From IMG/VR virus record IMGVR_UViG_3300009181_007169: a stretch of DNA of 64,000 nt; one strand, 5' to 3'. The notes under the pieces are model-generated. The model was not told the origin of the DNA. It did no database searches and was given only the letters and a program-made list of their open reading frames with translations. Source of the stretch: an uncultured virus (IMG/VR IMGVR_UViG_3300009181_007169). Its lineage: Duplodnaviria; Heunggongvirae; Uroviricota; Caudoviricetes. The stretch's first letter is position 1. Each line of letters opens with the position of its first letter. This document shows positions 1 through 64,000 of the stretch, piece by piece. The position numbers were made by a program, and so were the translations under genes.

Positions 1-1404
1 AGGTTTTATTTTAATTGATTTTATTGGCTCTAACACTTTATTATAAAATATTAAAGTTTTCTTATTGATAGAATATACAGGTAAAAAATCATTTTCTGTA
101 AATATCATTGCGTTTTCTGGCAATAATATTTCCCCAGATTGTGTTATGATTTCATAAACAATTTCGTCTTTCACTTCTAATAAAGTTTCCACTGTACTGA
201 AAAGATTATTACTTTGAATTAATTCTTGATTTTTCAACTGATTTATATTAAGCAAATTATTGCAGGGATCAAACGTAAATAATTCATATTCATTTGAGTT
301 GTTTATTGATTTTGCACTAAAAGCCCCTACAGTAATTGGATTTATAAAGTTAAGATAAGAAATTGTGTAAGATTGTGTGAGTGTTCTTGTAGATATAATT
401 TGAATTACAACATAGTTTAAATTATTCAAATTTGGTTCAATGTTAACCAGTTTAAAAATCACATTATAATATCCAGAATTTATATTGCTTAAAATCTTGC
501 ATTCTTCAACACTTATAATTTCATTTTCAACAGTAGTAAACACAAGCTTGAAAATTGTATCTGCGTTTGGATTGTAGTTAGGATCAGAATTTGTGATTGT
601 TAAACCAAAATAATTAAAATCAGAAATATTGTAAGAACCAGAGAAAGTAAGCCTTAGTGAAATTCCCGATGAAAGTTTAGAAATTATTAATGGATTAGTA
701 GTTGAAAACAAACTATTTGTAAGATTCAAATTTATATACTGATAATTAAAGTCTCTATTATCTGAATATTCATAGTAATCAAATGTCACAGGAAAAGTTT
801 GAAAATAAGCTGAATAGTTTGCTGTAGCACTTAGTGTTTGCGGGACAGCGGAACTTACCTGGCTAATTGAAGATGATGCTGAATTATTGATTTGCAAATC
901 AATTGGAATTTGAATTTCAACATCATAATCACCTACCAAATTTAAAAATACTTCTCCATCGAATTGTGTGACAAAATCAGATTTTTTGATTGAAATTACA
1001 GAAGTGTATACAGTAAAATTTTGATTTTTTTCTATACATCTCACAGAATAATACACAGTGGATATAGAGCCAAAAATTTGAGTTTTTGCCAAATAAAAAA
1101 TTTTAGAATAGTTTCCTGGGGAATCTTCTGCTATTGGTTTATTCACTAAAATTTTCAAATAGAATATTTTAGAAGCACCACTTACACCTTCAATGTAATT
1201 AGTTTTGTTTTCAGATGATATTTCTTTTGGGAAAAAATCATCTGAAATAATGTTGCTTAAAATTTGAGAGCCATTTTTAGATTGTCTTTTGTATTTAAAT
1301 AAAGAATCATCATAAACTGATATAGAATACTTTGGCAAATCATTTGACACAATCTGAGAAGAATATTGCGCTGTCTTAAAAATATTATTCTTTTTAGGGT
1401 ACAA
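1..1404 (-). CDS. Partial ORF running off the left edge (>468 aa, MYPKKNNIFKTAQYSSQ...), probable virion structural protein; absent from the ORF track
   Basis: Hand translation from TTG at 1404 is open for the first ~100 codons, and the same frame is open at the window edge (..KVLEPIKSIKIKP). Middle part not checked codon by codon. Directly follows the 1681-aa gene. Confidence 0.7.
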   Translation of the reverse strand, partial: MYPKKNNIFKTAQYSSQIVSNDLPKYSISVYDDSLFKYKRQSKNGSQILSNIISDDFFPKEISSENKTNYIEGVSGASKIFYLKILVNKPIAEDSPGNYSKIFYLAKTQIFGSISTVYYSVRCIEKNQNFTVYTSVISIKKSDFVTQFDGEVFLNLVGDYDVEIQIPIDLQINNSASSSISQVSSAVPQTLSATANYSAYFQTFPVTFDYYEYSDNRDFNYQYINLNLTNSLFSTTNPLIISKLSSGISLRLTFSGSYNISDFNYFGLTITNSDPNYNPNADTIFKLVFTTVENEIISVEECKILSNINSGYYNVIFKLVNIEPNLNNLNYVVIQIISTRTLTQSYTISYLNFINPITVGAFSAKSINNSNEYELFTFDPCNNLLNINQLKNQELIQSNNLFSTVETLLEVKDEIVYEIITQSGEILLPENAMIFTENDFLPVYSINKKTLIFYNKVLEPIKSIKIKP

Positions 1405-1408
1405 AAAA

Positions 1409-4400
1409 TTAACCACCACCACCACCTATTACAGTGCCACCACCTGTTGAATCTCCAGATGAGCCACCAGTAGTACCGCCTATAATATTTCCTCCAGCAT
1501 TACCACCCGAAGTAGAACCTCCCGATCCTCCTGTATTCGATCCGGTTGAATTACCTGATCCATCTGCTACAAAAGTTCTAAAAAATATACTTCCATATTG
1601 TCCAGTAAGGTCTGAAACATAATAATAACCATTTTCTTTGATTTCTAGCGACACTGGTCGTGAAAATACATTTGATAAAGAATATTGATTTGAACCATCT
1701 TGACCAATTTTAATTAATTTAGATCTAATTCCCCCCAATCTGTCATTTAGAAGAATTAAATAGCTATCATCTTCAGAATAAGCTTTCACTGCATCAAAAT
1801 TTGCAAATTCGTATTGATTCACTAAGGATCCAGAATTTCTATTGTATACAATTGCTTTTCCGACAATATTATTTGTGCTTATCCCTGGTTGAGCAATTAA
1901 AAGTACATTTCCATTCTCGTCTGCACCACGATCTAACACCACAGTAGAACCGCCAAGTTTTTCATTAAAAGTAAAACTAGACAAACTTATCTTGTATCCT
2001 AAAACAAAATTTGAATTATAAGATCTTACCGCATTGTTACCTACAGTAGACACAACTAAGGCGTTTGCTTCTGTGTAATCTAAATGAATAGGCTTGAAAA
2101 TATTATCAAAATAAATCGGAAAAACATTTACAGGTATTGAATAGAAATTGGAGTAATTCGGGAATTGGTTAGATCCTTGCCAATAACTCCACAGTTCTGT
2201 GCTTGTTTCTGTAGCAGTGCCAAATGTTACTGGATCAACAACATTTACAACTACATTTGAGTTGTAATTTAAAATTGTACCAATGCCCAAAGCATTGTTT
2301 ATATCAAATTCATCAAACTGTGAAGTGTTATAGGTTATAGTTTCATTTTCAGGCGAGTTACCATCACTTCTTCCAGTAGTTGGTAATAAAAATGGTGGAT
2401 TTGTACTAGGATTTTGAATTTCAAATCTTATATCATCTGGGTTAGCTGTTAAAAGAGCGTCCATAGTTTTTGTAACAGTGACATAAAAAGTGGCAGATTG
2501 ATTGTTCGCATTTACCGCGAAAAGCCCTACATTGGTTTGATCGAAGTATGCTGAATTTGTGAGCGAATACGATACTCCATTTACTGACACTGATAAAGAT
2601 TGTGTGTAATCTGTGGCAAAAATCAAATACTGACTGAAGACAGCATAGAGTTGCCGAGTGTTGGTATTATAAAATGCACCAAGAATTGCAAAAGCTCTAT
2701 CACATCTTGGCAACTTGATATTTCCTTGAATAGATCTTACAACCGTTCCATTTGAATTTACTTCTAAAACTCTATCACTGTCTGTATCAGCGATGAAATA
2801 TCCTGATTCTCCGTTTGAAATAAAATGTTGTGGATTTAAAAGTCCAGCATCTAACCCAGCAAATGCTTGATAAGGCGATAAATAAAGATTGTTATTGATG
2901 TCTACAAATCCTGTTGTATTAGTTGAGTCTGTAAGCTCTAAATTATTTGTGGACAAATAAATATATTTGTTGATATTTTCAGTGTCTGTAATTTCTATTT
3001 GATATGACTGGTTATTATCATTGGGCACTGGGACAACACTGATATTTGAGTATTCTCCTTGTGACCATTTTAGTCTAGGGTATAAACCTTGAGGAGCATT
3101 GTTTACATTTGTGTCATAAATAATTCCCGTGGATTTTCCGTACACACTATAATTAAGTGCAATGCTACTTATTACTGGCGCTGCAAGCTGATCAACACTA
3201 GCGGCATTGAGCACAAATATTAAATCAATATATCTTCCGGATTTATTGATGTTTGTGCTACCTCCAGAGATTGGATAAATTGGATTTAGAGTATATGAAT
3301 CAAGATTAAGTTGATCCAAGGTGTCATCAACTCTATAATAAAATTGAATACTTGAAGTACCTTTTGGCGAGTAAGGGGTGGAAAAACTATAAATAACATT
3401 ATCAAATGTTGCATTTCCGGCTACACCTGAATCAAACCTGAAAACAAATGTTCCTGTACCAGCATATTTATTGGCATTAAATGCAAAAATTGAATTTTTT
3501 AAACCATTTGCTTGACGATATGTAAGAACTTTGGGATAATTAGTTTGCAGGATTTGCGTGTTGAATTGTGGTAAATACCAACCCAACTGGTAGTTATCAT
3601 TATTAGTCCAGCCAGTTGATGTTGACCACTTAAACCCAAAACCAATTATTGATGGGTTTGGCTGTTCAGTAAACAAAGTTAAATCAACAAAATCATAAAA
3701 TTGTGATGTTGTTGAACCATTTTGTCTGATTGTGTAAATTTTTTCAGAAATTTTTATTGAAGATCTATTAGTATTGTTACTTAAACTAAAAGGTATCAAG
3801 GTGCCACCGGAAAATGTATCTGCAAAAATTAAGTAACAACTGATTTGACCTAAAGTTCTATCAGCTGTCTCGTTCAATGTGGCAATTGAAACTGCAACAG
3901 TATCTTGTATTGTCAAAGTTTTTGTTGCAAATGTAACATAAGAATATCTATCTATTGAGTCTGCTTGGAACTGTGTGCCTTGAACAATTTGCTCGCCAAC
4001 ATACCACCCAAGTGTAGCTGAGCCAGCAGTTGAAGGTGTTGATATGCCAAGATAAGAAATTGGTTTTGTTAAAGTTATCCCGCCATCCGTTAATGAGGTA
4101 TCACCTATTCCAAAAGTATAAGTAGTTATTCCAGAAATAGAATTATTAGCAAAAGAAGTAGACAATCTATGTACTCTGTTATTCAAGCTATCGGCTACAA
4201 AAAACGTGCTAAAACCTTGCTGTGCATGTATTCCAGCTGGTCTCTGCATGTATATAGACATTGATGTAATGCCAATCGAACCAGAGGTGCCAAAATTATA
4301 ACTATACACAAACTGACCAGAAGTTGTACCAACCCCCACTATACTTCGATAATTTATAATTCTATTGTTGTCTGTGTCTGAAATCAACAAATCTAACCTA

Positions 4401-6454
4401 GAACCTATTCCATTAATAGCTAAACCTTGTGGATGATCAAAACCGTAAATAAAAGTAGTATTCACTCCGTATGTCACGAAAGCAGTGGTAATGTGACCTG
4501 CCCCATCAGTGAGTACATTAAATAATCCATTTTGATTACCGTTGTAATTTATCACAAAAGTATCATTATTACTATAGCCAGTACCCGAAGAGGCTATTCC
4601 AATAGATTGTATTGTGTCATTTAGCGACGCAGAAAATCTAAAAGATGCGCCAACTCCTGTAACTGAACTAGAAGCGTTGTATGTTATAAGGTTAGTATTT
4701 GCAACACCAAAACCACCGCTATTTCCACCCAATACTTGATAAATAGAAAGTTTGTTATTTGTTTCTATTCCGCATAAAACTCTGTGATTATTGTAATCAG
4801 AAACAAATAAATAATTGTTTCCTTCAAACGAAGTAGCAATTAGCCCCCTTGGGTCATTCAAAGATTGGTTCAGACCAATAATTGTATTATCTGAATATTT
4901 GTATGTTCTTTGATAAACAGGAACTCCACCACTCCAAGTATACTTTTGAATTTGATTATTGCCTGAGTCAGCGACATAGAATGTGTTACCTATACCAAAA
5001 ACTCCCTTAGGAAAATTAAAACCAATCCCATTTCCGCTTCCTGGTACACCAGAAGCATTATTGGCTCCAACTTTAGCAATAACAGATGAAAAATTACTGT
5101 CAGTAACTATAATCCTATGGTTATAAGTATCAGCTATATATAAGTAGTTATTGATAGAATCAAAACTAAGACCCAATGGGGAATTCAAATTTAAATTTGG
5201 GTCAAAATCAATTCTTCTATTTATGTATACGCCAGAAGTTGAAAAAGCTGACACATATGAATCTTGCGCTCCAGAAACATAGATTGTGTTTGCGGATCCA
5301 GTTAAACCATACGGTATGTTAAGCGATCCAGCCACCGGAGTAGTGACTACCCCAGTAACTTCAATATTTGAAACAGTGGGATTTGGTATAGAGTCTTCAG
5401 CAAAAAAAAGTGCAGTTTGGAAATCTTGCGTAGAATTAATTTTAATAACATTAGATTGCCTTGCTAAACCAGTTGTGCCATAAACCCTATGTAGTTCAGT
5501 ATTAATAAGAGCTGTAGTATTTGAATAATCCACAAATTTATCCATTTGTGGATAAGGAACATAAAATATAGAATTAATCTGCTCTCCATCGATATTAAAA
5601 AATCCTGATTGTTTTTTAAGAGCTAAAATAATTTGTAGCCTATTCACTATACCATAATCTGATAAACTGTAATTTTGATCTGGATATTGTAAAGAAGCAA
5701 GCAGTGCATCAATCTGCTCGTGAGTAAGAGTGCCAATGTTTGTTAAAGTATTGTGGTCTATTTGCGGTAAACGATTTGCACTTAATGTACCTGATGTAAC
5801 TTTACTCAAATCTAGTTGATCTATATTGTCGGATGACAAGAAACCAGTTACATGTTTTGACAAATCTATTGGAGAAGGATTATTCAAACCTCCTATGTGT
5901 TTATGATTTTTCACTAATCCAGTTAAAGAACTAAATAACGAAATTTCTTGTCTTCCATGATCTGCGTCATTGTAAGCCACAAGAGTAAAAGAGCCATCAG
6001 AATTTACAGTTAGTTCAGCCGCGCCTAAACCAATATAATTTTCACGATCTACTATTTGTGTTAGTGAGTAAGTAAAATTAATAGTTTTATCAACAGGAGT
6101 TGTCGCATTTTGAACAGCATAAAAATAATAAATAAAAGTTCCAGAAGTGACACTTCCAGGTAAAATTAAATTCACGTCAACATACTGAGATGTTTCAGAA
6201 AATTTATAACTTACATGACCTTTACCTTCGCTGATGCGAATTGTTTTTTGTGATGGAACTGCTGAAAGATTCCAAGATGGAATTTGTTTTCCATTTTCAT
6301 CAAATTTAGTTAGAACACCATTGCCAAAAATGTTATATACATTGTATAGTTGATTTTCTATAGTTGTAAAACGATTTTTGTCTAAATCAAGTTCATTCCC
6401 AATAGTCATATTGGGAATGAAATAGCCTAATTGATAAATTGGTGTTTTATTCAT
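1409..6454 (-). CDS. Large virion (tail fibre/baseplate) protein with NHL beta-propeller repeats
   Basis: Repeated NHL-like motifs (YIADTYNHRI, YVADSGNNQI, FVSDYNNHRV, FVADSLNNRV, FIADTDSDRV); Gly-rich C-terminus; S/T/N/G-rich composition. Confidence 0.7.
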   Translation of the reverse strand: MNKTPIYQLGYFIPNMTIGNELDLDKNRFTTIENQLYNVYNIFGNGVLTKFDENGKQIPSWNLSAVPSQKTIRISEGKGHVSYKFSETSQYVDVNLILPGSVTSGTFIYYFYAVQNATTPVDKTINFTYSLTQIVDRENYIGLGAAELTVNSDGSFTLVAYNDADHGRQEISLFSSLTGLVKNHKHIGGLNNPSPIDLSKHVTGFLSSDNIDQLDLSKVTSGTLSANRLPQIDHNTLTNIGTLTHEQIDALLASLQYPDQNYSLSDYGIVNRLQIILALKKQSGFFNIDGEQINSIFYVPYPQMDKFVDYSNTTALINTELHRVYGTTGLARQSNVIKINSTQDFQTALFFAEDSIPNPTVSNIEVTGVVTTPVAGSLNIPYGLTGSANTIYVSGAQDSYVSAFSTSGVYINRRIDFDPNLNLNSPLGLSFDSINNYLYIADTYNHRIIVTDSNFSSVIAKVGANNASGVPGSGNGIGFNFPKGVFGIGNTFYVADSGNNQIQKYTWSGGVPVYQRTYKYSDNTIIGLNQSLNDPRGLIATSFEGNNYLFVSDYNNHRVLCGIETNNKLSIYQVLGGNSGGFGVANTNLITYNASSSVTGVGASFRFSASLNDTIQSIGIASSGTGYSNNDTFVINYNGNQNGLFNVLTDGAGHITTAFVTYGVNTTFIYGFDHPQGLAINGIGSRLDLLISDTDNNRIINYRSIVGVGTTSGQFVYSYNFGTSGSIGITSMSIYMQRPAGIHAQQGFSTFFVADSLNNRVHRLSTSFANNSISGITTYTFGIGDTSLTDGGITLTKPISYLGISTPSTAGSATLGWYVGEQIVQGTQFQADSIDRYSYVTFATKTLTIQDTVAVSIATLNETADRTLGQISCYLIFADTFSGGTLIPFSLSNNTNRSSIKISEKIYTIRQNGSTTSQFYDFVDLTLFTEQPNPSIIGFGFKWSTSTGWTNNDNYQLGWYLPQFNTQILQTNYPKVLTYRQANGLKNSIFAFNANKYAGTGTFVFRFDSGVAGNATFDNVIYSFSTPYSPKGTSSIQFYYRVDDTLDQLNLDSYTLNPIYPISGGSTNINKSGRYIDLIFVLNAASVDQLAAPVISSIALNYSVYGKSTGIIYDTNVNNAPQGLYPRLKWSQGEYSNISVVPVPNDNNQSYQIEITDTENINKYIYLSTNNLELTDSTNTTGFVDINNNLYLSPYQAFAGLDAGLLNPQHFISNGESGYFIADTDSDRVLEVNSNGTVVRSIQGNIKLPRCDRAFAILGAFYNTNTRQLYAVFSQYLIFATDYTQSLSVSVNGVSYSLTNSAYFDQTNVGLFAVNANNQSATFYVTVTKTMDALLTANPDDIRFEIQNPSTNPPFLLPTTGRSDGNSPENETITYNTSQFDEFDINNALGIGTILNYNSNVVVNVVDPVTFGTATETSTELWSYWQGSNQFPNYSNFYSIPVNVFPIYFDNIFKPIHLDYTEANALVVSTVGNNAVRSYNSNFVLGYKISLSSFTFNEKLGGSTVVLDRGADENGNVLLIAQPGISTNNIVGKAIVYNRNSGSLVNQYEFANFDAVKAYSEDDSYLILLNDRLGGIRSKLIKIGQDGSNQYSLSNVFSRPVSLEIKENGYYYVSDLTGQYGSIFFRTFVADGSGNSTGSNTGGSGGSTSGGNAGGNIIGGTTGGSSGDSTGGGTVIGGGGG

Positions 6455-6669
6455 ACGATTGGTTTACTTATATCTGTAATTTTTCCGAGCCCCCACAGAG
6501 TAACACCATATGTCATAGCCTCTGGAGATTGTGGCTCAATGTAATTGGTATTCAAAACTGGAACTTGCGATATTTCTGCGGCAAATGAACCATAGGGCGC
6601 GATATTATCAGTTTTGCTCATTGTTTGTGAATAATACTTGATTGCTTCTGATAAATTATTGAAACGCAT
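6451..6669 (-). CDS. Hypothetical protein (72 aa)
   Basis: ATGA overlap with the downstream gene, so translationally coupled. Confidence 0.6.
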   Translation of the reverse strand: MRFNNLSEAIKYYSQTMSKTDNIAPYGSFAAEISQVPVLNTNYIEPQSPEAMTYGVTLWGLGKITDISKPIV

Positions 6670-6708
6670 ATATGGTTATTGCGATTTTTGAATAGAGAAA
6701 CCTTGAAA

Positions 6709-9700
6709 CTAAATATTTTGAATTGGTTTTTTGGATCCGTTTACAGAAGCTTTTATCAAGTTATTTTCAATATCAAAATTATATGTAATTCCTGATAAAA
6801 GAAACTGCTCTGGAATTTCTGTAGTTTCAAAAACAATTTTATTTGTAGTTAACCCTATAGAATTTTCTGGTAAATCATTTTCTACACAAACTGTAAACCA
6901 GCCCCATTCTTTTAAAGGCTTAGTAACGTAAGCTGATAAATTAATATTTTCATAAACTGTGTTATAGTTTGCATTCATCCATTTTTGTAAAAAAGAATTT
7001 GCAAAATCAGCATCTGGCAAACTTAAGCCTGAAATTGTGGTGTGAGTGTCAGGGTCACTATCAGGATCATCAAACGTTACTATTTTTTCATAACCAATGT
7101 AATTATTTGCATCCTCAATTGCACTGAAAGGTGTGATGGCGTCTGTAAAGTTATATACACTAGAGTTGAATTTTGAATCAATATCTAAAAATCTAAAAAT
7201 TCCTTGATAAAAAAGGTTATCCGCATTAGAACTTGAAGTGAATGCAGATTCACCAGTAAGATATCCATGAATTTGATTTATATCTTTTGTCATAAGCTCT
7301 GTAATGTTTTTTCTTCTCAAATAAAATGTGTTTTTATCTTTTGGTAAAGTTCTCGAACTCATTACAATACCATCCACATCTGTAGATACACCTACTCTGC
7401 CAGGGCTATTTAGCGAAGAAGAACCGCTTGTATACCAATAATAAACTGGCACATCAAACCTTTTCTTTTCAGCGCCTGGATTTATATCCACTTGTATTAA
7501 AAGATCTCTACACTGTTTTAGCACTTTAAAATATCCATTTTGCACACTATATGGTGAAACATAAAACTTAGATAAATTGGCAATAGCCATAGAATCAGCA
7601 ATTCTTGGAAGCGATGCTTTGGGATCATTTTCAAGATAATATGCAATTGTGTTTGAATTGTTAATATCGCCCAAATCATACTTAAAATGATTGTGTAACT
7701 CAGAAAAATAAACTAAAGAATTAATGATTTTTTTAATTTTCATTCCTGGAAAATGCATGGCAACTTTAGAAAGTATTGATGTTTTATCTCTTTCAAAAAG
7801 GGCATCGATTAAATCATAAGCGTCAACTACAATAGTTGTTTTGTCAAGATTTTCATTAACACGTATATCAAAAACCATACCCTCAAAATATGGATACATT
7901 GTGTCATACCCTGCAGAAATTCTCAAAACACAAATATTGTGCCGCATAAATTGTAATATTTTTAAACCCACTTCCGATCTATTAAGGTTTACAAAAGTGA
8001 TATTTAAATGCGATTTAACATAGTTAGATGCACCTTGTTCCAAGTTCTTGTTTATAGACATTGAAGTAACAGATTGTGTTAAAATTTCTGAAATATTTTT
8101 TATACCATCTTTAGTAGTTAAATCATATTTCACATAACTTTCTAAAATATCTGGCTCAGGAACTTCAAAATCTGGAACCACTTTATTGAACACATCCCCT
8201 CCTAGTGTTTTGGGGAACGTAACTTTGATTGCATATTGACCTTTTGATGAATTAGGGTTTAAATCTTCAACTTGAGCATCATATAAATTCTGATTATTTT
8301 TTGTTCTAACATCACGGTAAACTGTTGCGCCACCAATAACAGGATCTGGTTTTTGATTATTGTTTTCAAATGTAAATGCAGTATGATCTTTCAAGACTTG
8401 TAAAACTGTTTCTTTTTTTGGAATAAGCTCTTTTTTATCATACGAATTATTAAATTGAATGAAATTAAGTGTGTTTGCTAATTGAGAAGAGCCTAGTGCT
8501 GGAATATTTTGGTCATCATGGGGATCAAATAATGGTGGACCATAACAAAAAGTGAAATCCATATATTGAGCTTGAATGTTCACATAAGACTTATCGTCTA
8601 AATAGTGATCGTATTGTATTTCTTCAAATGTGTTTCCAGTTTGATTACTTACAACTATTTTTGGTCTTTTAATTGCTTGCCACGAAGATGGATCTTTTTC
8701 ATTACCTATATATAAATATTGACCAGAATAATAAACATAAAGTTCATATTCATTTGGTGTTTTGTCACCTGAATTTTTATTCGGAGAACTGATTCTTTTT
8801 AAATTGCTAAGCTCAACTGATTTGTAGTTAGCTCCTGCATTAATATTTTGCATATTTAACTCATTCAAATTAAAAAATAATCTTGGGGAATCATTTGGGC
8901 TAATTTCTAAAGTGTACCGATAAATTTTTTGTTTAGATGCAAGTACTTCGCAATTTTCTTGAGTAGTAATTGGTGAGTTTGGAAGATATCCCCAAGAAAT
9001 TATCAATCTTGATTCTGCAAGCACAGTATCATTTGTTGGAGCTTGTGTTGGAAGATTATTGCTAACAACTATACTTGAAAACTTCATAGCAAAGCCAACT
9101 GGAGTGTTTACAGAGGTGGAGAAACCTACATTAACTACCTCAAGCTCTTTTGATAAAGTGGCGTTGTTATAAATTAAATACTTTGCTTTTTCATTAACAG
9201 TATAATCATAAGTCATTGGGTATATTCTTGTCAATGAAACTTGAGAATTAGAGGCATATACTTGAACTTGTGCAGTATCGGTGAAAGACCAAGTTTGAGC
9301 ATAAGGTTGAATATCTTTTGAGTTTACATTATTTTTGGGTAAAAAACCTAAAAAGTCTTCAAAATTAAAATTTATCTTTTTGTTCCCATCTACTACTCCT
9401 GGTAAATTATCTATTTGCCAAATATTATAACTGGGAAGAGGACTTATATCTCCTTTTGTAGATTTATTTAATACTGCATTAGAAGTTTTTGTTGTACCAG
9501 GAATAAATGGTGTACCAAGTTTATTAAAAGATTGTGTTGTTGGATCATTTACTGCTGTAAAAAATTGATCTAAAATGTCTGGGTTTTGTGTTAAAAAACT
9601 TTGAGTACTATCTGCCTGTATGACTGGTGCGGGAAAAGGTTCCAGTGGACCTTTAATTAAATCATAGAAAGGATGTACCTTTCCAGGCAATAATGTGCCT

Positions 9701-10020
9701 TCTACAAAAGTGCAATATGGAGCACCTGTAATTTCAACATGCGGAGGCATTACTCCATTGGCTACAACATTTAGTTTTCTTGATTTATTTTTTTTAAGCT
9801 CTTCATTTTTAAAAAATGATTCACCTTGCTTGCCTCCTGGGTTAGGATAAAAAGGGTTGTTAACAGTTTCAGACACAAAACCAGCAGCAAAGTTTGACCT
9901 TGATTTTATATCAAAATAACCAAGCTCAACAAGAATTTTTAATTGTTGTTTGGTGTCTAAAGTATTTAATATTTCAAAATTGCTTGAATTATTAAGATTT
10001 GTTGAAGTTCCAATTCTCAT
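6709..10020 (-). CDS. Putative baseplate hub/tail protein (1103 aa)
   Basis: C-terminal half reads like hub proteins (SMSINKN..HLNITFVN..LRISAGY..YFEGMVFDI..TIVVDAYD; terminal FLLSGITYNFD..KASVNG); structural gene context. Confidence 0.5.
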   Translation of the reverse strand: MRIGTSTNLNNSSNFEILNTLDTKQQLKILVELGYFDIKSRSNFAAGFVSETVNNPFYPNPGGKQGESFFKNEELKKNKSRKLNVVANGVMPPHVEITGAPYCTFVEGTLLPGKVHPFYDLIKGPLEPFPAPVIQADSTQSFLTQNPDILDQFFTAVNDPTTQSFNKLGTPFIPGTTKTSNAVLNKSTKGDISPLPSYNIWQIDNLPGVVDGNKKINFNFEDFLGFLPKNNVNSKDIQPYAQTWSFTDTAQVQVYASNSQVSLTRIYPMTYDYTVNEKAKYLIYNNATLSKELEVVNVGFSTSVNTPVGFAMKFSSIVVSNNLPTQAPTNDTVLAESRLIISWGYLPNSPITTQENCEVLASKQKIYRYTLEISPNDSPRLFFNLNELNMQNINAGANYKSVELSNLKRISSPNKNSGDKTPNEYELYVYYSGQYLYIGNEKDPSSWQAIKRPKIVVSNQTGNTFEEIQYDHYLDDKSYVNIQAQYMDFTFCYGPPLFDPHDDQNIPALGSSQLANTLNFIQFNNSYDKKELIPKKETVLQVLKDHTAFTFENNNQKPDPVIGGATVYRDVRTKNNQNLYDAQVEDLNPNSSKGQYAIKVTFPKTLGGDVFNKVVPDFEVPEPDILESYVKYDLTTKDGIKNISEILTQSVTSMSINKNLEQGASNYVKSHLNITFVNLNRSEVGLKILQFMRHNICVLRISAGYDTMYPYFEGMVFDIRVNENLDKTTIVVDAYDLIDALFERDKTSILSKVAMHFPGMKIKKIINSLVYFSELHNHFKYDLGDINNSNTIAYYLENDPKASLPRIADSMAIANLSKFYVSPYSVQNGYFKVLKQCRDLLIQVDINPGAEKKRFDVPVYYWYTSGSSSLNSPGRVGVSTDVDGIVMSSRTLPKDKNTFYLRRKNITELMTKDINQIHGYLTGESAFTSSSNADNLFYQGIFRFLDIDSKFNSSVYNFTDAITPFSAIEDANNYIGYEKIVTFDDPDSDPDTHTTISGLSLPDADFANSFLQKWMNANYNTVYENINLSAYVTKPLKEWGWFTVCVENDLPENSIGLTTNKIVFETTEIPEQFLLSGITYNFDIENNLIKASVNGSKKPIQNI

Positions 10021-10056
10021 CTACTTTATTAAATTATAAAAGTTTTTAGTGCTTAC

Positions 10057-13000
10057 CTAAGCTGAACCTATATTTCTAAAATCAGCATCAATTGCAAATG
10101 ATTTTTCAAAAACTACTTCTTTTAAAAAATCTCCTTCAAAAAATTGAATTCCAAGATATTTGCCATCATAATCTACAAAACCTACTCTTTGAGAACCTTC
10201 TATGTTTTTAGAATAAGGTTTTTCTTTGCCGACAGGATATTTCAATTTGTAAATTATGGAAATTTCAAATGCTTTTTCAAGTAGTTCTATGAATTTTTTG
10301 TCTGTGGTTGCTGTATTTTTATTTAAATTGCCAGCTACAAATGTGACTGTTGGAACAAAAAAACCATAAGCACTGTAGACAGCCTTTAACATAAATATTT
10401 TTTGCGAACAAACAAAAGCAACATAAAACTCATCACCAAATGGATACAGGTCATGTTTACAAACAGTGATATGTTCAATTATTGGAAAATCTTGCCAATC
10501 CATAACACTTGAATCAACTTGTTTTAGAAAATTTTTGAAATCAAAAAATAATCTAGGATTTGATGGTCCTGCACCATTTAAAATTCTCGCATAAATAGCT
10601 GTACCGAAAAAAATAGTAATGTTGTTTTGTGTAATTGACTTCAAAGAATTTTGTTGATTGTATACGTAAAAAACAATATTGTCAGTTTTATGCAGAAGTA
10701 TGCCTGGATAAGTAGATTGAACTGGACCAACATAATTTGCATTTTGTGTTAAAATAGCAAAATTATTTAACTCCGCATTAGTTTTAGTATTTTTGGGGTC
10801 ACCCTCAATCAATGCATATTGAGGAAATGAGTTTGTGTTATTAAATTGGTCTTCAGAGTAAATAAGATTTCCAGAAGGTGTTACTCCAACAGTGAAAGTT
10901 TTAAAATCTTTATAATCAAAAACAACAATTGGGCAACTTTGCATTTTTGTTTTTATAAAATCATTATTTGTTATTGGATAAAAAGTGCCATTTTCGGCTG
11001 GTTGTATTGCATAATAACCAGGAAAAGGAATTTGCGTTAAGATAGTTGTAGTATCATTGAAAACATTTTTTTGACCTTCTAAAAATAAATTACTTCCCTT
11101 TGATAACATAGGGTTATCTAAATTAAGCAAAACAAGATTTGAATTATCATTTAAAGTGTAAACATAATCTTGAAATAATGAAAATCTAAAAAAACTTTCT
11201 GTAATCAATTGTTTTATTGATGAGTCAGAACCAGGACTAGGAAAATTATATACTGTGTTAATTAAACCACTAAGTTTGTGTCTTTTTGTATCAACAGTTC
11301 TAGTTTTATTTGAAATTCCTGTTCTAAAGAAAATTTTATATGGCTGTATTCCTCTTGCTCTTGTCGGAAATAAACTATCATTTATGTTTCCTCGATAATT
11401 TAGCTCTAGGTTCTCTGGTAAATCAACAGCCCATGTTGGTGAATAAATTGCCCCACTAATAGGTAACCCTGACCCACTTGGACTAGGATCATATAAAATT
11501 GTCCCAGATGAAGGTAAATCTAAATACAACGCAAAAGTGGAACACCCACCAACAAATGAAAATGGTTGAATAGGAAGATCTTCATAAAAGTTTAGAGGAG
11601 CAGTTTGTGGTAATCTTCTTGTGTAGTCAAAGTATTCGATTGTGTTTTTTGTTAAAGAAAGTTTGTTGAACACAATAGTGCCTGCTTTTTTGGAATTCTT
11701 CAAGAACAACTTTAACACAATCTTGTTTTCTTCAAAAGGCAAAAAAAATGGTATCTCAATATTTTCAAAGATTAATTTATTTTTTATACTCTGGTATGGG
11801 GCGGAAGCAATGTTAAGCACAAAATTGAAAGTGATTGAATCTATTAAAATTAACTCAAAACGCACTAAAGTGTCTGCGAAATCATTCAAGTTGTCAGTAT
11901 TAAAATCCATCTCTAATTGCCAACTACCAGAATTTATTTTAGCGCGTGATGTTTCATCAAATAAAATTAAATAATCAGATTCAATCACTTGAGTGGTGTC
12001 AAACTGTAAAGAAAAACTTGTGTTTTTGTCTATTGTGTTGCTGTCGAACGTATACAAATCCTTATACCCAGTTATTTCGTTAAGAATATTGTTGTAAGGA
12101 GTTTTTTCACTCACAGGCTGACCATTGTAAAGATTAGTCACAACTGTGTAAACGGAAGTGTCTTGAGTATAAGTACCATAAGCTCCTTGATCATTTTGAG
12201 CTTCTAAATTTCCGCCATTTGAGATTGATTTTTGATAATAAATTGGTAAAGTTAAAACAAAATCTGCGCTTATTGAAAATTGTACTAATGGCAAATCTAA
12301 TGAAGAATAATCTTGAAGATTGTAATTGTCGAAAGTGTCATTAGGCACCGAAAAAGCATAAATTGCACAGTATATATCATAATCTGGCAAATCATCAATT
12401 ACAAAACTTTTCAAATCTTGTTCAGATGGATTGATAATTTGTGCCACTTCAATTGTGTTTAAAGTAGAAGTTAAATTTCCAGAAACTAAAACATTTTTAA
12501 AATCCCATTCTGCATTAAATTGTTCTAAAATTAATTTTGAATCTTGTGTCCCTGAATCAATTATTTTAAAACTGTGATTTAATAAATATGGTGATGTAAA
12601 ATCAACTTTATTAACACTTTTCTTTTCGGCAAAAATCCTGAACACTAATTTTGTGTCAAAAAGTTTAGGCTGATCTATAACTTTAGCTTTTATTGAAGCA
12701 CTTATAAAACCTGGTTGTTGGAAAGTTGATGAAGAAAAACCTGGCGAATTTGAACATTTGAAAATTAAACATGGGTCTGTTTTTGTAAAAAGTTCGTATA
12801 AACTTGGTTTATTTGTTAAGAACGTTGAATAAGAAAATGTATGTGGAGTTGCGTTTTTTAATGCAATAGTTGCCTCTTGAGCTTGCAAAATATTTTTTAA
12901 TCTTGGCAAGCTTCCATCGTAGGATTCAGATTTAGAAGGAATTGACAATTCATCTAAATAATTATTGACAAACTGCTCGCTTGTAGTAATGCCTAAAGAT

Positions 13001-14295
13001 TCATAATAGAATTGATTTTTTAAAACAAAATTCACACCTTTTTGATATGTGTAAATATTTTTTGTTACACTATCAGATGTAGCAGTAACTGTACCAGTTT
13101 TGGTTTTATAAGATGCAGAAGGTATAACTGCTAAAGTTTTTACGCCAGATTGTGTTACGGAGTTTCCGTAAAATATCATTTGTTGAGTGAAAGGTGTAGG
13201 ACCAATAATTACAGCAAAGTATGGATGCAAAACTCCAGGTAAAACGGAATTTCCATATTCTCCAAAAGCTGGAAATGAAACAATTAGTAAGTGCAAATTC
13301 AAAGAATGAGCAAATCCTGGCGAATTTGTTCTGTAATCAGGATTAAAAATTTTCACATGAATGTTAGAAGTAAATCTGTTTCCTGGCGGAAAAGATTCAG
13401 CGCCTTTTGAAACTACTGGTGAACCTGAACCCGATATTAAACCTCCCCCAGTACTAATAACACTTTGGTAACCAATTTCTGGATAAAAATTTCCATTAAC
13501 AAACATTGAATAACCTAAGGCATTACAAGGTAACTGTTTTTCATTTATATCAAACCTAAAGTTTACACGATCTGCCGTAAAAAACATTATTTTCTTAAGA
13601 ACAAAGATAATAAAAGAATTTTTATAATTAGAGTTTGCTTTGAAAATTATTTTTTTATATTTCGGAAACTTGTCTCTATCTAAAATTTCAGTTGCTGTTT
13701 TAAAAGTTTTGGTGACAAACTTAACACCAATATCTTCATTGTCTTTTGCATATTGTAAGTTTGATTCTGTTTCTGAATTTCTCTGTCTTGTTAAAAATAT
13801 CTTATCTGTAATTTTGTTTTCTTTTCCTGAAGAATCAATTCCGTAAATTTCTATAATTGAATCATCTGACTGAATGCTAGTATCAAATGCAGATAAATCA
13901 TAAGTTATTTGTATGCAAGATAAAGGTTTGGAAAATTCAGTGAAAGAAAATTCAAAATCTATTAAATTTATACTATTATCATAATTACAAACAATGTTGT
14001 CGTCAGATGCAACTATAACCCTGTTATTTAAATCTAAAGGTCTTGTGGCATTTATTATAGGCGAGTAAGGATTACCGAAACTTGTATTAGATTTATTTAC
14101 TGAAACCTTGGGTGCATTTGTTGAAGGATCGGTTTTTGGAGAAACAAAATAATTTCTAAAACTTCCTCTGTTAATAATCAAATTACTGAACCCTATAATA
14201 GGATTTATTCCACCTATATTTGGTGGCACCGAAGGAGTCCATATATAACTGCCTGTACATGGTTTTACATCAGGATTTTGATATTGGTCTGGCAT
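10057..14295 (-). CDS. Large putative virion structural protein (1412 aa)
   Basis: Long ORF, beta-rich composition, co-oriented with tail genes. Confidence 0.5.
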   Translation of the reverse strand: MPDQYQNPDVKPCTGSYIWTPSVPPNIGGINPIIGFSNLIINRGSFRNYFVSPKTDPSTNAPKVSVNKSNTSFGNPYSPIINATRPLDLNNRVIVASDDNIVCNYDNSINLIDFEFSFTEFSKPLSCIQITYDLSAFDTSIQSDDSIIEIYGIDSSGKENKITDKIFLTRQRNSETESNLQYAKDNEDIGVKFVTKTFKTATEILDRDKFPKYKKIIFKANSNYKNSFIIFVLKKIMFFTADRVNFRFDINEKQLPCNALGYSMFVNGNFYPEIGYQSVISTGGGLISGSGSPVVSKGAESFPPGNRFTSNIHVKIFNPDYRTNSPGFAHSLNLHLLIVSFPAFGEYGNSVLPGVLHPYFAVIIGPTPFTQQMIFYGNSVTQSGVKTLAVIPSASYKTKTGTVTATSDSVTKNIYTYQKGVNFVLKNQFYYESLGITTSEQFVNNYLDELSIPSKSESYDGSLPRLKNILQAQEATIALKNATPHTFSYSTFLTNKPSLYELFTKTDPCLIFKCSNSPGFSSSTFQQPGFISASIKAKVIDQPKLFDTKLVFRIFAEKKSVNKVDFTSPYLLNHSFKIIDSGTQDSKLILEQFNAEWDFKNVLVSGNLTSTLNTIEVAQIINPSEQDLKSFVIDDLPDYDIYCAIYAFSVPNDTFDNYNLQDYSSLDLPLVQFSISADFVLTLPIYYQKSISNGGNLEAQNDQGAYGTYTQDTSVYTVVTNLYNGQPVSEKTPYNNILNEITGYKDLYTFDSNTIDKNTSFSLQFDTTQVIESDYLILFDETSRAKINSGSWQLEMDFNTDNLNDFADTLVRFELILIDSITFNFVLNIASAPYQSIKNKLIFENIEIPFFLPFEENKIVLKLFLKNSKKAGTIVFNKLSLTKNTIEYFDYTRRLPQTAPLNFYEDLPIQPFSFVGGCSTFALYLDLPSSGTILYDPSPSGSGLPISGAIYSPTWAVDLPENLELNYRGNINDSLFPTRARGIQPYKIFFRTGISNKTRTVDTKRHKLSGLINTVYNFPSPGSDSSIKQLITESFFRFSLFQDYVYTLNDNSNLVLLNLDNPMLSKGSNLFLEGQKNVFNDTTTILTQIPFPGYYAIQPAENGTFYPITNNDFIKTKMQSCPIVVFDYKDFKTFTVGVTPSGNLIYSEDQFNNTNSFPQYALIEGDPKNTKTNAELNNFAILTQNANYVGPVQSTYPGILLHKTDNIVFYVYNQQNSLKSITQNNITIFFGTAIYARILNGAGPSNPRLFFDFKNFLKQVDSSVMDWQDFPIIEHITVCKHDLYPFGDEFYVAFVCSQKIFMLKAVYSAYGFFVPTVTFVAGNLNKNTATTDKKFIELLEKAFEISIIYKLKYPVGKEKPYSKNIEGSQRVGFVDYDGKYLGIQFFEGDFLKEVVFEKSFAIDADFRNIGSA

Positions 14296-14298
14296 CGT

Positions 14299-14826
14299 TT
14301 ATTTCAAAAAATTTTCAAGAAATTTATTTTGTATATTAATCTTTTCTTGTAAATCATCCGCCAAGTCCTTTGTTGTGGCAATTATTCTTTCTTCAATTTT
14401 TTTTAATTCATGAGAATCAACAGTTGTATTCTCTGTAAGTTTTTTTAAATTCAATTCTAAATCTTTAATCTGATCACCATTTAAAGAATTAGATTCAGAC
14501 AATTTTTTATTTATATGTTCTTGTATATTAGAGATTTTTTCATCAAAATTTTTCTGTAATTCTAAATTTTCACTTTTTTCTTCTTTATTAATTTTAGATA
14601 TTTTATTTGGGATTTTTTTTTCCAAATTCACAATTTTGTAAACTTTTTTAAAATTTTCTTTTTCTTTTTGAAAATTTAACAAGTCTCCAGCTGTAAATTT
14701 TTTTTGAGAAAATGTAGGCACTTGGATATCGAAATTTAATTCATATATATAGTCTGGAACATTAAATTCAGCAAATTCTTCAAAAGCGCCAGATTGTGTG
14801 TAATTATTTTCTACCACGGATTGCAT
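14299..14826 (-). CDS. Hypothetical coiled-coil protein
   Basis: 175-aa ORF, K/E-rich heptads, operonic spacing. Confidence 0.55.
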   Translation of the reverse strand: MQSVVENNYTQSGAFEEFAEFNVPDYIYELNFDIQVPTFSQKKFTAGDLLNFQKEKENFKKVYKIVNLEKKIPNKISKINKEEKSENLELQKNFDEKISNIQEHINKKLSESNSLNGDQIKDLELNLKKLTENTTVDSHELKKIEERIIATTKDLADDLQEKINIQNKFLENFLK

Positions 14827-15643
14827 TAGCCCTTTCTTTTATTAATTCTTGTTGTTTATTAAATAATTTCATTATCAAAGTATCAAACTGTCTAGAAATT
14901 AATTCACCTTGTTTAGGGTCAACAAAAGTAATTTTTTCAGATGTGTAAATATTTTTCCAATCTTTTAAAATTTTCATTCCAGATTTTGACCAATATAAAA
15001 TACTATCAACAGCTATTTTCATTACAAATGGATTTGTTTTAGCTTTTTCGTAAAGTTCTAAAGATTGACAATAATATGTCATTGTTTCTGCAAATTGCAT
15101 TTTAATTGGAGAAACAACTTTAAATTGTTGAAATTGTTTAGTTTCTATTTCAAGATCATTTTTTGCTTTTTTAAATTCATTTGCCACTTTAGCAATTGAT
15201 GCATTAATACTGTACATATCTGAGGCTATATCAGGGGTGCCACGGCTTAAGGTGTTTTTTAAATTTATTAAATCTTTGCTTATTTCTGAGTTTTGTGATG
15301 TTGCGTCTTTTAGTTCCTGTAATGCTTTAATATATTCTTCGTATTTTAGTTGATATTGTTCGAATGTTATTAGAGCTTCTTCGGAAATTTGATTTTCACA
15401 AGGGCTGAGAGAAAGAGTGATTTTGGGAATCATTTTTTCATACGAAGTTTTTATAGCTTGAGCAGTTTCTTTATTTGATTTTGCTTCCTCATATTTACCC
15501 ATAATTTCGGATATTTTGTTTTGAATATCAGAAATGTTTGGAGAACCAGCAGAAAATGGTGAAGGCGTTGCAGGCTTAGCTAACATCATTGTTGTCATAA
15601 GTGCAAATCTTTTATTTTCTGATGACTTGAAAATTTTTCCCAT
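14804..15643 (-). CDS. Hypothetical coiled-coil protein
   Basis: 279-aa helical ORF coupled to its neighbours. Confidence 0.6.
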   Translation of the reverse strand: MGKIFKSSENKRFALMTTMMLAKPATPSPFSAGSPNISDIQNKISEIMGKYEEAKSNKETAQAIKTSYEKMIPKITLSLSPCENQISEEALITFEQYQLKYEEYIKALQELKDATSQNSEISKDLINLKNTLSRGTPDIASDMYSINASIAKVANEFKKAKNDLEIETKQFQQFKVVSPIKMQFAETMTYYCQSLELYEKAKTNPFVMKIAVDSILYWSKSGMKILKDWKNIYTSEKITFVDPKQGELISRQFDTLIMKLFNKQQELIKERANAIRGRK

Positions 15644-16653
15644 TACTGTTTGTTAATTTCCTCCACTGCCTTAGAGCTTTCAATGGTTCTTTCCAAAGCT
15701 TCTGTGAGTTTTGGAAACGTCAACATTGAACGAAATTTTAATTTCTGTTGTCTATCCATCCAGTTGTCTGAATCATCATCATCTAGTGTTGTCCATTTCA
15801 ATGATGATCCATAAGCTGCTTGTAAGCGTATTTCAAATTTTTTGCGTTCTGGCACTTCAATTCTATAAATTGTAGTGTCTCTCAGAAATTGCACAAATTT
15901 AGTATAGCTTTTAGCTCGTGCAAGTTGAGAAGCTATATTAAAACCATTTGAATTTGGTCCTTGCAGTTTTACATTTTCCATTACCATATTTGAAACTTCC
16001 GTGAAAGTTTGTTTATCAAATTTACCAATTGCATATAATAAAAGCCAAACTTGAGCTAAAACAAAATTGTTTTGTAAACGAGCACGAATATAATTAAATT
16101 TAGGTGCAGCTGGGTCATCAGCTTTTTGCTTTAAATCATTTAATGTGTTTATAATTTCATTACCTGAAATAGCTTTATTTTTACACCCAATAACATATTT
16201 AATTAAATCTGTTGCAAACTCAGGATAGTTACTTTTTTGCTTTATCATGCTAGAGCCAAAATTACTCATAGCCTCTATTAATTCAAAAACTTTTGGGTCA
16301 TTGATAAAATTTATCGCTCTTTCTCCAAAATGTGAAAAAAGTTGATCTGATAAATCTTGTACACTAACTATGTCTGCGGCTGTTAAACTTTTTAAAAAAC
16401 TTGAGTCCAAGCCTAAACTTGTCATCATATTCATAAAATCTTGTTTAATTTTTTCAATATCTAAAAATGTTTTTTCATTTGTATTATTTTTTTCTTCCTT
16501 TAGTCCTGTAATTTTTCTTAATAACTCTGGAAGAAGTTGATCAAACTTCTTACCCAATAAAATGTATATTATCCCTTTAGCTAATTTTCCAGCATCTTTT
16601 TTCAATAAATCTGTTATTGTTCTATAATTTGGCAATTTAAAACTCCTTAACAA
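15643..16653 (-). CDS. Hypothetical alpha-helical protein
   Basis: 336-aa ORF with 1-nt stop/start overlap; start codon uncertain. Confidence 0.6.
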   Translation of the reverse strand: MLRSFKLPNYRTITDLLKKDAGKLAKGIIYILLGKKFDQLLPELLRKITGLKEEKNNTNEKTFLDIEKIKQDFMNMMTSLGLDSSFLKSLTAADIVSVQDLSDQLFSHFGERAINFINDPKVFELIEAMSNFGSSMIKQKSNYPEFATDLIKYVIGCKNKAISGNEIINTLNDLKQKADDPAAPKFNYIRARLQNNFVLAQVWLLLYAIGKFDKQTFTEVSNMVMENVKLQGPNSNGFNIASQLARAKSYTKFVQFLRDTTIYRIEVPERKKFEIRLQAAYGSSLKWTTLDDDDSDNWMDRQQKLKFRSMLTFPKLTEALERTIESSKAVEEINKQ

Positions 16654-16789
16654 TTAAATAAGATACAACATTATTAGCTGGATTTACAGCCTTCAATGCT
16701 TTTCTACCATTTTTAAAAACTACTTCTTCGTAAATGTTTGTTTTAAAATGATCGCGAGATTTTACGCAATAAAAGTGTACAAATTTTTT

Positions 16790-17119
16790 ATGCCGCTTTT
16801 CAGATTCAGATGCACTTGTGATAACTCGATTCATGAAATTCACCTTTCTTTAAATGATTATAAATCAGAAATGGTTTGTCCTTGCGGAGAAGGTACTATG
16901 AAAAGAATATTTGATTCTTTTTCAACAAAAGAAGGTAGAACTTCTAATCAAAAAAAACTTGGTGCTAGTGAAAAAAGATTAGAATCAGGAAAATGGATGA
17001 AAGATGAAACGCACAAAAGAAAAAAAGATGCACCGCCTGATTCTAGAGAAAATATTTCAAATGAATATTGGCTCGGTAATGAGTTTAAAAATGGAAGCAA
17101 AAAATTATCTGATTTTTAG
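16790..17119 (+). CDS. FmdB-like zinc-ribbon protein
   Basis: MPLFRFRCTCD...VCPCGEGTMKRIF matches the FmdB pattern (MP.Y.Y.C..C ... CP.CG...R); start moved to ATG 16790. Confidence 0.7.
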   Translation: MPLFRFRCTCDNSIHEIHLSLNDYKSEMVCPCGEGTMKRIFDSFSTKEGRTSNQKKLGASEKRLESGKWMKDETHKRKKDAPPDSRENISNEYWLGNEFKNGSKKLSDF

Positions 17120-17133
17120 TGTATAAATACTTT

Positions 17134-17958
17134 ATGGCAAATTCTAGCGCAGAAAGAGAAACATTTATTGTTCAAAATATTACACTTGGCTGGCATTCAG
17201 TGAGTGATATTGGTTTAACATTTGCACCAACTGAAGTTAAAGATTTAACATGGGAAGATGAAAATGTTATTAAAAGATCCAGAAATTTGAAAGATTCTAT
17301 TAGAAACGGAATTTTAAGAAAACTTTCAGAAGCTGAATATGAAAAAACAATGGAGATGCAGTATCAAAAAGAAAAAAAACAACTTATGAGAGAGCAACAA
17401 CAAAAAGAAAATTTTAGAAAACTTAAAACAGATGATAAAATTTTAGATGTTGATACCATTGACTTAGAAAAAGGAAAAAGAAAAAGTGGTGAGTTAGATA
17501 TCTCTGGAACAGCAAGCCACCCTATGTCTTATGTAACAGCTTACGAAATTGCATCAAGATATCATGAAGATCAAGGTGAAGTATTGACTGCTGAAGAATT
17601 TGCTCATATTGTTGAATGAGATCCTGGAATTGTACCAAAGCTTTTGGCACAAAGAACTGCTTCAAATAATCAAAAAACTTCAAATGCCTATTATACTGTA
17701 CCTGCTAATGATTCAGCAAACCACACAGGTGTAGTTAAAGCACAAATGACTAGTTTAAATAAAGAAGCAAAAGATATGTCAGATGTTACTCTTGAAGATG
17801 TAACTATGAAAGCAAATCTTTTAAGAGACATCGTAGGCTTTGATGATTTCGATGATGATGGTGAGCTTGGTATTAAAGATGCAGTAGATTTTGACGTTGA
17901 CATCAATTCTGATGATATGGATTTTGCTGAAGAAATAATTATCGAAGATGAAAAATGA
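17134..17958 (+). pseudogene. Single reading frame interrupted by one in-frame TGA at 17617-17619 (nonsense allele or readthrough); the track splits it into two ORFs
   Basis: ..GTT GAA TGA GAT CCT GGA ATT GTA CCA AAG CTT TTG GCA.. continues in frame into the 17644 ORF, which has no RBS or ATG at its predicted start. Confidence 0.55.
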
Positions 17959-17998
17959 ATCGCAAAGGCATAATACATTTTTTCCATAAAAATATAAT

Positions 17999-20047
17999 AT
18001 GCCTAGTGCAGTACCATTTCAGCAAGGTTTAATAGGAGAATATAATAATAGCGCACACTATCCTGGCGTATATGTATCATGGGATCCAGACACAAATTTT
18101 CCTTCAACACAATCTTTAATTTTCAAAGGACAAGCCAACACTGATTACAGATTTCCTCTAACTGTATCTAATTACACAAACTCATCAACACAAAACTTAG
18201 GATTGCCTTTAGCTTTAGGATCTGGGACAACATATTTATACTGTTTAAATCAATCTGGCTTAATTGCTTATAAAAAAGTAGGAGACACTTTTGTAACTCA
18301 AGGTTTTGCAAATAATAACTCTTTAGGCTCAGCTTCACCAGTTTCTTTGAAAGTAAGCACAATTGGAACAAGTGAGGTAATAATGGTTGGGTTTGCATCA
18401 TTTTTAACTGTTTTTAACTTTTCAAATTCCACATTCACCAAAAACAATTCAATTCACTATGCAACACTGACAGGCATTAACACTACAAACTATTTAGATT
18501 TTGATTTTAACTTTTATAAAGACAATATTTATTATTCTTATGGAAGTTATGTTTATGCTGGTTCAATTTCAATGAGTGGAAACAATGCTTTACTTGGATC
18601 AGGCACCACAGGTGTAATTATAGATTCAACTAATGGCTTAAGCAACTCAATTAAAAAAATGGCTTCTTATGACGGCTCAAAAGTAGCCATTGCTGACTCA
18701 GATAATAATATATCGGAATGGATTTACAATGGTAACTTAAATTTAGGTAATACTTCCACACAGTGGGCTCTCAATTATACACTAACACCATCTGATCAAA
18801 TCTGGTCTGCGTTAATATATAATCATTTTGGAATTCTTGTTGCTTGTGATTCTTATAACGATACTGTAAATGTTGTGGCTTCAGCATCATACACTGTTAA
18901 TACAAAAACTTATGGTTTTAATGGAGTGGGATATTCACTGGAATCCACTGCAAGTGAAACTTCAACAATTGGTCAGATTGTGAACACAGTTGGTTCAACA
19001 GGAGTAAACTATTTACAATTTGACGCGCCAAATTGTGTTGCAGAAGACGCCTATTTTAACATTGTTGTTGGGGATGCAAATAACCGACTAACATATATTC
19101 CTGCAGCATTGGATTTTGTAGCAAGCGTGGCAGCGCCGCTCAACGAATTTATTGATAATTCAGGCAATCCCGCTGACACATATTATGTTAAACAAACTAA
19201 TTTTGACTTTTCGTCAACATTATCCATACCGCCATTTACCGGAGATGAGTTATTATTGAAATCTTCTGTTTTATATGAATTAAATGCCCTTCTAAGAGTT
19301 CCAGTTTATGATGAAGAACCTCTATATGGATACCAAAGAACATCTGCAACTTTAGCATATGGTGATTTAGTTACTGATCCTGCCCCACAAGTAAGAATTA
19401 CATGTTCAACTAATGGCGGACAAAGATCAAGCATGTTTGTTCTAAGCCCTTATACTGGTTTCTACAATAGTTTAGATCAATCGCTGAGTGATCCATTTGA
19501 TAATCCATCTACATTGACTAATAATTACCCCAATGGTTTATTTTATAGATTTACCAATGAAGGAAAATTTTATTTCTTTGATGTCAATGGAAGTCCTGTC
19601 AGCATACAAGAATACGATACTTTACTTGTATCTTATTATGTCAAAATGTTTACAAATGCTCAAATAAACAATGCTTTGTATTTAGCCTTGCAAACAATAA
19701 ACTCAAAACCTGGTTTGAACAAAATTTACAGTGTAGCTACAGTTCCATTTTACTATGATGCCACTCTTGTCGTGGGGGCTACTTATTACTTGTTAAGACA
19801 ACTACTGGTAGGTTTAAATCAAAGGGAAAGGAGATTATTAGTTATGGATCCTGAATCTGGAAGTTTTGATGCTGTAAGTAATCTGAAAGAAACTGTCAAA
19901 ATGTATCAGGAGGAATTCAATGAATTGCTTAAAACACTTCCAATTGCTGTTCGACCAATCATGGGAACAGTAACTGTTCCCGAGTACGCTTTTCCTGGTG
20001 GAAGATCAAGGATGTTCCGGCAACTTTGGAAAGGTGGGGCTTCTTAA
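17999..20047 (+). CDS. Putative virion protein with C-terminal neck/head-tail adaptor-like domain
   Basis: Beta-rich N-terminal part; helical C-terminus (FTNAQINNALYLALQTIN..LVVGATYYLLRQLL) like adaptor proteins. Confidence 0.45.
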   Translation: MPSAVPFQQGLIGEYNNSAHYPGVYVSWDPDTNFPSTQSLIFKGQANTDYRFPLTVSNYTNSSTQNLGLPLALGSGTTYLYCLNQSGLIAYKKVGDTFVTQGFANNNSLGSASPVSLKVSTIGTSEVIMVGFASFLTVFNFSNSTFTKNNSIHYATLTGINTTNYLDFDFNFYKDNIYYSYGSYVYAGSISMSGNNALLGSGTTGVIIDSTNGLSNSIKKMASYDGSKVAIADSDNNISEWIYNGNLNLGNTSTQWALNYTLTPSDQIWSALIYNHFGILVACDSYNDTVNVVASASYTVNTKTYGFNGVGYSLESTASETSTIGQIVNTVGSTGVNYLQFDAPNCVAEDAYFNIVVGDANNRLTYIPAALDFVASVAAPLNEFIDNSGNPADTYYVKQTNFDFSSTLSIPPFTGDELLLKSSVLYELNALLRVPVYDEEPLYGYQRTSATLAYGDLVTDPAPQVRITCSTNGGQRSSMFVLSPYTGFYNSLDQSLSDPFDNPSTLTNNYPNGLFYRFTNEGKFYFFDVNGSPVSIQEYDTLLVSYYVKMFTNAQINNALYLALQTINSKPGLNKIYSVATVPFYYDATLVVGATYYLLRQLLVGLNQRERRLLVMDPESGSFDAVSNLKETVKMYQEEFNELLKTLPIAVRPIMGTVTVPEYAFPGGRSRMFRQLWKGGAS

Positions 20048-20053
20048 TAATTT

Positions 20054-20449
20054 GTGTACAATCTTATTATTAAAAGAAAATCAATTACTTTGGGTCCACC
20101 AATTTCAAAAAACAAAATGTATTCTGTATCCAAAAAATATGGATTAGTTAAATCTAAAGCTTATAAAAATTGGTTAGACTTAAATATAAATTTAATGAAA
20201 GAAGGCTTAGATAAAGCTGAAAAATTTCCTATTGAAATTGAAATAAAAGTTGTACAGGGCAGAGGCTTTACTCGTAAATCAGATATAGATAATGTAAATA
20301 AAGCTATTATTGATTGCCTAGTAAAAGCTGAAATAATTCCAGATGACAATGTAAATTATGTTTTAAGAACAGAAGAAAGATTTTTCCCCATGTTTACAAA
20401 TAAATCTGAAGCTATCACTCTAGTAACATATTTTGAGCCAGAAGATTAA
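20054..20449 (+). CDS. rusA: RusA-family Holliday junction resolvase
   Basis: PPIS.N, DIDNVNKAIIDCLVKAEIIPDD catalytic signature. Confidence 0.85.
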   Translation: MYNLIIKRKSITLGPPISKNKMYSVSKKYGLVKSKAYKNWLDLNINLMKEGLDKAEKFPIEIEIKVVQGRGFTRKSDIDNVNKAIIDCLVKAEIIPDDNVNYVLRTEERFFPMFTNKSEAITLVTYFEPED

Positions 20450-21153
20450 AATTCAGAGAAATAATCATCAAAATACTTACTTATTTCATCTTTTGGATTT
20501 TTCCCATAAACCTTTGCGGTTTCTAAAATATTCATAAAATTAGTAGTATAAAAAGCGGCAAATGGATATTTTTTTTCAATTATTTTTATTAAATCGTAAA
20601 TAAAATCATATAAATTATCGTGTAGAGGAAATTCATAATTCTCATATTTTTTCTTAAAATGCTTTCTTCTTTTTTTATTGTATATAATTAATTCATCAGA
20701 GCTCCATAATTTTTTAAAAATTTCAGAATTAAATAATTGGTTGATAAAAAATTCTTTAATTTTAGGTAAATTTTTTCTGAGATCTTCCTTTTGTTCTTTT
20801 AAGCGATTAGCAATTTCAAAATCGTTATCCCGATAATTATTATTGTTATAATTACTTTGATTACTAGGTGAGTTCTGTAAAGGTGCTTCTTTAATTTTTT
20901 CATATGCAAGATTAATATTAATCATTTCATCAGGGTTTGCATTTGGATTAATATCAGGATGAAATTTTAATGCCATGTTTCTGTATGCAGATTTTATTTC
21001 TTCTGGTGAGGAATTTGCAGATACATTTAAAATTCTGTATGCATCTGCGTTAGTCATTGCAAATTTTTTTAAAATTAATAAAGATTGTGTATCTGCTTTT
21101 TTGTATTTGCTAATACTATCTAAATAATTTAAATATAAAATCGACTTTAACAC
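20446..21153 (-). CDS. J-domain (DnaJ-like) protein with N-terminal leader module
   Basis: AYRILNV..S.EEIKSAYRNMALKFHPD..INLAYE, with the HPD motif. Confidence 0.85.
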   Translation of the reverse strand: MLKSILYLNYLDSISKYKKADTQSLLILKKFAMTNADAYRILNVSANSSPEEIKSAYRNMALKFHPDINPNANPDEMININLAYEKIKEAPLQNSPSNQSNYNNNNYRDNDFEIANRLKEQKEDLRKNLPKIKEFFINQLFNSEIFKKLWSSDELIIYNKKRRKHFKKKYENYEFPLHDNLYDFIYDLIKIIEKKYPFAAFYTTNFMNILETAKVYGKNPKDEISKYFDDYFSEF

Positions 21154-21170
21154 AATCTGGAATTAACAAT

Positions 21171-21956
21171 TTATACGCTATAATCCTTTATATATTCTTT
21201 TTCTAAACACAAAAGTTCCAAAATACTCACACAATCTGAATCATTTCCAAGCCATTTTTGAATTAAACTGTCTTTTCTTCGCCACTTGCCAGAATTATAA
21301 TATTCAAAGCCTGGAAAATTTATTTTATAAATTCCTGCATTTTCAGCAACACAGCCAATGTAAACATAATCAAATCCTAATGATTTAGCATACTCCACTT
21401 CTTGTATTTGTGAAAATTTACCTAAACTCAATTTAGAATTTTCATAATCCCAGCAAAATTGGTATGATACTAAACTATTTTGAAAAACTTGAATCAAGCA
21501 AAAACCAATAAGTTTATTGTCTAGCCTATATTCTAAAAACTCAAAATCATTTCGGCAAAAACCATCTATAAAATCTTGTAAATTGTCTTTATAATCTTCA
21601 AATTTTTTTGCACGAATATATTTCAAATACACTTCATAAAATTCTTCATAATTTATTTCATTGGCTTTTACATTTTTTGTTAAAACATTATTTTTTAACA
21701 ATCTTCTATCTTTTTTATTCAAAACAAAATCTTTCACTACAATTCTAGAAGATCTCACTGGAACCCAAACAAATTCGCCAGGTTTTTTACATCGAATTGA
21801 ATGTTTGGTATTTTCATTGAGCCAAAAATTATCAGGGAAAAAACCATTTTCTAAAGCATAATCAAATTCATCTTTTTCAAAAATTGCTGTAACAAGTGTA
21901 TGATTAAAATTATAATCAGTTTGCTGAAAAAGAATATGATCAAAAAATATTTTCAT
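21171..21956 (-). CDS. Aminoacyl-tRNA--protein transferase (ATE/Bpt-like, GNAT fold)
   Basis: C-terminal WDYENSKLSLGKFSQIQEVEYAKSLGFDYVYIG...YK..F matches the ATE_C pattern; LENGF and RSSRI...F....R.LLK match the N-terminal part. Confidence 0.75.
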   Translation of the reverse strand: MKIFFDHILFQQTDYNFNHTLVTAIFEKDEFDYALENGFFPDNFWLNENTKHSIRCKKPGEFVWVPVRSSRIVVKDFVLNKKDRRLLKNNVLTKNVKANEINYEEFYEVYLKYIRAKKFEDYKDNLQDFIDGFCRNDFEFLEYRLDNKLIGFCLIQVFQNSLVSYQFCWDYENSKLSLGKFSQIQEVEYAKSLGFDYVYIGCVAENAGIYKINFPGFEYYNSGKWRRKDSLIQKWLGNDSDCVSILELLCLEKEYIKDYSV

Positions 21957-22498
21957 TCTACTGTAAAAATTTTATTCAATGGCTTATAATCTATTTTAGA
22001 AACATCTGGCTGCAATCCTGTATCATGCCACAAAATTCTATTGTTTGGCGCAGCTGCAATGTTGCCATTGTCTAAAAATAAAATGTGACAGCATTTTGCT
22101 ATGCCTGGATGATCAGAATATTCAGAATCATAAAAATCCACTGTAGTGAAGTAAGTGGCATCATATTTAATTCTTTTTTCGCCCGAATAATATTCACATC
22201 TTAAATACTTTAAATAATCATAAGTGATATTAGAAACATGAAAACTAAAAGCATCATAAGTGACTAAATTTTCTAAATTCATTTTTTCATAATCTTTTTT
22301 CAATACTAAAGAATGAACGGGAAGTTTGGAAAACATTGCTCCATGTTCTGTTAAAACATGAAATTGCAGCACCTGCCCTCTAGTGCTACTAATAGCAAAA
22401 GCTTTAGCTTTAATCAAAGCATCAGATTGTGTAAAGTTGGTTAAAAATTCTTTTTTCACATAACATTCGAAATGGGGAATATTACAATTTAATGTCAT
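21953..22498 (-). CDS. Conserved hypothetical phage protein
   Basis: LN.NIP...VKKEFL...GAMF..LP.H...H...LDNGN.AA.PNNR..W pattern familiar from phage hypothetical proteins. Confidence 0.6.
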   Translation of the reverse strand: MTLNCNIPHFECYVKKEFLTNFTQSDALIKAKAFAISSTRGQVLQFHVLTEHGAMFSKLPVHSLVLKKDYEKMNLENLVTYDAFSFHVSNITYDYLKYLRCEYYSGEKRIKYDATYFTTVDFYDSEYSDHPGIAKCCHILFLDNGNIAAAPNNRILWHDTGLQPDVSKIDYKPLNKIFTVE

Positions 22499-22545
22499 AT
22501 TTTATTTTTACAGGTTTATTAAAAAAATGTTTTAAATAACTTAAT

Positions 22546-23400
22546 ATGGGTAAAATTCCTTATGTTGGACTAAGAATGACAGTAACAGAGCTTAAAAAAT
22601 ATTTGGAAGCTTTGTCTTTTACTACTTTTAAACCACAATTTACAGTGGTTCATCACACAGCCTCACCCAATCTTTCTCAAAGACCTAATGGATTCACTGA
22701 TCAACATTTGCTTAACTTAAAGTATTATTATGAAAATGTTATGAACTGGAATGGTGCTCCTCACTTTTTTGTTGACGATAAAGGCATAATTGTTTTCCAA
22801 GCTTTAAATAAACCTGGAGTGCATGCAAAAAGCTATAATTCGAACTCATGGGGGATTGAAATGCTCGGTGATTACGACACATCTACTGATTTTAATTCGC
22901 TTAGGGCAAAAGAAATTTTCGAAAACACTCATGAGCTTGTAGGATTTCTATGCCACTTTTTAAAAGTAGATCCAACTTCATTAAAGTTTCACAGAGATGA
23001 CCCATTGACGAACAAAACATGTCCAGGCAAATTAGTGGATAAACCAACATTCATTAAAGAAGTTAATAAATTTTACCAAATCTATAATGGTGATGGAGTG
23101 GATTCATGGACAAATCCTGTATTTGAAATTACTTTTGAATCAAATGTTTTTATTTGGTCACAAACTAGAGTAGAAAATTCAAGAACCATTATTCCAGCAA
23201 GAGCTTTTATCAATAAATTAATGCCCAAAAACTTTGCGTTAACCAAGTTAGGTGATAATGTAATTTGGATGAATGGCTTAAAGGGTTACTCCACACCTGT
23301 GGCAGAAGTGGATGAAGCTGGTAATGCATGGATTTTCTTAAGAAATGTTTGCGAAAAAACAGGGGCAAAATTTGAACTGGTTAGAGCAAAAAAATTGTAA
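22546..23400 (+). CDS. N-acetylmuramoyl-L-alanine amidase (Amidase_2 family), probable endolysin
   Basis: VVHHTA, HFFV, HA..YN..SWGIEM.G, FHRD, KTCPG zinc-amidase motifs. Confidence 0.88.
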   Translation: MGKIPYVGLRMTVTELKKYLEALSFTTFKPQFTVVHHTASPNLSQRPNGFTDQHLLNLKYYYENVMNWNGAPHFFVDDKGIIVFQALNKPGVHAKSYNSNSWGIEMLGDYDTSTDFNSLRAKEIFENTHELVGFLCHFLKVDPTSLKFHRDDPLTNKTCPGKLVDKPTFIKEVNKFYQIYNGDGVDSWTNPVFEITFESNVFIWSQTRVENSRTIIPARAFINKLMPKNFALTKLGDNVIWMNGLKGYSTPVAEVDEAGNAWIFLRNVCEKTGAKFELVRAKKL

Positions 23401-23409
23401 AATAAATTT

Positions 23410-23718
23410 ATGAAATTTAACTCATCTACACAATCTGAAAAAGCTTTAACTAAAGAAGAATTTAATAATTATGCACAGCTTCGTTCTGGGGTATTAAACT
23501 TGAAAGGCAAGCGCTCTGACATATTTGACATGTTGAGAAATGTAGAAAAACAAATGGCTTCTTTGCAAGAAGAATTTAGAGCTAATCAAGAAATGATAGA
23601 AAAACTTGAAATGGAATTTCAAACATTTATTGATGACCTTGGTAAGAAATATGAATTGGGAAATGGGCTATTTAACATTTCAGAAAATGCACCACACACA
23701 ATTGAGCTGGTCTCATAA
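23410..23718 (+). CDS. Hypothetical coiled-coil protein
   Basis: 102-aa ORF directly after the amidase. Confidence 0.6.
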   Translation: MKFNSSTQSEKALTKEEFNNYAQLRSGVLNLKGKRSDIFDMLRNVEKQMASLQEEFRANQEMIEKLEMEFQTFIDDLGKKYELGNGLFNISENAPHTIELVS

Positions 23719-23825
23719 TTTGTTTTGTGTGAAGGTAATCAAATGACCATCAAATAAAAAAAGAGAATTTTTGAATCTAAAAAACAGAAAAAAAACGTTT
23801 TTATCAAATACCCATCAAATAAAAA

Positions 23826-23899
23826 TGGCACCAGAGCTGGGATTTGAACCCAGGCAAAAAGGTTTCGAAGACCTATTGGAACAACCTACTCTCTCTGGT
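23826..23899 (-). tRNA. trnR: tRNA-Arg(TCG), degenerate D-arm
   Basis: Acceptor ACCAGAG/CTCTGGT, G73-CCA, T-arm CTGGG-TTCAAAT-CCCAG, anticodon loop CTTCGAA. Confidence 0.75.
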
Positions 23900-23902
23900 A
23901 TA

Positions 23903-23976
23903 TGGAGCACGATACTGGACTTGAACCAGTGATCAGGATTTTGCAGACCCTCGCCTTGCCTCTTGGCTAATCGTGC
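23903..23976 (-). tRNA. trnC: tRNA-Cys(GCA)
   Basis: Full cloverleaf, loop CTGCAAA, U73-CCA. Confidence 0.93.
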
Positions 23977-23979
23977 GTT

Positions 23980-24053
23980 TGGGGGCAAATAAAAGAATCG
24001 AACTTTTGTCTTAGATGTATGAAATCTGCGCTCTACCATTAAGCTAATTTGCC
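23980..24053 (-). tRNA. tRNA with CAT anticodon (Met or Ile2)
   Basis: GGCAAAT/ATTTGCC acceptor, loop TTCATAC, unusual C73, encoded CCA. Confidence 0.85.
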
Positions 24054-24058
24054 GAAAT

Positions 24059-24133
24059 TGGTATCCGAATTTGGATTTGAACCAAAAACCTCAATCTTAT
24101 ATAGATTATGCTCTGCCATTGAGCTACTCGGAT
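24059..24133 (-). tRNA. trnI: tRNA-Ile(TAT) with A at position 33
   Basis: Cloverleaf, stem TAATC/GATTG, loop TATATAA, A73-CCA. Confidence 0.75.
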
Positions 24134-24134
24134 A

Positions 24135-24221
24135 TGGCTGAGGAACCACGATTCGAACGTGGACAAGCAAATATGTCTCTAGGGTCAAAACCTAGCGTGT
24201 TACCAATTACACTATTCCTCA
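24135..24221 (-). tRNA. trnQ: tRNA-Gln(TTG) with long variable arm
   Basis: U1-A72, G73, loop TTTTGAC, 16-nt variable region AGACATATTTGCTTGT. Confidence 0.88.
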
Positions 24222-24227
24222 GTAAAA

Positions 24228-24301
24228 TGGTGTTGCCCGAAGGAATTGAACCTTCGCCTTCCCCTGCAGTGGGACGCTCTACCAACTGAGCTAGAGACAA
24301 C
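24228..24301 (-). tRNA. tRNA-like gene of undetermined identity (shortened anticodon arm)
   Basis: Canonical D-arm (TAGCTCAGTTGGTAGAGC), T-arm and CCA; anticodon arm TCCC-ACTGCAG-GGGA has only 4 bp. Confidence 0.65.
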
Positions 24302-24308
24302 ATAAACT

Positions 24309-24395
24309 TGGCGGAAGCGGAGAGATTCGAACTCTCAAGACCTTATCAGCCCAGCCGTTTTCAAGACGGTTTATCACACCTATGACAGCACTTCC
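24309..24395 (-). tRNA. trnS: tRNA-Ser(TGA)
   Basis: GGAAGTG/CGCTTCC, G73-CCA, loop CTTGAAA, long variable arm. Confidence 0.9.
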
Positions 24396-24886
24396 TTTAT
24401 TTTTAATTTACTATCGCTTACTTTTTCCAAAATAATTATACCGCGAGAAACCTCTGCATGATGGTTTGGGCAGATAGCAAACATATTTCCTATTTTATAT
24501 TCACCACCTTCTTTTCCAGGTATGTGTCTATGAATATCATAAGTGATATTATAGTTGCATCCCTCAACCATACAAGATGTAATAGCAAACTCAGTCAAAA
24601 GTATTGACAATCTGAGTTTAGATTTATTATTCCATACATTTCCATCTTTGCGGTAATGAATTCCACAACGGCTTTTATTTGAACAACTACGACTACAAAA
24701 TGTAGATTTTGAACTATCTGGTTTGAAAAAATTTTGACACACTGGGCATTTCTTTTCTGCAAGTTTATTTGTTTTTTTAGATGGATTACAACTAGAACAA
24801 TAAAATTTTATTTGTGCTTTTATTTGAAATGGTCTGCGATAAATTTCATTCGAGCAGATTGAGCATTGAGTGTTTGGTTTTCTCAT
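24380..24886 (-). mobile_element. Free-standing HNH homing endonuclease with N-terminal Zn fingers inside the tRNA array
   Basis: MRKPNTQCSIC..YCSSC..CPVC..FCSRSC; C-terminal DIHRHIPGKEGG.Y...NMFAICPNHHAEV. Start moved to ATG 24886 because the track start lies inside tRNA-Ser(GCT). Confidence 0.85.
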
Positions 24887-24950
24887 ATGTGAATATTCAA
24901 AACTTAATAAAACCACTCCTGCACAGAGCCAACTGGTCACTCCCCGTATA

Positions 24951-25037
24951 TGGAGGAAGGCACTGGAATTGAACCAGAGACCTTTCAGTCCGAAATGTTT
25001 AGCAAACATTCGCCAAAACCATTCAGCATTACCTTCC
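24951..25037 (-). tRNA. trnS: tRNA-Ser(GCT)
   Basis: GGAAGGT/GCCTTCC, loop TTGCTAA, long variable arm, CCA. Confidence 0.9.
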
Positions 25038-25047
25038 TTAAAAAATT

Positions 25048-25123
25048 TGGTGGATTCCCAGAGAATTGAACTCTATCCTAAGCGTCTTCAGCGCTTCGTG
25101 CACACCAGCTACACCTGAAATCC
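25048..25123 (-). tRNA. trnF: tRNA-Phe(GAA)
   Basis: Stem AAGCG/CGCTT, loop CTGAAGA, A73-CCA. Confidence 0.92.
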
Positions 25124-25127
25124 ATAT

Positions 25128-25203
25128 TGGAGCGATATGTCAGACTTGAACTGACACAATCTGGTTGGAAGCCAGGTATGCTAACCATTAACATCAATAT
25201 CGC
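25128..25203 (-). tRNA. trnG: tRNA-Gly(TCC)
   Basis: GCGATAT/ATATCGC, loop CTTCCAA, U73-CCA. Confidence 0.93.
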
Positions 25204-25214
25204 TCATTATTTTA

Positions 25215-25226
25215 TTGTCAAAGTAC
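25215..25226 (-). promoter_or_regulatory. boxA-like element upstream of tRNA array 1
   Basis: GTACTTTGACAA, similar to rrn boxA; a related 12-mer sits at the same place before array 2. Confidence 0.45.
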
Positions 25227-25228
25227 AT

Positions 25229-25267
25229 AAAAAAATCCCTGAAGTTTTTTTGGTCTTCAGGGATTTT
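25229..25267 (-). terminator. Intrinsic terminator (attenuator) between leader peptide 1 and tRNA array 1
   Basis: AAAATCCCTGAAG-10-nt loop-CTTCAGGGA-TTTTTTT. Confidence 0.85.
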
Positions 25268-25294
25268 GGTGAAAATTTTGCTTACAGCAGGATT

Positions 25295-25360
25295 TTAGCC
25301 ACTACCCCCTTGGGTTGACCACATAAAACATCCAATACTGCCCTGCAAATTTAATTTCAT
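25295..25360 (-). CDS. Putative attenuator leader peptide 1, MKLNLQGSIGCFMWSTQGGSG (21 aa)
   Basis: AAGGAA RBS at 25367-25372, ATG 25360, TAA 25295-25297; codons match array-1 tRNAs; terminator follows. Confidence 0.8.
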   Translation of the reverse strand: MKLNLQGSIGCFMWSTQGGSG

Positions 25361-25449
25361 AATTATTTCCTTATTATATATATACGACACAATCTCCTAT
25401 TTGTTCTGTAAAAATTAGGTTTTTTTATTTTTTTCTTGAAATTCAGATT

Positions 25450-27195
25450 GTGTGGTATAAATTTGCAAAAATAATTATAGCTGGCAAAGAACATATAATA
25501 AGGAAGATTGCAGAATATTTTAGCGATCAAGGGCAGGATCCTTCCCAACTTAGTGAGAGACTAAATGAGCTTGATAAAGCAAATAAACTTCCAATTATAG
25601 AATTAAGAAAAGATGGAGTGATGTTTGATAATAACATTTACACAGATTTTCTTAAATTTACCGAAGCTGTAGATGCTCTTCATACTATATTAGTTTTCTC
25701 CAAACAAATAAAAGAACAAAAAGAATTAACTAAAGAAAAAATTGATTTTGTACCAGGAAAGATACAAGTAGTTGCCTGCAATGATGTCAATGACGCAATT
25801 AGATATGGCGCAGGAACAAGTTGGTGTATATCACAGCCTGGAAATACAGAATTTCAATCCTATAAGAATAAATACCAATCTACTTTTTACTATGTAAATG
25901 ATGGCACCAGACCACCAGAAGATCCATTATCAAGAGTGATGGTTGATATGCAAGCAAATGGTATCGTAAAACTTACGGACAAAAATAATCGCACTGGGAC
26001 AATAGCTGAGTTTGACGAAGATCATGAAGCTTATTTTGATTATCTTAGAAAAAACGGTGTAGATACATCACAATTTGTAAATAAAACTCTAACAGAAGAA
26101 GAAATAAATGAAAATGAATTATTAGAATACAGAAATGTTACACCAAATTGGTTTGAAAAGTTACCATTAAAATTACAACTTAAATATATAGGAAGAGGAC
26201 ATCTTTTAACGGATGAACAATTAAAATTCATTATTAATTTACCAACAATATCTGGATATTTGATTGAACAATATCTTAATACAGGAGTTAGTATTCCTCA
26301 AAGTCAAAAAGATATGCTTTTTGGCAAAAAACAATACAAAGACACTTATGACAGAAGAAGAGCAATTGCAATAAAAGAGATTAAAGAAGAGTTTGGGAAT
26401 GATAAGTATAGTCTAACAAGATATGCTTTAGAACATGGAGATTTTGAATTAATTGATGAAATCATAAATGAAAAAGACATAAGAAATTTTTATGATATAA
26501 AAGCACCCGAAGAAATGCTGAGATACTTGTTCAGCAAGGGATTAAGTGCAGATAATGTAGCTTGGGAGTGGGTTTCAGACAATTCACTATCTGAAAATTT
26601 TATTGAAGAATTTCAAGATCGTCTTGGTTGGTTTGAGATTTCACGAATGCAAATACTATCTGAAGATTTTATCAGAAGATACAAAGATGATGTGTATTGG
26701 AATTATATTTCCTCTTACCAAAATCTATCTGGAGATTTTATTTTAGAATTTGCTAAACGTTTAGACATGGATAAAGTCTTGAGGAATTATCCAATACCTG
26801 AAAAAATAATTAGAAATTTTGTAGACCGTGTGATTTGGGATGAAATTCCACGGCGTCAAAAACTATCTGAGGATTTCATCAAAGATTTTGCAGGTCGTTT
26901 GGGTTGGGGTAATATTTCACATTACCAAACACTATCCGAAGATTTTATCAGAAAATTCAAAGATAAGGTGAATTGGTATAATATTTCAAAAAAACAAACA
27001 CTATCTGAAGAATTCATTCGTGAATTTGCAGATAGTGTGGATTGGCGCGGGATTTCATTCAATCAAACACTATCGGAGGATTTCATCAAAGAATTTGCAG
27101 AACGTTTGAGTTGGGATGGGATTTCACAAAACCCTAAAATCTCAAGACAAACCAAACTCAATGTTTATTACAAGCTAAAATTTAAAAAACCCTAA
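25450..27195 (+). CDS. Tryptophan-repeat protein, paralog 1
   Basis: YGAGTSWCIS N-terminal domain; C-terminal ~22-aa repeats W..IS..Q.LSE.FI..F.D.V; MWYKFAK start. Confidence 0.75.
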   Translation: MWYKFAKIIIAGKEHIIRKIAEYFSDQGQDPSQLSERLNELDKANKLPIIELRKDGVMFDNNIYTDFLKFTEAVDALHTILVFSKQIKEQKELTKEKIDFVPGKIQVVACNDVNDAIRYGAGTSWCISQPGNTEFQSYKNKYQSTFYYVNDGTRPPEDPLSRVMVDMQANGIVKLTDKNNRTGTIAEFDEDHEAYFDYLRKNGVDTSQFVNKTLTEEEINENELLEYRNVTPNWFEKLPLKLQLKYIGRGHLLTDEQLKFIINLPTISGYLIEQYLNTGVSIPQSQKDMLFGKKQYKDTYDRRRAIAIKEIKEEFGNDKYSLTRYALEHGDFELIDEIINEKDIRNFYDIKAPEEMLRYLFSKGLSADNVAWEWVSDNSLSENFIEEFQDRLGWFEISRMQILSEDFIRRYKDDVYWNYISSYQNLSGDFILEFAKRLDMDKVLRNYPIPEKIIRNFVDRVIWDEIPRRQKLSEDFIKDFAGRLGWGNISHYQTLSEDFIRKFKDKVNWYNISKKQTLSEEFIREFADSVDWRGISFNQTLSEDFIKEFAERLSWDGISQNPKISRQTKLNVYYKLKFKKP

Positions 27196-27265
27196 CATCT
27201 CAGACCAAACCAAACACAATCTGAAAGCAGCAGGATATCCGATACAAATTTAGGAAATTCAGATT

Positions 27266-28978
27266 GTGTGGTATAGATTTGCAAAAATAATTATAGCTGG
27301 CAAAGAACATATAATAAGGAAGATTGCAGATTATTTCAGTAATCAAGGGCACAATACTTCCCAACTTAGTGAGAGACTAAATGAGCTTGATAAAGCAAAT
27401 AAACTTCCAATTATAGAATTAAGAAAAGATGGAGTGATGTTCGATAATAAATTTTACACAGATTTTCTTGAATTTACCGAAGCAGTGGACGCTCTTTATA
27501 CTGAATTGATTTTTTTAAAACAAAAAAAAGAACAAAAAGAATTAACTAAAGAAAAAATTAATTTTACACCTGGAGAGATACAAGTATTTGCTTGTAATAG
27601 TGTTAACGATACAATTAGATATGGTGCAGGAACATCATGGTGTATATCACAACCTGGAAATACAATGTTTCAATCCTACAGGGATAATTACCAATCCACT
27701 TTTTACTATGTAAGTGATGGGACAAGACCACCAGAAGATCCATTATCAAGAGTGATGGTTGATATGCAAGCAAAAGGTATCGTAAAACTTACTGACAAAA
27801 ATAATCAAACTGGGACAATAGCTGAGTTTGGCAATGATTATGAAACTTATTTTGATTATCTTAGACAAAATGGTGTAGATACATCAATATTTGTAAATAA
27901 ACCCGTAACAGAAGAAGAAAGAAAAGAAAATGAATTATTAGGAAAAAGAAATGTTACACCAAATTGGTTTGAAGAGTTGCCAGCAGAATATAAATCTAAA
28001 TATATAGGCAGGGGGCATCTTTTAACTGATCAACAATTAGAGTCTATTATTAATTTACAATCTGTGACATCAAATAATACAGCTGATTTTTTGATTGAAC
28101 AATATCTTAATACAGGAATTAGTATCCCTCCAAGCCAAAAAGCTATGCTTTTTGGCAATAATCAATACAGAGCCACTTATAACAGAAGAAGAAACATTGC
28201 AATAGAAGAGATTAAAAAACATCTTGGGAATGATGATTGGCGTGTAAAAGACTATGCTTTGAGATCTGGAGATTTTGAATTAATTGATGAAATCATAAAT
28301 GAAAAAGGTATAAATAATTATAATTTTTATTATGTTAACGCACCAGAAGAAATGCTGAGATACTTGTTTAGTAAGGGATTAAGTGCAGATCGTGTAGCTT
28401 GGGATTTGATTTCAAGCCGCCCACTATTGTCTGAAGAATTCATTCGTGAATTTGCAGACAGTTTGGATTGGGACATAATTTCACAATACCAAACACTATC
28501 TGGAGATTTTATTTTAGATTTCGAAGACAGTTTAGACATGGATAAAGTCTTGAAGAATTATCCAATACCTGAAAAAGTAATTAGAACATTTGCAGACCGC
28601 GTGGATTGGAATGAAATTTCACGTAAACAACCACTATCTGAAGAATTCATCAGAGAATTTAAAAACCGTGTGGATTGGTGGAGTATTTCAGCTAAACAAA
28701 AATTGTCTGAGGATTTCATCATAGAATTTGCAGACCGTGTGAATTGGAAGGAAATTTCATGGCACCAAAAATTGTCTGAGGATTTGATCAAAGATTTTGC
28801 AGACCGTGTGGATTGGACTGTGATTTCACGTAACCAAAAATTGTCTGAAAGATTCATCAAAGAATTTGCAGAATTTGGTCGCATAAATCCTTATAGTCTT
28901 GAAATTAATCCAAATATATCAGATAAGATTAAAAAACAGTTGGGGACCTTATTCCCGTGGTATAGACCCTCAACTTAG
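27266..28978 (+). CDS. Tryptophan-repeat protein, paralog 2 (tandem duplicate)
   Basis: Near-identical N-terminal DNA and protein to the 25450 ORF; same repeats. Confidence 0.75.
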   Translation: MWYRFAKIIIAGKEHIIRKIADYFSNQGHNTSQLSERLNELDKANKLPIIELRKDGVMFDNKFYTDFLEFTEAVDALYTELIFLKQKKEQKELTKEKINFTPGEIQVFACNSVNDTIRYGAGTSWCISQPGNTMFQSYRDNYQSTFYYVSDGTRPPEDPLSRVMVDMQAKGIVKLTDKNNQTGTIAEFGNDYETYFDYLRQNGVDTSIFVNKPVTEEERKENELLGKRNVTPNWFEELPAEYKSKYIGRGHLLTDQQLESIINLQSVTSNNTADFLIEQYLNTGISIPPSQKAMLFGNNQYRATYNRRRNIAIEEIKKHLGNDDWRVKDYALRSGDFELIDEIINEKGINNYNFYYVNAPEEMLRYLFSKGLSADRVAWDLISSRPLLSEEFIREFADSLDWDIISQYQTLSGDFILDFEDSLDMDKVLKNYPIPEKVIRTFADRVDWNEISRKQPLSEEFIREFKNRVDWWSISAKQKLSEDFIIEFADRVNWKEISWHQKLSEDLIKDFADRVDWTVISRNQKLSERFIKEFAEFGRINPYSLEINPNISDKIKKQLGTLFPWYRPST

Positions 28979-29013
28979 CAGGATATCCAATAAAAAATTA
29001 GTAAATTCAGATT

Positions 29014-29337
29014 GTGTGGTATAGATATTCTCAAAAAAAAATTCTACCTCCGGTACATGAAGGTTGCAAATGCTACATTGAACAAATGCCAGGGGGGAAC
29101 ACAATCTGGCAATTTACTGGAAACACTTGTGAAACCTGTAAAATTTTAGGAAGAGAATATAACCAAAAACAAAATTCGCCTGCTAACGAGCCTGCGCTTA
29201 TAAAGCCACCTATACCTGAACCACCAGCAGTTATTGAAGAGCCTTTATTTAATGAAGAAAAAAATACACAACAAATGAATTTCATGAACTTTAAATATGT
29301 TCCAAGAATATTTTATGATTTAAAAAATGGTCAGTGA
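29014..29337 (+). CDS. Small MWY-start protein with PPxHxxCxC motif (MuF-like Zn motif)
   Basis: LPPVHEGCKCYI...CETC; same upstream sequence as the two paralogs. Confidence 0.55.
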   Translation: MWYRYSQKKILPPVHEGCKCYIEQMPGGNTIWQFTGNTCETCKILGREYNQKQNSPANEPALIKPPIPEPPAVIEEPLFNEEKNTQQMNFMNFKYVPRIFYDLKNGQ

Positions 29338-29404
29338 GGTGGGATTTGAACCCACGCGCCTCTGGGTCACAACCAAAGAGCTCTACCATTTAAGCTACTC
29401 ACTT
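29328..29404 (-). tRNA. trnH: tRNA-His(GTG), atypical acceptor end
   Basis: Loop TTGTGAC, canonical D and T arms, A73-CCA, no encoded G-1:C73. Confidence 0.85.
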
Positions 29405-29407
29405 ATG

Positions 29408-29490
29408 TGGTACCGAAGGTGGGATTTGAACCCACACGTCAAAAGACAATAGTTTCTAAGACTATCGCGGCTACATTACGCCACTTCGGT
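29408..29490 (-). tRNA. trnL: tRNA-Leu(TAG)
   Basis: ACCGAAG/CTTCGGT, loop CTTAGAA, long variable arm, A73-CCA. Confidence 0.92.
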
Positions 29491-29494
29491 ATTA

Positions 29495-29573
29495 TGGTGT
29501 AAAATGTGGGATTCGAACCCACCTGATATCCAAGGTGCAAGCTTGGCGACCACCCCCAGCAGTCCCATTTCAC
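29495..29573 (-). tRNA. trnA: tRNA-Ala(TGC)
   Basis: Loop CTTGCAC, G3:U70 identity pair, A73-CCA. Confidence 0.92.
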
Positions 29574-29580
29574 GAAAATT

Positions 29581-29665
29581 TGGTGGGGACAGTAGGACTC
29601 GAACCTACGAAATCTTTCGATAGAAGATTTACAGTCTTCTGCAATTGCCGCTATGCGATATCCCC
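29581..29665 (-). tRNA. trnY: tRNA-Tyr(GTA)
   Basis: Loop CTGTAAA, long variable arm, A73-CCA. Confidence 0.94.
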
Positions 29666-29670
29666 AAACT

Positions 29671-29749
29671 TGGTCTACATGGCTGGATTTGAACCAGCGT
29701 ACTCAATCTCCCAAGGATTGCGAGGTAAGCCAAACTCCTCAACATGTAG
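29671..29749 (-). tRNA. trnP: tRNA-Pro(TGG)
   Basis: C1-G72, A73, loop CTTGGGA. Confidence 0.92.
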
Positions 29750-29848
29750 ATGAATTTTCGGCTGGATGAAGGGCGTCCTTAGTCATCCACTTACGGGTCA
29801 CCACTTAGAGAGAGTTTAATTCAACCTTGGTACCACCACGATATTTAA

Positions 29849-29860
29849 TTGTCAATGTTC
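29849..29860 (-). promoter_or_regulatory. boxA-like element upstream of tRNA array 2
   Basis: GAACATTGACAA immediately after the attenuator terminator. Confidence 0.45.
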
Positions 29861-29865
29861 ATAAT

Positions 29866-29902
29866 AAAAAAACCCCCGAAAGTTTTTGTCCTTCGGGGGT
29901 TT
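29866..29902 (-). terminator. Intrinsic terminator (attenuator) between leader peptide 2 and tRNA array 2
   Basis: AAACCCCCGAAGG-ACAAAAA-CTTTCGGGGG-TTTTTTT. Confidence 0.88.
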
Positions 29903-29938
29903 GTAGCTTGTCAAATACGCGACTAGCCACTACCCCGA
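29893..29938 (-). promoter_or_regulatory. Antiterminator hairpin of attenuator 2
   Basis: TCGGGG/CCCCGA, GTGGCT/AGCTAC and GTC/GAC pairings; sequesters the 5' arm of the terminator and contains the leader stop codon. Confidence 0.75.
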
Positions 29939-29983
29939 TGAGGGTGCGTAGGCTGGATAGAGATGTCGTAGCGAATTTGTCAT
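29930..29983 (-). CDS. Putative attenuator leader peptide 2, MTNSLRHLYPAYAPSSG (17 aa)
   Basis: AAGGAA RBS at 29990-29995, ATG 29983, TAG 29930-29932; codons match array-2 tRNAs. Confidence 0.82.
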   Translation of the reverse strand: MTNSLRHLYPAYAPSSG

Positions 29984-30030
29984 TTTAGTTTCCTTTTTTA
30001 AATATTATGATTATAAGACGTAATTACCTT

Positions 30031-31038
30031 TTAAAAAGTTTCAGTTTTTTTTACTTTTAAAATTCTATCTTTCGTGAAACAAATAGGTTCTTTTTTGATT
30101 GAATTGCTCACCTCTAAGTCATTTTTACCAACAATAGAATGTGTAGAGCTATTGCTATTCCCGAATTGTGTGAAAGGAAGTTTGCTAATTTGAGAGATAT
30201 TATAAATGTGAACTTGAGTTTTCGCACTTCTTTCAATCTTCCTCAAAATCTTATGCAAAGTCTTTGATTTAAAAACTTTTTTGAAAATAATGTCTTTAAA
30301 TTGCTCAGAAAAAATAATGCTATCTCTGAATTCGTAAACATTTCCAACATTTATTTTGAAATTACCCCTAATGTCTTCTGATATCCAGCCTCTTTTAATG
30401 AATGCTAAGGCGTTTTTTTCAATTTCTGTCCACTCTTCTTCACCTCTTGTTATAAACGGATAACGAAACCTAGCAAAAGCAATAAAATTGAGTTCTGCTT
30501 CACTGATGCCATGCTTTTTCATCAATTTATTGCGATTAAACTTAGTCAAGTTCAAAACTTTTGCTTGAAAAACATCTTCTGGCATTAGCTGTGGGGCTAT
30601 TCCCCAATTAAAATTCGTGAAAAAATTTGAGTATTTTTCTTTCAAAAAGAAAAGATTAATCAAAAAAATTGCTCTAGACAGAAATGAACTTTTTTTATGT
30701 AATAATCTTTCTCGAAATGTTGTTTTATCCTTTTCCTTAGGTATTTTCGAATCTAAGCTTGAGCCTGATAATGGACGCAAGCGTTGTGTTTTGCGCTCAT
30801 CCTGATAAATAAGACTAGCATCAGCTTCCAAAAATCCTTCTTTATCCTCAAAAATAGAAATGTAAGGTGGGGATGTATCGTAATTAATAAGATCTATTAC
30901 TTCTGGGACCCCAGGTAATTCAGATGCTAAGTAAATAATTCTTTTTTCTGGCTCATCATCCACTTCATTTTTTTTTGAAATAGCTTTTTCAGACTGTGTT
31001 TTTTCAACTAATTTATTCTCAGATGCAATTTCACTCAT
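30031..31038 (-). CDS. Hypothetical protein (335 aa)
   Basis: Long ORF with a TGTATAAA element 6 nt upstream. Confidence 0.65.
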   Translation of the reverse strand: MSEIASENKLVEKTQSEKAISKKNEVDDEPEKRIIYLASELPGVPEVIDLINYDTSPPYISIFEDKEGFLEADASLIYQDERKTQRLRPLSGSSLDSKIPKEKDKTTFRERLLHKKSSFLSRAIFLINLFFLKEKYSNFFTNFNWGIAPQLMPEDVFQAKVLNLTKFNRNKLMKKHGISEAELNFIAFARFRYPFITRGEEEWTEIEKNALAFIKRGWISEDIRGNFKINVGNVYEFRDSIIFSEQFKDIIFKKVFKSKTLHKILRKIERSAKTQVHIYNISQISKLPFTQFGNSNSSTHSIVGKNDLEVSNSIKKEPICFTKDRILKVKKTETF

Positions 31039-31057
31039 GTACTATTTATACACAATT

Positions 31058-31474
31058 TTACCTTACTCTAAAAAAAGTTGAATAATGATCACCTGTATAA
31101 AAAACTTCACCTTTTTTTCCAATTACCACTCTTTGTGAGCCTGGGAAAGGAAAACCGTTCATTTGATGGACAAATTCTCTATAATATTGAACATCTGTGC
31201 TTACTGGAAGTTTACGTAGGGAATTAGAAAAAAATGTACCATCATTATTGTGGTTTAATTTTTTACCCAATCTAATTCTTTCTACCGTAGGATTGACATC
31301 CATTCTACCTTGGTATATCAACCTTCCAAAATCAATCACTCTTACATTTGGTAAAACATTCACTCGTCCGATAACAGAGTTTATATGTGGTCTGCCAAAA
31401 GTAGCTTGTGAATAAGAAGAAGAAAAAACAGCAAAAAAAGCAGTTAAATTCAATATTGTTTTAGTTATTTTCAT
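31058..31474 (-). CDS. Secreted barnase/RNase Sa-family (guanyl-specific) ribonuclease
   Basis: Signal peptide; F.N..R.LP....YYREF, G.QRVVIG..GEVFYT.DHY.TF with catalytic E, R and H. Confidence 0.85.
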   Translation of the reverse strand: MKITKTILNLTAFFAVFSSSYSQATFGRPHINSVIGRVNVLPNVRVIDFGRLIYQGRMDVNPTVERIRLGKKLNHNNDGTFFSNSLRKLPVSTDVQYYREFVHQMNGFPFPGSQRVVIGKKGEVFYTGDHYSTFFRVR

Positions 31475-31483
31475 TTTTATCCT

Positions 31484-31684
31484 TTACGAAGTAAAATCTG
31501 GAAAAATTCTATGATTTGAATCAACATAACCATGTTCAATTAAAACATCAACGATACAATGTATTTTTGCTTCTTCAATAAGATTTTTTGAAATCCTATC
31601 ATCACAATCTCCATGATCTTCAGATAGAGCAATATTAAAATTGTCATTTACAATATTCAATATTTTGTTGTAAGCTCTAATCAT
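31484..31684 (-). CDS. Hypothetical protein (66 aa)
   Basis: ORF upstream of the RNase in the same operon. Confidence 0.5.
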   Translation of the reverse strand: MIRAYNKILNIVNDNFNIALSEDHGDCDDRISKNLIEEAKIHCIVDVLIEHGYVDSNHRIFPDFTS

Positions 31685-31906
31685 ATTTTATTTTTGTTTA
31701 AAAATTGTTTTTAACCTTCAATTAAGATTGTGTGAGAATATTTACGCCCTTTTCCTTACACTGACGGCATTCTCTATTTTATTATACATATTTTTTTTTC
31801 CTTAGTTCTAATTTAGATTAATTAAGATTAATTAATATATTCTTTTCCTAATTAGTGAAGGTCATTTTTTTTAAGGATTTTTTTTTCTTTCTTGTAAAAT
31901 ATAAAT

Positions 31907-32239
31907 ATGGTTTTTTCAAAATTATTTAAAGCTGCTTCACTTATTCAACACTCTCGACCTGATTTATCGAGTGAATTAAATAAAATTGCACAAGATTTAT
32001 CACAATCTATCGCAAACAACTCAACAGAAAATCTTGGATTAAATCCAAACATTAAAAATTTCGCAAACCCTTCAACACAATCTGAGCAGAAAAAAACACA
32101 TAAAATAACATTCACAGTTGATGTGCCACCTTCTTGGGGGGAATTAGAAATTATGAATAAACTTTTGCCTGTATTAAAACAAATGGACGCAACAGAAAAA
32201 GACTTAGAAATCAAGGGTTACCAGTTTACACAATTTTAA
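31907..32239 (+). CDS. Hypothetical protein with KxA-ending N-terminal leader
   Basis: LFKAASLIQ....SSELNKIAQ. Confidence 0.6.
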   Translation: MVFSKLFKAASLIQHSRPDLSSELNKIAQDLSQSIANNSTENLGLNPNIKNFANPSTQSEQKKTHKITFTVDVPPSWGELEIMNKLLPVLKQMDATEKDLEIKGYQFTQF

Positions 32240-32242
32240 TGT

Positions 32243-32854
32243 ATGGAAAATAAATCATCTCGAATATCTTTTGCAAAAGATAAAATCACAAATTTTCAGA
32301 AAGGTGCCACAGGAATAACTGGCACATCAAAAAAAGCAACAGATCCCACTGGAAGTATTGATGGATCAATTCTCGGTCTTGGTGCAGTGTTTTATAATTC
32401 TTCAGAACAACTCAAAAAAAGTTTGGATAAACTTGGTGAAGCCATGAATTTATCACAAAATTCTGAAAATGAGAAGCAAGATTCAGAAAATATTATTGAC
32501 AGTCATGAAGAAGAAATAGAACAAGATACTTGGAACACGAGTTTGGACGATCTTACAGAAGAGGAAGTGATAAAAAATCTTAATCAACATTTAGGTTATA
32601 GACCAGCTAAAGTTGATTTAGCTTTAAGAGTGGATAAAAACGGGCAAATTTTACCTCAAAACGTAATTGAACCAGAAACTTTTAATGGAAAAGCAATTTC
32701 ACAAAATGTTTTCATTCCTGATGCTCCAGTGAGTGAAAGAAAAATTATAGAAACAAGCACTAAATCTATTAAAGACTTATTTTGCAGAAATTGTGGTTCA
32801 CAATATTTAGAAACAGATAACTTTTGTGGTGGATGCGGAAATAAAAGAAATTAA
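32243..32854 (+). CDS. Hypothetical protein with C-terminal zinc ribbon
   Basis: FCRNCG......NFCGGCG. Confidence 0.65.
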   Translation: MENKSSRISFAKDKITNFQKGATGITGTSKKATDPTGSIDGSILGLGAVFYNSSEQLKKSLDKLGEAMNLSQNSENEKQDSENIIDSHEEEIEQDTWNTSLDDLTEEEVIKNLNQHLGYRPAKVDLALRVDKNGQILPQNVIEPETFNGKAISQNVFIPDAPVSERKIIETSTKSIKDLFCRNCGSQYLETDNFCGGCGNKRN

Positions 32855-32888
32855 AGGCTTTGAAGCTTTTTTTCTTTAAATAATTTAT

Positions 32889-33560
32889 GTGTGGTATTCA
32901 GGATTTTTAAAAACAGCATTAAGAAAACACAATCTAAGAATGGATTTACGTGTTTATCTTGGTGATGAGCTTGAGCCCGCAAATCAATCTGAAATTCAAT
33001 CTAAAATTAAATCTATTCTATCTTCTGCAATTGTCAAAGGTTTGGATATAATTGGGATTGTGTCAAGGTTTGGTGTTCAAACTGGTTACATAGCAAAAAA
33101 ACAAGCGGAGTCTACCGCTATTGATTTAAAAGTAATTCCTGGTCAAGATTATCTGAGCTCAGATGGTGTAAAAGCAGTTTTTTATAATATTCAACAGAAC
33201 ATAAAACCTGGATTGAATATTCAACAAGCTATACAATTGTGCAAAAAACAAAATGGAAAAGTTATGCTTTATGATCTTTCTAAAAGTCAAGCAAGGTCAG
33301 TGGCTGGATGGCAATCCACGCCTTATGAACCAGATTTTATAGAGATTTATAATGCACATTCTAAGGCATATAAGGATTTAGACGTGGATTATCCGAGGGT
33401 CATTTCTTCAGCAGCTCGTTCTGGTTCAGAGCTTGAAGATATACCAGTGTATACAGAAATTTCAAGAAATAAATTAGTTAATTTTGGTTTAATTGGCGAG
33501 GAAGAAGGTTCAGATTATGTGCCTAAATATTTAGAAAAAATAGAGGGAAAAAATGGCTAG
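32889..33560 (+). CDS. PHP-fold protein lacking metal ligands (probably inactive)
   Basis: MDLRVY, GLDIIGI, VIPGQDY, IEIYNA and SSAARS align with PHP motifs (DLHxH, GLD.IAI, VIPG.E, E..N, GSDAH). Confidence 0.6.
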   Translation: MWYSGFLKTALRKHNLRMDLRVYLGDELEPANQSEIQSKIKSILSSAIVKGLDIIGIVSRFGVQTGYIAKKQAESTAIDLKVIPGQDYLSSDGVKAVFYNIQQNIKPGLNIQQAIQLCKKQNGKVMLYDLSKSQARSVAGWQSTPYEPDFIEIYNAHSKAYKDLDVDYPRVISSAARSGSELEDIPVYTEISRNKLVNFGLIGEEEGSDYVPKYLEKIEGKNG

Positions 33561-34041
33561 ATTATATTGTTCAAAAGAAGATGTTAAAAAATATTTGCCA
33601 CCAAATATTGTTGTTGAAGGCGACAATCCATCACCAAGCTACAGAAACCCAACCCCTGAGTCTGTTTTTAATATTGATTTGGATTATTTTATTGAACAAG
33701 CTTCTGATGAAGTAGATGGCGCATTAGCAACACAATATGATGTTCCACTCAAAAAAGTAAATTTCGATGGTGAAATTAACTATCCAAAACCAATTTTAGA
33801 AATTGTTGCTATTCTATCTGCCGCTAGAATTTTTGAGCAAAAGCTACAAGGCGCCGATCGGCAGATGTCTGAAGCTATAAAAGATAGAGTGAAATGGGCT
33901 TACGATCAACTTTATAAACTACAAAATGGGGAGCTAAGAATTTACGGCAATAGAAACACTAGGGGCAGTAGATTTGTAAGATCTCCACTACAAGGTGTAC
34001 CAAGAAATCCTGCTGAAGGCGGTAGAAGTAAGGGTGGTTAA
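33553..34041 (+). CDS. Head-to-tail connector (Mu gp36/DUF1320-like)
   Basis: YCS.EDV...IEQASDEVDG.L..QY.VPL...P..I..I...L..A..F....A...L..L..G pattern. Confidence 0.75.
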   Translation: MARLYCSKEDVKKYLPPNIVVEGDNPSPSYRNPTPESVFNIDLDYFIEQASDEVDGALATQYDVPLKKVNFDGEINYPKPILEIVAILSAARIFEQKLQGADRQMSEAIKDRVKWAYDQLYKLQNGELRIYGNRNTRGSRFVRSPLQGVPRNPAEGGRSKGG

Positions 34042-34047
34042 AAATAA

Positions 34048-35082
34048 ATGGTAGAAAAAATTTACGATACTTTGAAGGCAATTTTATATACAGACTTTCC
34101 TAAAAATTATCAAGGTTATCCAGAAATTTATGATAGAGTAATCCAAGAATGGTTCTTTGGTGATAGGCAGATTTTGCCTTCACCACTCGGAGTAGTTTTA
34201 AGAAATACATCCAGCAATATCAAAGATATTGGTTTTGGTTTGCGAGAAATCGACTATTCAATAGGAATCACTTTTTATTCCTCAAATGATGATAAAGAAA
34301 CTTCTGAAAGAGTGGTTTTAGAAGCAGCGCGTGTTGCGCATAGTATTTTGAAAAATCATAGAAGTATGTGGATTTGTGATCTATGCCCTTTTTGCGGTAA
34401 GTTGCCCTTAAGCCCCATACATTATATTGATACTGGTGTTGTAACTGGGGTGGCTATTTCTTCAGCTTCTTTGCCAGCGAGTTTTACCACAGGATTTATT
34501 TTTTCAGTAAATGGCTCGGCTCCTTTCACTAACCCTAACGCATACATAAGATTATCACAAGGTATTTCAGGAAGGGTAAATGTTTCAGAAATACTATCAT
34601 CTGGACTTGGAGTTTCAGCAACTACTTTTAGTAATGGATATTCATCAGGGACCTTAACTATATCTGGGGGATCTGGACATGTTGGTGCCTCTACTTCGGT
34701 TTTGAATAGCTATGTTAGTAATGTATTAACAGGCATAAATTCATATTGGCAAGAAACTCACACTACAAGCACACCCCCTTATTATGATTGGGCTGGAGTT
34801 GCATATCAGGCAGTGCAGGCTTTTATGTCAGATTGGCTTGCAGGTGATAAATCAGCATCTATCACTTCTGTGTCTAAATGGAATACAAACTTAAACTCTG
34901 TTGCAAATAACAAAGCAGATTTAATGAGATACTTACAAGACATTCAAGTAAGCGACGTAAAACCTTCAAATGATGGTATGAATGCAGCCTTTTTACACTC
35001 TGCTGAGTTCACAATGAAGGCAAAAGAAATTATAAGTGTTGATCAATTTGGTCCAAACAATGTAAATGTAAATGCGGTATAA
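34048..35082 (+). CDS. Putative tail completion/terminator-like protein with an insertion
   Basis: Follows the connector; N-terminal IYDTLKAIL..WFFGD..P..V and C-terminal FLHSAEFTM strands. Confidence 0.4.
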   Translation: MVEKIYDTLKAILYTDFPKNYQGYPEIYDRVIQEWFFGDRQILPSPLGVVLRNTSSNIKDIGFGLREIDYSIGITFYSSNDDKETSERVVLEAARVAHSILKNHRSMWICDLCPFCGKLPLSPIHYIDTGVVTGVAISSASLPASFTTGFIFSVNGSAPFTNPNAYIRLSQGISGRVNVSEILSSGLGVSATTFSNGYSSGTLTISGGSGHVGASTSVLNSYVSNVLTGINSYWQETHTTSTPPYYDWAGVAYQAVQAFMSDWLAGDKSASITSVSKWNTNLNSVANNKADLMRYLQDIQVSDVKPSNDGMNAAFLHSAEFTMKAKEIISVDQFGPNNVNVNAV

Positions 35083-38000
35083 TGACAACAATTCAAAAAT
35101 TCTTCACAAATATTGTTCACTCTAATGCAATCACTTATAAGGTGTTAGATGAAGCCATCGGTGATATGAATAAAAATATTGGAGTCAGCGCACACTTTTT
35201 TGAATCAGCCGCTGAGATTATTGGAAGCACAGTAACAGAAAATTTTGATTTAGCATCTATTTTTTCGCCGTATGAATCAGAAATACAATCTAATAACACA
35301 GATGCATTATTACAGAGTTTACAGAATGTAAAAATTGGTCTTATTAATACTGCAAGCTACCCTACTTTTGATGTATCTACTCACATTTCTACTTCAATTT
35401 TGAATTATAATTTTGGTTATAGTAGCACGTTTCTCTCTGGACAAATTTATTCATTAAGTGCAATTGGTTTAAATAAAACATCAGTAATTTCTATACCATA
35501 TTCATCAATTGATTTTTCAGGAAATCAATATAACTCTCATTTATTTGATGTTCCTGTAGATGTTGCTGTATATGGATTGGATAACTTTTCCATTTCAAGT
35601 GGATATATAAATTCAAACTTAATAAATTTTGAATATTCTTGGTCTTATGCACAACCTCAAACTAATCTTTTAGTAAAATTAAATTTTACAAACTCTTCAC
35701 CTACAAATTACAATTTAGTTTTCTATTGGGGCTCCAATGATGCAAATTTTATTTCTACAAATTACAACATCAATTCAAATTACAAGTATGTCGGCACAAA
35801 CTCATTTATAAATAAAATTGGAATTTATACCACATCAATTATTCAAACAAATTTGAGTTCTGTTTCTGGAAGAAAAAATTTTTGGTCTAACACAGTACCT
35901 TATTCTTTAGGTTTTACTACACAAAGTTTTGTTGACAACACTGCTTATTTATGGGCTAAAGATAGAATAAATGAAACTTATATTGATGGAGTATATTCAG
36001 AGCAATCACAGCCACAGAGATACCCTGCTTATGAAAATATTTTGTTTAATAGCTATTTAAGTTCTTCTCAGAATTTGATGTACTTTTATGGAGATTTTAT
36101 TACATCTGGGTCTAAACAAAATACATCATCTAATGCAAGTTATGATTTAAAAAACTTATTTAACACAAACTATTTTAGTGATGTTAAAGTTAAAAGCATA
36201 GAGCAATATTACAAAAGAAATATTCCTGGAAACTATATGGTTTTTCAGCAAAATCCTAAAAAGAAAAATTTACAAAACAATTTTTCATTAATACAACTTG
36301 ATCAGATTGTTCCCTCAGCTTTTGTAAAAGTGATAGAAGATGAAAATTTATGGGTTTCATTTGCTGAAAATTTACCAGACGCTAAAAATTATTTTCTTTC
36401 TCTGAATGAATTGAAAAATTTATATTTGAATACTTTAGATAATTTTGTTGCAGACTTATTCTTTGGAGTAAACTTTAACAATGTTGATAGTTATTTCATG
36501 GGTGAAAATTTAATAGTGTCTAGAAATACTTTAAAAAATTTCACACAACCTTACGGAACTACAGACACACCTCCTTTAAATTTTTCAGAATATGAAGAGA
36601 AATCAATTTTTGAAGCTGTGCATATTGTGTCAAGTAAAGAATTCATGGTTTTTGATCAAGGAAGATTAAGTTTATATTATGATTATGATTTGCCAGAAAA
36701 TACTCCATTTGAAATTTATAAACCTATAAGTTTAGTATGTAATGGAATTGATCCTTACAGCCAGGGTCAGGGTCTTGCTTTTGATTACACTCTTAACTTG
36801 ACTTTTGGATATAATAATCAAAACTTTTTAAATAAAACTCTTTATTTAATGGCTTCAAAATATATAATTTCTGAAAGTGATTACAATAATAGAATTTTTA
36901 ATAACCAAGACACAATCGGATATTATTGGTTAGCTAATCCCGATTCAACAGATTACAGTGATTATAGTGTTTCGAGCATTAATGAATTTAGATTATATGG
37001 ATATTCTGGACTAATACCTGATTTAAAAGATGGCTCAGTAGTTCCCATATTGACAAAATCATTTTCTCCAAAAGATTCTACAAAATATACGTATGAAGAG
37101 TTTATAGAATTTTTAAGAAGTCAAGGAATTACAGACCCAGACGATATTAACGAGGCAGTGCAAGAATACTTGGATCAGGGCAATTCTTTCTATACTGTGA
37201 ATTTGGATAAATTCTCAAATAATTTTAATTCCTTGAGCAGCATCTCAATTTGTGCAGCAAATTATGTTGTGAATCAAGCAAAATATTGGAACGAAGGGTT
37301 TGATCAGAAATTCCTCGAACCAGCTAAAGTTGATGATACAGGTTTTACCAATCTTAACGCAACAATCTTGAGTGGAATAGTTACAGCAAACACTGGTTCT
37401 CCTCCTTACATCATTTCAAACGTTCCAGTTGGATACAATTGCAAAGTAAAATCTATAACTGTAAATTCTTTTGGAAGTTCTTTGATTCCAGGAGGATACA
37501 CAGTTTGGCTTTTACCGCCTGATAATCAAAAAACTGATGAGCAACCGGCTCAAATTCAATTTAATGTATTATCAAGTGGAATTCTAGACCCATCATCTAT
37601 AGAAATTTTAAATCCTGGAGGGAATTTTTATTTTGGATTCAGTACAAATTTAAACGTTGGTTTTTCAACAACAGGTATTGGCACTACTAGCGCAAATATT
37701 ACAGTGAATCTGGACAATGTTGCTAAATTCACTGCTACTGTAAGTTCTTCATACATACTCACTAATTTCACACAATCTTCACCTCCGGCTATAGGGTACA
37801 ATGCTGGATTTAAATTTAATCCAAAAGCTTTTGTAGGTTTAGGCTATTCTTCTTTTGCAAATATTGATATCAAAATTAATAATGCTCCAACGATTGACTC
37901 TTTCTTAGTTGCTCCATCTAATTTACAACCTGGTGACCTTGAAAATATTAATAATTTTTCTACACCAAATACAAATTTGTCAAACTTGAACTTTACCTCA

Positions 38001-39806
38001 GGTAATGAAAATTATTTATTGTATGAAGATGAAATTTTTAATTCTTTTGTTGTACCTTATTCACTTGGAAACAAACAGATTAGTTATGTTACGATTAATT
38101 GTAAGCTTATAGAATTAAACGGAAAAAATCCAAGTGGAAATCTTCAAATTAAAATTTATGCTTATGAGGATAACGTAAAAACAGAAGTGGCTAGTTCAGA
38201 CTCTGTGCCAATTTCAAATATAAGTAGAACTGCCTATACAGACTTAAATATACCAATAACTTTTAATTTCGCAAACACTTTGGTTTCACTTGCCAACACT
38301 ACTTATTTTATATCTATTAAACAAAATCTGACAAATTGTTTTTTAAGTATTATAGGAGATTACACAGGCATAACTACATCAAATTACTCAATTCTCTCTT
38401 CAAATATTTATAATGATCCAAACACTTTTAATGTACCTGGCGGAATTTCAACAAATGGTTTCGATTTAGATATTTCAAAAGCTTCAATAAATATATCTGG
38501 TTTATTTGGCACAAATATTTTGAATTCTGATACATTAGGTGCTAATCTTTATCTTAGAAAAAATAACAGTTACAATGGACTGAACAATATATCTTTAAAA
38601 TTATCCACAAGTTATAATTCTACAAATGGAATTATTTTTAGTAATTCAATAAATGTTGCGTCACTATCGAGCACTTTTACAGGAATTGCATTTACTTTTA
38701 ATGATGTATTGCTTTCTGGTACAGTAATAAATTCTGCTTCATTAGTGCCATCCACACCATTAGCTAAGGACCAAACGTTTTTAAGTAGATCATTATCACA
38801 GTATGATTGTGTTAATTTAGGAATGTCTACAATAAGTCAGATTGGTTTATCAAATACATCTATTAATTTCAACTTTGTATTCAACAAGCTTTTCAATCAA
38901 ATTAGTCCGAATATTTTTGCGGCTTTCAACTACACAGATAAATCACAATTCGGATTAGCAAACCCAAACAGATTGCGAGAATCAGATCCTGTAAATGTAA
39001 TTGATGGATATTGGAGTTACAAATCTGACAATATTAACCAGCCATTATCAATTTATCCAAGATCATTTTTAAACAATAATAGTGTGATCGGAACTTCGCT
39101 ACCAGCATATCAGTACCTTGGCTTTTCACATGACATTTATGTTAATGTTGGTTACAATTCAAATGGTATTTATAATCAAGAATTGATTACACTTAACGCT
39201 TACCCTAAATGGAAAATAACATGGATGGATAGAACATTGTTTAATTATAAGAATTTTTCTTTGTTCAATATTATTCAACAGTCTTATATCGATTCAATCA
39301 ATTATTTACAGGGCTCTGCCAACACATTCATTGGTGTATCTACAGGAGTTAAATCTGCAATTTTTGAGGGAACTTTTATGCCTTCGGGTAATCTGGCATC
39401 TACAGTTCCTGTGTCAATTACTATTGGCACATCTGCTGGTGTTCAAATGTACATAAACAATAACGCGCAACCTTTTATAGATACTTTTAGCACAATTTCA
39501 ACTGGGATTTTAAATGCATCATCTACCTTAAGTGTGGTTGAAAGGTCAGCTCCAGTATCTTTCAAAATTTATTATTTCTCTTTATCAACTTCAATGGTAC
39601 AAATTAATTGGAATGTTGGTTTGGGCAATACTTTAATTAATTATAATTCTATATCATCTAATATTACTGCATCACCTGTAAGTTTAAATTCAGGAGCACC
39701 AATTGACAATTTAGTGTTCCTGAACGTTTCAAAAACATCAGATGATGCTGAATCAGTTAATAGCGGATACCCACCAGGAGACTCATTTGTAATAAGATCA
39801 TCATGA
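35082..39806 (+). CDS. Large virion structural protein (1574 aa)
   Basis: N/S/T-rich beta protein; PA14-like C-terminal strands (SAIFEGTF....GVQMYINN...ID). Confidence 0.55.
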   Translation: MTTIQKFFTNIVHSNAITYKVLDEAIGDMNKNIGVSAHFFESAAEIIGSTVTENFDLASIFSPYESEIQSNNTDALLQSLQNVKIGLINTASYPTFDVSTHISTSILNYNFGYSSTFLSGQIYSLSAIGLNKTSVISIPYSSIDFSGNQYNSHLFDVPVDVAVYGLDNFSISSGYINSNLINFEYSWSYAQPQTNLLVKLNFTNSSPTNYNLVFYWGSNDANFISTNYNINSNYKYVGTNSFINKIGIYTTSIIQTNLSSVSGRKNFWSNTVPYSLGFTTQSFVDNTAYLWAKDRINETYIDGVYSEQSQPQRYPAYENILFNSYLSSSQNLMYFYGDFITSGSKQNTSSNASYDLKNLFNTNYFSDVKVKSIEQYYKRNIPGNYMVFQQNPKKKNLQNNFSLIQLDQIVPSAFVKVIEDENLWVSFAENLPDAKNYFLSLNELKNLYLNTLDNFVADLFFGVNFNNVDSYFMGENLIVSRNTLKNFTQPYGTTDTPPLNFSEYEEKSIFEAVHIVSSKEFMVFDQGRLSLYYDYDLPENTPFEIYKPISLVCNGIDPYSQGQGLAFDYTLNLTFGYNNQNFLNKTLYLMASKYIISESDYNNRIFNNQDTIGYYWLANPDSTDYSDYSVSSINEFRLYGYSGLIPDLKDGSVVPILTKSFSPKDSTKYTYEEFIEFLRSQGITDPDDINEAVQEYLDQGNSFYTVNLDKFSNNFNSLSSISICAANYVVNQAKYWNEGFDQKFLEPAKVDDTGFTNLNATILSGIVTANTGSPPYIISNVPVGYNCKVKSITVNSFGSSLIPGGYTVWLLPPDNQKTDEQPAQIQFNVLSSGILDPSSIEILNPGGNFYFGFSTNLNVGFSTTGIGTTSANITVNLDNVAKFTATVSSSYILTNFTQSSPPAIGYNAGFKFNPKAFVGLGYSSFANIDIKINNAPTIDSFLVAPSNLQPGDLENINNFSTPNTNLSNLNFTSGNENYLLYEDEIFNSFVVPYSLGNKQISYVTINCKLIELNGKNPSGNLQIKIYAYEDNVKTEVASSDSVPISNISRTAYTDLNIPITFNFANTLVSLANTTYFISIKQNLTNCFLSIIGDYTGITTSNYSILSSNIYNDPNTFNVPGGISTNGFDLDISKASINISGLFGTNILNSDTLGANLYLRKNNSYNGLNNISLKLSTSYNSTNGIIFSNSINVASLSSTFTGIAFTFNDVLLSGTVINSASLVPSTPLAKDQTFLSRSLSQYDCVNLGMSTISQIGLSNTSINFNFVFNKLFNQISPNIFAAFNYTDKSQFGLANPNRLRESDPVNVIDGYWSYKSDNINQPLSIYPRSFLNNNSVIGTSLPAYQYLGFSHDIYVNVGYNSNGIYNQELITLNAYPKWKITWMDRTLFNYKNFSLFNIIQQSYIDSINYLQGSANTFIGVSTGVKSAIFEGTFMPSGNLASTVPVSITIGTSAGVQMYINNNAQPFIDTFSTISTGILNASSTLSVVERSAPVSFKIYYFSLSTSMVQINWNVGLGNTLINYNSISSNITASPVSLNSGAPIDNLVFLNVSKTSDDAESVNSGYPPGDSFVIRSS

Positions 39807-40636
39807 CAACATCAATTATAACCAATTTATTAGGATCCTTTTGTGAGCTTTTTTATAAGTACAAGAAAAGTTTAGAAATTGAAAATGCAAATATTAATAC
39901 TATAAGAAATTACGGTTTCTCTACATCGTATGCTTTAAATTTTGGTTTTGAACTTTATCAACCATTTGATATAAATGACATAAGGATACAACCTGGTGTT
40001 TTTACATACAATTCTAGTTATCAAGTTCTCCCAAATCTTCAAAATGATACATCAATACAAGTTAATAATTTAATTTCTTTACAAGATTTACCAAGTGTTG
40101 GCTTAGGTACAATAAATTACACTAATAAAACATTACCTTTAAAAATATCTATATCACAAAATTCCACATCAATTCTAGGAATAGCTTCTGATTTTAAAAC
40201 TAATGGCATACCATATGATTCAAATGAAAATTTAGACGAAAAAATTATAAGAGATTTTGAATCAGATATGATCAATGATTCTACCTTAGCAATATTAATT
40301 TTAGTGAATCTTGAAGACTCTACATTTGTTGGAGTCAATACCAATTGGCAATGCCAACCTTCGTCTCTTTATTCAATTAATCTAAAAAGTTTTAGGTATA
40401 ATAATGGTTTTGGTCAATTTTATTCTTTGAATGCCAATAATTCTTTTATTAAATTCAACACAGAAGTTGATTACACAATCTATAACAATCTTTTCAACTC
40501 TACTTATATGAACGTTTATAATTGGGCAAATTATTTAACTTGGAATCCAGATTTTATCACATGGTACAATTTAAATAAATCTGTAGTTCCATTTTTTGTC
40601 CAAGAGTTTTTGAATGACTATTTTGGTGTCAGCTAG
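39803..40636 (+). CDS. Putative virion structural protein
   Basis: ATGA-coupled to the previous gene. Confidence 0.55.
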   Translation: MTTSIITNLLGSFCELFYKYKKSLEIENANINTIRNYGFSTSYALNFGFELYQPFDINDIRIQPGVFTYNSSYQVLPNLQNDTSIQVNNLISLQDLPSVGLGTINYTNKTLPLKISISQNSTSILGIASDFKTNGIPYDSNENLDEKIIRDFESDMINDSTLAILILVNLEDSTFVGVNTNWQCQPSSLYSINLKSFRYNNGFGQFYSLNANNSFIKFNTEVDYTIYNNLFNSTYMNVYNWANYLTWNPDFITWYNLNKSVVPFFVQEFLNDYFGVS

Positions 40637-40670
40637 GCAATGTATACTAAAATTCATAAAATTACTTTAA

Positions 40671-43250
40671 GTGGCTAATATAAATGATTCTTTTCTGGTA
40701 AATCTTTCTCAGTCTGTGGGCATATCATATGATCTCAAAAAAAATGTTTTGGGTGATGTAACAAGCCCTAATTCTGCAATTTTTAATATTACACAAATAG
40801 CTTCAATAATGGCTTATGGTAAACCAATTTTTGGAGTTTTTGAAGATGCAAATTCTTTTGCTAGTCTGGAATTTGTAAATAATATTTCACAAATTGATTT
40901 TCAATTTAGCCAAGGCATTGTTTTTTATCAAAGAAATAAAATAATAGTTCCGTCTCAGTCTATACCTGTTAAAAATGATATTGACTATGCTGGCAAAAAA
41001 CTATTCAAATTTTATCTTGATTATAACGATTTTGATTTAGCTTCAACAATTTTTTCATGCAAAATAATTTCAATAACTTCAAATATTTTAGTTGTTGATC
41101 AATTGCCAAGTATTTCATACTTAAACAATTTTAAAACAATTAACATTAATAATTATTTATTTGGTATAGCTTCAATAAATGCAAATACACTTACTATAGT
41201 TCTGAATCAAGATGTTTCAAGTTTTGCAAGCGCAGGTTTTAATGCGAACTTAATATTTCAACCAGTTATAAAGTACATAACAACATTTGCCGCCAATGGT
41301 ACTCCGCCTGATGTAGATATACCATCTTCAGGAATTATTTTGGCTTCAGCAACAGTGGATATAAGTGGAACCAGTTCTTTGTCCTACAGTTGTCCGCTGG
41401 GGGTTATTCCGTTGTATGAATCATATCCTGAGTATAGCAATCCATCTGATTTTTTCCCAAATCAACAAGCTTATAATGCATTTTTAAATTCTGTTAACAA
41501 TTCGGTAAAAGTTTATAATACTTTACAAAAATACAGTATCGAGTCTAATTTAGTAAATAGTTTCATAAACTATACGACTAATATTACAGCGAATTCAATA
41601 AGTTTTGATGAGTATTGGAAAAATCAACCATTCAAGCCTACTTCATTATTTCAATATGGTTTGGGGTTTAATGGTTTACAAAAAACTGATTTTGATTCTA
41701 GATTCAAAAACTTTTACTACTATTATAAAAATGTAGATTTGACAAGAACTTTTGCCATTTTTAGAGGTGATATTTATGGCGGCAATGCTTTGGTTGGTCA
41801 AAATCTTGGATCATTTCCAGGGAATTTGAGTGTCTTAAATTTGATTGACTTTACAGAAAATTCAACTATATATAATGGTACGCATTCTTATGGAGTTTCT
41901 GCTGTCAACACTGATGGAGAATATGCACCAAAATTCAACTCAACAGCTAATTTTTATTTCAACAAAAAAGTAAATAATTATTTGAGTTACACATCATCGA
42001 CAATTTCTAATCTTTTATTTTTCCATGTTTATAAAAATGTTAAAGAAGAAAATGGATTTCAACAACAAAGAATTACAGATCCTTTTGAATTAGCCACATA
42101 TACAATATCAGATACTATACTTTCATCTTTAAATTCATCAATTGGAATAGGTTCATCAAATTTTGCTATTAAAATTAAAGATTCAGATTCTGTTTCTGGT
42201 GTTATTGGAGGATTGGCTTTCAACGCTTTTATTTCAGATAATTCAGCTCTTACAGGCATACAAAGTTGCATAATTGTAAACTCTGGATCCAATTATATTT
42301 CCCCTTATGCAGTTATTTCTGGAGATGGATATGGAGCGGCTATTTCGTTAACTACATCAGCAGGAGGAGGGATTGGGTCAGTCCTTATTACCTCGTTTGG
42401 TAGCGGATACATTTCTGCCCCTACTGTAACAGTTTTTGATGCTCAGACAAACTCTGGAGGGGCAGGGGCTCAACTATTTCCGATTGTGTCTCAATTGAGT
42501 TGCGGAATTTATAGTGGAACTAACTTTAGACCAAATGGTCCCAAATTATTCAATCTACAATCCATTCCAATTGCTTCTATATCATCATCTTATGTGATGA
42601 ACTTGCCCGTAAATAATGCTAATTTTGTTGGTTTACAATCTAACACAAACTATTGGGCTGTATTTAGCATGAACACTCCTTATAGTTTATCTTCTTCACA
42701 AAAACTTAAATTTATTAATTCTCAAGGATTTACAACATATTTTGCAACTACTAATGATTTTGTTACTTTTAATACATCAATAACACAATCTCAAGTTACT
42801 AAACTTGGATTTTTAGATCAAGGAAGCACAGGTACAATTACATCATCTAGAGGTGTTTATTTATCTAATGACAAAGCAGCATACCCATCTAGATTACAAA
42901 TCTTTATTCCATATTTGGATTTAAGTAGTTTGAATTTCAATGATGCTGGAAATAATTTGACGGTAGTTGGTCAGACATACATATCGACATCTCCAATACA
43001 AAATTCAATGACTGTTTATGTTTTAGCTGAAAATACTATTACAGGTTATCAAACAACTTTATCAGGCTCAGTACCTACTGGAACAGCAAGAGGGACAACA
43101 ATTTTATTGGGTGGCGTAGATGATCTTTATGATAAAGTTTTAGATGTTTTTATCGAGCCAGATTTAACTTTAGGAGTTAACTTTATAAGTAATACCGCAG
43201 TTATTAATTGGACAATTTACGATACTATTACAATAGACAGTGTACCATGA
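40671..43250 (+). CDS. Virion structural protein (859 aa)
   Basis: Contains I.N.GS.Y..P...ISGDG.GA and ITS.GSGY.SAPTV repeats typical of large-phage tail/baseplate proteins. Confidence 0.6.
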   Translation: MANINDSFLVNLSQSVGISYDLKKNVLGDVTSPNSAIFNITQIASIMAYGKPIFGVFEDANSFASLEFVNNISQIDFQFSQGIVFYQRNKIIVPSQSIPVKNDIDYAGKKLFKFYLDYNDFDLASTIFSCKIISITSNILVVDQLPSISYLNNFKTININNYLFGIASINANTLTIVLNQDVSSFASAGFNANLIFQPVIKYITTFAANGTPPDVDIPSSGIILASATVDISGTSSLSYSCPLGVIPLYESYPEYSNPSDFFPNQQAYNAFLNSVNNSVKVYNTLQKYSIESNLVNSFINYTTNITANSISFDEYWKNQPFKPTSLFQYGLGFNGLQKTDFDSRFKNFYYYYKNVDLTRTFAIFRGDIYGGNALVGQNLGSFPGNLSVLNLIDFTENSTIYNGTHSYGVSAVNTDGEYAPKFNSTANFYFNKKVNNYLSYTSSTISNLLFFHVYKNVKEENGFQQQRITDPFELATYTISDTILSSLNSSIGIGSSNFAIKIKDSDSVSGVIGGLAFNAFISDNSALTGIQSCIIVNSGSNYISPYAVISGDGYGAAISLTTSAGGGIGSVLITSFGSGYISAPTVTVFDAQTNSGGAGAQLFPIVSQLSCGIYSGTNFRPNGPKLFNLQSIPIASISSSYVMNLPVNNANFVGLQSNTNYWAVFSMNTPYSLSSSQKLKFINSQGFTTYFATTNDFVTFNTSITQSQVTKLGFLDQGSTGTITSSRGVYLSNDKAAYPSRLQIFIPYLDLSSLNFNDAGNNLTVVGQTYISTSPIQNSMTVYVLAENTITGYQTTLSGSVPTGTARGTTILLGGVDDLYDKVLDVFIEPDLTLGVNFISNTAVINWTIYDTITIDSVP

Positions 43251-44539
43251 TTTTTAATTTATTTTCATATCCTAGTAACTTTGGTAAAGTAGAGCTATAT
43301 AAATGCGATTACTATGGCAATGGGCTATCTGTTGGACAATCTCAACCTTGGTTACCTTTAAACCAGCGAACAAATATTCCCAAACCAAGACCTGCTTTAG
43401 TAGATTCTTTCAGCGTAAATATTGAAAGCAACACTGCAGATAGTTTACTTTTTGGTGGATATAATCAACCTAATTTTTATAACTTTGAAAATCGTAACAT
43501 TTCAATTACAGCTAATTTTCTTTTTTCAAATAACTTATCGGGTTGTTTAGATCCTGCTTTAGATTTGTTGTTAAATGTTTCTGCTTGGTCTTTTCAGGGA
43601 ACCAACACTTCGTATAAATTCACACACAATCCAGGGCAAACACCAAACGTGAATGAGTTACTACTTTATGATGCCTTATTCAATCCTGAGCCCCCTGCTA
43701 CAGCTCCTAAATTTAATTATTTTTTAACTAATGGGGCAAATGTTATTCCTCTGCAGTCTATGCCAAGCGATTCAGATTGGTATTCGGGATATTGGCTAGA
43801 AGTGTTTATTTATGGCTCAAGTTCTGATATTACTTTTCCTATATTCAATGAACCTATGTTTAGAATGGATACTTCAGAGGGAAGTTTTTATCCATGTATG
43901 GTCAGCTCTTTATCTTTTTCATTATCCGAAGATTATGTCAAAATATCTTGCAAAATTGTCAGTATAAACTTTGATTCATCAACAAGATTTGATTTTATAA
44001 ATTCATCTCAGAGAAAAAATAACATAAGTCCAATAATTCCTTTGCATAGGTCCAGATTAAAAATTCAAGATTATCTAAATAATGTATCTTCAGATTTTGA
44101 TATTACAGATTTAAAAACTCTTGGACAATTAAATGGTCTTTTTACACAAAGTTTAGCACCTGTACCTGTGAAAACTTTTACAATAAATATTGATAATGAA
44201 ATGACACCTTACTACGGAAACGACAACATTAAAATGCCAAGAAGATATGTTAAAGGCTACTATTCTAAATCAAGAAAAGTAACAGGCAAATTATCTGTGC
44301 TCGCCTTAAGGTCATCACAGCCAACTTTTAATAAGTATCCTGTTTTAACTAATCAAAGCAATAAAGGCATTCAAGTGTATTTTGCTAATCAAGTTTTAAA
44401 TATTCCCTACGTAGTCTTTAGACCTGGGGCGATTGATGCAAGTCAGGGGAATTATGTTTCTTTAGATTTTGATTGGTTAGCTTTGACAAGAACAAGAGAT
44501 GGGCAGCCTATTTTTGAAATGGAAGGTGTAACAAGCTGA
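43247..44539 (+). CDS. Tail-tube-like protein
   Basis: MVSSLSFSL..YVKIS, VKTFTINIDN..P.Y, RKVTGKLS motifs; start moved to the ATGA overlap at 43247. Confidence 0.45.
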   Translation: MIFNLFSYPSNFGKVELYKCDYYGNGLSVGQSQPWLPLNQRTNIPKPRPALVDSFSVNIESNTADSLLFGGYNQPNFYNFENRNISITANFLFSNNLSGCLDPALDLLLNVSAWSFQGTNTSYKFTHNPGQTPNVNELLLYDALFNPEPPATAPKFNYFLTNGANVIPLQSMPSDSDWYSGYWLEVFIYGSSSDITFPIFNEPMFRMDTSEGSFYPCMVSSLSFSLSEDYVKISCKIVSINFDSSTRFDFINSSQRKNNISPIIPLHRSRLKIQDYLNNVSSDFDITDLKTLGQLNGLFTQSLAPVPVKTFTINIDNEMTPYYGNDNIKMPRRYVKGYYSKSRKVTGKLSVLALRSSQPTFNKYPVLTNQSNKGIQVYFANQVLNIPYVVFRPGAIDASQGNYVSLDFDWLALTRTRDGQPIFEMEGVTS

Positions 44540-44913
44540 TGTTTATGTATTCAAAAGATTTTTATGAGTTTGAAACTAAATGTAGCGTAACAAAACTCCC
44601 AAATGATTTGATTATAGTGGATTATCCTAAAAAAGATAATCTTTACGAATTGAAGTTTTTAGCATTAGGACCAAGATTTGATATAGTTTCTGAGGCTTTA
44701 GAAGATTCAACATTTATAAATCACATAACAGGTAAACCTTTTGTGCGAACATCTATTCTTTATAGAAAAATTTTCATGTCTGCAATACACAGTGTGCAAT
44801 TTCCAGAAAATTTAAACATTCAACCAATTATTGTAAATCAAACCGACATTAATAGTATGAATTACAATTTGATAAAAATTATTTGCAAGGAGTGGCTTAA
44901 AAAAGTTATATGA
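44539..44913 (+). CDS. Hypothetical protein (possible tail assembly chaperone)
   Basis: Small ORF after a tube-like gene. Confidence 0.4.
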   Translation: MFMYSKDFYEFETKCSVTKLPNDLIIVDYPKKDNLYELKFLALGPRFDIVSEALEDSTFINHITGKPFVRTSILYRKIFMSAIHSVQFPENLNIQPIIVNQTDINSMNYNLIKIICKEWLKKVI

Positions 44914-46058
44914 TTATTAATCCTTCATCACTTAAAAAAATAGCTTTGGCAATTCATAAAGATCCTTATTTTTATTCACAAAATTTTTCTTATGTGCCTT
45001 TTTTAAATGTATTTAAAAATTTGATTGATAAACAACTTGTTAAAGTTTACACTCCTTCTTTTGATTTTTTTGATAAAGGGCAAAAGGGATCGCTTGAGCA
45101 AACAGCCAATAACGAAAACAATTATTATCTTGGCATGATTAACTCATTAACTTTGAGCCAAATAGATTTATTTCGCCCCGTAAACACTTACACTTATTCA
45201 GATTTTTTATCAATTGTTACAAATAATAATGTTAAAACATCAGGAAACTTAAAATTTACTGTTTTAATACCTTATCAAGAAAATGATCAAAATTCATATT
45301 TTCAAGAGTTAATGTGGAGACTCGCAATATTTCAATTTGTGCCCTTTTTCCTGAACACAAATGTATATCCAAAGAATCTGGGTGGACCCCTTTTTGTAGA
45401 GTCTTTTTCAATAAGTTGTTCTAGTTCAGATGTAGTAGTTGATGTAGATTTCACAGGAGGAAGTCAAATTTTGCCACCTGAAATATTACCAGAATATAAT
45501 GAAAGTGAATACAGGCAAACTTACAGAACAGCAAAAAACTATGATTGTGTTTTAAGTTTAAATGTTACTCAAAATAGTTCGAATATTTACGATAGTACAG
45601 CATCATTAAATAATTATTCTGTGGCTGAAGGGATAAATATTCGTTCAATGAGCTTAAAAATAAATACCCCTTTCACAAAAATTTTTACAGCAAATGACGG
45701 AGTTCAAAAATTTACTTCGGATGGAATGAAATTCTTGTCTTATAGCAAAAGAACAGTTTCAGGAAGTTTTTCATTTATTGCATCAGAGAATCTAACAATT
45801 TATTTTGCATCAGGCACTAACAAACAAATTATAATGTACTTTGGTGGTCCATTTTATTTCCCAATGAATAACGTTACGATTCAATCTTTTGATGTATCTC
45901 TGGATAGTGCACAAAACACTTTTATTCACAATGTCAAATTTGTTGCATTATTGCAGCCTACTGAAAGCACAGCTTATTATCTCCAGAATGAATTTGACAT
46001 AAATAGGGACGCTTTATATAATCAAGTAAGCGCAACTGTTTACACTAAACCACAATGA
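44910..46058 (+). CDS. Second tail-tube-like protein
   Basis: VESFSISC..VVVDVDFTG, IRSMSLKIN, KRTVSGSFSF parallel the motifs of the 43247 ORF. Confidence 0.45.
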   Translation: MIINPSSLKKIALAIHKDPYFYSQNFSYVPFLNVFKNLIDKQLVKVYTPSFDFFDKGQKGSLEQTANNENNYYLGMINSLTLSQIDLFRPVNTYTYSDFLSIVTNNNVKTSGNLKFTVLIPYQENDQNSYFQELMWRLAIFQFVPFFLNTNVYPKNLGGPLFVESFSISCSSSDVVVDVDFTGGSQILPPEILPEYNESEYRQTYRTAKNYDCVLSLNVTQNSSNIYDSTASLNNYSVAEGINIRSMSLKINTPFTKIFTANDGVQKFTSDGMKFLSYSKRTVSGSFSFIASENLTIYFASGTNKQIIMYFGGPFYFPMNNVTIQSFDVSLDSAQNTFIHNVKFVALLQPTESTAYYLQNEFDINRDALYNQVSATVYTKPQ

Positions 46059-46534
46059 AAAAAAAATTTAATTTTGAAAATAAAAATCTTGATTTACACA
46101 TTGAAAAAATTTCTGTAGAAAAAGCAACTAAAATTGATTTCAATTCAGATAGTTTTATTCAAAAAGCACAAACAATTTTTAATGAACTTTCAATCAAAGT
46201 TATTGATGATGAAAATATAATTTTTGATTCTGAAAAAAATAATTACAATGACTTAAATTTTAATTTGTGTTTAAAAATTATTCAAAACATTGAATCCGAA
46301 TTGTGTTTGAATGAAAAAGAAGCTCTACAATATCAGAATTTATGCATAGATTTTTTGAACGATAAACATGATAAAATGCCTTATGAATTAATTTTAGCCA
46401 AAGATATTTTAAATAAAAATTTAACATTTAATTTTTCAGACTATTCTAAAATGGAAATGAAAACATATGAAAAAATTCAATTAGGATTAATTATTTTAAG
46501 GGAAACAAGTGATAATAAAATAAATCAAGAATGA
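46055..46534 (+). CDS. Hypothetical protein
   Basis: ATGA-coupled ORF. Confidence 0.55.
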   Translation: MKKKFNFENKNLDLHIEKISVEKATKIDFNSDSFIQKAQTIFNELSIKVIDDENIIFDSEKNNYNDLNFNLCLKIIQNIESELCLNEKEALQYQNLCIDFLNDKHDKMPYELILAKDILNKNLTFNFSDYSKMEMKTYEKIQLGLIILRETSDNKINQE

Positions 46535-46540
46535 ATTATT

Positions 46541-46819
46541 ATGACACCCGAAGAAGTGGCTGCAGTATATTTAAAGCAAGCTCTATTGTTGGAGAGTTTT
46601 ATTGAAAAAATTAAAAGTGAAGATTTTTCTGAGGAGCAATATAAACTCATGCTTTTAATGATTTGTCAAAGATATCACGAATTGCTTCAAAATCTTGCTT
46701 TTTTCACGCCTTTACTAAATTCTTACAAAGTTAAATTTTATAATTTAAATTGTCTTGAATCTAAATTAAATTTAAAAGAACCACCTTTTGAAAAAGATTT
46801 TTTTAACGAGATTCGTTAA
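46541..46819 (+). CDS. Hypothetical protein
   Basis: 92-aa ORF ending the operon. Confidence 0.5.
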   Translation: MTPEEVAAVYLKQALLLESFIEKIKSEDFSEEQYKLMLLMICQRYHELLQNLAFFTPLLNSYKVKFYNLNCLESKLNLKEPPFEKDFFNEIR

Positions 46820-47354
46820 ACTTAGGATTTTTTTTCATATCTTCTAAGGCAATCAATAATAAAAGTTGATCAAAACTCAATTCGTCATCGTCATCTTCAC
46901 TTAAAAATTCTGGAAACTCTTCAGTAAATTCCAATTGTTCAGTTGTGGGTTCCTGATCTTCATCAAAAATGTCTAAGTCAATATGATCATCTGTGTTGTA
47001 TTTTTTTTTGATTTCTTCTATTTGGACATCTACTGGGTCAATGCTTTTTTCCAGCAACAATTCATCAATGGTCTTTTTCGAGCTGTATTTGAATTGAATT
47101 TTTAAATCTTTTGCCTTTTCTTTAATTTTATTTTTTTCTGCATTTGTCACGTCTTGATTTAAAGAAACAATAAGTTTATCTAAATTTTTATAATAAGTTG
47201 CGTCTTTTACATTTGGATTTAATTTTACTTGCTCAACAATTTTCCTATAGTTTTTTGACGCCTCTTTAATCATTCTATTTTGAATTGAATCAGCTATTTT
47301 AAAAGCGCCAATTTTTTCAGCGCATTCAATTTCAAACAAATAAAGATCCAGCAT
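46803..47354 (-). CDS. Hypothetical protein with KxA-ending N-terminal module and acidic tail
   Basis: AEKIGAFKIADSIQNRMIKEAS. Confidence 0.6.
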   Translation of the reverse strand: MLDLYLFEIECAEKIGAFKIADSIQNRMIKEASKNYRKIVEQVKLNPNVKDATYYKNLDKLIVSLNQDVTNAEKNKIKEKAKDLKIQFKYSSKKTIDELLLEKSIDPVDVQIEEIKKKYNTDDHIDLDIFDEDQEPTTEQLEFTEEFPEFLSEDDDDELSFDQLLLLIALEDMKKNPKFNESR

Positions 47355-47379
47355 ATCTTTATTTTTCTAATTCAAAATG

Positions 47380-47919
47380 TTATTTTCCTTGAAAATCAAT
47401 TTTTACTACAGATGGACTATTAAAAGCATTTAAAATAGGTTCATTATTTTGAATTGCAAGCCCAATTATATTAATTTTTACTGAAGGTTGATTTTGAATT
47501 TTTGTGATTTTTGAATCTTCAAAAAAACCATCAGTCAGTAAATATATAGAATTATGTGATTTTGAATTTTCAATCAAATTTTTACAAATTTCAAACGATG
47601 TGCCTTCTTTTACTTTAATTTGTTTTGTTTTTTCATATCCTAGTTTTATAAAAGGCAAAAAATCACGATCTTTGCTGAACTTGTTTCCAGTATAAGCAAG
47701 GAATTTTACTGAAGAAAAAAAATAAATATCAAAATAATCTTGGGGACCACTTTCTAAATAAATTTCATTGATTTTATTTAATGTTTTTTGTATATTGATT
47801 TCGTTTGATCCAGAAATATCAACTAAAATGAGATTGTGTTGAGGAGATTGTTTGGTACAACTAAAAATTAGGCTTGCTACGCTCAAGCTCATCAAAATTT
47901 TTAAAAAATTCGCTTTCAT
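47380..47919 (-). CDS. vWA-domain lipoprotein
   Basis: Lipobox-like IFSC; MIDAS motif LVDISGS and LLTDG. Confidence 0.75.
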   Translation of the reverse strand: MKANFLKILMSLSVASLIFSCTKQSPQHNLILVDISGSNEINIQKTLNKINEIYLESGPQDYFDIYFFSSVKFLAYTGNKFSKDRDFLPFIKLGYEKTKQIKVKEGTSFEICKNLIENSKSHNSIYLLTDGFFEDSKITKIQNQPSVKINIIGLAIQNNEPILNAFNSPSVVKIDFQGK

Positions 47920-48337
47920 CTATATATGATTTTACATTTTTTTCCACATCAATTATTTTCAAAAAATAAAATAAACTAAAAACCAATGGCAAACACAAAG
48001 CAGAAATAATTCTGATAACTGGAATTTTTTCTTCACCATAATATGTTTGCATTGCTAAAAAAGAAAACAATCCTTCAATTATCATAAAAACAATCATAAA
48101 AAAAATTGCTCTGAATTTTGAGCTTGTAGCAGAAATGTAAGAAGTAGCAAGAAAAACAGCAAGATAACCCACAAATAGTGCCACTAAAAAATAAGGATAA
48201 TAAATTGATAAATTTTTAAAATAACTTGGCTGTAAAATATCTGTTGCTACAAGTACACCAATTCCAAGAAATAAAGCTATTGGACTACTAAAGATAATTT
48301 TACTTATTGTGTTTTTTAACGAAGATTTCCATTGCAT
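47861..48337 (-). CDS. Membrane protein (about 4 TM helices)
   Basis: Four hydrophobic segments. Confidence 0.65.
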   Translation of the reverse strand: MQWKSSLKNTISKIIFSSPIALFLGIGVLVATDILQPSYFKNLSIYYPYFLVALFVGYLAVFLATSYISATSSKFRAIFFMIVFMIIEGLFSFLAMQTYYGEEKIPVIRIISALCLPLVFSLFYFLKIIDVEKNVKSYIDESEFFKNFDELERSKPNF

Positions 48338-48539
48338 TTTTAAGTATCAATATTTGTTCATTCATGATTTTAACAGCTTCTCTCATTTCAGCAAATTGTT
48401 TGTCAATTTCTTGTTTTATTTTAACATCAAGCTCTTCTTGCATTGAGGCTTGTATTTTTTCTTCAATTTTGTATTGTTGAATTGCTCTGTAAGCTTCTTC
48501 TTGCGCAATAGCAGTTATGTTCCACTTGTCTAAAGCCAT
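48300..48539 (-). CDS. Small coiled-coil protein
   Basis: 79-aa ORF with a TGTATAAA element just upstream. Confidence 0.55.
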   Translation of the reverse strand: MALDKWNITAIAQEEAYRAIQQYKIEEKIQASMQEELDVKIKQEIDKQFAEMREAVKIMNEQILILKNAMEIFVKKHNK

Positions 48540-48573
48540 GTAATTAATTTATACAATTTTCGTATAAAAACCT

Positions 48574-49017
48574 ATGTGGTCATTTTTACTATTATCTACT
48601 TTTCCTGGTTTTCTAGGTTTTAATCAGTCTCCTTCTTTGGTAAATATTACTTCTAGATTTGGCAATCCAATTATCATAGAAGAGTCAGAAGATAAAGAAT
48701 ATCAATCTTTCACATTTACAAGAGATGCTTATCTCCTCACTGCTATTACTAATAAATCTAGCCAAGTGGTGACGCTTGAGGCATATGGTGTTAATAAATC
48801 TGTGAAATACAAAGGTGTGGGTTTGATGTCAGATTTCAAATCTGTTATTAAAAAATTTGGAGAACCTGAAAAGTATATTTTTGATGAAAAAAGAATAAAT
48901 ATTGTTTATTCAGATTGTGTTTTTACAATGAATAAAATCGGGCGAAAAAACTACTATCAAGTAGTGGGCATGTCTGTGAATATGCAAAAGGAAAATAAAA
49001 CAGAAGAAAAGAAATAA
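48574..49017 (+). CDS. Hypothetical, possibly exported protein
   Basis: Hydrophobic N-terminus; repeated V...FG.P motif. Confidence 0.55.
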   Translation: MWSFLLLSTFPGFLGFNQSPSLVNITSRFGNPIIIEESEDKEYQSFTFTRDAYLLTAITNKSSQVVTLEAYGVNKSVKYKGVGLMSDFKSVIKKFGEPEKYIFDEKRINIVYSDCVFTMNKIGRKNYYQVVGMSVNMQKENKTEEKK

Positions 49018-49022
49018 ATAAT

Positions 49023-49313
49023 ATGCCAATTTTCAAGAAAGCATCTGTAGCTCCAATTGTTCGCACTGTTATCAGTCAGGGCATTGAAGATTTTAAACCC
49101 CAGCAGTCAAAGCCAAAAATTACTTCACATGAAAATGAAAATAATTCCCTTGCACATGAATTAGTAAATGCTTTAAATACAGAGATACAAAATATTCAAA
49201 ATTATTTAGATTCAATTAAATATAATGATGAAGATTATGATTTAGCATTGTCAGAAAGACATGCCTTTGAAAAAGCTTTACAAATAACAAAAAAAATATT
49301 TTCAATTCTCTAA
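49023..49313 (+). CDS. Hypothetical protein
   Basis: 96-aa ORF, MPIFKKAS start. Confidence 0.55.
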   Translation: MPIFKKASVAPIVRTVISQGIEDFKPQQSKPKITSHENENNSLAHELVNALNTEIQNIQNYLDSIKYNDEDYDLALSERHAFEKALQITKKIFSIL

Positions 49314-50171
49314 ACTAATTTTAAGTTGTTTTGAATATAAGCTCTTGCCATAAGAGTTTATTAAATTTTCTAATTCAGATTGTGTTATCCATTTGTTCCT
49401 GTATGCTATTTCATCTGGGCTGGCTATAACCATTCCTTGCCTATTTTGAATTGATGCCACATAATTACTTACTTCTAGTAAATTATCAAATGTACCAGCA
49501 TCAAACCAAGTGGATCCACGAGACAATTTAGCCACAATTAATTTTTTTTGTGACAAATACTCATTATTTACAGATGTTATTTCTAATTCGCCTCTGTTTG
49601 ATGGTTTAACATTTTTGGCAATTTCCACTACATTTTCATCATAAAAATATAGCCCTGTCACAGCATAATTAGATTTTGGATTAATTGGTTTTTCTGAAAT
49701 ACTTAAAGGCACATTATTGTTATCAAATTCTACTACACCATAATGTTCTGGCTCATTTACGTGATATGCAAATATTGTGGCACAATCACTTTCTACAGCC
49801 TTTTCACATTCTTCCATAAGATTTCCTCCATAAAATATATTATCGCCCAGAATCAATGCCACAGCCTCTCCATTGATGAATTTTTCACCTATTAGAAAAG
49901 CTTGAGCTAAACCATCTGGCGTTTTTTGTATTTCATATGAAATATTCATATTCCACTGTGACCCATCTCTTAAAAGATTTTGGAATAGACTTTGCTCGTG
50001 TGGAGTAGTAATTATTAAAACATCTCGAATGCCACATCGCATCAATGTTGACAAAGGATAGTAGATCATGGGTTTATCATATACAGGCAAAAGTTGTTTA
50101 CTTACAGATTGTGTGACAGGGAATAGCCTGGAACCTGTACCACCAGCAAGAATAATTCCTTTTTGAATCAT
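49302..50171 (-). CDS. rfbA: Glucose-1-phosphate thymidylyltransferase
   Basis: KGIILAGGTGSRLFPVT..VSKQLLPVYDKPMIYYPLSTLM, LILGDNIFYG, RGELEIT, WFDAGT. Confidence 0.97.
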   Translation of the reverse strand: MIQKGIILAGGTGSRLFPVTQSVSKQLLPVYDKPMIYYPLSTLMRCGIRDVLIITTPHEQSLFQNLLRDGSQWNMNISYEIQKTPDGLAQAFLIGEKFINGEAVALILGDNIFYGGNLMEECEKAVESDCATIFAYHVNEPEHYGVVEFDNNNVPLSISEKPINPKSNYAVTGLYFYDENVVEIAKNVKPSNRGELEITSVNNEYLSQKKLIVAKLSRGSTWFDAGTFDNLLEVSNYVASIQNRQGMVIASPDEIAYRNKWITQSELENLINSYGKSLYSKQLKISLEN

Positions 50172-50186
50172 TCTTTATTTGTACAA

Positions 50187-50426
50187 TTATGATTTATATT
50201 CTCCGCCCTGTCTTTTTCTCTTACAATATTGTTTTTGAGAAAAGCCTTTAGGATTATCACAGTTTATGTTTTTCTTATATTTTACGCTCCATCTTTTCTT
50301 TTTCTTGCCAGCTCTTGGAGCATTATAAGCAGCTTGTCTCAAAAAAGTATCAATGTCGCTTGCCTGTCTGTGCATACCAAAGCTATCTAATTCATCCGCA
50401 ACAGATGATAAAGTTTGAGGATTCAT
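50187..50426 (-). CDS. Small basic putative head protein
   Basis: Leader module VADELDSFG...ASDIDTFLRQAA, then WS.KYKK.I.C.NPKGFSQK.YC, a motif seen in large-phage proteins; start moved to ATG 50426. Confidence 0.65.
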   Translation of the reverse strand: MNPQTLSSVADELDSFGMHRQASDIDTFLRQAAYNAPRAGKKKKRWSVKYKKNINCDNPKGFSQKQYCKRKRQGGEYKS

Positions 50427-50468
50427 TTTTTTGAAAAAATTGATAAAATTAAAATTCCCAAACATAAA

Positions 50469-51209
50469 TTATTTTTTGCCTTTAAGTAAGCCAGAAACAG
50501 GTTTATTTTTTTGCCAAAACTTACATGACCAGTACTTTGCTGTGGTTTTATCTTTTGCTCTTGGGTCAGAATCACATCTATGTCTTGCTCTGAAATTTTT
50601 TAATCTTCCTGGTTGGTCACGCTTGATACTTCTCTTAGGGTCACCAAAATTAACTTTAACAACATTGCCCTTATCATTTTTTACATAAACTGAGAATTTT
50701 TTAGGACCACCTGGTGTTCTGAAAGGTTTGTTAAGTTTCTTACCTTGATTTTTTTTCTTAGAAGCTGTTTTGCAATTTCCGTTGCCGCCGCATCCGCAAC
50801 CACAATCTGATTCATCTTCTGATTCATCTTCTTGTTCAGCAACATCAGTAAGCAAATCTTCTAAACTATCAAAATACTTATGTTTATGGCTATCTTCAGA
50901 ATCATACATGTAACCATATTCTAATTTCTTTTTTTCTGGATTAAAAACAACCCAAATTTCTTGTGAACCTTCTGGCTCATCTTTATGAACAGAAGTGGTT
51001 GAAGAATGCACACTGTCTAACTTATCATCATCACCATATTCGTAAATATTTGATGGTTCAAACCCGAATTCTTCCAAAACTTTCATTAATGGGTTCTCTT
51101 CATGTGCTAGTTTTACTGCTGTGAAAAAAAGATTTTTTGATTCTCTAAAAAAACCTTCTTTATAAAGTTCTTCCGCAACTGAAGCCAGATTGTGTGCCAA
51201 TTTGTTCAT
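50469..51209 (-). CDS. Putative head protein with a basic C-terminal conserved viral domain
   Basis: Leader module; C-terminal LNKPFRT..GPKKF.VYVKN.KGNV.KV.FGD..IK...P.R.KNFRARH.C...KTTA.YWSC..W. Confidence 0.7.
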   Translation of the reverse strand: MNKLAHNLASVAEELYKEGFFRESKNLFFTAVKLAHEENPLMKVLEEFGFEPSNIYEYGDDDKLDSVHSSTTSVHKDEPEGSQEIWVVFNPEKKKLEYGYMYDSEDSHKHKYFDSLEDLLTDVAEQEDESEDESDCGCGCGGNGNCKTASKKKNQGKKLNKPFRTPGGPKKFSVYVKNDKGNVVKVNFGDPKRSIKRDQPGRLKNFRARHRCDSDPRAKDKTTAKYWSCKFWQKNKPVSGLLKGKK

Positions 51210-52079
51210 TTATTTCTCCGAAATTATTTTGAAATGATCAGAAATTTCTTTTCCTGCTTCAAAACCCATTTGCCACATTGTGTGTTCATAGCTATTTTCA
51301 ACATGAGGATTATTGTCCATGTTTTTTAAACCAGCGTAAAAACCATCTGTGATAATGTTATCCTTGTCTTCATAATTTTCGCTAGGATCTTCATCATACA
51401 TTTCTTCAATTGTTGTACCAGACTCTGGCACATCATAATCATCAAAACCAGCATATTTTCTAATTAAATTTTTCAATACAGAAGATTTTTTATCCATGCC
51501 CGCTTCCATTAATTTAAAACAACCATCACCTTTCATCACTTGCCAGTTCAAAAAGTTTGCGGCTTGTTCAGCTACTGCAAGTGCTTTTTTCGCTTGAGCA
51601 TTATTGGTAAAACAAAAAGCTTTACCATCCATCTTCATGAATCCATCCATAGATTTAATTTTATCTTTATAAGAGCCTTTTTTCCCTTCACTAGCATATT
51701 TATTGATCATCGAATTTAAAGTAGATGAAAATGCATCTTTTTCTTGCATTCTAGCCATATCAATTTTACCAGAAATAATATCTACATATTTATCATGAAC
51801 AAGATGATCATTCTTTTCCAAATATCGCTCTGCTTCTTTTTCTGACATACCGCTATCTACTAAATCGCCAAATAACTCATCATATGCTTGTTGGTACAAT
51901 TCATTAGCTGCTTTTTTAGAATTTTTTTCTTCTTTATCTTTTCCATTCTTAAGCATTTCAGCTAAAGATTCATTATCATCTTTTTTTTCAACTTCTGACA
52001 TTAAACTGTATGCCATGCTCACGTCGCCTTCTAATGCTTTTTTTTCAGCAAGTTTCATTAAAATTTCAGAAAAACTCAT
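51210..52079 (-). CDS. Acidic/charged putative head (core) protein
   Basis: Internal NKYAS and RKYAG motifs; D/E/K-rich. Confidence 0.6.
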   Translation of the reverse strand: MSFSEILMKLAEKKALEGDVSMAYSLMSEVEKKDDNESLAEMLKNGKDKEEKNSKKAANELYQQAYDELFGDLVDSGMSEKEAERYLEKNDHLVHDKYVDIISGKIDMARMQEKDAFSSTLNSMINKYASEGKKGSYKDKIKSMDGFMKMDGKAFCFTNNAQAKKALAVAEQAANFLNWQVMKGDGCFKLMEAGMDKKSSVLKNLIRKYAGFDDYDVPESGTTIEEMYDEDPSENYEDKDNIITDGFYAGLKNMDNNPHVENSYEHTMWQMGFEAGKEISDHFKIISEK

Positions 52080-52115
52080 AATGATTTTTTATGAAGTTAT
52101 TTGTTTTTTACCTTT

Positions 52116-52331
52116 TTATTTTGTATCCAAAATTAAATTTAATTCATTTCTTCTAACACACAAATTACCACAATCTGTTTTGATTATTACTGTTCCACCA
52201 AAAGGACACTCAGAAACAATTTCAATTTCTTTTCCAGGTAAGAATCCAAGCTCCATAAATCTCTTATCACACACACAATCTGAGATTACGGCTAAAACAT
52301 TTTTTTCTAAGTTTCGAAAAGAAACTTTCAT
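52116..52331 (-). CDS. feoA: FeoA-family protein
   Basis: RFMELGFLPGKEIEIV..CPFGG...I......RRNE. Confidence 0.8.
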   Translation of the reverse strand: MKVSFRNLEKNVLAVISDCVCDKRFMELGFLPGKEIEIVSECPFGGTVIIKTDCGNLCVRRNELNLILDTK

Positions 52332-52384
52332 AATTTTCTTTTACAATATTAAGAACTTTACCCTTTATTACGTATAATATAAAT

Positions 52385-53368
52385 GTGAAAAAAGCATTTA
52401 CTTTAATTGAACTTCTCGTAGTAATTGCCATTATCGCTATCCTTGCCGCCATCCTCTTTCCAGTTTTCGCACAAGCAAAAGCTGCTGCTAAGAAAGCCGC
52501 AGGTATTAGTAACCAAAAGCAAATTTCTCTTGGTATCACCATGTATGGTGCTGATAATGATGATATGTATCCACGCAATGACGACTGTATTGCAAACTCT
52601 AGTTTGAATGGCAGTTTAAATACAATTCCGGCTGGAACCACAGTAAATTGTGGTGTTTCTGCAGGTTTTGCGCATCGTGTGAATCACTTCTCTTGGCAAA
52701 AATGGACACAACCTTATGTTAAAAACGTACAGTTGTACTTCAATACATCAAGGGGCAATGTTAACGCTCCTACGCCTTCCTGTCCAAGTGGCTCTTGGAC
52801 TCAATGTGGTCAGGTAACAGGAAGTTATCTTCTTAACACGTCTCTGACAGGTCAACTTAATACTTGGAATCGTGCCGCTGGATCATCCACCATGTTTAGA
52901 AATTCATGGCTAGGCGGTTCTATGACTGCTATTCCTAATACATCAGCTGCAGGGATTCTTATGGAATCAGGAAATCTTCAAATTGGCGTGGTTCCAATCG
53001 CCTATGGAACAGATTCATCCTCTAATTCTGTTACGGTATTCCCCCCCGCAGTGAGAGAATATTGGGCTTGGGAGCTTGGTCTGCAAGTAGCAAATTACTC
53101 TGCAAATCCAAATGCTCAAGCTGATGAGCTTAGAGCTGCATTCCAAGGAGTTATTGTAGGGCATGCTGATGGATCAGCTAAGTATTATCAACTTGGTAAG
53201 TTTCTTGCAAACACTCCGACAGCATTTGAATATGGTGTTAGCGCAACTCCGGCTTTCGGAATGAATCTCAACGCTGGAACTTTAAGAGGTTTCACTGGTG
53301 GAACTGTTGGACTTGGAGCAAATCCAAATCTTATGATTCAATACCCACTTTGGGGTCTTGGTCAATAA
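52385..53368 (+). CDS. Prepilin-type N-terminal cleavage/methylation domain protein (DUF1559-like, Armatimonadota type)
   Basis: MKKAFTLIELLVVIAIIAILAAILFPVFAQAK..AKK...SN.KQ..L...MY..D.DD..P and C-terminal HADGSAK. Confidence 0.92.
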   Translation: MKKAFTLIELLVVIAIIAILAAILFPVFAQAKAAAKKAAGISNQKQISLGITMYGADNDDMYPRNDDCIANSSLNGSLNTIPAGTTVNCGVSAGFAHRVNHFSWQKWTQPYVKNVQLYFNTSRGNVNAPTPSCPSGSWTQCGQVTGSYLLNTSLTGQLNTWNRAAGSSTMFRNSWLGGSMTAIPNTSAAGILMESGNLQIGVVPIAYGTDSSSNSVTVFPPAVREYWAWELGLQVANYSANPNAQADELRAAFQGVIVGHADGSAKYYQLGKFLANTPTAFEYGVSATPAFGMNLNAGTLRGFTGGTVGLGANPNLMIQYPLWGLGQ

Positions 53369-53370
53369 GA

Positions 53371-53390
53371 TTTCCCCCGAAAGGGGGAAA
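53371..53390. terminator. Hairpin terminator between convergent genes
   Basis: TTTCCCCC-GAAA-GGGGGAAA. Confidence 0.7.
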
Positions 53391-54119
53391 TTAATATTTT
53401 GAATTAATCGAATCAAAATATATTTGCCAATTTTTGTACTTTTCTTCACTCTGTAAAAATTCAAAAATTTTTGAATTAATTTTAATCAGCTCGCCTAATC
53501 CGCAATCATTTGTATTGTGTTCAACGAATGCCCAATCTTTGTTTTCTCTGATAAATTTTACAACAGCCCCTTCAACATTATTTCCTAATGTTTGGGCTTG
53601 ATAAAACATTTTTGTATCGTGAAGTAAAAATCTACCGTTATCTGTTAGCATTTTGCTATACTTATTTATTTCAGAAAAAGTAAATCCTGCTCCATCAACT
53701 TCACCCTCAAAACCAAAATTTGGTGTTGTTCCACTATCATGATTAGTATCAAGAAAAATAAAATCATATTTTATTTCTGTTTCATAAGCAATTGAATTGC
53801 AAACAATAAATTCGTGGAAAGGTAATTTAAAATCTTTGAAAATATCTTTTACTATTTCAATTGTTTCACTGCAGCCATTATAAATATCTAGAGAATGTAA
53901 AAATTCAAAACCATAAGTGTTATAAAGAGCATAAAAAATTTTAGTAGATTGACCTCCAAAAACTGGATTTTCACCCACATGAACACCAAGTTCTAAAATT
54001 TTCTGAATTGGATAAGTAGCGTTTTTATTTTGATTAAAGATTTCATGAAAAATAATTTCATTATTTTTCATTGCAATTAGATATTGATTCAAAAAATTTA
54101 TATATTCTTCGTAAAACAA
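53391..54119 (-). CDS. Class I SAM-dependent methyltransferase (Methyltransf_24-like)
   Basis: ILELGV..G.ST, SLDI, YDFIFLDTNH, L..NG..LLHD. Confidence 0.75.
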   Translation of the reverse strand: MFYEEYINFLNQYLIAMKNNEIIFHEIFNQNKNATYPIQKILELGVHVGENPVFGGQSTKIFYALYNTYGFEFLHSLDIYNGCSETIEIVKDIFKDFKLPFHEFIVCNSIAYETEIKYDFIFLDTNHDSGTTPNFGFEGEVDGAGFTFSEINKYSKMLTDNGRFLLHDTKMFYQAQTLGNNVEGAVVKFIRENKDWAFVEHNTNDCGLGELIKINSKIFEFLQSEEKYKNWQIYFDSINSKY

Positions 54120-54122
54120 TTT

Positions 54123-54371
54123 TTATTCTCCTAAATAATCTAAGAGTTGCTTCTTAGTTGAAAATGTCATAGTGTTCTTTCCATCTTTGCTTGCTGTGTA
54201 AATTTCTTTTCCAAAAGGATTGAATGATTTAGTTACCATTTGCTTTGTACCATCTGGAAGAATTTTTTCAGCATTCTTTGCATCTAAATTTGATTTCAAA
54301 ACTTCAGCCAATTTATTAATATTAGTTCTACGCTCATTTTCTTTTTTAATAAAATTTTCAAATTCGTTCAT
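54123..54371 (-). CDS. Hypothetical protein
   Basis: 82-aa ORF with TGTAAAAT 6 nt upstream. Confidence 0.55.
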   Translation of the reverse strand: MNEFENFIKKENERRTNINKLAEVLKSNLDAKNAEKILPDGTKQMVTKSFNPFGKEIYTASKDGKNTMTFSTKKQLLDYLGE

Positions 54372-54386
54372 AGTATAATTTTACAA

Positions 54387-54767
54387 TTAATAATCTTCAT
54401 CATAGCGATCAGGATAATCTGGTTCTGGATAATAATATTCATCCCATCCAATATCTGGTCTCTCATTAAATTCTGCACCGTTTATTTTTCTTCTGTCATA
54501 ATCTATGAGCAGTGTTTCTGGATCAAATGCGGGTGAATTTTTGTCATATTTTTCGTTGTAGTCTTCATCATCAGGTTTAAGAATATAACTATAAACCCAT
54601 TCAGGATAATCTCGGTCATCTGGGTCATCAGGAAATTCAGGTGATGTCAACTCTGCAGCAAGTTTGATCAACAAACTGTCAACTTTTTTTGCTTCTTTTT
54701 CAAAACCATTATAGTCAAGCTCTGTAGCCACAGATGCAATTTTTTTCATTAGATTGTGTTTATTCAT
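54387..54767 (-). CDS. Acidic putative head protein with leader module
   Basis: KIASVATELDYNGFEKEAKKVDSLLIKLAA followed by a D/E/Y/P-rich tail; start moved to ATG 54767. Confidence 0.65.
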   Translation of the reverse strand: MNKHNLMKKIASVATELDYNGFEKEAKKVDSLLIKLAAELTSPEFPDDPDDRDYPEWVYSYILKPDDEDYNEKYDKNSPAFDPETLLIDYDRRKINGAEFNERPDIGWDEYYYPEPDYPDRYDEDY

Positions 54768-54796
54768 AGATGCCTCACACAGATTGTGTATATATA

Positions 54797-56110
54797 TTAG
54801 TTCTGCCACCAAACATTATCTTCCTTGCAAGTTCTATTACCAATAATATCAATATAACGCGATTTTTTGATTCCATATTTTTGTTCATATAATACCTTAC
54901 CTTTCAAGCCATTTTTGTAATCTGTGCGAAGATTAAATGCAAGCTCATATGCCAATTTATCTTTCTCAGATTGTTTTGTTTTAGTTTTAGGCAATTCCTC
55001 AACACTCAGCACTTGTTCAATAGGTAAATTACTTCTTAGCCTTCTATCTATTGTTGAATAAGGTATGCCAAGCTCTTCAGACCATTCTTTAATTGTCTGA
55101 GTTTTGTTGTTGTAAGTAATTAAGATTGTGTTTTTGGTTTTCTTTTTTGGATTAAACGAATTATCTATCCAAGTTCTGTTACTTCTCACATCATTTACAA
55201 TATGCTCACTTATTCCTAGTTCTAAAGCAATTTCTTTTGCAGTGAGGTGAGCAAACTTTTCATTTCTTATTTCGTTTGCTATTTCTTGAGAAATATTTGA
55301 ATTATTTGGAGATTGTTCAGTTTCGCAGATTGTGTCTTTAAGCTGAAGATATAAATCATATTTTCTGCCTAGTCTTGTAGATTGTGTTGAGTTTGTGTAA
55401 ATCCAGTTTAAAAAAGATAAGGCGTTGTATCTACCGTTATATTCGATGAATTGTACATTTCCTCTTTTGTTTAAGTATCCACATTTTTTACCAATATAAT
55501 TTTCATAATATTTTTTTATGTTCTCGGTTAGTTTATATGTGCCAACAATTGATGCAGAATAGCCCTTTTTAATAGTACTAATATAAACACAGCCGTCTCC
55601 ATCAAAAACTCCTCTTACAAAATCTGAAACGAATTCATCTGGAATGTCTTTTACCCAATCGAAATCATAAGTTTTATTACCAGATAGCCCTAAGCCATTT
55701 AAATCTTTAACCATTTCTTTCGAGCTTACAGTAAGGCAAGCCTGTGGTTGCCCATCTTTTTTATTTATTGTATAAATTGGACCATCGTATTCAATTGCTT
55801 CTTTAAGATTTTGGATAATTGCTTCATCAGTCTTTTTTAGATTGAGCATAATTATGTTGTTTTGTTTTCTCACATGTCCATCTGCAACAAGTAATCCAAG
55901 AAAATATGCCATTTCATTAGACCATGTTTTGAAGTAATTGTCATTTGGCTTATACTTTCTTTTATCAGCGTTGTGTGATAAGTTGTATTCTTTGCATAAT
56001 AAAGAAACCGTTGGCATGGAAACTTTCAAGTATTCTGAAATTTCTTTTTTACTTAAGTTTTTAGAATTAATCTCGTCAATTTGAGATTGTGTTAGAGTTT
56101 TTCTTTGCAT
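54797..56110 (-). mobile_element. Free-standing double-LAGLIDADG homing endonuclease with C-terminal HTH domains
   Basis: YFLGLLVADGHV and FVRGVFDGDGCV motifs, L.RK, C-terminal AKEIALELGIS and TIKEWSEELGIPYSTI. Confidence 0.9.
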
Positions 56111-56162
56111 ACTTTATTATACAGCAAAAAAGTATTTTTAACTTGTTATTATCTTGAAAAAC

Positions 56163-56190
56163 AAAAAACCCTGGATAAATCCAGGGTTTT
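56163..56190 (-). terminator. Intrinsic terminator after the major capsid gene
   Basis: AAAACCCTGGA-TTTA-TCCAGGG-TTTTTT. Confidence 0.85.
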
Positions 56191-56217
56191 CATTAGTTTT
56201 GTGTAACTTTGTACCTA

Positions 56218-57069
56218 TTAGCTTACTATAATCTTAGAAAGACTAAAGTCATTGATAACAGCGAAGCCCAATTCTTCGTACACAACCCAACCCAATCGGA
56301 GTCTTCGTGTGTCATCTGCTGGCAGAACTGTGATGTCTTGTCTGATAGGAATTGCACCAACGAATTGAGCAGGAGCCATGACAAATACGCAGTTCTTTGG
56401 AACCATAGTGGAAAGGTGAATGTCAGCTGTGAACAAGTGACCATACAAACCAGTTTGGAGAATATCTCTTTGTGTTGCTTGGTCGTACACATCTGGACCC
56501 CATCCTCTGAAGTCTTTGTATCGTGCAGGTGGAACAACAATTTTAGCACCGATGAGTTCATGCTCTTCAATAAGAGTAAGTGCAAGGTTAATTTGCTCAA
56601 GTTGAACTGTACCGCTGACCGAAATTGTTTGGTCGCTAGGAGTACCATAATTAAGGACTTTGAATACTTCAGTATCCTCTTGTCGCTGAAGGCTATCCTT
56701 AGCTCTGATTTGTGCTCTGTCTACAATGTAGAATCTTCGAGCTTTTACTTCAGAGTAACGAATAACTGGGTTTGCAGCGATTTCAAAAGTAGGAACTAAA
56801 AGTTCTTCTGCTTCAATTTCAGATGTAGGAACATTTCCTCTCTTTGAAACGACGAAGGACTTTGCAGTTACATCTCTTTCATATCGAGGAAGAACACCTT
56901 GAGGGAGTTCATCTACGAGAAGAAGCTTTCGTCCGATTGCTTGGTACATGAGTGCGTTTTTGATTGGTTCGACCATAGCTTGAGCCAGTGCAGTTTTACC
57001 TTCAGCTGTCTCTAATGCCATAGCAACAATCTGTTCTCTTTGTTCGTTTATTGTTTTTGTTAATGCCAT
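56218..57069 (-). CDS. Major capsid protein (compact HK97 fold, encapsulin-like)
   Basis: LAQAM..PI...L.YQ.IGRK.L.VDELPQG.L..Y.RD, VP.FEIA..P.I...EVK.RRF.IVDR.Q, .ED, W...E..G; last gene of a protease-scaffold-cement operon with a GGGGA RBS and terminator. Confidence 0.85.
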   Translation of the reverse strand: MALTKTINEQREQIVAMALETAEGKTALAQAMVEPIKNALMYQAIGRKLLLVDELPQGVLPRYERDVTAKSFVVSKRGNVPTSEIEAEELLVPTFEIAANPVIRYSEVKARRFYIVDRAQIRAKDSLQRQEDTEVFKVLNYGTPSDQTISVSGTVQLEQINLALTLIEEHELIGAKIVVPPARYKDFRGWGPDVYDQATQRDILQTGLYGHLFTADIHLSTMVPKNCVFVMAPAQFVGAIPIRQDITVLPADDTRRLRLGWVVYEELGFAVINDFSLSKIIVS

Positions 57070-57090
57070 TTTCTTAATTATCCCCCTAGA

Positions 57091-57807
57091 TTAAAGTAAT
57101 GTCCAGTAAAGCAATCCAGCTCCTGAATCATAGTAGTCAACTCGACCAATTGGCTGACCCCAATCTGTAACTGTAGAACCTGAAGAAGGAACCCATTTTA
57201 CAAGAAGTCCAGCATTGTATGTGCTTGAAGTAGCAGCTTGTGGATTAGTAGGTGTAGTTGTTACAGCTGCACTATTTGTACCACCCCAAGTAACTAGGTC
57301 ACCAGGAGTTGGAGTCCACGCACCACCGTTATCTGCTGTTGCACTGCTTGCAGTAAGCAATGTGAATCGGTCTGTGATTAATTGTGTCGAAGGTGTGGTA
57401 TAGACACTCACGCCTCTTTGAGCGTAAGTAGGAATACCAGCTGTCAGGTTTGTGATTAGATCAATTGATTCATCCTTGAAATCACTGATAGCTCTCTTTA
57501 CACCAACATAAAAACCTGCTGTGTAAGATTGGAAAGCCGAACCATTGACAAAGTTCGAACCTGCAGGGTCGTTGTTAATCATTGTTGGTGTTTCACCATA
57601 AGGGTTTGTACCAACTGCGTCATCACCAGCAACTCCGAGAACAGCAGCTCTCATAAGTTGTGTGTTTCTAACGGCTCTTCTAACAACGCTAGGGTTTTGT
57701 GTTACGTCGTTTGTGTTAAACGCAACAATATCTCCGGCGAGAATTGGATCTGTGCTAAGTTTATTATAGTTAGCTGCAATCACTGAGTTAAGTGCTCTTA
57801 ATGCCAT
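57091..57807 (-). CDS. Capsid cement/decoration protein
   Basis: I.AG..V...VLGVA.DD...TD.F...PGD pattern; directly upstream of the MCP. Confidence 0.6.
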   Translation of the reverse strand: MALRALNSVIAANYNKLSTDPILAGDIVAFNTNDVTQNPSVVRRAVRNTQLMRAAVLGVAGDDAVGTNPYGETPTMINNDPAGSNFVNGSAFQSYTAGFYVGVKRAISDFKDESIDLITNLTAGIPTYAQRGVSVYTTPSTQLITDRFTLLTASSATADNGGAWTPTPGDLVTWGGTNSAAVTTTPTNPQAATSSTYNAGLLVKWVPSSGSTVTDWGQPIGRVDYYDSGAGLLYWTLL

Positions 57808-57867
57808 TTTATTATTTTCTCCTTTTAGTTTATATTTTCCTTTTTGTAAGTAAAATTACTTTCGTAA

Positions 57868-59646
57868 TTATTCCTCCATCCCAGTAACTTTTGGTGTAGA
57901 CCATCCAAGATTCTTTAAAGCATTTTGGATTTCAGATGCACCGCTTAAATCTGCGCTTGCTCCTCTTACTGATGGGTTGAAGGCAATCCCAGAAGAGGCA
58001 GTTCGTACAGAGCTTGAAGAAGCTGCGTACTTTTCAGCGTGAGCTGCTGCTGAATTAAGCATAAGTTGTGTTTGTTTGATCATTGCTTTAACAGTCAAAC
58101 CGTCTTGAAGCCATCCTTCAACAAGTGAATCAGCTTCATGTGCGGGAAGAATACCTGCTGTTGCAAGTTTTGTAGTCATGGAATAAGCTGTCTTGAGTCT
58201 GGCTTTGTAAAGCTCAGCTTCTTTTGCCATTTTTTCTTCAGCTTCGATAACTAAGTCATCAACGTGAAGTTTGTTTTCTGCTTTGTCTTCCATATCTTCT
58301 TCCTCATCCTTTTCAGCGTATGATGCACCTTTCATCAATTTCCTTAGCATAGCTACGTATTGATCATCTGTTGACGCATGTTTTGCGTGGTGCTCTTCTT
58401 CCAATTGATCTTCAGTTGTCACCATAGTTTCTTTTTTGCTTGTGGTTTTCTTATCTGGATCAGTAATATTAGTGTTTTGAACGAATCCATTTTCAGTATT
58501 CATAACACCTGTTTGTGTATAATGCTCTCTATCTTCACTTGCTGTTTTAATTGCCTTGAATAAATCCAAGCCTTCAGCATAGGTAAGTTTGCCAAGATCT
58601 TCATCTTCTACACCTGCTTGTCGAAGAGCAAATGCAAGCGCTTCCTCAGCGGCATCTGCATCAAATTCTCCAAGCTGAGAAGCATTAACTGTTTTCTTCA
58701 TTGGAATTTTCATTTCTGAAGGAATTTTTGGACCTTTACCTTCGTAAAGTTCTTGATTTCCTTGTGATGGAATTTCAAACGGATTGAAATCTAATTCAAA
58801 ATCTGCGGCATCTGTTGGGGTGCCATCAAATTTGAATGTTTTCAATGATTCTTTGAGTCCTAAGTCTGGTTTTAAACCATCTACTAATGTAGTAAAATTA
58901 GGAATTTCAATGTCTGCATAATTTAGAGTGTCGATATCTGAATCTTTAGATCCGCCGAAACTTGTAGTATCATAAAAAGTTTCTTCAGTGTATTGTTCAC
59001 TTTTATCGTGATCAAATCCTTCAGCCTTTTTAACGTGATCTACATCTTCTTCAGCGATAGATGCCAGAATAGTTTTTCTAAGTGCCTTTCGAGCTTCTTT
59101 GTTATTCATGTTTTTTTCTCCTTGAGGGTTTTCTTTGTTGTGACCCATTGCATGATCCTTAGATTGTGCATCAGTGTCACCCAGAACGCTTTCGAGAGCT
59201 TTTTCTACATCTCTAATTTTGTCTGCAGGGACTGTGATGTGGATCGTAGCGATTTCATCTTCACCTACTTCGTCATCGTCATCTTGAGCGTCATCTTCGT
59301 AATCTTCATCGTCATCTGAAAAATCAATTTCTTCATCTTCTTCTTCCAACTCATCACGATCTTCATCTTTGTATTCTTCGTCGAAGTTATCGTCGTCATC
59401 GGTCATTTTACCAATAAAATCTTCAGGCATATCATCTTCATCCAAACCCTCTGATTTAAGTAATTTTGGAAGAAACATATCTCTGATTGATGTTGCCACT
59501 TCTTCAGCTTCTTCTTTATCCATTGCTACTTTTCTCATGAGATCAGATTTACACGCAGTTAATTCATCTTTGTCAGATGAAACGATTTCGTGTATTTTCA
59601 TTGCCCTTTTTATTTGATTTAATTGTTCGCTTTGACCGTTTATCAT
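57868..59646 (-). CDS. Prohead scaffolding protein
   Basis: Very acidic, low complexity, helical C-terminus, between protease and capsid genes. Confidence 0.65.
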   Translation of the reverse strand: MINGQSEQLNQIKRAMKIHEIVSSDKDELTACKSDLMRKVAMDKEEAEEVATSIRDMFLPKLLKSEGLDEDDMPEDFIGKMTDDDDNFDEEYKDEDRDELEEEDEEIDFSDDDEDYEDDAQDDDDEVGEDEIATIHITVPADKIRDVEKALESVLGDTDAQSKDHAMGHNKENPQGEKNMNNKEARKALRKTILASIAEEDVDHVKKAEGFDHDKSEQYTEETFYDTTSFGGSKDSDIDTLNYADIEIPNFTTLVDGLKPDLGLKESLKTFKFDGTPTDAADFELDFNPFEIPSQGNQELYEGKGPKIPSEMKIPMKKTVNASQLGEFDADAAEEALAFALRQAGVEDEDLGKLTYAEGLDLFKAIKTASEDREHYTQTGVMNTENGFVQNTNITDPDKKTTSKKETMVTTEDQLEEEHHAKHASTDDQYVAMLRKLMKGASYAEKDEEEDMEDKAENKLHVDDLVIEAEEKMAKEAELYKARLKTAYSMTTKLATAGILPAHEADSLVEGWLQDGLTVKAMIKQTQLMLNSAAAHAEKYAASSSSVRTASSGIAFNPSVRGASADLSGASEIQNALKNLGWSTPKVTGMEE

Positions 59647-59711
59647 TTTTATTGTCCTATTGTTTTATAGTCGATATTTAATCTTTCTATTAACTTTATC
59701 AATTCTCCTTT

Positions 59712-62700
59712 TTATTGCATCCAAGTAATGCTTGCTTCGAGCATTCCTGGTTCATTTTCAACTTTTTTAACTTCTGCTACAGCTACAGTTCCGCAGTTGT
59801 AGCAATATGTTTGTTTTTGTCTCTTGGATGCTGTTCTTGAACCACAAGCTGGGCAAATCATACCCACTGGAAGTTTAGATGCAGCTTCTTTAACAAAACC
59901 ATCTGATAAGGCATTTGCGTAAACATCTGCAGAAGTTTTATAGGCTATTCTTGTCATAATTCTTTGATTTGAAGCAAGTGCAGGAGTAGCGGGAGCAGCT
60001 GGTGCACCTGGAGTTGCCGGAGCAGGAGGTACAGCTGCCATTCCAGCTTCTGCACTACCAATTCCACCCTCTGGAGCCATTGGCTCTTCAGGAAGCTCAC
60101 TCATGTCCATGCCGCCTGACTCTTTTTCATCAGGAGGTGCTACTTCTACAATAAATTTATATGTTAATTGTGCTTGGCACGAATTGCAGTTGCCAGTACC
60201 ATTGGCTATGTCAATATCTTTTGAGCCACATTGAGGACAGATTGTGCCCCAAGGAGCTTTATTTCCTGGTTCTGGGGATTCATTTATATTGTCCATACCT
60301 AATCCCGCATCTGGGCTACCACCTGTAAGCGAACCGACACCCATGTCTGCAGACCCTCCTGCCATTCCGCCTAATGAGTCCATTTGAGGAGTTGCTGGAG
60401 CAGCAGGTGCACCTCCAGGAGTAGCGCCGGGAGCTCCTGGTAAGCCTAATCCTTGTGCGATTTTAACAACATTTTGGAGTCGCGCAATTCTATTTGCGGA
60501 TTTATAAGATTCAGACATTACCATCATTGCTGGTTGTAGAATTTCTCCCACACCACTTGTTTCCATGTCCATGTCACCTAAACCTAGCTCTGGTCTATTT
60601 GACATCATTGATCTGTCTGGATCAACATATTCATCAGTTATAATTTCTTCTGATAGCATTTCTGGGTTGAAAGTTTTTGTTGCTCTTGTGCTTACTTTCC
60701 CGCAAACAGTGCCATCCTCATTAACACAAATGTCTGTTAAAGCAAAAGTATTAGGATCAACTGAATAACCAGAATTTGACAACAAATCAACTGCAAATTC
60801 TCTAAATTTATCATTAAACGCAGCATCTTTAACATTTGCACCAATATCTTTCAGAGTTGCATAGATTGTGGTTGAGTGAGTAGTTTCATCAACAACTTTA
60901 ATTTCAGAAGTTCTTATAGATTTGTTCAATACACCTCTAGCTGCTTCTTTGTAAGAACAGAAAAGTTTAGCTGCTAGGGCAATTTTTTCTGTAGGAATGT
61001 TGTTTTGAATTGCAACATCTGCCAGCCAACCAATAATATTTGATTCAATATTATTTTTGGATGCCACTTTTGTCAATCTTGATTTCGCTCTTGCCACAGC
61101 TTTCGATGGTAATCTGGCATCGTTAATTCCTGCCGCAAGATTATCAGCTGGCATAGAATTAACAGAATTAATCATTTCATCGGGTTGAGCACCCATATCC
61201 TCTCCTGCAAGAGAAAGACCTGTAACAGCACCTTTCATGGCATTATTGTCAATCATTTCATCATCTTCTAGAGCACCTTTCATTTCATCTTCTTTTCCTT
61301 CTGGCTCTGGAGCTACTTTTTCAAGAAGTTCTGTTAATTTTTCAACTGCTGTTTCAAAATTTTCTTTAATAACTGTTAAGGCTGAAATAATTTCTCCTTC
61401 AGTTGTTTCTTCTGTAGCAGTATCAGCAACATCTTCAATAGCTGCTTGCTCCATAGGTGGTTGCATTTCTTCACCAATCATATCTGGAGCTTGTCCAGTT
61501 AAAGCTGCATCTTTCATGCCATCTTCTAGCTGAGTATCCATTTGTGCAAATTTATTCATTATGCTTTCATATTCTCTAGCTTCTTTCCCAAGACGAGCAA
61601 GTTTTAAAATTTTTCCAAAGTTTTTGTCAGATGCTGATTTAGTTAAAAATTCAAGAACTTTTTCTGGAGATTCTTTTGTTGCCAAACATGTTCTGACAAC
61701 ACCATCCATAACATTGCACATAATTTCTTTACCTGGTACAGTAGAATGACCAAAATTTGGATGAAGCATATCTTCTAAAGGTTCATGTCCTAAACCTTTT
61801 TGAGCTTGATTTGAAAGTTCTGTTACAATTCTTACAAGTTTTCCTGTTTGCTGACCACCTAGAAGCTTTTCCATAACATTGTCTTCAACTGTGTTATGTC
61901 TTCGTTCATCAAGTTTTGCTTGATAAGTGTTGTTGTCATTTTTAACGTGATCATTTTTCAAATCTTTAAAAATGGAAACATGCTGCTCAGTTCTTCCATT
62001 AGAAATATGTTCATCCATTATAATTAAAGTGTCAATTTCATTATTTTTTTGTGCTGTTCTAACTGTGCTTGAAAAATCTTTCAAAAGATCAGCAGCAACT
62101 CTATATCCATCACCGTTTTCTAATTGTGCAAACTGTACATCTGTCAAATTAGGTGTCCAATTTGTCAAATGACCATTGTGATAGCCTTTGATACCTTTCT
62201 CTGTAGATAAAACAACTCTGTTACCAGTGTTGTCATCTACTTTAATGTCAACTGCGAGTGTCGCTGTATTTTGTTTTTTCAAATCCTGAGCAATTTTCTT
62301 GAAATGATCCATAATTTTTTTGTCTCCAGTAGAAGCTGTTAATTTATCATTCTGAGGAACATTAAATGTCACCTCATTATTTTTTTCGGGAATTCCACAG
62401 GCTTCCCTTAAATTGTTTATAGCAATAGCTAATTTCCCTAACTTATTCAGTTTAGAATGTTTAGTTTCAATTATTTCATCAGCAGTGTTATTAGAAGAAG
62501 CCCATACCAATCTCACATTATTTGAACTAGCGCTTACTCCACCACCAATTGGCATAACATATTGTTGTTGAGAAAATGGTGCAATTAATTTTCCAACAGA
62601 AGGTTGCTCAAATTCTGCAGTTTGAGTCTGTAATTGTGGGGCGGCGTTGGGAGCTTGCTCAGGTTGCCCTGGTTGAGAAGGTTGAGCAGGTTGAGCAGGA

Positions 62701-63941
62701 ATCTGGGGTTGTGCAGGAACCATAGGCTGAGCGTTTTTTTGACCAGCTGTCTCAATCCCATCATCAATCATATCTTGAAGAGTATTTTGAAGTTCCCCCA
62801 TTGCTTTAGTAAGTTTTGCAACATGACCTAAGTCAATATTATCTTTTCTTGAAAATAAATTCAACACTGCAACTTCAAGAAAATTTAGTGCAAGATTAAC
62901 TAAATCTAAAATATTTAGACTGCTTGAAGGATCAATGCCAAGACCTTGAAGAACCTTTACTACAGTTGCATTTTGTGCTCCTGTACCACCCATTAGTTGT
63001 CCTCCAACAAGAGTTCCTGCGGTTTGTGCAATTTTAATTATGCTTCTATTGAGATTTTGTAATTGTCTTAGTGCATGCTCTACTTCTCTTTGTTGATAAA
63101 TGCCTTCATTCATAGATGCAGCTAAAGAAATTGAAGAATTTAAAGATTGCGCAGTTTTAATTGCTGTTTCTGCTTTTTGTAAAATTTCATCCTGATCATA
63201 CAACTCAATAATTTCACACGATTCGAAAGCACCGTCTCCTACACATGAAAGCTCAATAAATTTTATGCCATAGTTATATTCAAAAGCTTTTTTACCAGAA
63301 GGGTGCATTTTGCCTTTATATTTTTTAAGACAATCACAATAATCTCTTTCAGTTGTGGCTTTGTTACCACAAATTGAACAAACACCTTCGTCCACAGAGC
63401 ATCCCATACTGACATCATGAATATATCCTTGCCTTACTCCCCTGGCTATATCTGGATAAGCGTCTTCATCAATGAAGAAAACACAATAGACACACTTCTC
63501 ATCATCATCCCACTCTGCATAAACGACCATACCTTTAGCTTCTTCAATATTGTCATTTTTGTGGTTTGTGTAAATGGGTACACCTTCAAAAGTTTTATAA
63601 GCAGGCATTTTTTTGCCTTGATAATCTACATCTTTAGTCAGTTCTTCTTCGCTAAAATAGTCACCATTTGTGTTGCACACATCAGCATCAATTGATCTAG
63701 CTCTAACCCATAAAAGGTTAGCGCCGTTTCTCTTTTTCATTTCTTTGATTATGTCAAAATCTTTATACTTTTCTAAAACTTCATCAGCATTTGCATATAG
63801 AGATTGCAAACCAATTTTTGCTGCTTCTCTTATCGAAGAAGAAGTTTTAATCATTGAATTATTAGTTAGGGCTGATCTATCTTTTTTATCTATTAAAGAA
63901 CTGATAGAAATCATTCCGCCGCTTATGCCTCGTTTTATCAT
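59712..63941 (-). CDS. Prohead protease-like protein with long scaffold-like extension and C-terminal Zn ribbons
   Basis: N.NGD.F...EL, YKTF.G.PIY.NH.N, KG.V, DVSMGC.V....CSICGN, F.ELS.V..GA pattern (HK97/herpes-type protease His/Ser); CPQCG..CNSC and CPACG..CYNCG. Confidence 0.75.
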   Translation of the reverse strand: MIKRGISGGMISISSLIDKKDRSALTNNSMIKTSSSIREAAKIGLQSLYANADEVLEKYKDFDIIKEMKKRNGANLLWVRARSIDADVCNTNGDYFSEEELTKDVDYQGKKMPAYKTFEGVPIYTNHKNDNIEEAKGMVVYAEWDDDEKCVYCVFFIDEDAYPDIARGVRQGYIHDVSMGCSVDEGVCSICGNKATTERDYCDCLKKYKGKMHPSGKKAFEYNYGIKFIELSCVGDGAFESCEIIELYDQDEILQKAETAIKTAQSLNSSISLAASMNEGIYQQREVEHALRQLQNLNRSIIKIAQTAGTLVGGQLMGGTGAQNATVVKVLQGLGIDPSSSLNILDLVNLALNFLEVAVLNLFSRKDNIDLGHVAKLTKAMGELQNTLQDMIDDGIETAGQKNAQPMVPAQPQIPAQPAQPSQPGQPEQAPNAAPQLQTQTAEFEQPSVGKLIAPFSQQQYVMPIGGGVSASSNNVRLVWASSNNTADEIIETKHSKLNKLGKLAIAINNLREACGIPEKNNEVTFNVPQNDKLTASTGDKKIMDHFKKIAQDLKKQNTATLAVDIKVDDNTGNRVVLSTEKGIKGYHNGHLTNWTPNLTDVQFAQLENGDGYRVAADLLKDFSSTVRTAQKNNEIDTLIIMDEHISNGRTEQHVSIFKDLKNDHVKNDNNTYQAKLDERRHNTVEDNVMEKLLGGQQTGKLVRIVTELSNQAQKGLGHEPLEDMLHPNFGHSTVPGKEIMCNVMDGVVRTCLATKESPEKVLEFLTKSASDKNFGKILKLARLGKEAREYESIMNKFAQMDTQLEDGMKDAALTGQAPDMIGEEMQPPMEQAAIEDVADTATEETTEGEIISALTVIKENFETAVEKLTELLEKVAPEPEGKEDEMKGALEDDEMIDNNAMKGAVTGLSLAGEDMGAQPDEMINSVNSMPADNLAAGINDARLPSKAVARAKSRLTKVASKNNIESNIIGWLADVAIQNNIPTEKIALAAKLFCSYKEAARGVLNKSIRTSEIKVVDETTHSTTIYATLKDIGANVKDAAFNDKFREFAVDLLSNSGYSVDPNTFALTDICVNEDGTVCGKVSTRATKTFNPEMLSEEIITDEYVDPDRSMMSNRPELGLGDMDMETSGVGEILQPAMMVMSESYKSANRIARLQNVVKIAQGLGLPGAPGATPGGAPAAPATPQMDSLGGMAGGSADMGVGSLTGGSPDAGLGMDNINESPEPGNKAPWGTICPQCGSKDIDIANGTGNCNSCQAQLTYKFIVEVAPPDEKESGGMDMSELPEEPMAPEGGIGSAEAGMAAVPPAPATPGAPAAPATPALASNQRIMTRIAYKTSADVYANALSDGFVKEAASKLPVGMICPACGSRTASKRQKQTYCYNCGTVAVAEVKKVENEPGMLEASITWMQ

Positions 63942-64000
63942 GCCTAGATTATATTTCTTTGAAACTTTTCCTCACCCTCTACGTATAAATAATTAATGAA

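Follow-up and report, generated by a model that had tools for sequence, protein, structure and literature searches.

Candidate leader-peptide attenuators upstream of two tRNA arrays in an uncultured freshwater jumbo phage

What decides when a phage transcribes its tRNA genes? Phage tRNA genes are usually discussed as aids to codon usage or as spares against host defences that cut tRNAs, and to our knowledge little is known about the control of their expression. The question is raised by a 64 kb stretch of DNA, here called the window, in which two paralogous units of an uncultured freshwater jumbo phage precede two tRNA arrays. We suggest that these units are probably ribosome-dependent transcription attenuators, each with a tRNA-type promoter before it and a tRNA array behind it.

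Layout of the two units

Both tRNA arrays lie on the minus strand and are preceded, 5' to 3', by the same series of elements: a TATAAT hexamer, an AAGGAA sequence, an ORF of 17 or 21 codons, a 13-mer, a U-tailed hairpin and a box, after which the tRNAs follow. A preliminary description of the locus had listed this shared layout, and every element in it is present on the minus strand.

In the unit of array 2, the -10-like TATAAT hexamer (30010–30015), where the transcript would start, and the Shine-Dalgarno sequence AAGGAA (29990–29995) were both recognised in the sequence. They are followed by the leader 2 ORF (29930–29983), identified from the sequence and the relatives, which has 17 codons and a TAG stop and encodes MTNSLRHLYPAYAPSSG. 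The 13-mer GGGGTAGTGGCTA (29924–29936; exact match) has the stop codon within it and would be region 2 of the switch. Folding predicts intrinsic terminator 2 at 29870–29902, with 13 pairs and a U7 tail (29869–29863), and its 5' arm would be region 3. The conserved boxA-like box TTATGAACATTGACAATTAAAT was located by a pattern scan (29843–29864), and a conserved spacer RNA (29750–29842) leads from the box to tRNA-Pro. This spacer is about 93 nt long in the window, or 98 nt if measured from the end of TTGACAAT, and it contains two conserved hairpins. It gave no match in the Rfam scans. It is present in the window and in lineages L140, L150 and L151, and absent from L155, L130 and L143. Array 2 itself (29328–29749) is predicted to encode tRNAs Pro(UGG), Tyr(GUA), Ala(UGC), Leu(UAG) and His(GUG).

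The unit of array 1 is built in the same way. Its -10-like TATAAT hexamer (25373–25378), replaced by CGTATAAT or CGTATAACTATAAT at this position in relatives, is directly followed by the Shine-Dalgarno sequence AAGGAA (25367–25372) and then by the leader 1 ORF (25295–25360), with 21 codons and a TAA stop, encoding MKLNLQGSIGCFMWSTQGGSG; both the AAGGAA and the ORF are seen in the sequence and in the relatives. The exact copy of the 13-mer (25296–25308), region 2 of switch 1, has its last two bases in the stop codon. Intrinsic terminator 1 (25232–25267) has 13 pairs and a U7 run (25235–25229); it was missed by the hairpin scan, because its loop is 10 nt long, and was found by folding. The boxA-like box TTATGTACTTTGACAATAAAAT found by the pattern scan (25209–25230) stands before array 1 (23826–25203), for which tRNA prediction gives Gly(UCC), Phe(GAA), Ser(GCU), Ser(UGA), Ala(UGC), Gln(UUG), Ile(UAU), Met(CAU), Cys(GCA) and Arg(UCG). 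The array is interrupted between the two Ser tRNAs by an HNH endonuclease ORF (24380–25009; PHROGs). The tRNA-Ser(GCU), at about 25032–24951, was missed by ARAGORN at default settings and corresponds to the AGT codons of leader 1.

The 13-mer at the stop codon is identical in both leaders and occurs exactly twice in the 64 kb; when up to two mismatches are allowed there are six matches against 0.23 expected, a number reached by none of 100 shuffles. In a scan of the window, the 22-base box pattern with up to three mismatches matched only the two array sites, each without a mismatch. A Shine-Dalgarno-like 4-mer precedes just 8 of the 46 long ORFs of the window. The two leaders are paralogues in which the sequences of regions 1 and 3 differ and the 13-mer is identical. 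As the reading frame of the 13-mer differs between the two ORFs, with the TAG of leader 2 inside it and the TAA of leader 1 reaching just past it, the 13-mer is kept as RNA and not as peptide.

The layout is kept in about ten related lake-phage lineages, including a diverged one. A scan of metagenome contigs gave 29 stretches, among which six contigs in seven loci are chance matches, and the remaining stretches carry the leader and tRNA arrays. We compared 16 distinct leader sequences (nine of leader 1 and seven of leader 2). All 16 have an ATG start with AGGAA 6–9 nt upstream, and TTGACAAT of the box is invariant in all of them. Hexamers of TATAAT or TAATAT type are found at the -10 position of the leaders in relatives. 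Five codons of leader 2 (L5, P10, A11, A13 and S15) change at the third position only among its seven sequences. One relative, G001, encodes 25 tRNAs, and eight other tRNA genes in it (Asp-Asn-Thr, Met-Glu, Met, Lys and Arg) have no leader and carry TATAAT 5–13 nt before the tRNA. The same type of -10 hexamer also stands before the leaders.

Alternative helices in the leaders

The 13-mer has two partners, the end of the leader ORF (helix 1:2) and the 5' arm of the terminator (helix 2:3). Folding shows that these two helices and the terminator hairpin (3:4) are mutually exclusive in both leaders, with energies for 1:2, 2:3 and 3:4 of -12.3, -23.5 and -19.6 kcal/mol in leader 2 and of -9.5, -16.0 and -15.0 kcal/mol in leader 1. 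In the 1:2 helix of leader 2 the 13-mer pairs with ORF codons 10–15. In leader 1 it pairs with TGGTCAACCC, i.e., the codons W-S-T, and 10 of 10 pairs are invariant in 9 of 9 sequences.

When the 3' arm of the terminator is removed, five of the six leaders folded (both window leaders, both leaders of L151 and leader 2 of L155) have a minimum free energy structure in which the 13-mer region is paired to the 5' terminator arm; in leader 1 of L155 this pairing appears only with a ribosome modelled on the ORF. Folding with and without a ribosome footprint, as had been proposed for this locus, separates two states. The 2:3 pairing persists with the A site of an early ribosome up to codon 11–12 in leader 2 or codon 13 in leader 1, and it disappears when the ribosome occupies the stop or the final codons before it. 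L155 and the diverged L151 show this dependence on ribosome position as well.

Compared with 300 dinucleotide shuffles, the leader 2 antiterminator is stabler than 99.3–100% of them in all seven sequences. However, the leader 1 antiterminator is not above chance, with 1.7–26% of the shuffles equalling its energy and arm pairing, and the terminator arm is unpaired in the unconstrained fold of 4 of the 9 leader 1 variants. Thus, of the attenuator reading put forward in the preliminary description, the layout, the exclusive helices and the antiterminator of leader 2 stand, while the antiterminator of leader 1 does no better than shuffled sequence. Across the distinct leader sequences the helices are 92–100% paired. 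Double-sided changes number zero in the 1:2 and 2:3 helices and one in a terminator (nine leader 1 and seven leader 2 sequences): terminator 1, which is 100% paired in the nine leader 1 sequences, has a single compensatory pair, UA to CG, in L151. Since the helices are nearly invariant, the predicted structures rest on folding and conservation and not on covariation.

We suggest the following mechanism. Transcription would begin at the TATAAT, and a ribosome would load on the AAGGAA and translate the leader of 17 or 21 codons, as the conservation of the ORFs indicates. Region 2, i.e., the 13-mer, could then pair back with the last leader codons (1:2) or forward with region 3, the 5' terminator arm (2:3, the antiterminator); this arm would otherwise be part of the terminator hairpin (3:4), which is followed by U7. 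An unhindered ribosome arriving at the stop codon would cover region 2, the terminator would form, and the tRNAs would not be transcribed. In leader 2 a ribosome could instead stall on the core codons H L Y P A, and in leader 1 on Q G S I G C F M; stalled there, it would mask region 1 and leave the 13-mer free, so that the antiterminator could form and the polymerase could read on. This polymerase would pass the boxA-like element, may there load Nus factors for the untranslated array, and would enter the tRNA genes. Most likely, the element is a real attenuator, a known mechanism in a new variant. For leader 2 the attenuator is well supported, as its antiterminator beats the shuffles and its core matches all five tRNAs.

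Leader codons and the tRNAs of the arrays

With core windows that were picked after the fold had been seen, the core of leader 2 (codons 7–11, H L Y P A) contains one codon for each array-2 tRNA (5 of 5; simulated P 2.5e-6), and the core of leader 1 (codons 6–14, Q G S I G C F M W) samples 6 of the 10 array-1 tRNAs in the window (P 0.005 by simulation). The same core takes in 8 of 10 tRNAs in L150, and in L155 it takes in 9 of 11 (P about 1e-5 to 1e-6). Simulations of whole leaders give P values between 2e-5 and 1.5e-3. The window contains 275 ORFs of 15–25 codons; among these, leader 2 ranks first in its match to array 2, and leader 1 ranks only about third to sixth in its match to array 1. 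Fisher tests against the 25-tRNA repertoire of G001 gave values from 0.017 to 0.0001. In these comparisons each leader is enriched in codons for the tRNAs of its own array, and the codons are divided between the two leaders accordingly.

The contrasts in amino acids noted earlier are confirmed, as leader 1 lacks H, Y, A and P and leader 2 lacks Q, I, C and F. The codon mirror, described as reciprocal, is one-sided: leader 1 is free of array-2 codons (0 of 20), but leader 2 contains S, R and G codons, which belong to array 1. Covariation between leader and array in the relatives, named beforehand as a test that could refute the proposal, gave a mixed result. V in the leader and tRNA-Val are found together in four lineages and are both missing in two; however, two further lineages (L143 and L151) have tRNA-Val and a leader without V. 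Ala codons never occur in leader 1 although tRNA-Ala is present in every array 1. Leader 1 of the window retains TGG and ATT, where the Trp tRNA now reads UCG and the Ile(GAU) tRNA is now UAU, and the CGA of leader 2 is found in lineages without tRNA-Arg(UCG). RNA pairing fixes W-S-T in leader 1 and codons 10–15 in leader 2, so that these positions of the peptide cannot freely follow the tRNAs.

Because the core codons are the codons read by the downstream tRNAs, the circuit would be a homeostat, in which a shortage of a usable tRNA of the set would turn the set on and the products of the set would turn it off again. From the codons of this test ORF and the switchable stop behind it, the tRNAs would probably be made only when ribosomes read those codons slowly. 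A more specific reading, which we hold tentatively, is that each leader is a miniature test ORF that samples the tRNAs of its own array with one codon each, and that the terminator opens only if one of these tRNAs is lacking. In this way the phage could detect the loss of particular host tRNAs and supply exactly the matching set. Such a loss may be caused by anticodon nucleases of host defence, for which the preliminary description named PrrC, VapC, PARIS and retron nucleases as examples, by the phage's own host shut-off or by codon mismatch, and the two sensors would cover two separate sets of tRNAs.

The units could also be real translation-coupled attenuators that sense the overall translation capacity or the speed of ribosomes, for example during host shut-off, ribosome shortage or general starvation, and not particular downstream tRNAs. 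The codon match would then partly reflect constraints on the RNA, together with the presence of most tRNAs in the phage genome in any case. With the 25 tRNAs of G001, nearly every leader codon is indeed served by some phage tRNA; moreover, the leaders have stayed much the same as tRNAs were gained, lost and re-aimed in the arrays, each tRNA is sampled just once or twice, and several leader codons are fixed by the pairing of the 13-mer. We nevertheless consider a sensor of general capacity unlikely, as the partition is specific: array-2 codons are missing from leader 1, and in the core of leader 2 the five codons correspond exactly to the five tRNAs of array 2. Further, D and E occur in neither leader, K and N are confined to the first four codons (leader 1 of L151 has N also at codon 19), and T stands second in leader 2 (fourth in L151) and, in leader 1, at a codon that is fixed by pairing. 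The tRNAs for D, E, K, N and T are transcribed without leaders in G001.

The box, a possible second promoter and known systems

The form of the leader 1 box in most relatives, TGTTCTTTGACAAT, equals the E. coli rrnB leader site CTCTTTAACAAT (located in NC_000913.3), which we take to be boxA, at 10 of 12 positions; the same 451 bases contain two more matches with three mismatches, and 7 of 200 shuffles give at least three matches. The leader 2 box is less like the rrnB site than the leader 1 box. Within the box, a hexamer TAAAAT or TTAAAT lies 5–6 nt before the first tRNA of array 1, tRNA-Gly, and in leader 2 of L155 TTTAAT lies 6 nt before tRNA-Pro. As these hexamers occupy the position where leaderless tRNA genes carry TATAAT, a second promoter within the box is conceivable.

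If the arrays used this promoter, downstream of the terminator, the small ORF and its terminator would be a separate short unit that either encodes a micro-peptide or insulates against transcription arriving from upstream. We regard such an arrangement as improbable. The spacing of the hexamer before tRNA-Gly, which resembles that of the TATAAT in the leaderless genes of G001, agrees with it, as do the conserved peptide and the leader 1 antiterminator at chance level. However, none of the five leaderless tRNA promoters, each with a perfect TATAAT, contains TTGACAAT, and the TTGACA is only 1 nt away from the hexamer and therefore cannot be a -35 element. The likeness to the rrnB leader element also argues against a promoter, since the rrnB element works at the RNA level and would have to be reached by a transcript begun further upstream, and in four lineages the box is followed by the 98-nt spacer and not by a tRNA. 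Nor would a separate unit account for the codon match, for the antiterminator of leader 2 or for a stop codon that falls within the 13-mer in two frames. That ordinary terminators of upstream genes with small ORFs before them resemble attenuators by chance is hardly credible: small ORFs are common in AT-rich DNA such as this, and promoter-like hexamer pairs in the region are no commoner than expected from shuffles (44 observed against 40.9), but two paralogous copies share the exact 13-mer and the box, the whole unit (ATG, AGGAA and stop position) is kept across the lineages including the diverged one, and the codon match and the shuffle statistics combined argue otherwise.

Leader-peptide attenuators are known from enterobacterial amino-acid operons (trpL, hisL, pheL, leuL, thrL and ilvL) and from pheM of pheST. 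T-box riboswitches lack a translated leader and sense uncharged tRNA by binding it directly. Like the leaders of the amino-acid operons (for the attenuation mechanism of pheL, see PMC3082878), the attenuators that we propose have a short ORF with a Shine-Dalgarno sequence, regulatory codons, helices 1:2, 2:3 and 3:4, a terminator with a U run, and a stop codon placed so that the terminating ribosome covers region 2. However, the genes controlled here are tRNAs and not enzymes or synthetases. The sampling is also different, with one or two codons for each of five to nine tRNAs here and, in the classical leaders, runs of one or two amino acids with 2–7 repeated codons. Further, the units are phage-borne, exist as two paralogous copies and are followed by a boxA-like element. 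Membership in the Rfam leader families was rejected, with His_leader (RF00514; 26.8 bits, cut-off 49), Phe_leader (RF01859; 19.2, cut-off 55) and the trpB motif (RF04312; 23.9, cut-off 59) all below threshold, and these alignments depend mainly on the terminator hairpin. A T-box would likewise couple the state of a specific tRNA to the choice between antiterminator and terminator; no T-box match to Rfam was found in 22000–32000 at E up to 1 or in 29730–30010 at E up to 10. As in rrn-type boxA and Nus antitermination, the box would head a long untranslated transcript, but here it lies downstream of a proposed attenuator and in a phage.

In our literature searches we met no account of tRNA genes controlled by leader-peptide attenuation, which is in line with the preliminary description, whose author knew of no published case for tRNA operons. 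If our interpretation is correct, these units would be the first case of classical leader-peptide attenuation applied to tRNA genes and a so far undescribed layer of control over viral tRNA genes. They would show how the supply of tRNAs during infection can be governed by simple feedback, and the combination of a small ORF, a switch and a tRNA array would be a signature that can be searched for in viromes. They further point to a small natural device that senses how available individual tRNAs are, testable directly in defined translation systems.

One contig from an RNA library, which is unstranded, may be DNA carry-over and spans plus-strand genes too, covers 29713–29903, i.e., terminator 2, its U run and the sequence into tRNA-Pro, and gives a weak hint of read-through of terminator 2.

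Layout of the two leaders

On the minus strand, both tRNA arrays are preceded by the same series of elements, as the preliminary description had reported: TATAAT, AAGGAA, a small ORF, the exact 13-mer GGGGTAGTGGCTA, a strong hairpin with a U7 tail and a conserved box around TTGACAAT. The most likely reading is that a pair of ribosome-dependent attenuators gates the two arrays; this is well supported for leader 2 and less so for leader 1. The attenuation mechanism itself is known, while its application to tRNA arrays would be new. A full-text literature search, with most subscription journals outside its reach, turned up no description of tRNA genes or phage tRNA arrays under leader-peptide attenuation. 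In Rfam, the leaders belong to no family; the best matches are to His_leader, the trpB motif and Phe_leader, all below threshold and driven by the terminator.

By ARAGORN, the 64-kb window has 14 tRNA genes, which form two arrays and are without exception on the minus strand. A further tRNA-Ser(GCU) at approximately 25032-24951 is found by Rfam and, at a lower threshold, by ARAGORN. Array 2 (29749-29328, minus strand) contains Pro(UGG), Tyr(GUA), Ala(UGC), Leu(UAG) and His(GUG). Array 1 (25203-23826, minus strand) starts with Gly(UCC), Phe(GAA) and Ser(GCU), followed by an HNH endonuclease ORF (24380-25009, minus strand) and then by Ser(UGA), Ala(UGC), Gln(UUG), Ile(UAU), Met(CAU), Cys(GCA) and Arg(UCG). 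This HNH ORF is missing from two related lake-phage stretches, L001 and L150, and is bridged in DNA contigs from other lake samples, with 608-629 bases skipped.

The 13-mer has two exact copies in the window, where just 0.23 would be expected even when two mismatches are allowed, and the 22-base box has no window site besides these two. A near-palindrome, GGAGTAGTGACTACCCC at 5337-5353, holds two copies of the 13-mer with two mismatches, one per strand. Beyond what the preliminary description had noted, the two leaders use the 13-mer in different frames: in leader 2 (minus strand, peptide MTNSLRHLYPAYAPSSG) the stop codon TAG is internal to it, and in leader 1 (minus strand, peptide MKLNLQGSIGCFMWSTQGGSG) the stop codon TAA lies across its end. 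The 13-mer is thus conserved as nucleic acid and not as peptide.

The window is identical to loci on a 239,548-bp freshwater metagenome contig, and its relatives come from contigs 166-347 kb long. Of the 29 stretches that a pattern scan of metagenome contigs yielded, seven loci on six contigs are chance matches and the remainder have a leader followed by tRNAs. Together with two IMG/VR contigs carrying leader and tRNA arrays, this gives about ten lineages, with nine distinct sequences of leader 1 and seven of leader 2. Features that all lineages retain are AGGAA, the ATG, the length of the ORF (17 codons in leader 2, 20-22 in leader 1), the position of the stop relative to the 13-mer, the terminator and an unchanged TTGACAAT.

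In IMG/VR, a loose DNA pattern matches at least 121 loci, mostly by chance, the true relatives among the matches listed being those two contigs; a more specific pattern returns the same two plus two matches without tRNAs. With 14-base box patterns, a tRNA adjoins the box in 3 of at least 238 loci, and none among the matches listed has a full leader. A protein-based IMG/VR search with the upstream 335-aa ORF gave 34 pattern matches, none of them confirmed, and a distant blastn search of GenBank phages with both regions found scattered tRNA similarities only and no relative.

Alternative helices and ribosome position

In folding, both leaders form three mutually exclusive helices, in which the 13-mer is region 2. 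In the 1:2 helix the 13-mer pairs with the end of the ORF, in leader 1 with TGGTCAACCC (the W-S-T codons; all 10 pairs invariant in 9/9 sequences) and in leader 2 with codons 10-15 (96% paired). In the alternative 2:3 helix, the antiterminator, it pairs in both leaders with the 5' arm of the terminator, 3:4. The energies of 1:2, 2:3 and 3:4 in the window are -9.5, -16.0 and -15.0 kcal/mol for leader 1 and -12.3, -23.5 and -19.6 kcal/mol for leader 2.

When the 3' arm of the terminator is omitted and a ribosome is modelled on the ORF, the antiterminator survives as long as the A site is no further than codon 11-12 in leader 2 or codon 13 in leader 1, and is lost once the ribosome sits on the final codons or the stop. 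L155, another relative, and the diverged lineage L151 behave likewise. As modelled, this follows the same logic as the trp attenuator. A ribosome stalled on the core codons would mask region 1 and leave the 13-mer free to form the antiterminator, while a fast ribosome reaching the last codons or the stop would cover the 13-mer, so that the antiterminator would be lost. Such trp-type logic explains why both copies have their stop codon within or on the 13-mer despite the different frames.

The strength of the antiterminator differs between the leaders. In leader 2, only 0-0.7% of 300 dinucleotide shuffles reach its energy (7/7 sequences), while in leader 1 it is equalled by 1.7-26% of shuffles and is not beyond chance. 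Folding with and without a ribosome, which the preliminary description had proposed, bears out a predicted dependence on ribosome position, but with an antiterminator in leader 1 that is no better than shuffles. For four variants of leader 1, folding without constraint favours pairing of the 5' half of the ORF with a segment 3' of the 13-mer; this predicted pairing would fit termination when the leader is untranslated, but is not evidence for it.

The helices are almost invariant, with no double-sided changes in 1:2 and 2:3 and one in the terminator of leader 1. The structures are conserved and, as modelled, thermodynamically plausible, without proof by covariation. Besides folding, the best structural argument is paralogy: the one 13-mer has complements in two different region 1 sequences and in two different terminator arms.

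One metatranscriptome library contains contigs of a close relative, among them one that covers 29713-29903, running from the terminator through the U run and the spacer into tRNA-Pro. As a sign of read-through this is weak at best; the contigs lack strand information and visible ends, plus-strand genes are covered too, and DNA carry-over is possible. Leader 1 and tRNA Gly-Phe have no cover in this one library, which proves nothing.

Leader codons and array tRNAs

Against a null model built on the codon usage of 39 long ORFs in the window, the whole leaders match their own arrays above random peptides (P 2e-5 to 1.5e-3). The most telling codons are those that immediately precede region 1, the place where a stalled ribosome is predicted to mask region 1 and free the 13-mer. 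Codons 7-11 of leader 2, H L Y P A, provide one codon for each tRNA of array 2 (5/5, P 2.5e-6), and codons 6-14 of leader 1, Q G S I G C F M W, sample 6/10 array tRNAs in the window (P 0.005), 8/10 in L150 (P ~1e-5) and 9/11 in L155 (P ~1e-6), all these core P values being somewhat inflated because the cores were picked after the folds had been seen. Among the serine codons of leader 1, two AGT fit tRNA-Ser(GCU) and TCA fits tRNA-Ser(UGA). Among the 275 window ORFs of 15-25 codons, leader 2 ranks first for array 2, while leader 1 comes in only around third to sixth for array 1. The two leaders had been described as reciprocal mirrors of the arrays; this holds for leader 1, which has no codon of the array 2 set, but not for leader 2, in which the array 1 set is represented by S, R and G codons.

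In the 347-kb relative G001, the repertoire comprises 24 tRNA matches (Rfam model) plus an intron-bearing tRNA-Leu(UAA) read by eye. When the leaders are compared with this repertoire by Fisher tests, the values are 0.017-0.001 for leader 1 and 0.002-0.0001 for leader 2. The leaders make little use of the amino acids carried by the leaderless G001 tRNAs: D and E do not occur, and K and N fall within the first four codons, except that leader 1 of L151 has N also at codon 19. For T, one site is codon 2 of leader 2 (codon 4 in L151), and the other is a codon of leader 1 that pairing holds fixed. In the tRNA-Leu of G001 (L162, G001:C1:13600-14060), which is closely followed by a tRNA-Met, the anticodon loop has, by eye, an interruption of ~230 nt, suggestive of a group I-type intron in a tRNA-Leu(UAA).

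Covariation of leader and array among the relatives is mixed. In its favour, a leader 1 form with V, SMVGCFIW, accompanies tRNA-Val in four lineages, while the form without V, SIGCFMW, accompanies the Val-less arrays of the window and L150. In L151, Y12 is replaced by L(CTC) together with an extra tRNA-Leu(GAG), and both I in leader 1 and tRNA-Ile in the array are missing. Against it, L143 and L151 have tRNA-Val and no V in the leader, Ala codons are absent from every leader 1, and CGA is found in leader 2 of several lineages without tRNA-Arg(UCG). As the lineages are closely related, these cases are not a statistical test.

A further mismatch involves changed anticodons. The window "Arg(UCG)" tRNA (23826-23899, minus strand) is identical to Trp(CCA) of L150 at 72/74 positions, the anticodon being the only difference, and the window Ile(UAU) tRNA (24059-24133, minus strand) is identical to Ile(GAU) of L150 at 69/75. 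Judged by sequence, the two pairs are cases of anticodon re-aiming between close relatives, and leader 1 of the window retains TGG and ATT despite the changed anticodons. Composition statistics support the suggestion that the leaders may read the supply of the very tRNAs that they control, while clean covariation is lacking.

Ala(UGC) and Ala(CGC) alternate among lineages. In array 1 of L038 and L151 there are insertions in the first tRNA (the Gly position) and at the Gln position, and ARAGORN reports the inserted tRNAs as intron-bearing or mis-assigns them as Arg(cct), Leu(aag) or His(gtg).

Box, promoters and neighbouring genes

The box in most leader 1 copies is TGTTCTTTGACAAT, equal at 10/12 positions to the E. 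coli rrnB leader site CTCTTTAACAAT, which we take to be boxA. By analogy, a candidate Nus-type antitermination site would make sense at the head of a long untranslated array. Such a site would require transcription from upstream, through the terminator.

Eight tRNAs of G001 outside the arrays (Asp-Asn-Thr, Met-Glu, Met, Lys and Arg(UCU)) are leaderless and have a perfect TATAAT 5-13 nt upstream. The -10 before the leaders is of the same type, CGTATAAT or TGTATAAT, so at the two arrays leader, terminator and box look as if they had been inserted into the gap between an ordinary tRNA promoter and its tRNAs. The box includes TAAAAT or TTAAAT where leaderless tRNA genes carry TATAAT, and so may hold a second, weak promoter. 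The box is rejected as a sigma-70 -35 element, as a 17-bp spacer would place the -10 and the start inside the tRNA. In the E. coli tRNA-Phe genes pheU and pheV (NC_000913.3) the promoter lies directly before the tRNA with no leader, so the idea that these genes follow a Phe-rich leader was rejected.

Between the box and tRNA-Pro lies a conserved spacer of ~93 nt with two hairpins (29750-29842, minus strand; 98 nt from the end of TTGACAAT). The window, L140, L150 and L151 have this spacer, and L155, L130 and L143 lack it. It starts at the box-to-tRNA distance seen elsewhere. Its RNA has no match in Rfam.

The neighbouring genes are of phage type, with matches to endolysin/amidase, head maturation protease, tail and connector proteins and HNH endonucleases. 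An SD-like motif stands before only 8/46 long ORFs of the window. Two paralogous, internally repetitive ORFs lie between the arrays (25450-27195 and 27266-28978, plus strand; 581 and 570 aa; phrog_3532, unknown function). They are not at this position in L001, where the arrays are ~0.5 kb apart, and are probably mobile insertions. Pfam has no match for these two large ORFs, the 335-aa ORF or a 107-aa ORF.

Two genes upstream of leader 2, a 138-aa ORF (31058-31474, minus strand) matches Pfam PF00545, Ribonuclease (barnase/T1 type), with E 1.5e-6. It is pure speculation that such an RNase beside regulated tRNA arrays might bear on the turnover of host RNA or tRNA. A 181-aa ORF (21953-22498, minus strand) matches phrog_3704, annotated as ferredoxin (auxiliary metabolic gene), with E 3.5e-38.

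Follow-up and report, generated by a model that had tools for sequence, protein, structure and literature searches.

Multivalent attenuators are described from enterobacteria, where the ilvGMEDA leader carries Ile, Leu and Val codons and the thr leader Thr and Ile codons, and where trp, his, leu and pheA are also under this kind of control. In the E. coli pheST attenuator, the pheM leader holds a run of a single amino acid and the controlled product is an aminoacyl-tRNA synthetase. In Gram-positive bacteria, T-box leaders work without an ORF, through direct binding of uncharged tRNA. Phage tRNA genes are usually viewed as a fixed supplement to codon usage, or as spares against host tRNA cleavage; to our knowledge, little is understood of how these phage-borne genes are regulated. 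A search of the full-text literature, whose coverage mostly leaves aside subscription journals and older phage literature, returned no description of attenuator control of tRNA genes.

Here we analysed 64,000 nucleotides from an uncultured virus of the Caudoviricetes (IMG/VR IMGVR_UViG_3300009181_007169), a stretch that we refer to as the window. On its minus strand, ahead of a tRNA array, lies an element (the leader-1 element, Table 1) that an initial annotation had taken for an attenuator. We consider a leader-peptide (ribosome-dependent) transcription attenuator gating the tRNA array to be the best explanation of this element, and a likely one; the phage would then probably make the array tRNAs only when ribosomes decode the matching leader codons slowly. 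The interpretation given in the annotation draws support from the anatomy of the element, from a paralogous element that matches an array of its own, from reshuffled homologs, from a Gln/His leader and from tRNA loci that have no leader. The argument for attenuation appears to depend on this comparison with the paralog and the relatives more than on the codon count of leader 1 alone.

As in the enterobacterial attenuators, a promoter-proximal short ORF holds the putative regulatory codons and a 1:2 hairpin lies over its end; a predicted 2:3 antiterminator and a 3:4 terminator would exclude each other, the position of the ribosome would decide between them, and several amino acids are sampled by one leader. 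The phage element differs in that it would control tRNA genes and not biosynthetic enzymes: ten tRNAs and an HNH endonuclease are found downstream of leader 1, and not genes for amino-acid biosynthesis, amino-acid transport or aminoacyl-tRNA synthetases. Its leader samples up to nine or ten amino acids, mostly once, whereas the enterobacterial leaders have runs of one to three, and the speed of decoding, which is the signal, would be affected directly by its product, tRNA. With pheST it shares the principle of a leader-peptide attenuator placed over a component of translation that handles the amino acid of the leader codons; however, pheM, with its single-amino-acid run, controls a synthetase, and the phage element would control tRNA genes. 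T-box leaders resemble it in that tRNA status is read by a terminator/antiterminator switch ahead of genes with a role in translation, and no Rfam T-box model matched positions 23500-30200 at E values up to 1. Among the Rfam cis-regulatory models, His_leader (RF00514) alone aligns over its full length (model positions 1-126) with the array-2 element described below, in the window and in one relative. With 26.8 bits for leader 2 of the window (E 0.33) and 30.3 bits for that of the relative (E 0.076), against a gathering score of 49, the array-2 element is not a member of this family; leader 1 gave no match to the model.

Table 1. Features of the leader-1 element, its tRNA array and the paralogous element in the window
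Feature	Position	Strand	Description
Promoter-like box	25381..25394	-	Upstream of leader 1; -10-like hexamer 25384-25379; 14-nt motif
Shine-Dalgarno site AAGGA	25368..25372	-	7 nt ahead of the ATG; sequence reading
Leader-1 ORF MKLNLQGSIGCFMWSTQGGSG	25295..25360	-	21 codons and TAA; ATG 25360-25358, TAA 25297-25295
Probable sensing codons 6-14 (QGSIGCFMW)	25319..25345	-	Ribosome-masked folding and codon match
Hairpin 1:2	25296..25321	-	Spans the ORF end and the first two stop-codon bases; minimum-energy fold
Antiterminator 2:3, core	25259..25309	-	Outer helix extends to 25321-25251; predicted with region 1 masked
Intrinsic terminator 3:4	25229..25267	-	13-pair hairpin (25267-25232) and 7-U run ending at 25229; ViennaRNA
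TTGACAAT box	25214..25221	-	10 nt ahead of tRNA-Gly
tRNA array 1	23826..25203	-	10 tRNAs including a probable Ser-gct; ARAGORN, Rfam, PHROGs
Paralogous element	29848..29983	-	Leader 2 MTNSLRHLYPAYAPSSG 29983-29930; terminator 29902-29870; TTGACAAT 29855-29848
tRNA array 2	29328..29749	-	Pro-tgg, Tyr-gta, Ala-tgc, Leu-tag, His-gtg; ARAGORN

All anatomical parts of a ribosome-dependent attenuator are present in the leader-1 element, and in the correct order, between the promoter-like box and the first tRNA, and our reading of the ORF and of its 21 codons is identical to that of the annotation. An in-frame GTG located 10 codons upstream of the ATG (25390) was considered as an alternative start and discarded, as it falls inside the promoter-like box. 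The gene upstream of leader 1 is divergent, and the leader-1 terminator therefore closes no upstream gene. Array 1 follows in the order Gly-tcc, Phe-gaa, Ser-gct (probable), an HNH endonuclease ORF (PHROGs, E 7e-12), Ser-tga, Ala-tgc, Gln-ttg, Ile-tat, Met-cat, Cys-gca and Arg-tcg. Nine of these tRNAs are called by ARAGORN on the leader-1 strand, from 25203 to 23826. The Ser-GCT tRNA that had been listed for the array is absent from these calls; it coincides with a class-II tRNA-like Rfam match at 24955-25037, which reaches 43.2 bits with the tRNA-Sec model (cut-off 47) and whose anticodon loop was read by eye. In a blastn comparison with GenBank phages only the tRNA genes found matches, and the leader found none.

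The match between leader 1 and array 1 was examined codon by codon. Fourteen of the sixteen codons 6-21 had been said to name amino acids with a tRNA in the array, and this count is right, with Trp and Thr as the exceptions; by itself, however, the count is no more than modestly unusual (P about 0.01-0.02) and gives too strong an impression, codons 15-21 being probably structural. As a chance baseline, the array-1 amino acids make up 42.5% of the residues in the 39 long ORFs of the window. The 14 matches obtained over all 20 post-start codons have a binomial P of 0.012, and 14 of 20 is equalled by 351 of 16,879 real proteome windows (empirical 0.021). Codons 15-21 share bases with a 13-nt motif, also carried by leader 2 in another reading frame, and they lie past the point at which a stalled ribosome permits the antiterminator in our folding models; for these reasons they are probably structural rather than sensing, and the sensing codons are probably about 6-14. 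Within this shorter stretch, eight of the nine codons belong to the array-1 set and cover seven different amino acids of it, a match equalled by 3 of 17,308 proteome windows and by 166 of 500,000 random draws.

The agreement is less complete when the anticodons are considered. Under standard wobble, 10 of the 20 post-start codons of leader 1, and six of the nine in the sensing stretch, are readable by array-1 anticodons; unreadable examples are ATT by Ile-tat and both GGC and GGT by Gly-tcc. The Ala and Arg tRNAs of the array have no codon in leader 1, which in turn contains Trp and Thr codons for which array 1 offers no tRNA. With a Trp codon that has no Trp tRNA, an Ile tRNA that reads ATA and not ATT, and Ala and Arg unrepresented, the match is partly decayed relative to that of a relative.

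A second element of the same kind, with its own array, is found on the minus strand of the window. Nine of ten consecutive codons of leader 2 name Leu, His, Tyr, Pro or Ala, which are exactly the five amino acids of array 2. None of 17,269 proteome windows and 5 of 500,000 random draws reach this value, and over the whole of leader 2 nine of 16 codons match array 2 (P 0.005). The cross-controls fail as expected, with two of 20 codons for leader 1 against array 2 and seven of 16 for leader 2 against array 1. Across homologs, the leader-2 ORF is intact in 7/7, and its antiterminator, predicted with 19 pairs, is 100% paired in seven distinct sequences.

One relative of leader 1 shows a closer fit. 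A 347-kb viral contig has the leader MKLNLQGSMVGCFIWSTQGGSG and an array of Gly, Phe, Ser, Ser, Ala, Gln, Ile, Val, Met, Cys and Trp tRNAs; all ten codons 6-15 of this leader fall in the set of its own array, with nine different amino acids, and a match of this quality was found in 0 of 17,269 proteome windows and 0 of 500,000 random draws. Nine of these ten sensing codons are readable by the array anticodons under standard wobble. Compared with the window, this relative has its Ile and Met codons in exchanged positions and an additional Val codon, brought in by a 3-nt insertion. Where the Val codon occurs it is accompanied by a Val tRNA (3/3 leaders), and a Val tRNA is present also in two of the three leaders that have no Val codon; a strict covariation of codon and tRNA was therefore rejected, as it holds in only four of six lineages. 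The leader-1 ORF is intact in 8/8 homologs, among them the carrier of the 3-nt insertion and a sequence whose N-terminal half is rewritten, and AGGA with a spacing of 7-9 nt is conserved in all eight aligned homologs. Read together, these sequences point to a leader whose composition is conserved and whose peptide order is not.

This pattern bears on the possibility that the small ORF encodes a functional micropeptide, or that a small RNA gene occupies the region up to the terminator, with the tRNA array as a mere neighbour. A conserved ORF, a good ribosome-binding site and a strong terminator after it are what such a gene would present. However, the order of the peptide varies while its composition is kept, as seen in the exchange of Ile and Met, in the N-terminal half that is rewritten in one relative and in the existence of three unrelated leader families; its C-terminal codons track a nucleotide motif that lies in a different frame in the paralog; and, tRNAs aside, no Rfam family reaches its cut-off. 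We consider this explanation very improbable.

The third leader family was found solely through the pattern of a hairpin followed by TTGACAAT, with the codons disregarded. Its leader MNTFQQHQHQTGTKSA (QQHQHQ), unrelated to leaders 1 and 2, precedes an array of Gln-ctg, Gln-ttg and His-gtg; six of its 15 codons match (binomial P 4.9e-5), and this is equalled by 1 of 17,074 proteome windows. Another leader of the family, MNKAVQHQHQQGNNGH, precedes a tRNA-His at the end of a short contig. The Gln/His hairpins have no U run. Combined by Fisher's method, the three leader families give a P of 6e-7. The Gln/His phage has a second module in front of Asp-Glu-Gly, in which a promoter, a 40-codon ORF, a hairpin and TTGACAAT are all present. 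We did not retain it as a further codon-matched case, because 11 of its 39 codons name Asp, Glu or Gly and the enrichment is weak (P 0.06). No such module was found within 230 nt upstream of each of the other tRNA groups of this phage.

It could be argued that, with a translated ORF and hairpins that do play a part, the signal is the general translation or amino-acid status of the host, as for classical attenuators, rather than how much there is of the tRNAs of the array, the array match being loose or a historical leftover. The imperfect match in the window, where the array can read six of nine sensing codons, would fit this account, as would the weak enrichment before Asp-Glu-Gly and one lineage that has dropped the tRNAs for Leu, His and Ala from array 2 and retained the leader codons for them. 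Such leader specificity would nevertheless be needless for a general sensor: the leaders of the arrays in one genome differ sharply, each fitting its own array, and the Gln/His sensing stretch uses solely the two amino acids of its three tRNAs. On balance we find a general-status signal improbable.

We then turned to the structures on which the attenuator reading depends. The 1:2, 2:3 and 3:4 structures that had been drawn by eye were all recovered by ViennaRNA. The minimum-energy fold contains the 1:2 hairpin and the terminator (-41.9 kcal/mol, z -2.84), and one of 200 shuffles was as good; the terminator stem has a pair probability of 0.91, and its hairpin by itself reaches -16.5 kcal/mol. 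With region 1 masked, the 2:3 antiterminator is predicted at -16.5 to -22.2 kcal/mol. A simple terminator scan listed the array-2 terminator and missed that of leader 1, because the loop of the latter is 10 nt long and the limit of the tool is 8.

Folding of the full transcript at equilibrium with a ribosome mask gave the terminator at every ribosome position (P 0.91-1.0) and is uninformative for a kinetic switch. Since the terminator always wins at equilibrium, the switch would work only if the antiterminator forms first, and the test was replaced by masked-ribosome folding of RNA truncated before the 3' arm of the terminator. Under these conditions, the 5' arm of the leader-1 terminator is predicted to be paired with a probability of 0.86 when the A site is at codons 2-10 and of 0.60-0.71 at codons 11-14, and of at most 0.34 from codon 15 onward. 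The attenuator logic was recovered in 10/10 elements tested, the 5' arm being paired with a probability of 0.7-0.98 for A-site positions at roughly codons 5-13. For eight of these elements this probability is 0.5 or less with the A site at the last few codons or the stop; in G001 leader 1 and the two Gln/His elements it lingers at 0.57-0.77 at a few late codons and drops at or just before the stop. When compared with shuffled sequences, the leader-1 antiterminator of the window was attained in both pairing probability and energy by one of 200, and the leader-2 antiterminators by 0-1 of 200. Those of two leader-1 relatives were matched by 59 and 49 of 200 shuffles and are not above chance, and that of one Gln/His element is weak, with 19 of 200 as good.

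The conservation of these folds was also assessed. Hairpin 1:2 forms all 10 pairs in seven of seven distinct homologous sequences, nine of them invariant and one varying one-sidedly, and its 3' arm is the 13-nt motif common to leader 2. Across the homologs, 94% of the cells of the leader-1 antiterminator and 98.9% of those of the leader-1 terminator are paired. Compensatory base changes were not found in either fold of either leader family (0/43, 0/23, 0/37 and 0/19 pairs); the homologs are too alike, with 85-91% column identity. In these alignments 94-100% of the cells are paired, and the shuffle controls were no different. In an alignment read by eye, the terminator arms of one relative alter jointly, from CCCT/AGGG to CCCC/GGGG.

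From these elements we infer the following course of events. Transcription would begin at the promoter-like box, near 25384, and a ribosome would load at the Shine-Dalgarno site and translate the 21-codon leader as the RNA polymerase proceeds. If decoding of codons 6-14 (Gln, Gly, Ser, Ile, Gly, Cys, Phe, Met, Trp) is slow, the ribosome would cover segment 1, leaving segment 2, the conserved 13-nt motif around the stop codon, to pair together with the small hairpin after it with the 5' arm of the terminator. With this antiterminator in place no terminator would form, and the polymerase would enter tRNA-Gly and the remaining array. If decoding is fast, the ribosome would reach the last codons or the stop and cover segment 2, the terminator would form and transcription would stop at the U run. 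In the absence of a ribosome, segment 1 would pair with segment 2 and the terminator would form again. Scarcity of usable tRNA for the leader codons would thus open the array and the new tRNAs would close it; as many of the codons in the leader are decoded by tRNAs of the array behind it, such a loop would regulate itself.

If this is correct, a textbook mechanism is extended to a new class of targets, in which tRNA, as the regulated product, would itself alter the signal. When the phage makes its tRNAs would then have a simple and testable account, the leaders would be a natural read-out of the codons that the phage monitors, and they suggest a compact sensor for synthetic biology that reports on many tRNA species simultaneously. 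A broader reading, which we put forward tentatively and hold to be somewhat less than an even chance, is that large phages run a closed-loop tRNA supply, with test peptides that are re-edited as the arrays change and that double as a defence sensor. Each array would be preceded by a test peptide in which the amino acids of as many as ten tRNA species occur roughly once apiece; the inserted Val codon, the swapped Ile and Met codons and extra CTC codons alongside an extra Leu-gag tRNA would be examples of re-editing. The array would fire solely upon slow decoding of these codons, which could occur early in infection, in a host tRNA pool ill-suited to the AT-rich codons of the phage, or once host defence nucleases have cut the host tRNAs, and the element would in this way also sense tRNA-targeting defence.

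A different reading of the leader-1 element concerns the start of array transcription. The terminator may be a plain insulator of a short unregulated transcript, with the array starting downstream, TTGACAAT as its signal and a coincidental codon content in the leader. TTGACAAT follows every terminator of the family, standing 10-11 nt ahead of the first tRNA unless an insert intervenes, and it fits the sigma-70 -35 consensus; the leader promoters of the Gln/His phage bear TTGACA-type -35 boxes; and most of the 20 matches to the hairpin and TTGACAAT pattern in bacterial genome contigs are ordinary terminator-then-promoter junctions, one of them preceding a tRNA-Trp with a normal promoter and without a leader. 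One run of a freshwater metatranscriptome contained 7% of the sampled words, and its four contigs are pieces of tRNAs only; the contig over tRNA-Phe and tRNA-Gly stops 9 nt upstream of tRNA-Gly, as an array start at this place would have it, although contigs from an RNA library do not reveal starts, ends or levels and these have no bearing on the leader. Against this, TTGACAAT is so close to the first tRNA (10-11 nt to its mature 5' end) that a -10 belonging to it would fall inside the tRNA. We therefore rejected TTGACAAT as the -35 of a second promoter as the main reading, given this distance, the absence by eye of a -10 hexamer 16-18 nt downstream, and its lack of enrichment in the window (nine copies, 8.3 expected). 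Nor can coincidence explain three leader families that fit their own arrays, with the combined P given above and the failed cross-controls. We judge the insulator to be an unlikely explanation.

For the attenuator, the tRNA loci that have no leader are informative. Two related phage contigs contain six tRNA loci with a GTATAAT-type box 7-13 nt upstream and with neither leader nor terminator; four of the six carry the full box CGTATAAT and the others have GTATAAT after another base. As these leaderless loci have a similar promoter box, the module is an insertion between promoter and array and not a general feature of these tRNA genes. The CGTATAAT-like box was not retained as a genome-wide motif, since its 50 one-mismatch matches are close to the 47 expected and only its local context is informative; a scan with the sigma-70 consensus was likewise uninformative (28 sites, 27.7 expected). 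In the leader-1 promoter box the core CGTATA is invariant in 8/8 aligned homologs. The 14-nt promoter-like motif occurs in four copies in the window against 0.09 expected, and the other three copies are on the plus strand, just before the genes at 25446, 27262 and 29010.

The element preceding array 1 lies entirely on the minus strand, where a promoter-like box, a ribosome-binding site, a short ORF (leader 1), hairpins, an octamer and tRNA-Gly follow one another in that order. The neighbouring gene upstream is divergently oriented, so the leader-1 terminator ends no upstream gene; it is placed between the promoter and the tRNAs. ARAGORN called nine tRNAs in array 1, and a tenth is a class-II tRNA-like Rfam match below the cut-off, whose GCT anticodon loop was read by eye. 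The array also contains an HNH endonuclease ORF that looks like a mobile insertion; one relative lacks it and has Ser-gct and Ser-tga 5 nt apart, and the array of another is interrupted by 772 nt at a later point. The long variable arm of the array-1 tRNA-Gln is unusual for a Gln tRNA and is also found in relatives.

Positions of the leader elements, tRNA arrays and neighbouring features (window coordinates unless a compared sequence, L or G, is named)
Feature	Position	Strand	Remarks
Promoter-like box	25394-25381	minus	before leader 1
Ribosome-binding site AAGGA	25372-25368	minus	5' of leader-1 ATG
Leader-1 ORF	ATG at 25360, TAA 25297-25295	minus	21 codons, encodes MKLNLQGSIGCFMWSTQGGSG
Hairpin 1:2	25321-25296	minus	covers end of leader-1 ORF
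Terminator (3:4)	25267-25229	minus	13-pair hairpin, then seven U's
Octamer TTGACAAT	25221-25214	minus	ten bases ahead of tRNA-Gly
Array 1	25203-23826	minus	tRNA-Gly as first gene
HNH endonuclease ORF	24380-25009	minus	between Ser-gct and Ser-tga; phrog_1271, E 7e-12
tRNA-Gln (ttg)	24135-24221	minus	87 nt
tRNA with TCG (Arg)	23826-23899	minus	in array 1
Trp-cca of a relative	L001:3442-3516
Octamer before array 2	29848-29855	minus
~98-nt element	29750-29847	minus	between octamer and tRNA-Pro
~98-nt element, relative	L107:1286-1383
~98-nt element, relative	L002:2403-2500	minus
~98-nt element, relative	L113:2403-2500	minus
Array 2	29749-29328	minus	Pro, Tyr, Ala, Leu, His
Gly-tcc of a relative	L002:269-357	minus	first tRNA of its array 1
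14-nt promoter-like motif	25446-25459, 27262-27275, 29010-29023	plus	three exact copies
tRNA region of the Gln/His phage (L134 and L135)	G003:C1:106500-133500

Our count agrees with the initial annotation that 14 of codons 6-21 of leader 1 name amino acids with a tRNA in array 1. The share of these amino acids among residues encoded by long ORFs of the window is 42.5%; over all 20 codons past the start the match is 14/20 (P 0.012), which 351 of 16,879 real proteome windows equal, and only 10/20 codons are readable by array-1 anticodons under standard wobble. The match in codons 6-14 (QGSIGCFMW) is rarer by chance than the whole-leader count: 8/9 belong to the array-1 set and represent seven different set amino acids, a level attained in 3 of 17,308 proteome windows and in 166 of 500,000 random draws. 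For codons 15-21 a constraint on the RNA is the most likely explanation, since they overlap a 13-nt motif of which the array-2 element has an exact copy, read there in another frame. At two mismatches or fewer this motif has six matches (0.23 expected), of which only the copies before arrays 1 and 2 are exact.

The element before array 2 has the architecture of the first one but its own leader, MTNSLRHLYPAYAPSSG. Nine of the ten codons 5-14 of leader 2 stand for Pro, Tyr, Ala, Leu or His, precisely the set of array 2, a level found in 0 of 17,269 real windows and 5 of 500,000 random draws. Exchanging the leader-array pairings abolishes the match, as leader 1 scores 2/20 against array 2 and leader 2 scores 7/16 against array 1. 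Between the octamer and tRNA-Pro of array 2 lies a conserved element of ~98 nt, which the window shares with three relatives. Two other lineages lack it, and their tRNA-Pro stands 10 nt past the octamer. RNAalifold predicts two hairpins in the element, with several one-sided pairing-preserving changes (U-G to C-G, A-U to G-U), and it matched no Rfam family.

Homologs of both leaders were found by pattern scans (shared motif, terminator and octamer) of viral and metagenome contigs, and the ORF is intact in 8/8 leader-1 and 7/7 leader-2 sequences aligned. A viral contig of 347 kb has MKLNLQGSMVGCFIWSTQGGSG as its leader 1, and its array 1 comprises Gly, Phe, Ser, Ser, Ala, Gln, Ile, Val, Met, Cys and Trp. 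Codons 6-15 of this leader all fall in the set of its array (10/10, nine amino acids), which none of 17,269 proteome windows and 500,000 random draws reached, and anticodons of that array can read nine of these ten codons. Between the two leaders the Ile and Met positions are exchanged, and the contig has an extra Val codon through a 3-nt insertion; array 1 of the window has no Val tRNA and its leader likewise no Val codon. Composition is kept in leader 1 and peptide order is not, which is the prediction of a codon sensor and not of a functional peptide.

Relative to the 347-kb contig, the leader 1-array 1 match of the window looks partly decayed. The Ile tRNA has anticodon TAT in the window and GAT in the contig, and the window's Arg-tcg, in the position of the contig's Trp-cca, is a clear ortholog of that tRNA, with an identical T arm, an acceptor stem altered by compensatory changes and an anticodon differing at two bases; the Trp codon of leader 1 is therefore left with no array partner. 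In a third lineage, array 2 includes an additional Leu-gag tRNA, and the leader before it has two CTC codons. Two observations cut against codon-tRNA covariation: a Val tRNA is present behind two of three leaders that have no Val codon, and in one lineage array 2 is reduced to Pro and Tyr but the leader still has Leu, His and Ala codons. Leader 2 of the window has a CGA codon at the site of CTC in the contig with Trp-cca. In another relative (L002), Gly-tcc carries an intron-like insertion of ~17 nt just 3' of the anticodon; Rfam still recognises a tRNA there, at 47.8 bits, and ARAGORN with the intron option misnames it.

A scan for hairpin plus octamer, which ignored leader content, gave three matches adjoining a tRNA outside the window's own family. 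The first, in the 153-kb contig of the Gln/His phage, has a promoter (TTGACA-16-TATAGT), then MNTFQQHQHQTGTKSA eight bases on, a hairpin and the octamer, followed by Gln-ctg, Gln-ttg and His-gtg; its leader matches this array at 6/15 (P 4.9e-5; equalled by 1 of 17,074 proteome windows). The second places MNKAVQHQHQQGNNGH ahead of tRNA-His on a short metagenome contig, and the third was rejected as an ordinary bacterial promoter before tRNA-Trp. The three leader families combined give P 6e-7. A second module of the Gln/His phage, before Asp-Glu-Gly, is weakly enriched (11/39, P 0.06), and the phage's other tRNA groups have no such module. The hairpins of the Gln/His elements are without U runs. 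The 26 tRNA matches of this phage lie on a single strand over 25 kb, in ~17 small groups interspersed with protein genes, and the module occurs at only two of the groups.

The 1:2 hairpin and the terminator, first drawn by eye, are both present in the minimum-energy fold of the whole of leader 1, which also joins the first half of the ORF to the stretch 3' of the stop codon. In equilibrium folding the terminator forms wherever the ribosome sits, and for this reason any switch must be kinetic, as in classical attenuators. In the kinetic model, the RNA was folded as before the terminator 3' arm exists, with everything masked up to the ribosome front edge. With the A site at about codons 5-13, the terminator 5' arm was sequestered in all ten elements (P 0.7-0.98, structures of -16 to -27 kcal/mol). 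Once the A site had moved to the final codons or the stop, it was free (P at most 0.5) in eight of them. Pairing lingers at 0.57-0.77 at a few late codons in leader 1 of the compared sequence G001 and in the two Gln/His elements, and drops at or just before the stop. For leader 1 of the window, the probability is 0.86 at codons 2-10, 0.60-0.71 at codons 11-14 and no higher than 0.34 from there on, and the structure recovered by masked folding is the 2:3 pairing of the initial annotation.

Support for this antiterminator from shuffled sequences was mixed. Of 200 shuffles, those that did as well as the element in pairing probability and also in energy numbered 1 for leader 1 of the window, 0-1 for the four leader-2 elements, 6 for leader 1 of the third lineage, 4 and 19 for the Gln/His elements, and 59 and 49 for two leader-1 relatives. 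Both alternative folds fit every homolog, with 94-100% of cells paired against 29-66% with partners slid; because the aligned homologs are 85-91% identical, no compensatory changes occur among them in pairs of either fold.

Two related viral contigs contain six further tRNA loci with a GTATAAT-type box 7-13 nt before the tRNA (CGTATAAT at four of the six) and with neither ORF nor terminator in between. A similar box, its core invariant, stands ~20 nt 5' of the leader-1 ATG in 8/8 homologs. Given these leaderless loci with a similar promoter box, leader and terminator are inserted where an ordinary phage promoter would otherwise adjoin the two large arrays, and the module is not general to these tRNA genes. 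Each terminator of the family has the octamer behind it, as a rule 10-11 nt from the first tRNA if no insert intervenes. That it marks a second transcription start is improbable; it is not enriched within the window, and no -10 hexamer was seen at the proper distance from it.

From the anatomy, codon statistics, conservation pattern and predicted folds, we consider it fairly probable that the array-1 element is a working attenuator, whose translation, transcription start, termination and feedback we infer. A slow ribosome on codons 6-14 would not cover segment 2, which could then pair with the terminator 5' arm, and polymerase would continue into the array; a fast ribosome at the stop would cover segment 2, the terminator would form and transcription would stop. 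As the array tRNAs read many leader codons, their build-up would close the array again. Multivalent leader-peptide attenuators (ilv, thr) work by this logic. Unlike the usual targets of such attenuators, the genes that the element would control are tRNAs. The Rfam family His_leader matched leader 2 only, at 26.8 and 30.3 bits, below the cut-off of 49 for membership. A full-text literature search, with most subscription journals outside its scope, returned no paper on tRNA-gene attenuation.

The window is AT-rich (G+C about 25-40% per 2-kb windows, about 30% in most) and phage-like, with matches to endolysin, head and tail proteins; no close phage relative was found in GenBank. Two paralogous genes of ~570 aa that match phrog_3532 (function unknown), and an ORF of 107 aa, each follow a copy of the 14-nt promoter-like motif; the GTG starts listed for these three genes fall within the motif and are probably artefacts. 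The same three genes part the two arrays in the window, and a gap of just ~570 nt divides the arrays of two relatives.

Follow-up and report, generated by a model that had tools for sequence, protein, structure and literature searches.

A putative leader-peptide attenuator in front of a tRNA array of a freshwater giant phage

Introduction

The purpose and the control of phage tRNA genes have been debated for decades. Current ideas set out in the literature include codon compensation and escape from tRNA-targeting defence (PMC10264068, PMC10802454). The window analysed here, a stretch of 64,000 nucleotides from an uncultured virus (IMG/VR record IMGVR_UViG_3300009181_007169), has a freshwater giant phage as its source. 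On its minus strand, a Shine-Dalgarno (SD) sequence, a short leader ORF and a strong intrinsic terminator are followed by a tRNA array in the order Pro-Tyr-Ala-Leu-His. Why should a terminator stand in front of tRNA genes, and why is the ORF before it written in the amino acids of these tRNAs? A preliminary description, made from the letters of the sequence, had proposed an attenuator. Judging from modelled folding and sequence comparison, we consider it likely that this phage tRNA array is gated by transcription attenuation of the ribosome-mediated, leader-peptide type.

Results

A leader ORF in the amino acids of its tRNA array

The coding components of this locus, cassette 2, are the following.

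29990..29995, minus strand: Shine-Dalgarno box AAGGAA, spaced 7 nt from the ATG of leader 2
29930..29983, minus strand: leader ORF 2 of 17 codons, MTNSLRHLYPAYAPSSG, with a TAG stop
29328..29749, minus strand: tRNA array 2 with Pro-TGG, Tyr-GTA, Ala-TGC, Leu-TAG and His-GTG

ARAGORN assigned the tRNA genes to the minus strand at 29671-29749 (Pro-TGG), 29581-29665 (Tyr-GTA), 29495-29573 (Ala-TGC), 29408-29490 (Leu-TAG) and 29328-29404 (His-GTG). A 335-aa gene (31038-30031) lies upstream; it ends 47 nt 5′ of the leader 2 ATG and has no other terminator.

The codons of leader 2 are ATG ACA AAT TCG CTA CGA CAT CTC TAT CCA GCC TAC GCA CCC TCA TCG GGG TAG. The core, codons 5-14 (CTA to CCC), was read on the minus strand exactly as in the preliminary description. 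Its count stood as well: nine of the ten core residues are Leu, His, Tyr, Pro or Ala, every one of the five kinds is represented, and ARAGORN confirmed the array content. CTA, CCA, GCA and TAC, described as exact cognates, are Watson-Crick matches to four of the anticodons. The broader statement that the leader lists all tRNAs of array 2 holds for the five amino acids, but codon 6 encodes Arg, and the arrays of three relatives contain only Pro and Tyr.

In the six-frame translation of the window, leader 2 is the only one of 69,426 stop-free 10-mers with at least nine P/Y/A/L/H residues and all five kinds. Among 511 small ORFs starting with ATG, two match at nine of ten residues, the second being a Leu-rich run with three kinds only. 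At the codon level, leader 2 scores six of ten under strict wobble, equalled or bettered by 144 of the 69,426 windows, and nine of ten if U34 reads whole four-codon boxes, equalled or bettered by five. Both Leu codons are CTN and are served by tRNA-Leu-TAG, in contrast to the long ORFs of the window, where TTA and TTG make up 62% of the Leu codons. The leaders contain one to three codons per amino acid, fewer than classical attenuators. The A-Y-A-P and G-G-S-G parts of the match fall in stem segments rich in G+C, and such a composition is biased towards codons for Ala, Pro and Gly.

Predicted RNA switch of cassette 2

All three hairpins that had been drawn by eye were recovered by folding, and a further long-range pairing was added.

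29925..29954, minus strand: hairpin 1:2 (anti-antiterminator), 11 pairs, −13.1 kcal/mol
29924..29936, minus strand: conserved motif GGGGTAGTGGCTA (segment 2), including the TAG stop
29890..29943, minus strand: antiterminator 2:3, 19 pairs, −25.0 kcal/mol, sharing the 5′ arm of the terminator
29863..29902, minus strand: intrinsic terminator 3:4, 13-pair stem, 7-nt loop, U7, −20.8 kcal/mol
29909..29982, minus strand: inferred long-range pairing, in the untranslated state, between leader codons 1-7 and the antiterminator's apical part

The region is more stable than 200 of 200 shuffles (z −3.42). Seven of the 13 pairs of the terminator hairpin (29902-29870) are G-C, and a U-run follows; only two terminator-like sites occur in 8.5 kb, the cassette 2 terminator among them. 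The full-length minimum-energy fold of the leader contains both hairpin 1:2 and the terminator. It also contains the long-range 5′ pairing, which together with hairpin 1:2 amounts to −19.1 kcal/mol. When the 3′ arm of the terminator is omitted, the antiterminator becomes the minimum-energy fold. With −25.0 against −20.8 kcal/mol, the antiterminator is energetically competitive with the terminator. Leader codons 1-4 are nucleotide-invariant, which pairing of this segment with the antiterminator would explain.

The claim that the stop lies inside segment 2 was correct, the stop occupying leader nt 52-54 and segment 2 nt 46-59. The consequence drawn from it, that a ribosome which has finished the leader blocks the antiterminator, agrees with folding under a ribosome mask. 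In this equilibrium model, the transcript was cut before the 3′ arm of the terminator. Upstream pairing of the 5′ arm had a mean probability of 0.92-0.93 with the A-site at codons 3-10, of 0.68 and 0.48 at codons 11 and 12, and of 0.18-0.25 at codons 13-18, stop included. The antiterminator is permitted with the mask at codons 3-12 but blocked with the mask at codons 13-18. With the mask at codon 9, none of 300 dinucleotide shuffles matched cassette 2 in fold stability or in pairing of the terminator arm. The profile was repeated in three of four further variants; that of relative L006 was less clean at codons 14-18. The truncated leader without a ribosome also forms the antiterminator at equilibrium (P 0.93). 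Consequently, termination on an untranslated or fully translated leader would need hairpin 1:2 and the 5′ pairing to act as kinetic traps.

Over six sequence variants of the cassette 2 antiterminator, all 114 of 114 cells are paired; two pairs are changed on one side and none on both. Covariation counts within each cassette type yielded no both-side changes (19, 18, 13 and 26 pairs counted). Between stem classes, the terminator stem shows exchanges of C:G for U:A at two positions and of C:G for A:U at one. Support for the modelled structures rests on the energies, the one-sided changes and the paralog comparison described below.

A paralogous cassette with a different leader

Cassette 1, which precedes the other tRNA array of the window, comprises the following features.

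25295..25372, minus strand: SD AAGGAA (25372-25367) and leader ORF MKLNLQGSIGCFMWSTQGGSG with its stop (25360-25295)
25225..25321, minus strand: predicted switch of hairpin 1:2, antiterminator, terminator and U-run
25321-25296, minus strand: hairpin 1:2, −10.3 kcal/mol
25309-25259, minus strand: antiterminator, −16.5 kcal/mol
25267-25225, minus strand: terminator with U-run, −17.1 kcal/mol
25209..25221, minus strand: box TTGACAATAAAAT, 5 nt before tRNA-Gly
23826..25203, minus strand: tRNA array 1 with Gly-TCC, Phe-GAA, Ser-GCT, Ser-TGA, Ala-TGC, Gln-TTG, Ile-TAT, Met-CAT, Cys-GCA and Arg-TCG
25009-24380, minus strand: HNH endonuclease ORF inserted between Ser-GCT and Ser-TGA

With its default threshold, ARAGORN did not report the tRNA-Ser-GCT gene (24955-25037). 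Since the gene upstream of cassette 1 is divergent, the cassette 1 terminator ends no gene.

Both cassettes have the motif GGGGTAGTGGCT in common. Perfect copies of GGGGTAGTGGCTA occur exactly twice in the window, one per cassette, with 0.23 expected at up to two mismatches. Beyond the motif, the cassettes are alike in SD spacing, in the box and in a terminator with compensated stem changes. The ORF of cassette 1, however, runs in a different frame relative to the motif than leader 2, the peptides are unrelated, and the shared motif nucleotides of hairpin 1:2 pair with a different upstream coding sequence. This comparison is based on the cassette sequences and on our own reading of the folds.

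In the core of leader 1 (codons 6-21), 14 of 16 residues belong to the array 1 set of the window and 15 of 16 to the array set of relatives that carry tRNA-Trp. AGT codons are present, fitting tRNA-Ser-GCT; leader 1 also contains a Thr codon and lacks an Ala codon. Crosswise, leader 1 matches the array 2 set in none of 16 residues and leader 2 the array 1 set in three of ten. In the matrix of three leaders and their arrays, which includes the phage G leader described below, the diagonal is 0.88-0.94 and the off-diagonal at most 0.46.

The cassette 1 antiterminator is weak, 26 of 300 shuffles being equally stable and 50 of 300 pairing the arm equally well. When the ribosome is at the stop, an upstream CAGGG may pair with the arm (P 0.72).

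Conservation in related phages

Nine related contigs from lake metagenomes and one viral contig of 347 kb retain both cassettes. Metagenome contigs with matches numbered 13, of which ten contain cassettes and three are chance matches; one contig is identical to the window. L002, L011, L014 and L018 were discarded as relatives because their matches are due to chance, and a scan of genome contigs gave four matches, all by chance and lacking terminator or tRNA. A protein-guided search with the 335-aa and 570-aa neighbours found no relatives among viral contigs. A DNA search of cultured phages (97 records) returned tRNA-level matches only, none covering 80% or more, and a word scan with tRNA-Pro revealed nothing beyond the contig already known. 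No Pfam match was obtained for a Barstar-like partner of the barnase-like RNase.

Between the window and the relative L001, two of 59 nt differ in the stretch that begins at codon 9 and ends where the terminator starts. As a comparison, identity is only 47% at four-fold sites of the neighbouring gene and 66% in the intergenic stretch upstream. GGAA of the SD is kept in all six distinct cassette 2 variants, and the 66-68 nt further upstream are 64-77% identical. SD, ATG and frame are kept in 6/6 variants of cassette 2 and in 8/8 of cassette 1, and a strong terminator hairpin is present in all 14 cassette variants (−14.4 to −20.8 kcal/mol). The leader 2 ORF is intact in all relatives, which have three peptide variants, each with nine of ten core residues from P/Y/A/L/H. 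Its changes are the synonymous CTA/CTT, CCA/CCG and GCC/GCT as well as R6L and L8P/S, and those of the cassette 1 ORF are an in-frame insertion of a Val codon and an exchange of places between Ile and Met.

The perfect copies of the 12-mer motif in the 347 kb relative, two in number, both lie at the cassettes. In relative G001, the motif is confined to the two arrays, and the eight other tRNA genes are located directly behind CGTATAAT-type promoters and have no leader. The relatives with the Pro-Tyr array are L008, L016 and L019: there, the two tRNA genes are followed by an HNH ORF, and the leader retains its Leu, His and Ala codons.

Flanking elements

Three further segments border the switch.

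30004..30015, minus strand: candidate promoter −10 for the leader 2 transcript, TATAAT then CATAAT; 30019-30010, minus strand, is GTCTTATAAT, part of this candidate promoter region
29843..29855, minus strand: conserved box TTGACAATTAAAT 3′ of the U-run of cassette 2, common to both cassettes and all relatives
29750..29842, minus strand: 93-nt spacer from the box to tRNA-Pro, in window-type genomes only

The (G)TCGTATAAT-CATAAT arrangement also stands at the head of cassette 1 and, in relative G001, of the tRNA genes outside the arrays, which suggests a promoter function. The pattern GTCKTATAAT is not enriched in the window (nine matches, 11.6 expected).

The role of the conserved TTGACAAT box is left unexplained by the attenuator model. 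As a general phage promoter motif it was rejected, with 46 matches against 45.6 expected. In most genomes, 5-8 nt separate the T(T/A)AAAT part of the box from the first tRNA, as is the case for the −10 in promoters of stand-alone tRNA genes. Judging from this placement, it could be a second promoter bypassing the switch. In L001, L006 and L008 the tRNA begins about 13 nt beyond the box. The 93-nt spacer had no Rfam match at E up to 1.

Among 24 public runs, one was an RNA library, with 0.07 of the words. Its contigs cover 18 of 30 bins at a depth of 2-10, and one of them spans the terminator into tRNA-Pro (29713-29903), which may reflect DNA carry-over, the contig giving neither strand nor ends; we do not take it as a sign of transcription.

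A comparable arrangement in Bacillus phage G

The major head protein of Bacillus phage G is 49% identical. Its gp86, a protein of 44 aa annotated as hypothetical, is followed by a terminator located 5 nt before tRNA-Cys; gp86 and tRNA-Cys lie in the interval 58300-58700 of NC_023719.1. Of residues 4-29 of gp86, 24 of 26 are C, D, F, Y, E, T, S or W, all eight being present, and the eight tRNAs in the cluster that follows gp86 serve these amino acids. None of the other 26-mers among 48,101 reaches 24 matches. gp86 resembles the window cassettes as a short ORF in the amino acids of its cluster, with an intrinsic terminator between it and the first tRNA. In contrast to them, it has 44 instead of 17-22 codons and no detectable sequence similarity, and its predicted switch geometry is less clear. 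By its composition and layout, gp86 is an independent instance unrelated in sequence. No comparable leader or terminator is present at the second cluster of tRNA genes in phage G (410-414 kb), and the phage G leader, searched in cultured phages, matched phage G only.

Discussion

For cassette 2, the elements of the attenuator reading that can be tested computationally were supported, with compensatory base-pair changes as the exception. The analysis shows the anatomy of the locus, its conservation, its match in composition and its thermodynamic plausibility; we infer that the leader ORF is translated from a transcript of the candidate promoter, that the two folds compete kinetically and that their choice responds to tRNA supply. 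In the proposed mechanism, the transcript would start from the promoter about 25 nt upstream and carry the SD and the 17-codon leader. The leader RNA could adopt either hairpin 1:2 with terminator 3:4 or the antiterminator 2:3, formed by pairing of the conserved GGGGUAGUGGCU segment with the 5′ arm of the terminator. A ribosome that reaches the TAG stop would cover segment 2, the terminator would form and RNA polymerase would halt 110 nt short of tRNA-Pro. A ribosome slowed at codons 5-12 (Leu, Arg, His, Leu, Tyr, Pro, Ala, Tyr) would leave segment 2 free and, while lingering, also occupy segment 1 or the 5′ pairing. The antiterminator would then form, and transcription would continue into tRNA-Pro/Tyr/Ala/Leu/His. 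As the leader consists almost entirely of amino acids served by these five tRNAs and mostly uses their codons, slow decoding of any of them would turn the array on. The tRNAs produced would relieve the stall and thereby provide negative feedback. The phage thus probably makes array 2 tRNAs when their codons are read slowly by ribosomes. Cassette 1 would act likewise on the other array with its different leader.

Other readings of the locus have to be weighed against this one. The same ribosome-mediated switch might have evolved for amino-acid starvation or a general slowdown of translation, with the array as a late or stress-induced unit. Levels of charged tRNA, the quantity that classical attenuators read, drop during starvation, and the switch cannot tell a stall caused by amino-acid shortage from one caused by tRNA shortage. 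Nevertheless, we regard this origin as unlikely, since each of the three leaders keeps to the amino acids that its own array serves and avoids the other array's, for which a general sensor would have no cause, and since extra tRNA would not relieve amino-acid starvation. Alternatively, ORF and terminator might form an ordinary unregulated unit, a short transcript or mini-gene with constant termination, the array might be transcribed from its own promoter at the TTGACAAT(T/A)AAAT box and the composition match might have no meaning for regulation. The box, conserved in both cassettes and all relatives, speaks for it, being unaccounted for by the attenuator model, as does the location of T(T/A)AAAT 5-8 nt before the first tRNA in L001, L006, L008 and cassette 1, as for the TATAAT of G001. 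Yet the box is without the (GATTGTG)TCG-TATAAT context of the promoters at the leaders and other tRNAs, no −35-like hexamer is present at a suitable distance, and in window-type genomes about 100 nt separate it from tRNA-Pro. A promoter at the box would also leave unexplained the array-specific composition of three unrelated leaders, the overlap of the antiterminator with the terminator arm (0/300 shuffles) and an RNA motif kept by paralogs with unrelated peptides in different frames. We therefore hold this explanation to be quite unlikely.

An RNA switch that ribosomes do not read, in which a protein, a tRNA (T-box-like, via UGGC) or another ligand makes the choice and the ORF is incidental to a conserved RNA, is very unlikely. 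Codons 1-4 and 9-18 overlap paired segments, and sequence conservation alone would accordingly keep the frame open there; by our reading, UGGC of the motif might pair with the 3′ end of a tRNA, and the two leaders end at different motif positions. However, the SD with its fixed 7-nt spacing and the ATG are kept where the upstream flank diverges, and the sole length change in either ORF is one in-frame codon. Moreover, the array amino acids concentrate in the unpaired codons, 5-10 in cassette 2 (5/6) and 6-13 in cassette 1 (8/8). No T-box or other riboswitch was matched in Rfam at E up to 1, neither Stem I nor a specifier structure is present, and a single RNA could hardly recognise 5 to 11 different tRNAs. 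Finally, the hairpin might simply be the terminator of the 335-aa gene, which ends 47 nt before the leader ATG with no other terminator, and the ORF a random open frame. Such a coincidence is extremely improbable: cassette 1 has the identical architecture behind a divergent upstream gene, and the composition statistics, the conservation above neighbouring neutral sites and the phage G instance contradict it.

The ribosome-mediated attenuator favoured here has well-known counterparts. Multivalent leader-peptide attenuators exist in the enterobacterial thr, ilvGMEDA and ilvBN operons, and leader-peptide attenuators also in trp, his, leu and pheA. The phage element shares with them a promoter-proximal SD and short ORF rich in regulatory codons, three overlapping hairpins (1:2, 2:3 and 3:4) of which the last is an intrinsic terminator, a stop placed so that a finished ribosome would block the antiterminator, and more than one sensed amino acid. 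In contrast to them, it would gate tRNA genes rather than biosynthetic enzymes, and its leaders have no runs but sample several amino acids by one to three codons each, five in cassette 2 and about nine in cassette 1. Its product, tRNA, would be the very molecule whose shortage is read. The phage-borne cassettes have no sequence similarity to the enterobacterial attenuators. The only cis-regulatory family touching the region is RF00514 (His_leader), the full-length model of which matches 29864-29966 on the minus strand with 26.8 bits (E 0.5; gathering score 49). We rejected membership since the match is below the gathering score, the leader contains a single His codon and cassette 1 has no match.

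In E. coli, attenuation at the pheM leader of pheST controls phenylalanyl-tRNA synthetase. As in the phage element, a leader-peptide attenuator acts there on a component of the decoding apparatus and is governed by decoding of its own cognate codons; in contrast, pheST is cellular, senses a single amino acid and controls a synthetase instead of tRNA genes. T-box riboswitches are similar in that a choice between terminator and antiterminator reports the state of a specific tRNA. Unlike the phage element, they bind tRNA directly, contain no ORF and serve one tRNA each. The T-box model RF00230 did not match at E up to 1 (22000-32000, both strands), and no Stem I was found. The genes that terminator 3:4 would control are five tRNA genes, not genes for amino-acid biosynthesis, transport or aminoacyl-tRNA synthetases. 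We read leader-peptide attenuation controlling tRNA genes as new relative to the known attenuators, and our literature search found no published description of such an element.

If the model is true, the phage measures the decoding of the gated codons and makes tRNAs on demand, which would be direct evidence for phage tRNAs serving decoding supply. Leader-peptide attenuation, known for amino-acid operons and synthetases, would then reach tRNA genes, and for the first time a single RNA species would be both what is sensed and what is produced. More tentatively, and with somewhat less than even confidence, we suggest that giant phages contain a closed-loop sensor of decoding capacity, each array being OR-gated behind an ORF that samples its codons, and that this logic recurs, without sequence relationship, in distant phages such as Bacillus phage G. 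An array would fire on any one slow codon, for instance when host tRNAs are too few for the codon usage of the phage, are lost to degradation during host shut-off or are cleaved by an anticodon-nuclease defence, and would shut off after phage tRNAs have restored decoding. Should the sensor reading hold, control of tRNA genes and phage counter-defence would follow a principle that is widespread and has so far gone undescribed. Since gp86 of phage G shares the logic in a cultivable system, the idea is directly testable.

A link between the Val codon of leader 1 and a tRNA-Val gene was not significant over six informative contigs (with-with three, without-without two, without-with one). Leader 1 of the window keeps a Trp codon, and the Trp-type tRNA there now has the anticodon TCG.

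The tRNA arrays and their genomic setting

The window is part of a large phage. Its G+C content is 29-40%, with genes for an amidase-type endolysin, HNH endonucleases, a head maturation protease domain and head-tail connector proteins; judged by the major head protein that it also encodes, its nearest cultured phage is Bacillus phage G (49% identity over 98% of the protein). DNA runs containing the stretch are labelled freshwater or lake-water metagenome. ARAGORN located 14 tRNA genes in two arrays, all on the minus strand; a 15th, found by Rfam at 24955-25037, is tRNA-Ser-GCT according to ARAGORN at a lower threshold. Each array is preceded by a leader ORF and a putative RNA switch, here called cassette 1 and cassette 2, and both cassette stretches recur identically in a 239,548-base lake-metagenome contig (L007, L010).

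Two genes upstream of leader 2 lies a barnase-type ribonuclease domain (31058-31474, minus; PF00545, E 1.5e-6); the adjoining 66-aa ORF (31484-31684) has no match to Barstar or any other Pfam family. Tandem, internally repetitive paralogous genes of 581 and 570 aa (phrog_3532; 25450-28978, plus) separate array 2 from cassette 1. As the arrays of G001, a related 347 kb viral contig, are only about 350 nt apart, this gene pair was inserted in the window's lineage. Many joints between repeats of the two genes are seen in metagenome contigs. An HNH endonuclease ORF (phrog_1271; 24380-25009, minus) sits inside array 1 between tRNA-Ser-GCT, which it overlaps, and tRNA-Ser-TGA; in relatives these two tRNA genes are adjacent. 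A different HNH ORF (L019:3330-4106) replaces the Leu, His and Ala tRNAs in array 2 of other relatives; apparently, these arrays are hot spots of homing-endonuclease insertion.

A putative leader peptide and three predicted hairpins before array 2

Features of cassette 2 and array 2
30015-30004, minus: TATAAT-CATAAT, upstream of leader 2
29995-29990, minus: AAGGAA, 7 nt before leader ORF 2
29983-29930, minus: leader ORF 2, MTNSLRHLYPAYAPSSG, then stop
29902-29863, minus: terminator, AAACCCCCGAAGG-ACAAAAA-CUUUCGGGGGUUU and further U's
29855-29843, minus: box TTGACAATTAAAT, followed by a 93-nt spacer and tRNA-Pro
29749-29328, minus: array 2, Pro-TGG, Tyr-GTA, Ala-TGC, Leu-TAG, His-GTG (ARAGORN)

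The preliminary description proposed that leader 2 lists the tRNAs of the array behind it. Its codon string proved exact: nine of the ten positions from codon 5 to codon 14 specify Leu, His, Tyr, Pro or Ala, and four array-2 anticodons have their exact cognates in CTA, CCA, GCA and TAC. The spacer (29750-29842, minus) between box and tRNA-Pro occurs in window-type genomes only; it includes the hairpin UGGAUGA...UCAUCCA and matches nothing in Rfam. In the relative L021, about 900 nt lie between box and tRNA-Tyr, and tRNA-Pro was not detected.

Folding recovered all three hairpins that had been drawn by eye. The full-length minimum-energy fold holds the terminator (3:4) together with the anti-antiterminator 1:2 (AGCC.AC..ACCCU / GGGGU.GU.GGCU, 11 pairs), and leader codons 1-7 are paired with GUCGCGUAUUUGACA. 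When the 3′ arm of the terminator is omitted, the antiterminator (2:3) becomes the minimum-energy fold; here, CCU and UCGGGG pair with CCCCGA and AGG of the terminator 5′ arm, stacking on GUGGCU.GUCG / UGAC.AGCUAC. Evaluated separately, the hairpins 1:2, 2:3 and 3:4 have free energies of −13.1, −25.0 and −20.8 kcal/mol. The antiterminator is thus energetically competitive with the terminator. When the sequence upstream of the arm was dinucleotide-shuffled 300 times, no shuffle was as stable or paired the arm as well. The cassette-2 region folds better than all of 200 shuffles (z −3.42).

The effect of a ribosome was modelled in an equilibrium calculation by masking 28 nt around each A-site codon and reading out the probability that the terminator 5′ arm is paired upstream. 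This probability was 0.92-0.93 for codons 3-10, 0.68 for codon 11, 0.48 for codon 12 and 0.18-0.25 for codons 13-18, stop included. A ribosome held on Leu5 to Tyr12 is thus predicted to permit the antiterminator, and one that finishes the leader would block it, as anticipated in the preliminary description. At equilibrium the ribosome-free truncated RNA also favours the antiterminator (P 0.93). Termination on ribosome-free RNA would need a kinetic trap, formed by the 5′ pairing and by hairpin 1:2, which is made earlier.

A paralogous unit before array 1

The same architecture is repeated upstream of array 1.

Features of cassette 1
before AAGGAA, minus: promoter-like box, TATAAT-type
7-nt spacing as in cassette 2, minus: AAGGAA
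25360-25295, minus: leader ORF 1, MKLNLQGSIGCFMWSTQGGSG, then stop
25308-25296, minus: motif GGGGTAGTGGCTA, identical to the cassette-2 copy
25267-25225, minus: terminator
25221-25209, minus: box TTGACAATAAAAT, 5 nt before tRNA-Gly

Perfect copies of the motif, which corresponds to segment 2, number two in the whole window (0.23 matches expected at ≤2 mismatches). It is read in different frames by the two leader ORFs, which also stop at different points, indicating that the RNA and not the peptide is conserved. In hairpin 1:2 the shared nucleotides pair with a different upstream coding sequence in each cassette, and in both antiterminators they pair with the terminator arm; the terminator stems of the two cassettes show C:G to U:A exchanges at two positions. 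The cassette-1 antiterminator (−16.5 kcal/mol) is weaker than that of cassette 2, with 26 of 300 shuffles as stable, and CAGGG inside leader 1 is an alternative partner of the terminator arm. Upstream of cassette 1 the neighbouring gene points the other way (25450-27195, plus), so that the cassette-1 terminator ends no gene. Any array-1 transcript that begins at the promoter-like box in front of leader 1 has to cross this terminator.

The composition of leader 1 fits its own array. Fourteen of the 16 residues at codons 6-21 belong to the window's array-1 set, and 15 to the set of relatives with a tRNA-Trp; its two AGT codons are cognate to tRNA-Ser-GCT. Tested against the set of the other array, leader 1 scored 0/16 and leader 2 scored 3/10, two of these being Ala, which is common to both arrays.

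Leader composition compared with chance

Among 69,426 stop-free 10-residue segments of the six-frame translation, leader 2 is the only one with at least nine Pro, Tyr, Ala, Leu or His residues and all five kinds. Two of 511 ATG-started ORFs of 12-40 codons reach 9/10, the second being a Leu-rich low-complexity frame with three kinds. Under strict wobble the array-2 tRNAs read six of the ten leader codons, a value equalled by 144 segments; if U34 reads whole four-codon boxes, they read nine (five segments). Both Leu codons of leader 2 are CTN, the box of tRNA-Leu-TAG, even though 62% of the Leu codons in long ORFs of the window are TTA or TTG. The AYAP (A-Y-A-P) and GGSG (G-G-S-G) parts of the leaders sit in G+C-rich stems, with a bias towards Ala, Pro and Gly codons. 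At unpaired codons alone, array amino acids account for 5/6 in cassette 2 and 8/8 in cassette 1.

The list is imperfect. Codon 6 of leader 2 is Arg, whose cognate tRNA-Arg-TCG (23826-23899, minus) occurs only in the window's array 1. This tRNA is identical at 61/75 positions to the tRNA-Trp-CCA found at the same array position in relatives, and its anticodon loop reads CUUCGAA versus CUCCAAA, so that it is apparently a derivative of the relatives' tRNA-Trp by anticodon shift. Leader 1 contains Thr and lacks Ala. In three relatives (L008, L016, L019) an HNH endonuclease ORF cuts array 2 down to Pro and Tyr, and the leaders retain Leu, His and Ala codons despite this reduction. The presence of a Val codon agrees with that of tRNA-Val in 5/6 informative contigs and disagrees in L016, which is not significant. 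The tRNA-Ile neighbouring tRNA-Arg has the anticodon TAT in the window and GAT in relatives, and tRNA-Ala has TGC in the window and CGC in some relatives.

Conservation in related phages

A search with the pattern of motif, U-run and box matched G001 and 13 metagenome contigs, one of them identical to the window and three matching by chance; four matches in bacterial genomes were likewise due to chance. The relatives yielded six different sequences of cassette 2 and eight of cassette 1. Leader 2 takes three forms (...SLRHLYPAYAP..., ...SLLHSYPAYAP... and ...SLRHPYPAYAP...), each with 9/10 core residues in the set. Its nucleotide changes are synonymous (CTA/CTT, CCA/CCG, GCC/GCT) or multi-base changes at codons 6 and 8. 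In one lineage, leader 1 is longer by one Val codon, added in frame, and its Ile and Met codons have swapped places; these changes preserve composition rather than order. Between the window and the relative L001, 2 of 59 nt differ from codon 9 to the terminator start; the intergenic stretch upstream of the SD is 66% identical, and four-fold sites of the neighbouring gene are 47% identical (15 sites). The terminator is present in 14/14 variants (−14.4 to −20.8 kcal/mol). For each cassette type, all variants can form the helices throughout, and for the cassette-2 antiterminator 114/114 cells are paired. Within either type no pair is changed on both sides; statistical covariation is therefore absent, and the pattern is one of conservation and one-sided changes.

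Of 24 tRNA matches in G001, 16 lie in the two arrays. The other eight (Asp, Asn, Thr; Met, Glu; Lys; Arg; Met) directly follow CGTATAAT- or TGTGTATAAT-type boxes without leader or terminator; boxes of the same type precede both G001 leaders. Perfect copies of the 12-base motif occur in the 347 kb at the two cassettes only. Thus, the cassettes are specific to the two large arrays. Several small genes between 48 and 64 kb of G001 (L022, L024, L025) follow copies of a terminator-plus-promoter module, CCCCCTCCAAAGGGGAGG...TTTTTTCCAGGTTTAACA...TATAAT, which is probably an early-gene expression cassette.

Attenuation or a separate promoter

A box TTGACAAT(T/A)AAAT follows both terminators (29843-29855 and 25209-25221, minus) and is kept in all relatives; within the window it is not a general motif. 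The main rival explanation is that the terminator is unregulated and a separate promoter at this box drives the array. Its T(T/A)AAAT part is indeed positioned like the −10 element of stand-alone tRNA genes, so that a weak second promoter bypassing the switch is conceivable. TTGACA of the box is excluded as the −35 element of the array, because in most genomes the tRNA begins 13 nt later. For the box itself, a −10-type element or a processing signal is conceivable; the rival as a whole we consider unlikely. One RNA-library run contains a small fraction of the stretch's sequence words. A contig of this library covers 29713-29903, from the terminator base across the U-run into tRNA-Pro, and others span the cassette-2 leader region; lacking ends and strand, and with DNA carry-over possible, these contigs are no more than compatible with readthrough.

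The attenuator observation is confirmed, and its interpretation is supported as far as computation goes: the element is probably a ribosome-mediated attenuator through which slow decoding of the array's own codons switches the tRNA array on. Its mode of action would resemble that of multivalent leader-peptide attenuators in amino-acid operons. Here, however, tRNA genes are controlled, and the leader samples many amino acids, each through one to three codons. The element belongs to no curated family; its sole Rfam contact is His_leader (26.8 bits versus a threshold of 49), and no T-box matched in the region. In the full-text literature, subscription journals lying outside it, we found no leader peptide or attenuation linked to phage tRNA genes or tRNA operons. 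In the searchable part of PMC2965389 the terms 'tRNA gene' and 'tRNA operon' do not occur, and in that of PMC3082878 a tRNA operon figures only in the context of supercoiling.

An independent instance in Bacillus phage G

NC_023719.1 58381-58590 (L033:582-790): gp86 and terminator

The same logic is found in a cultivated phage. Gene gp86 of phage G (58381-58515), annotated as hypothetical, encodes the 44-aa MMKCSWFEFDTDFTDVFYCEYTFYSLYTFLDIRKQLQKSRGCLT. A strong SD lies in front of gp86, and after it come a hairpin and U-run ending 5 nt before tRNA-Cys, behind which lie tRNA-Asp, Phe, Tyr, Glu, Thr, Ser-TGA and Trp with small genes interspersed. Of residues 4-29, 24/26 belong to the cluster's eight amino acids, all eight being present; among 48,101 26-residue segments no other reaches 24, an acidic run coming to 23 with five kinds. 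A predicted antiterminator pairs codons 32-37 with the terminator arm. In the model it is permitted by ribosomes up to codon 27 and weakened at codons 30-38, with no clear prediction for the stop codon. In Bacillus subtilis, transcription and translation are reportedly poorly coupled, which may limit ribosome-mediated attenuation in such hosts. Neither sequence similarity to the window's cassettes nor relatives among cultured phages were found for the gp86 element, which is an independent instance of the cassette logic. It offers a cultivable test case in which the attenuator reading can be examined. In the searchable part of a recent phage G genome paper (PMC12484599), the terms attenuat-, leader, terminator and gp86 do not occur. 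Phage G also carries a suppressor-type tRNA with anticodon TTA adjoining tRNA-Met (L034:2433-2506; NC_023719.1 ~411.9 kb), already mentioned in that paper.
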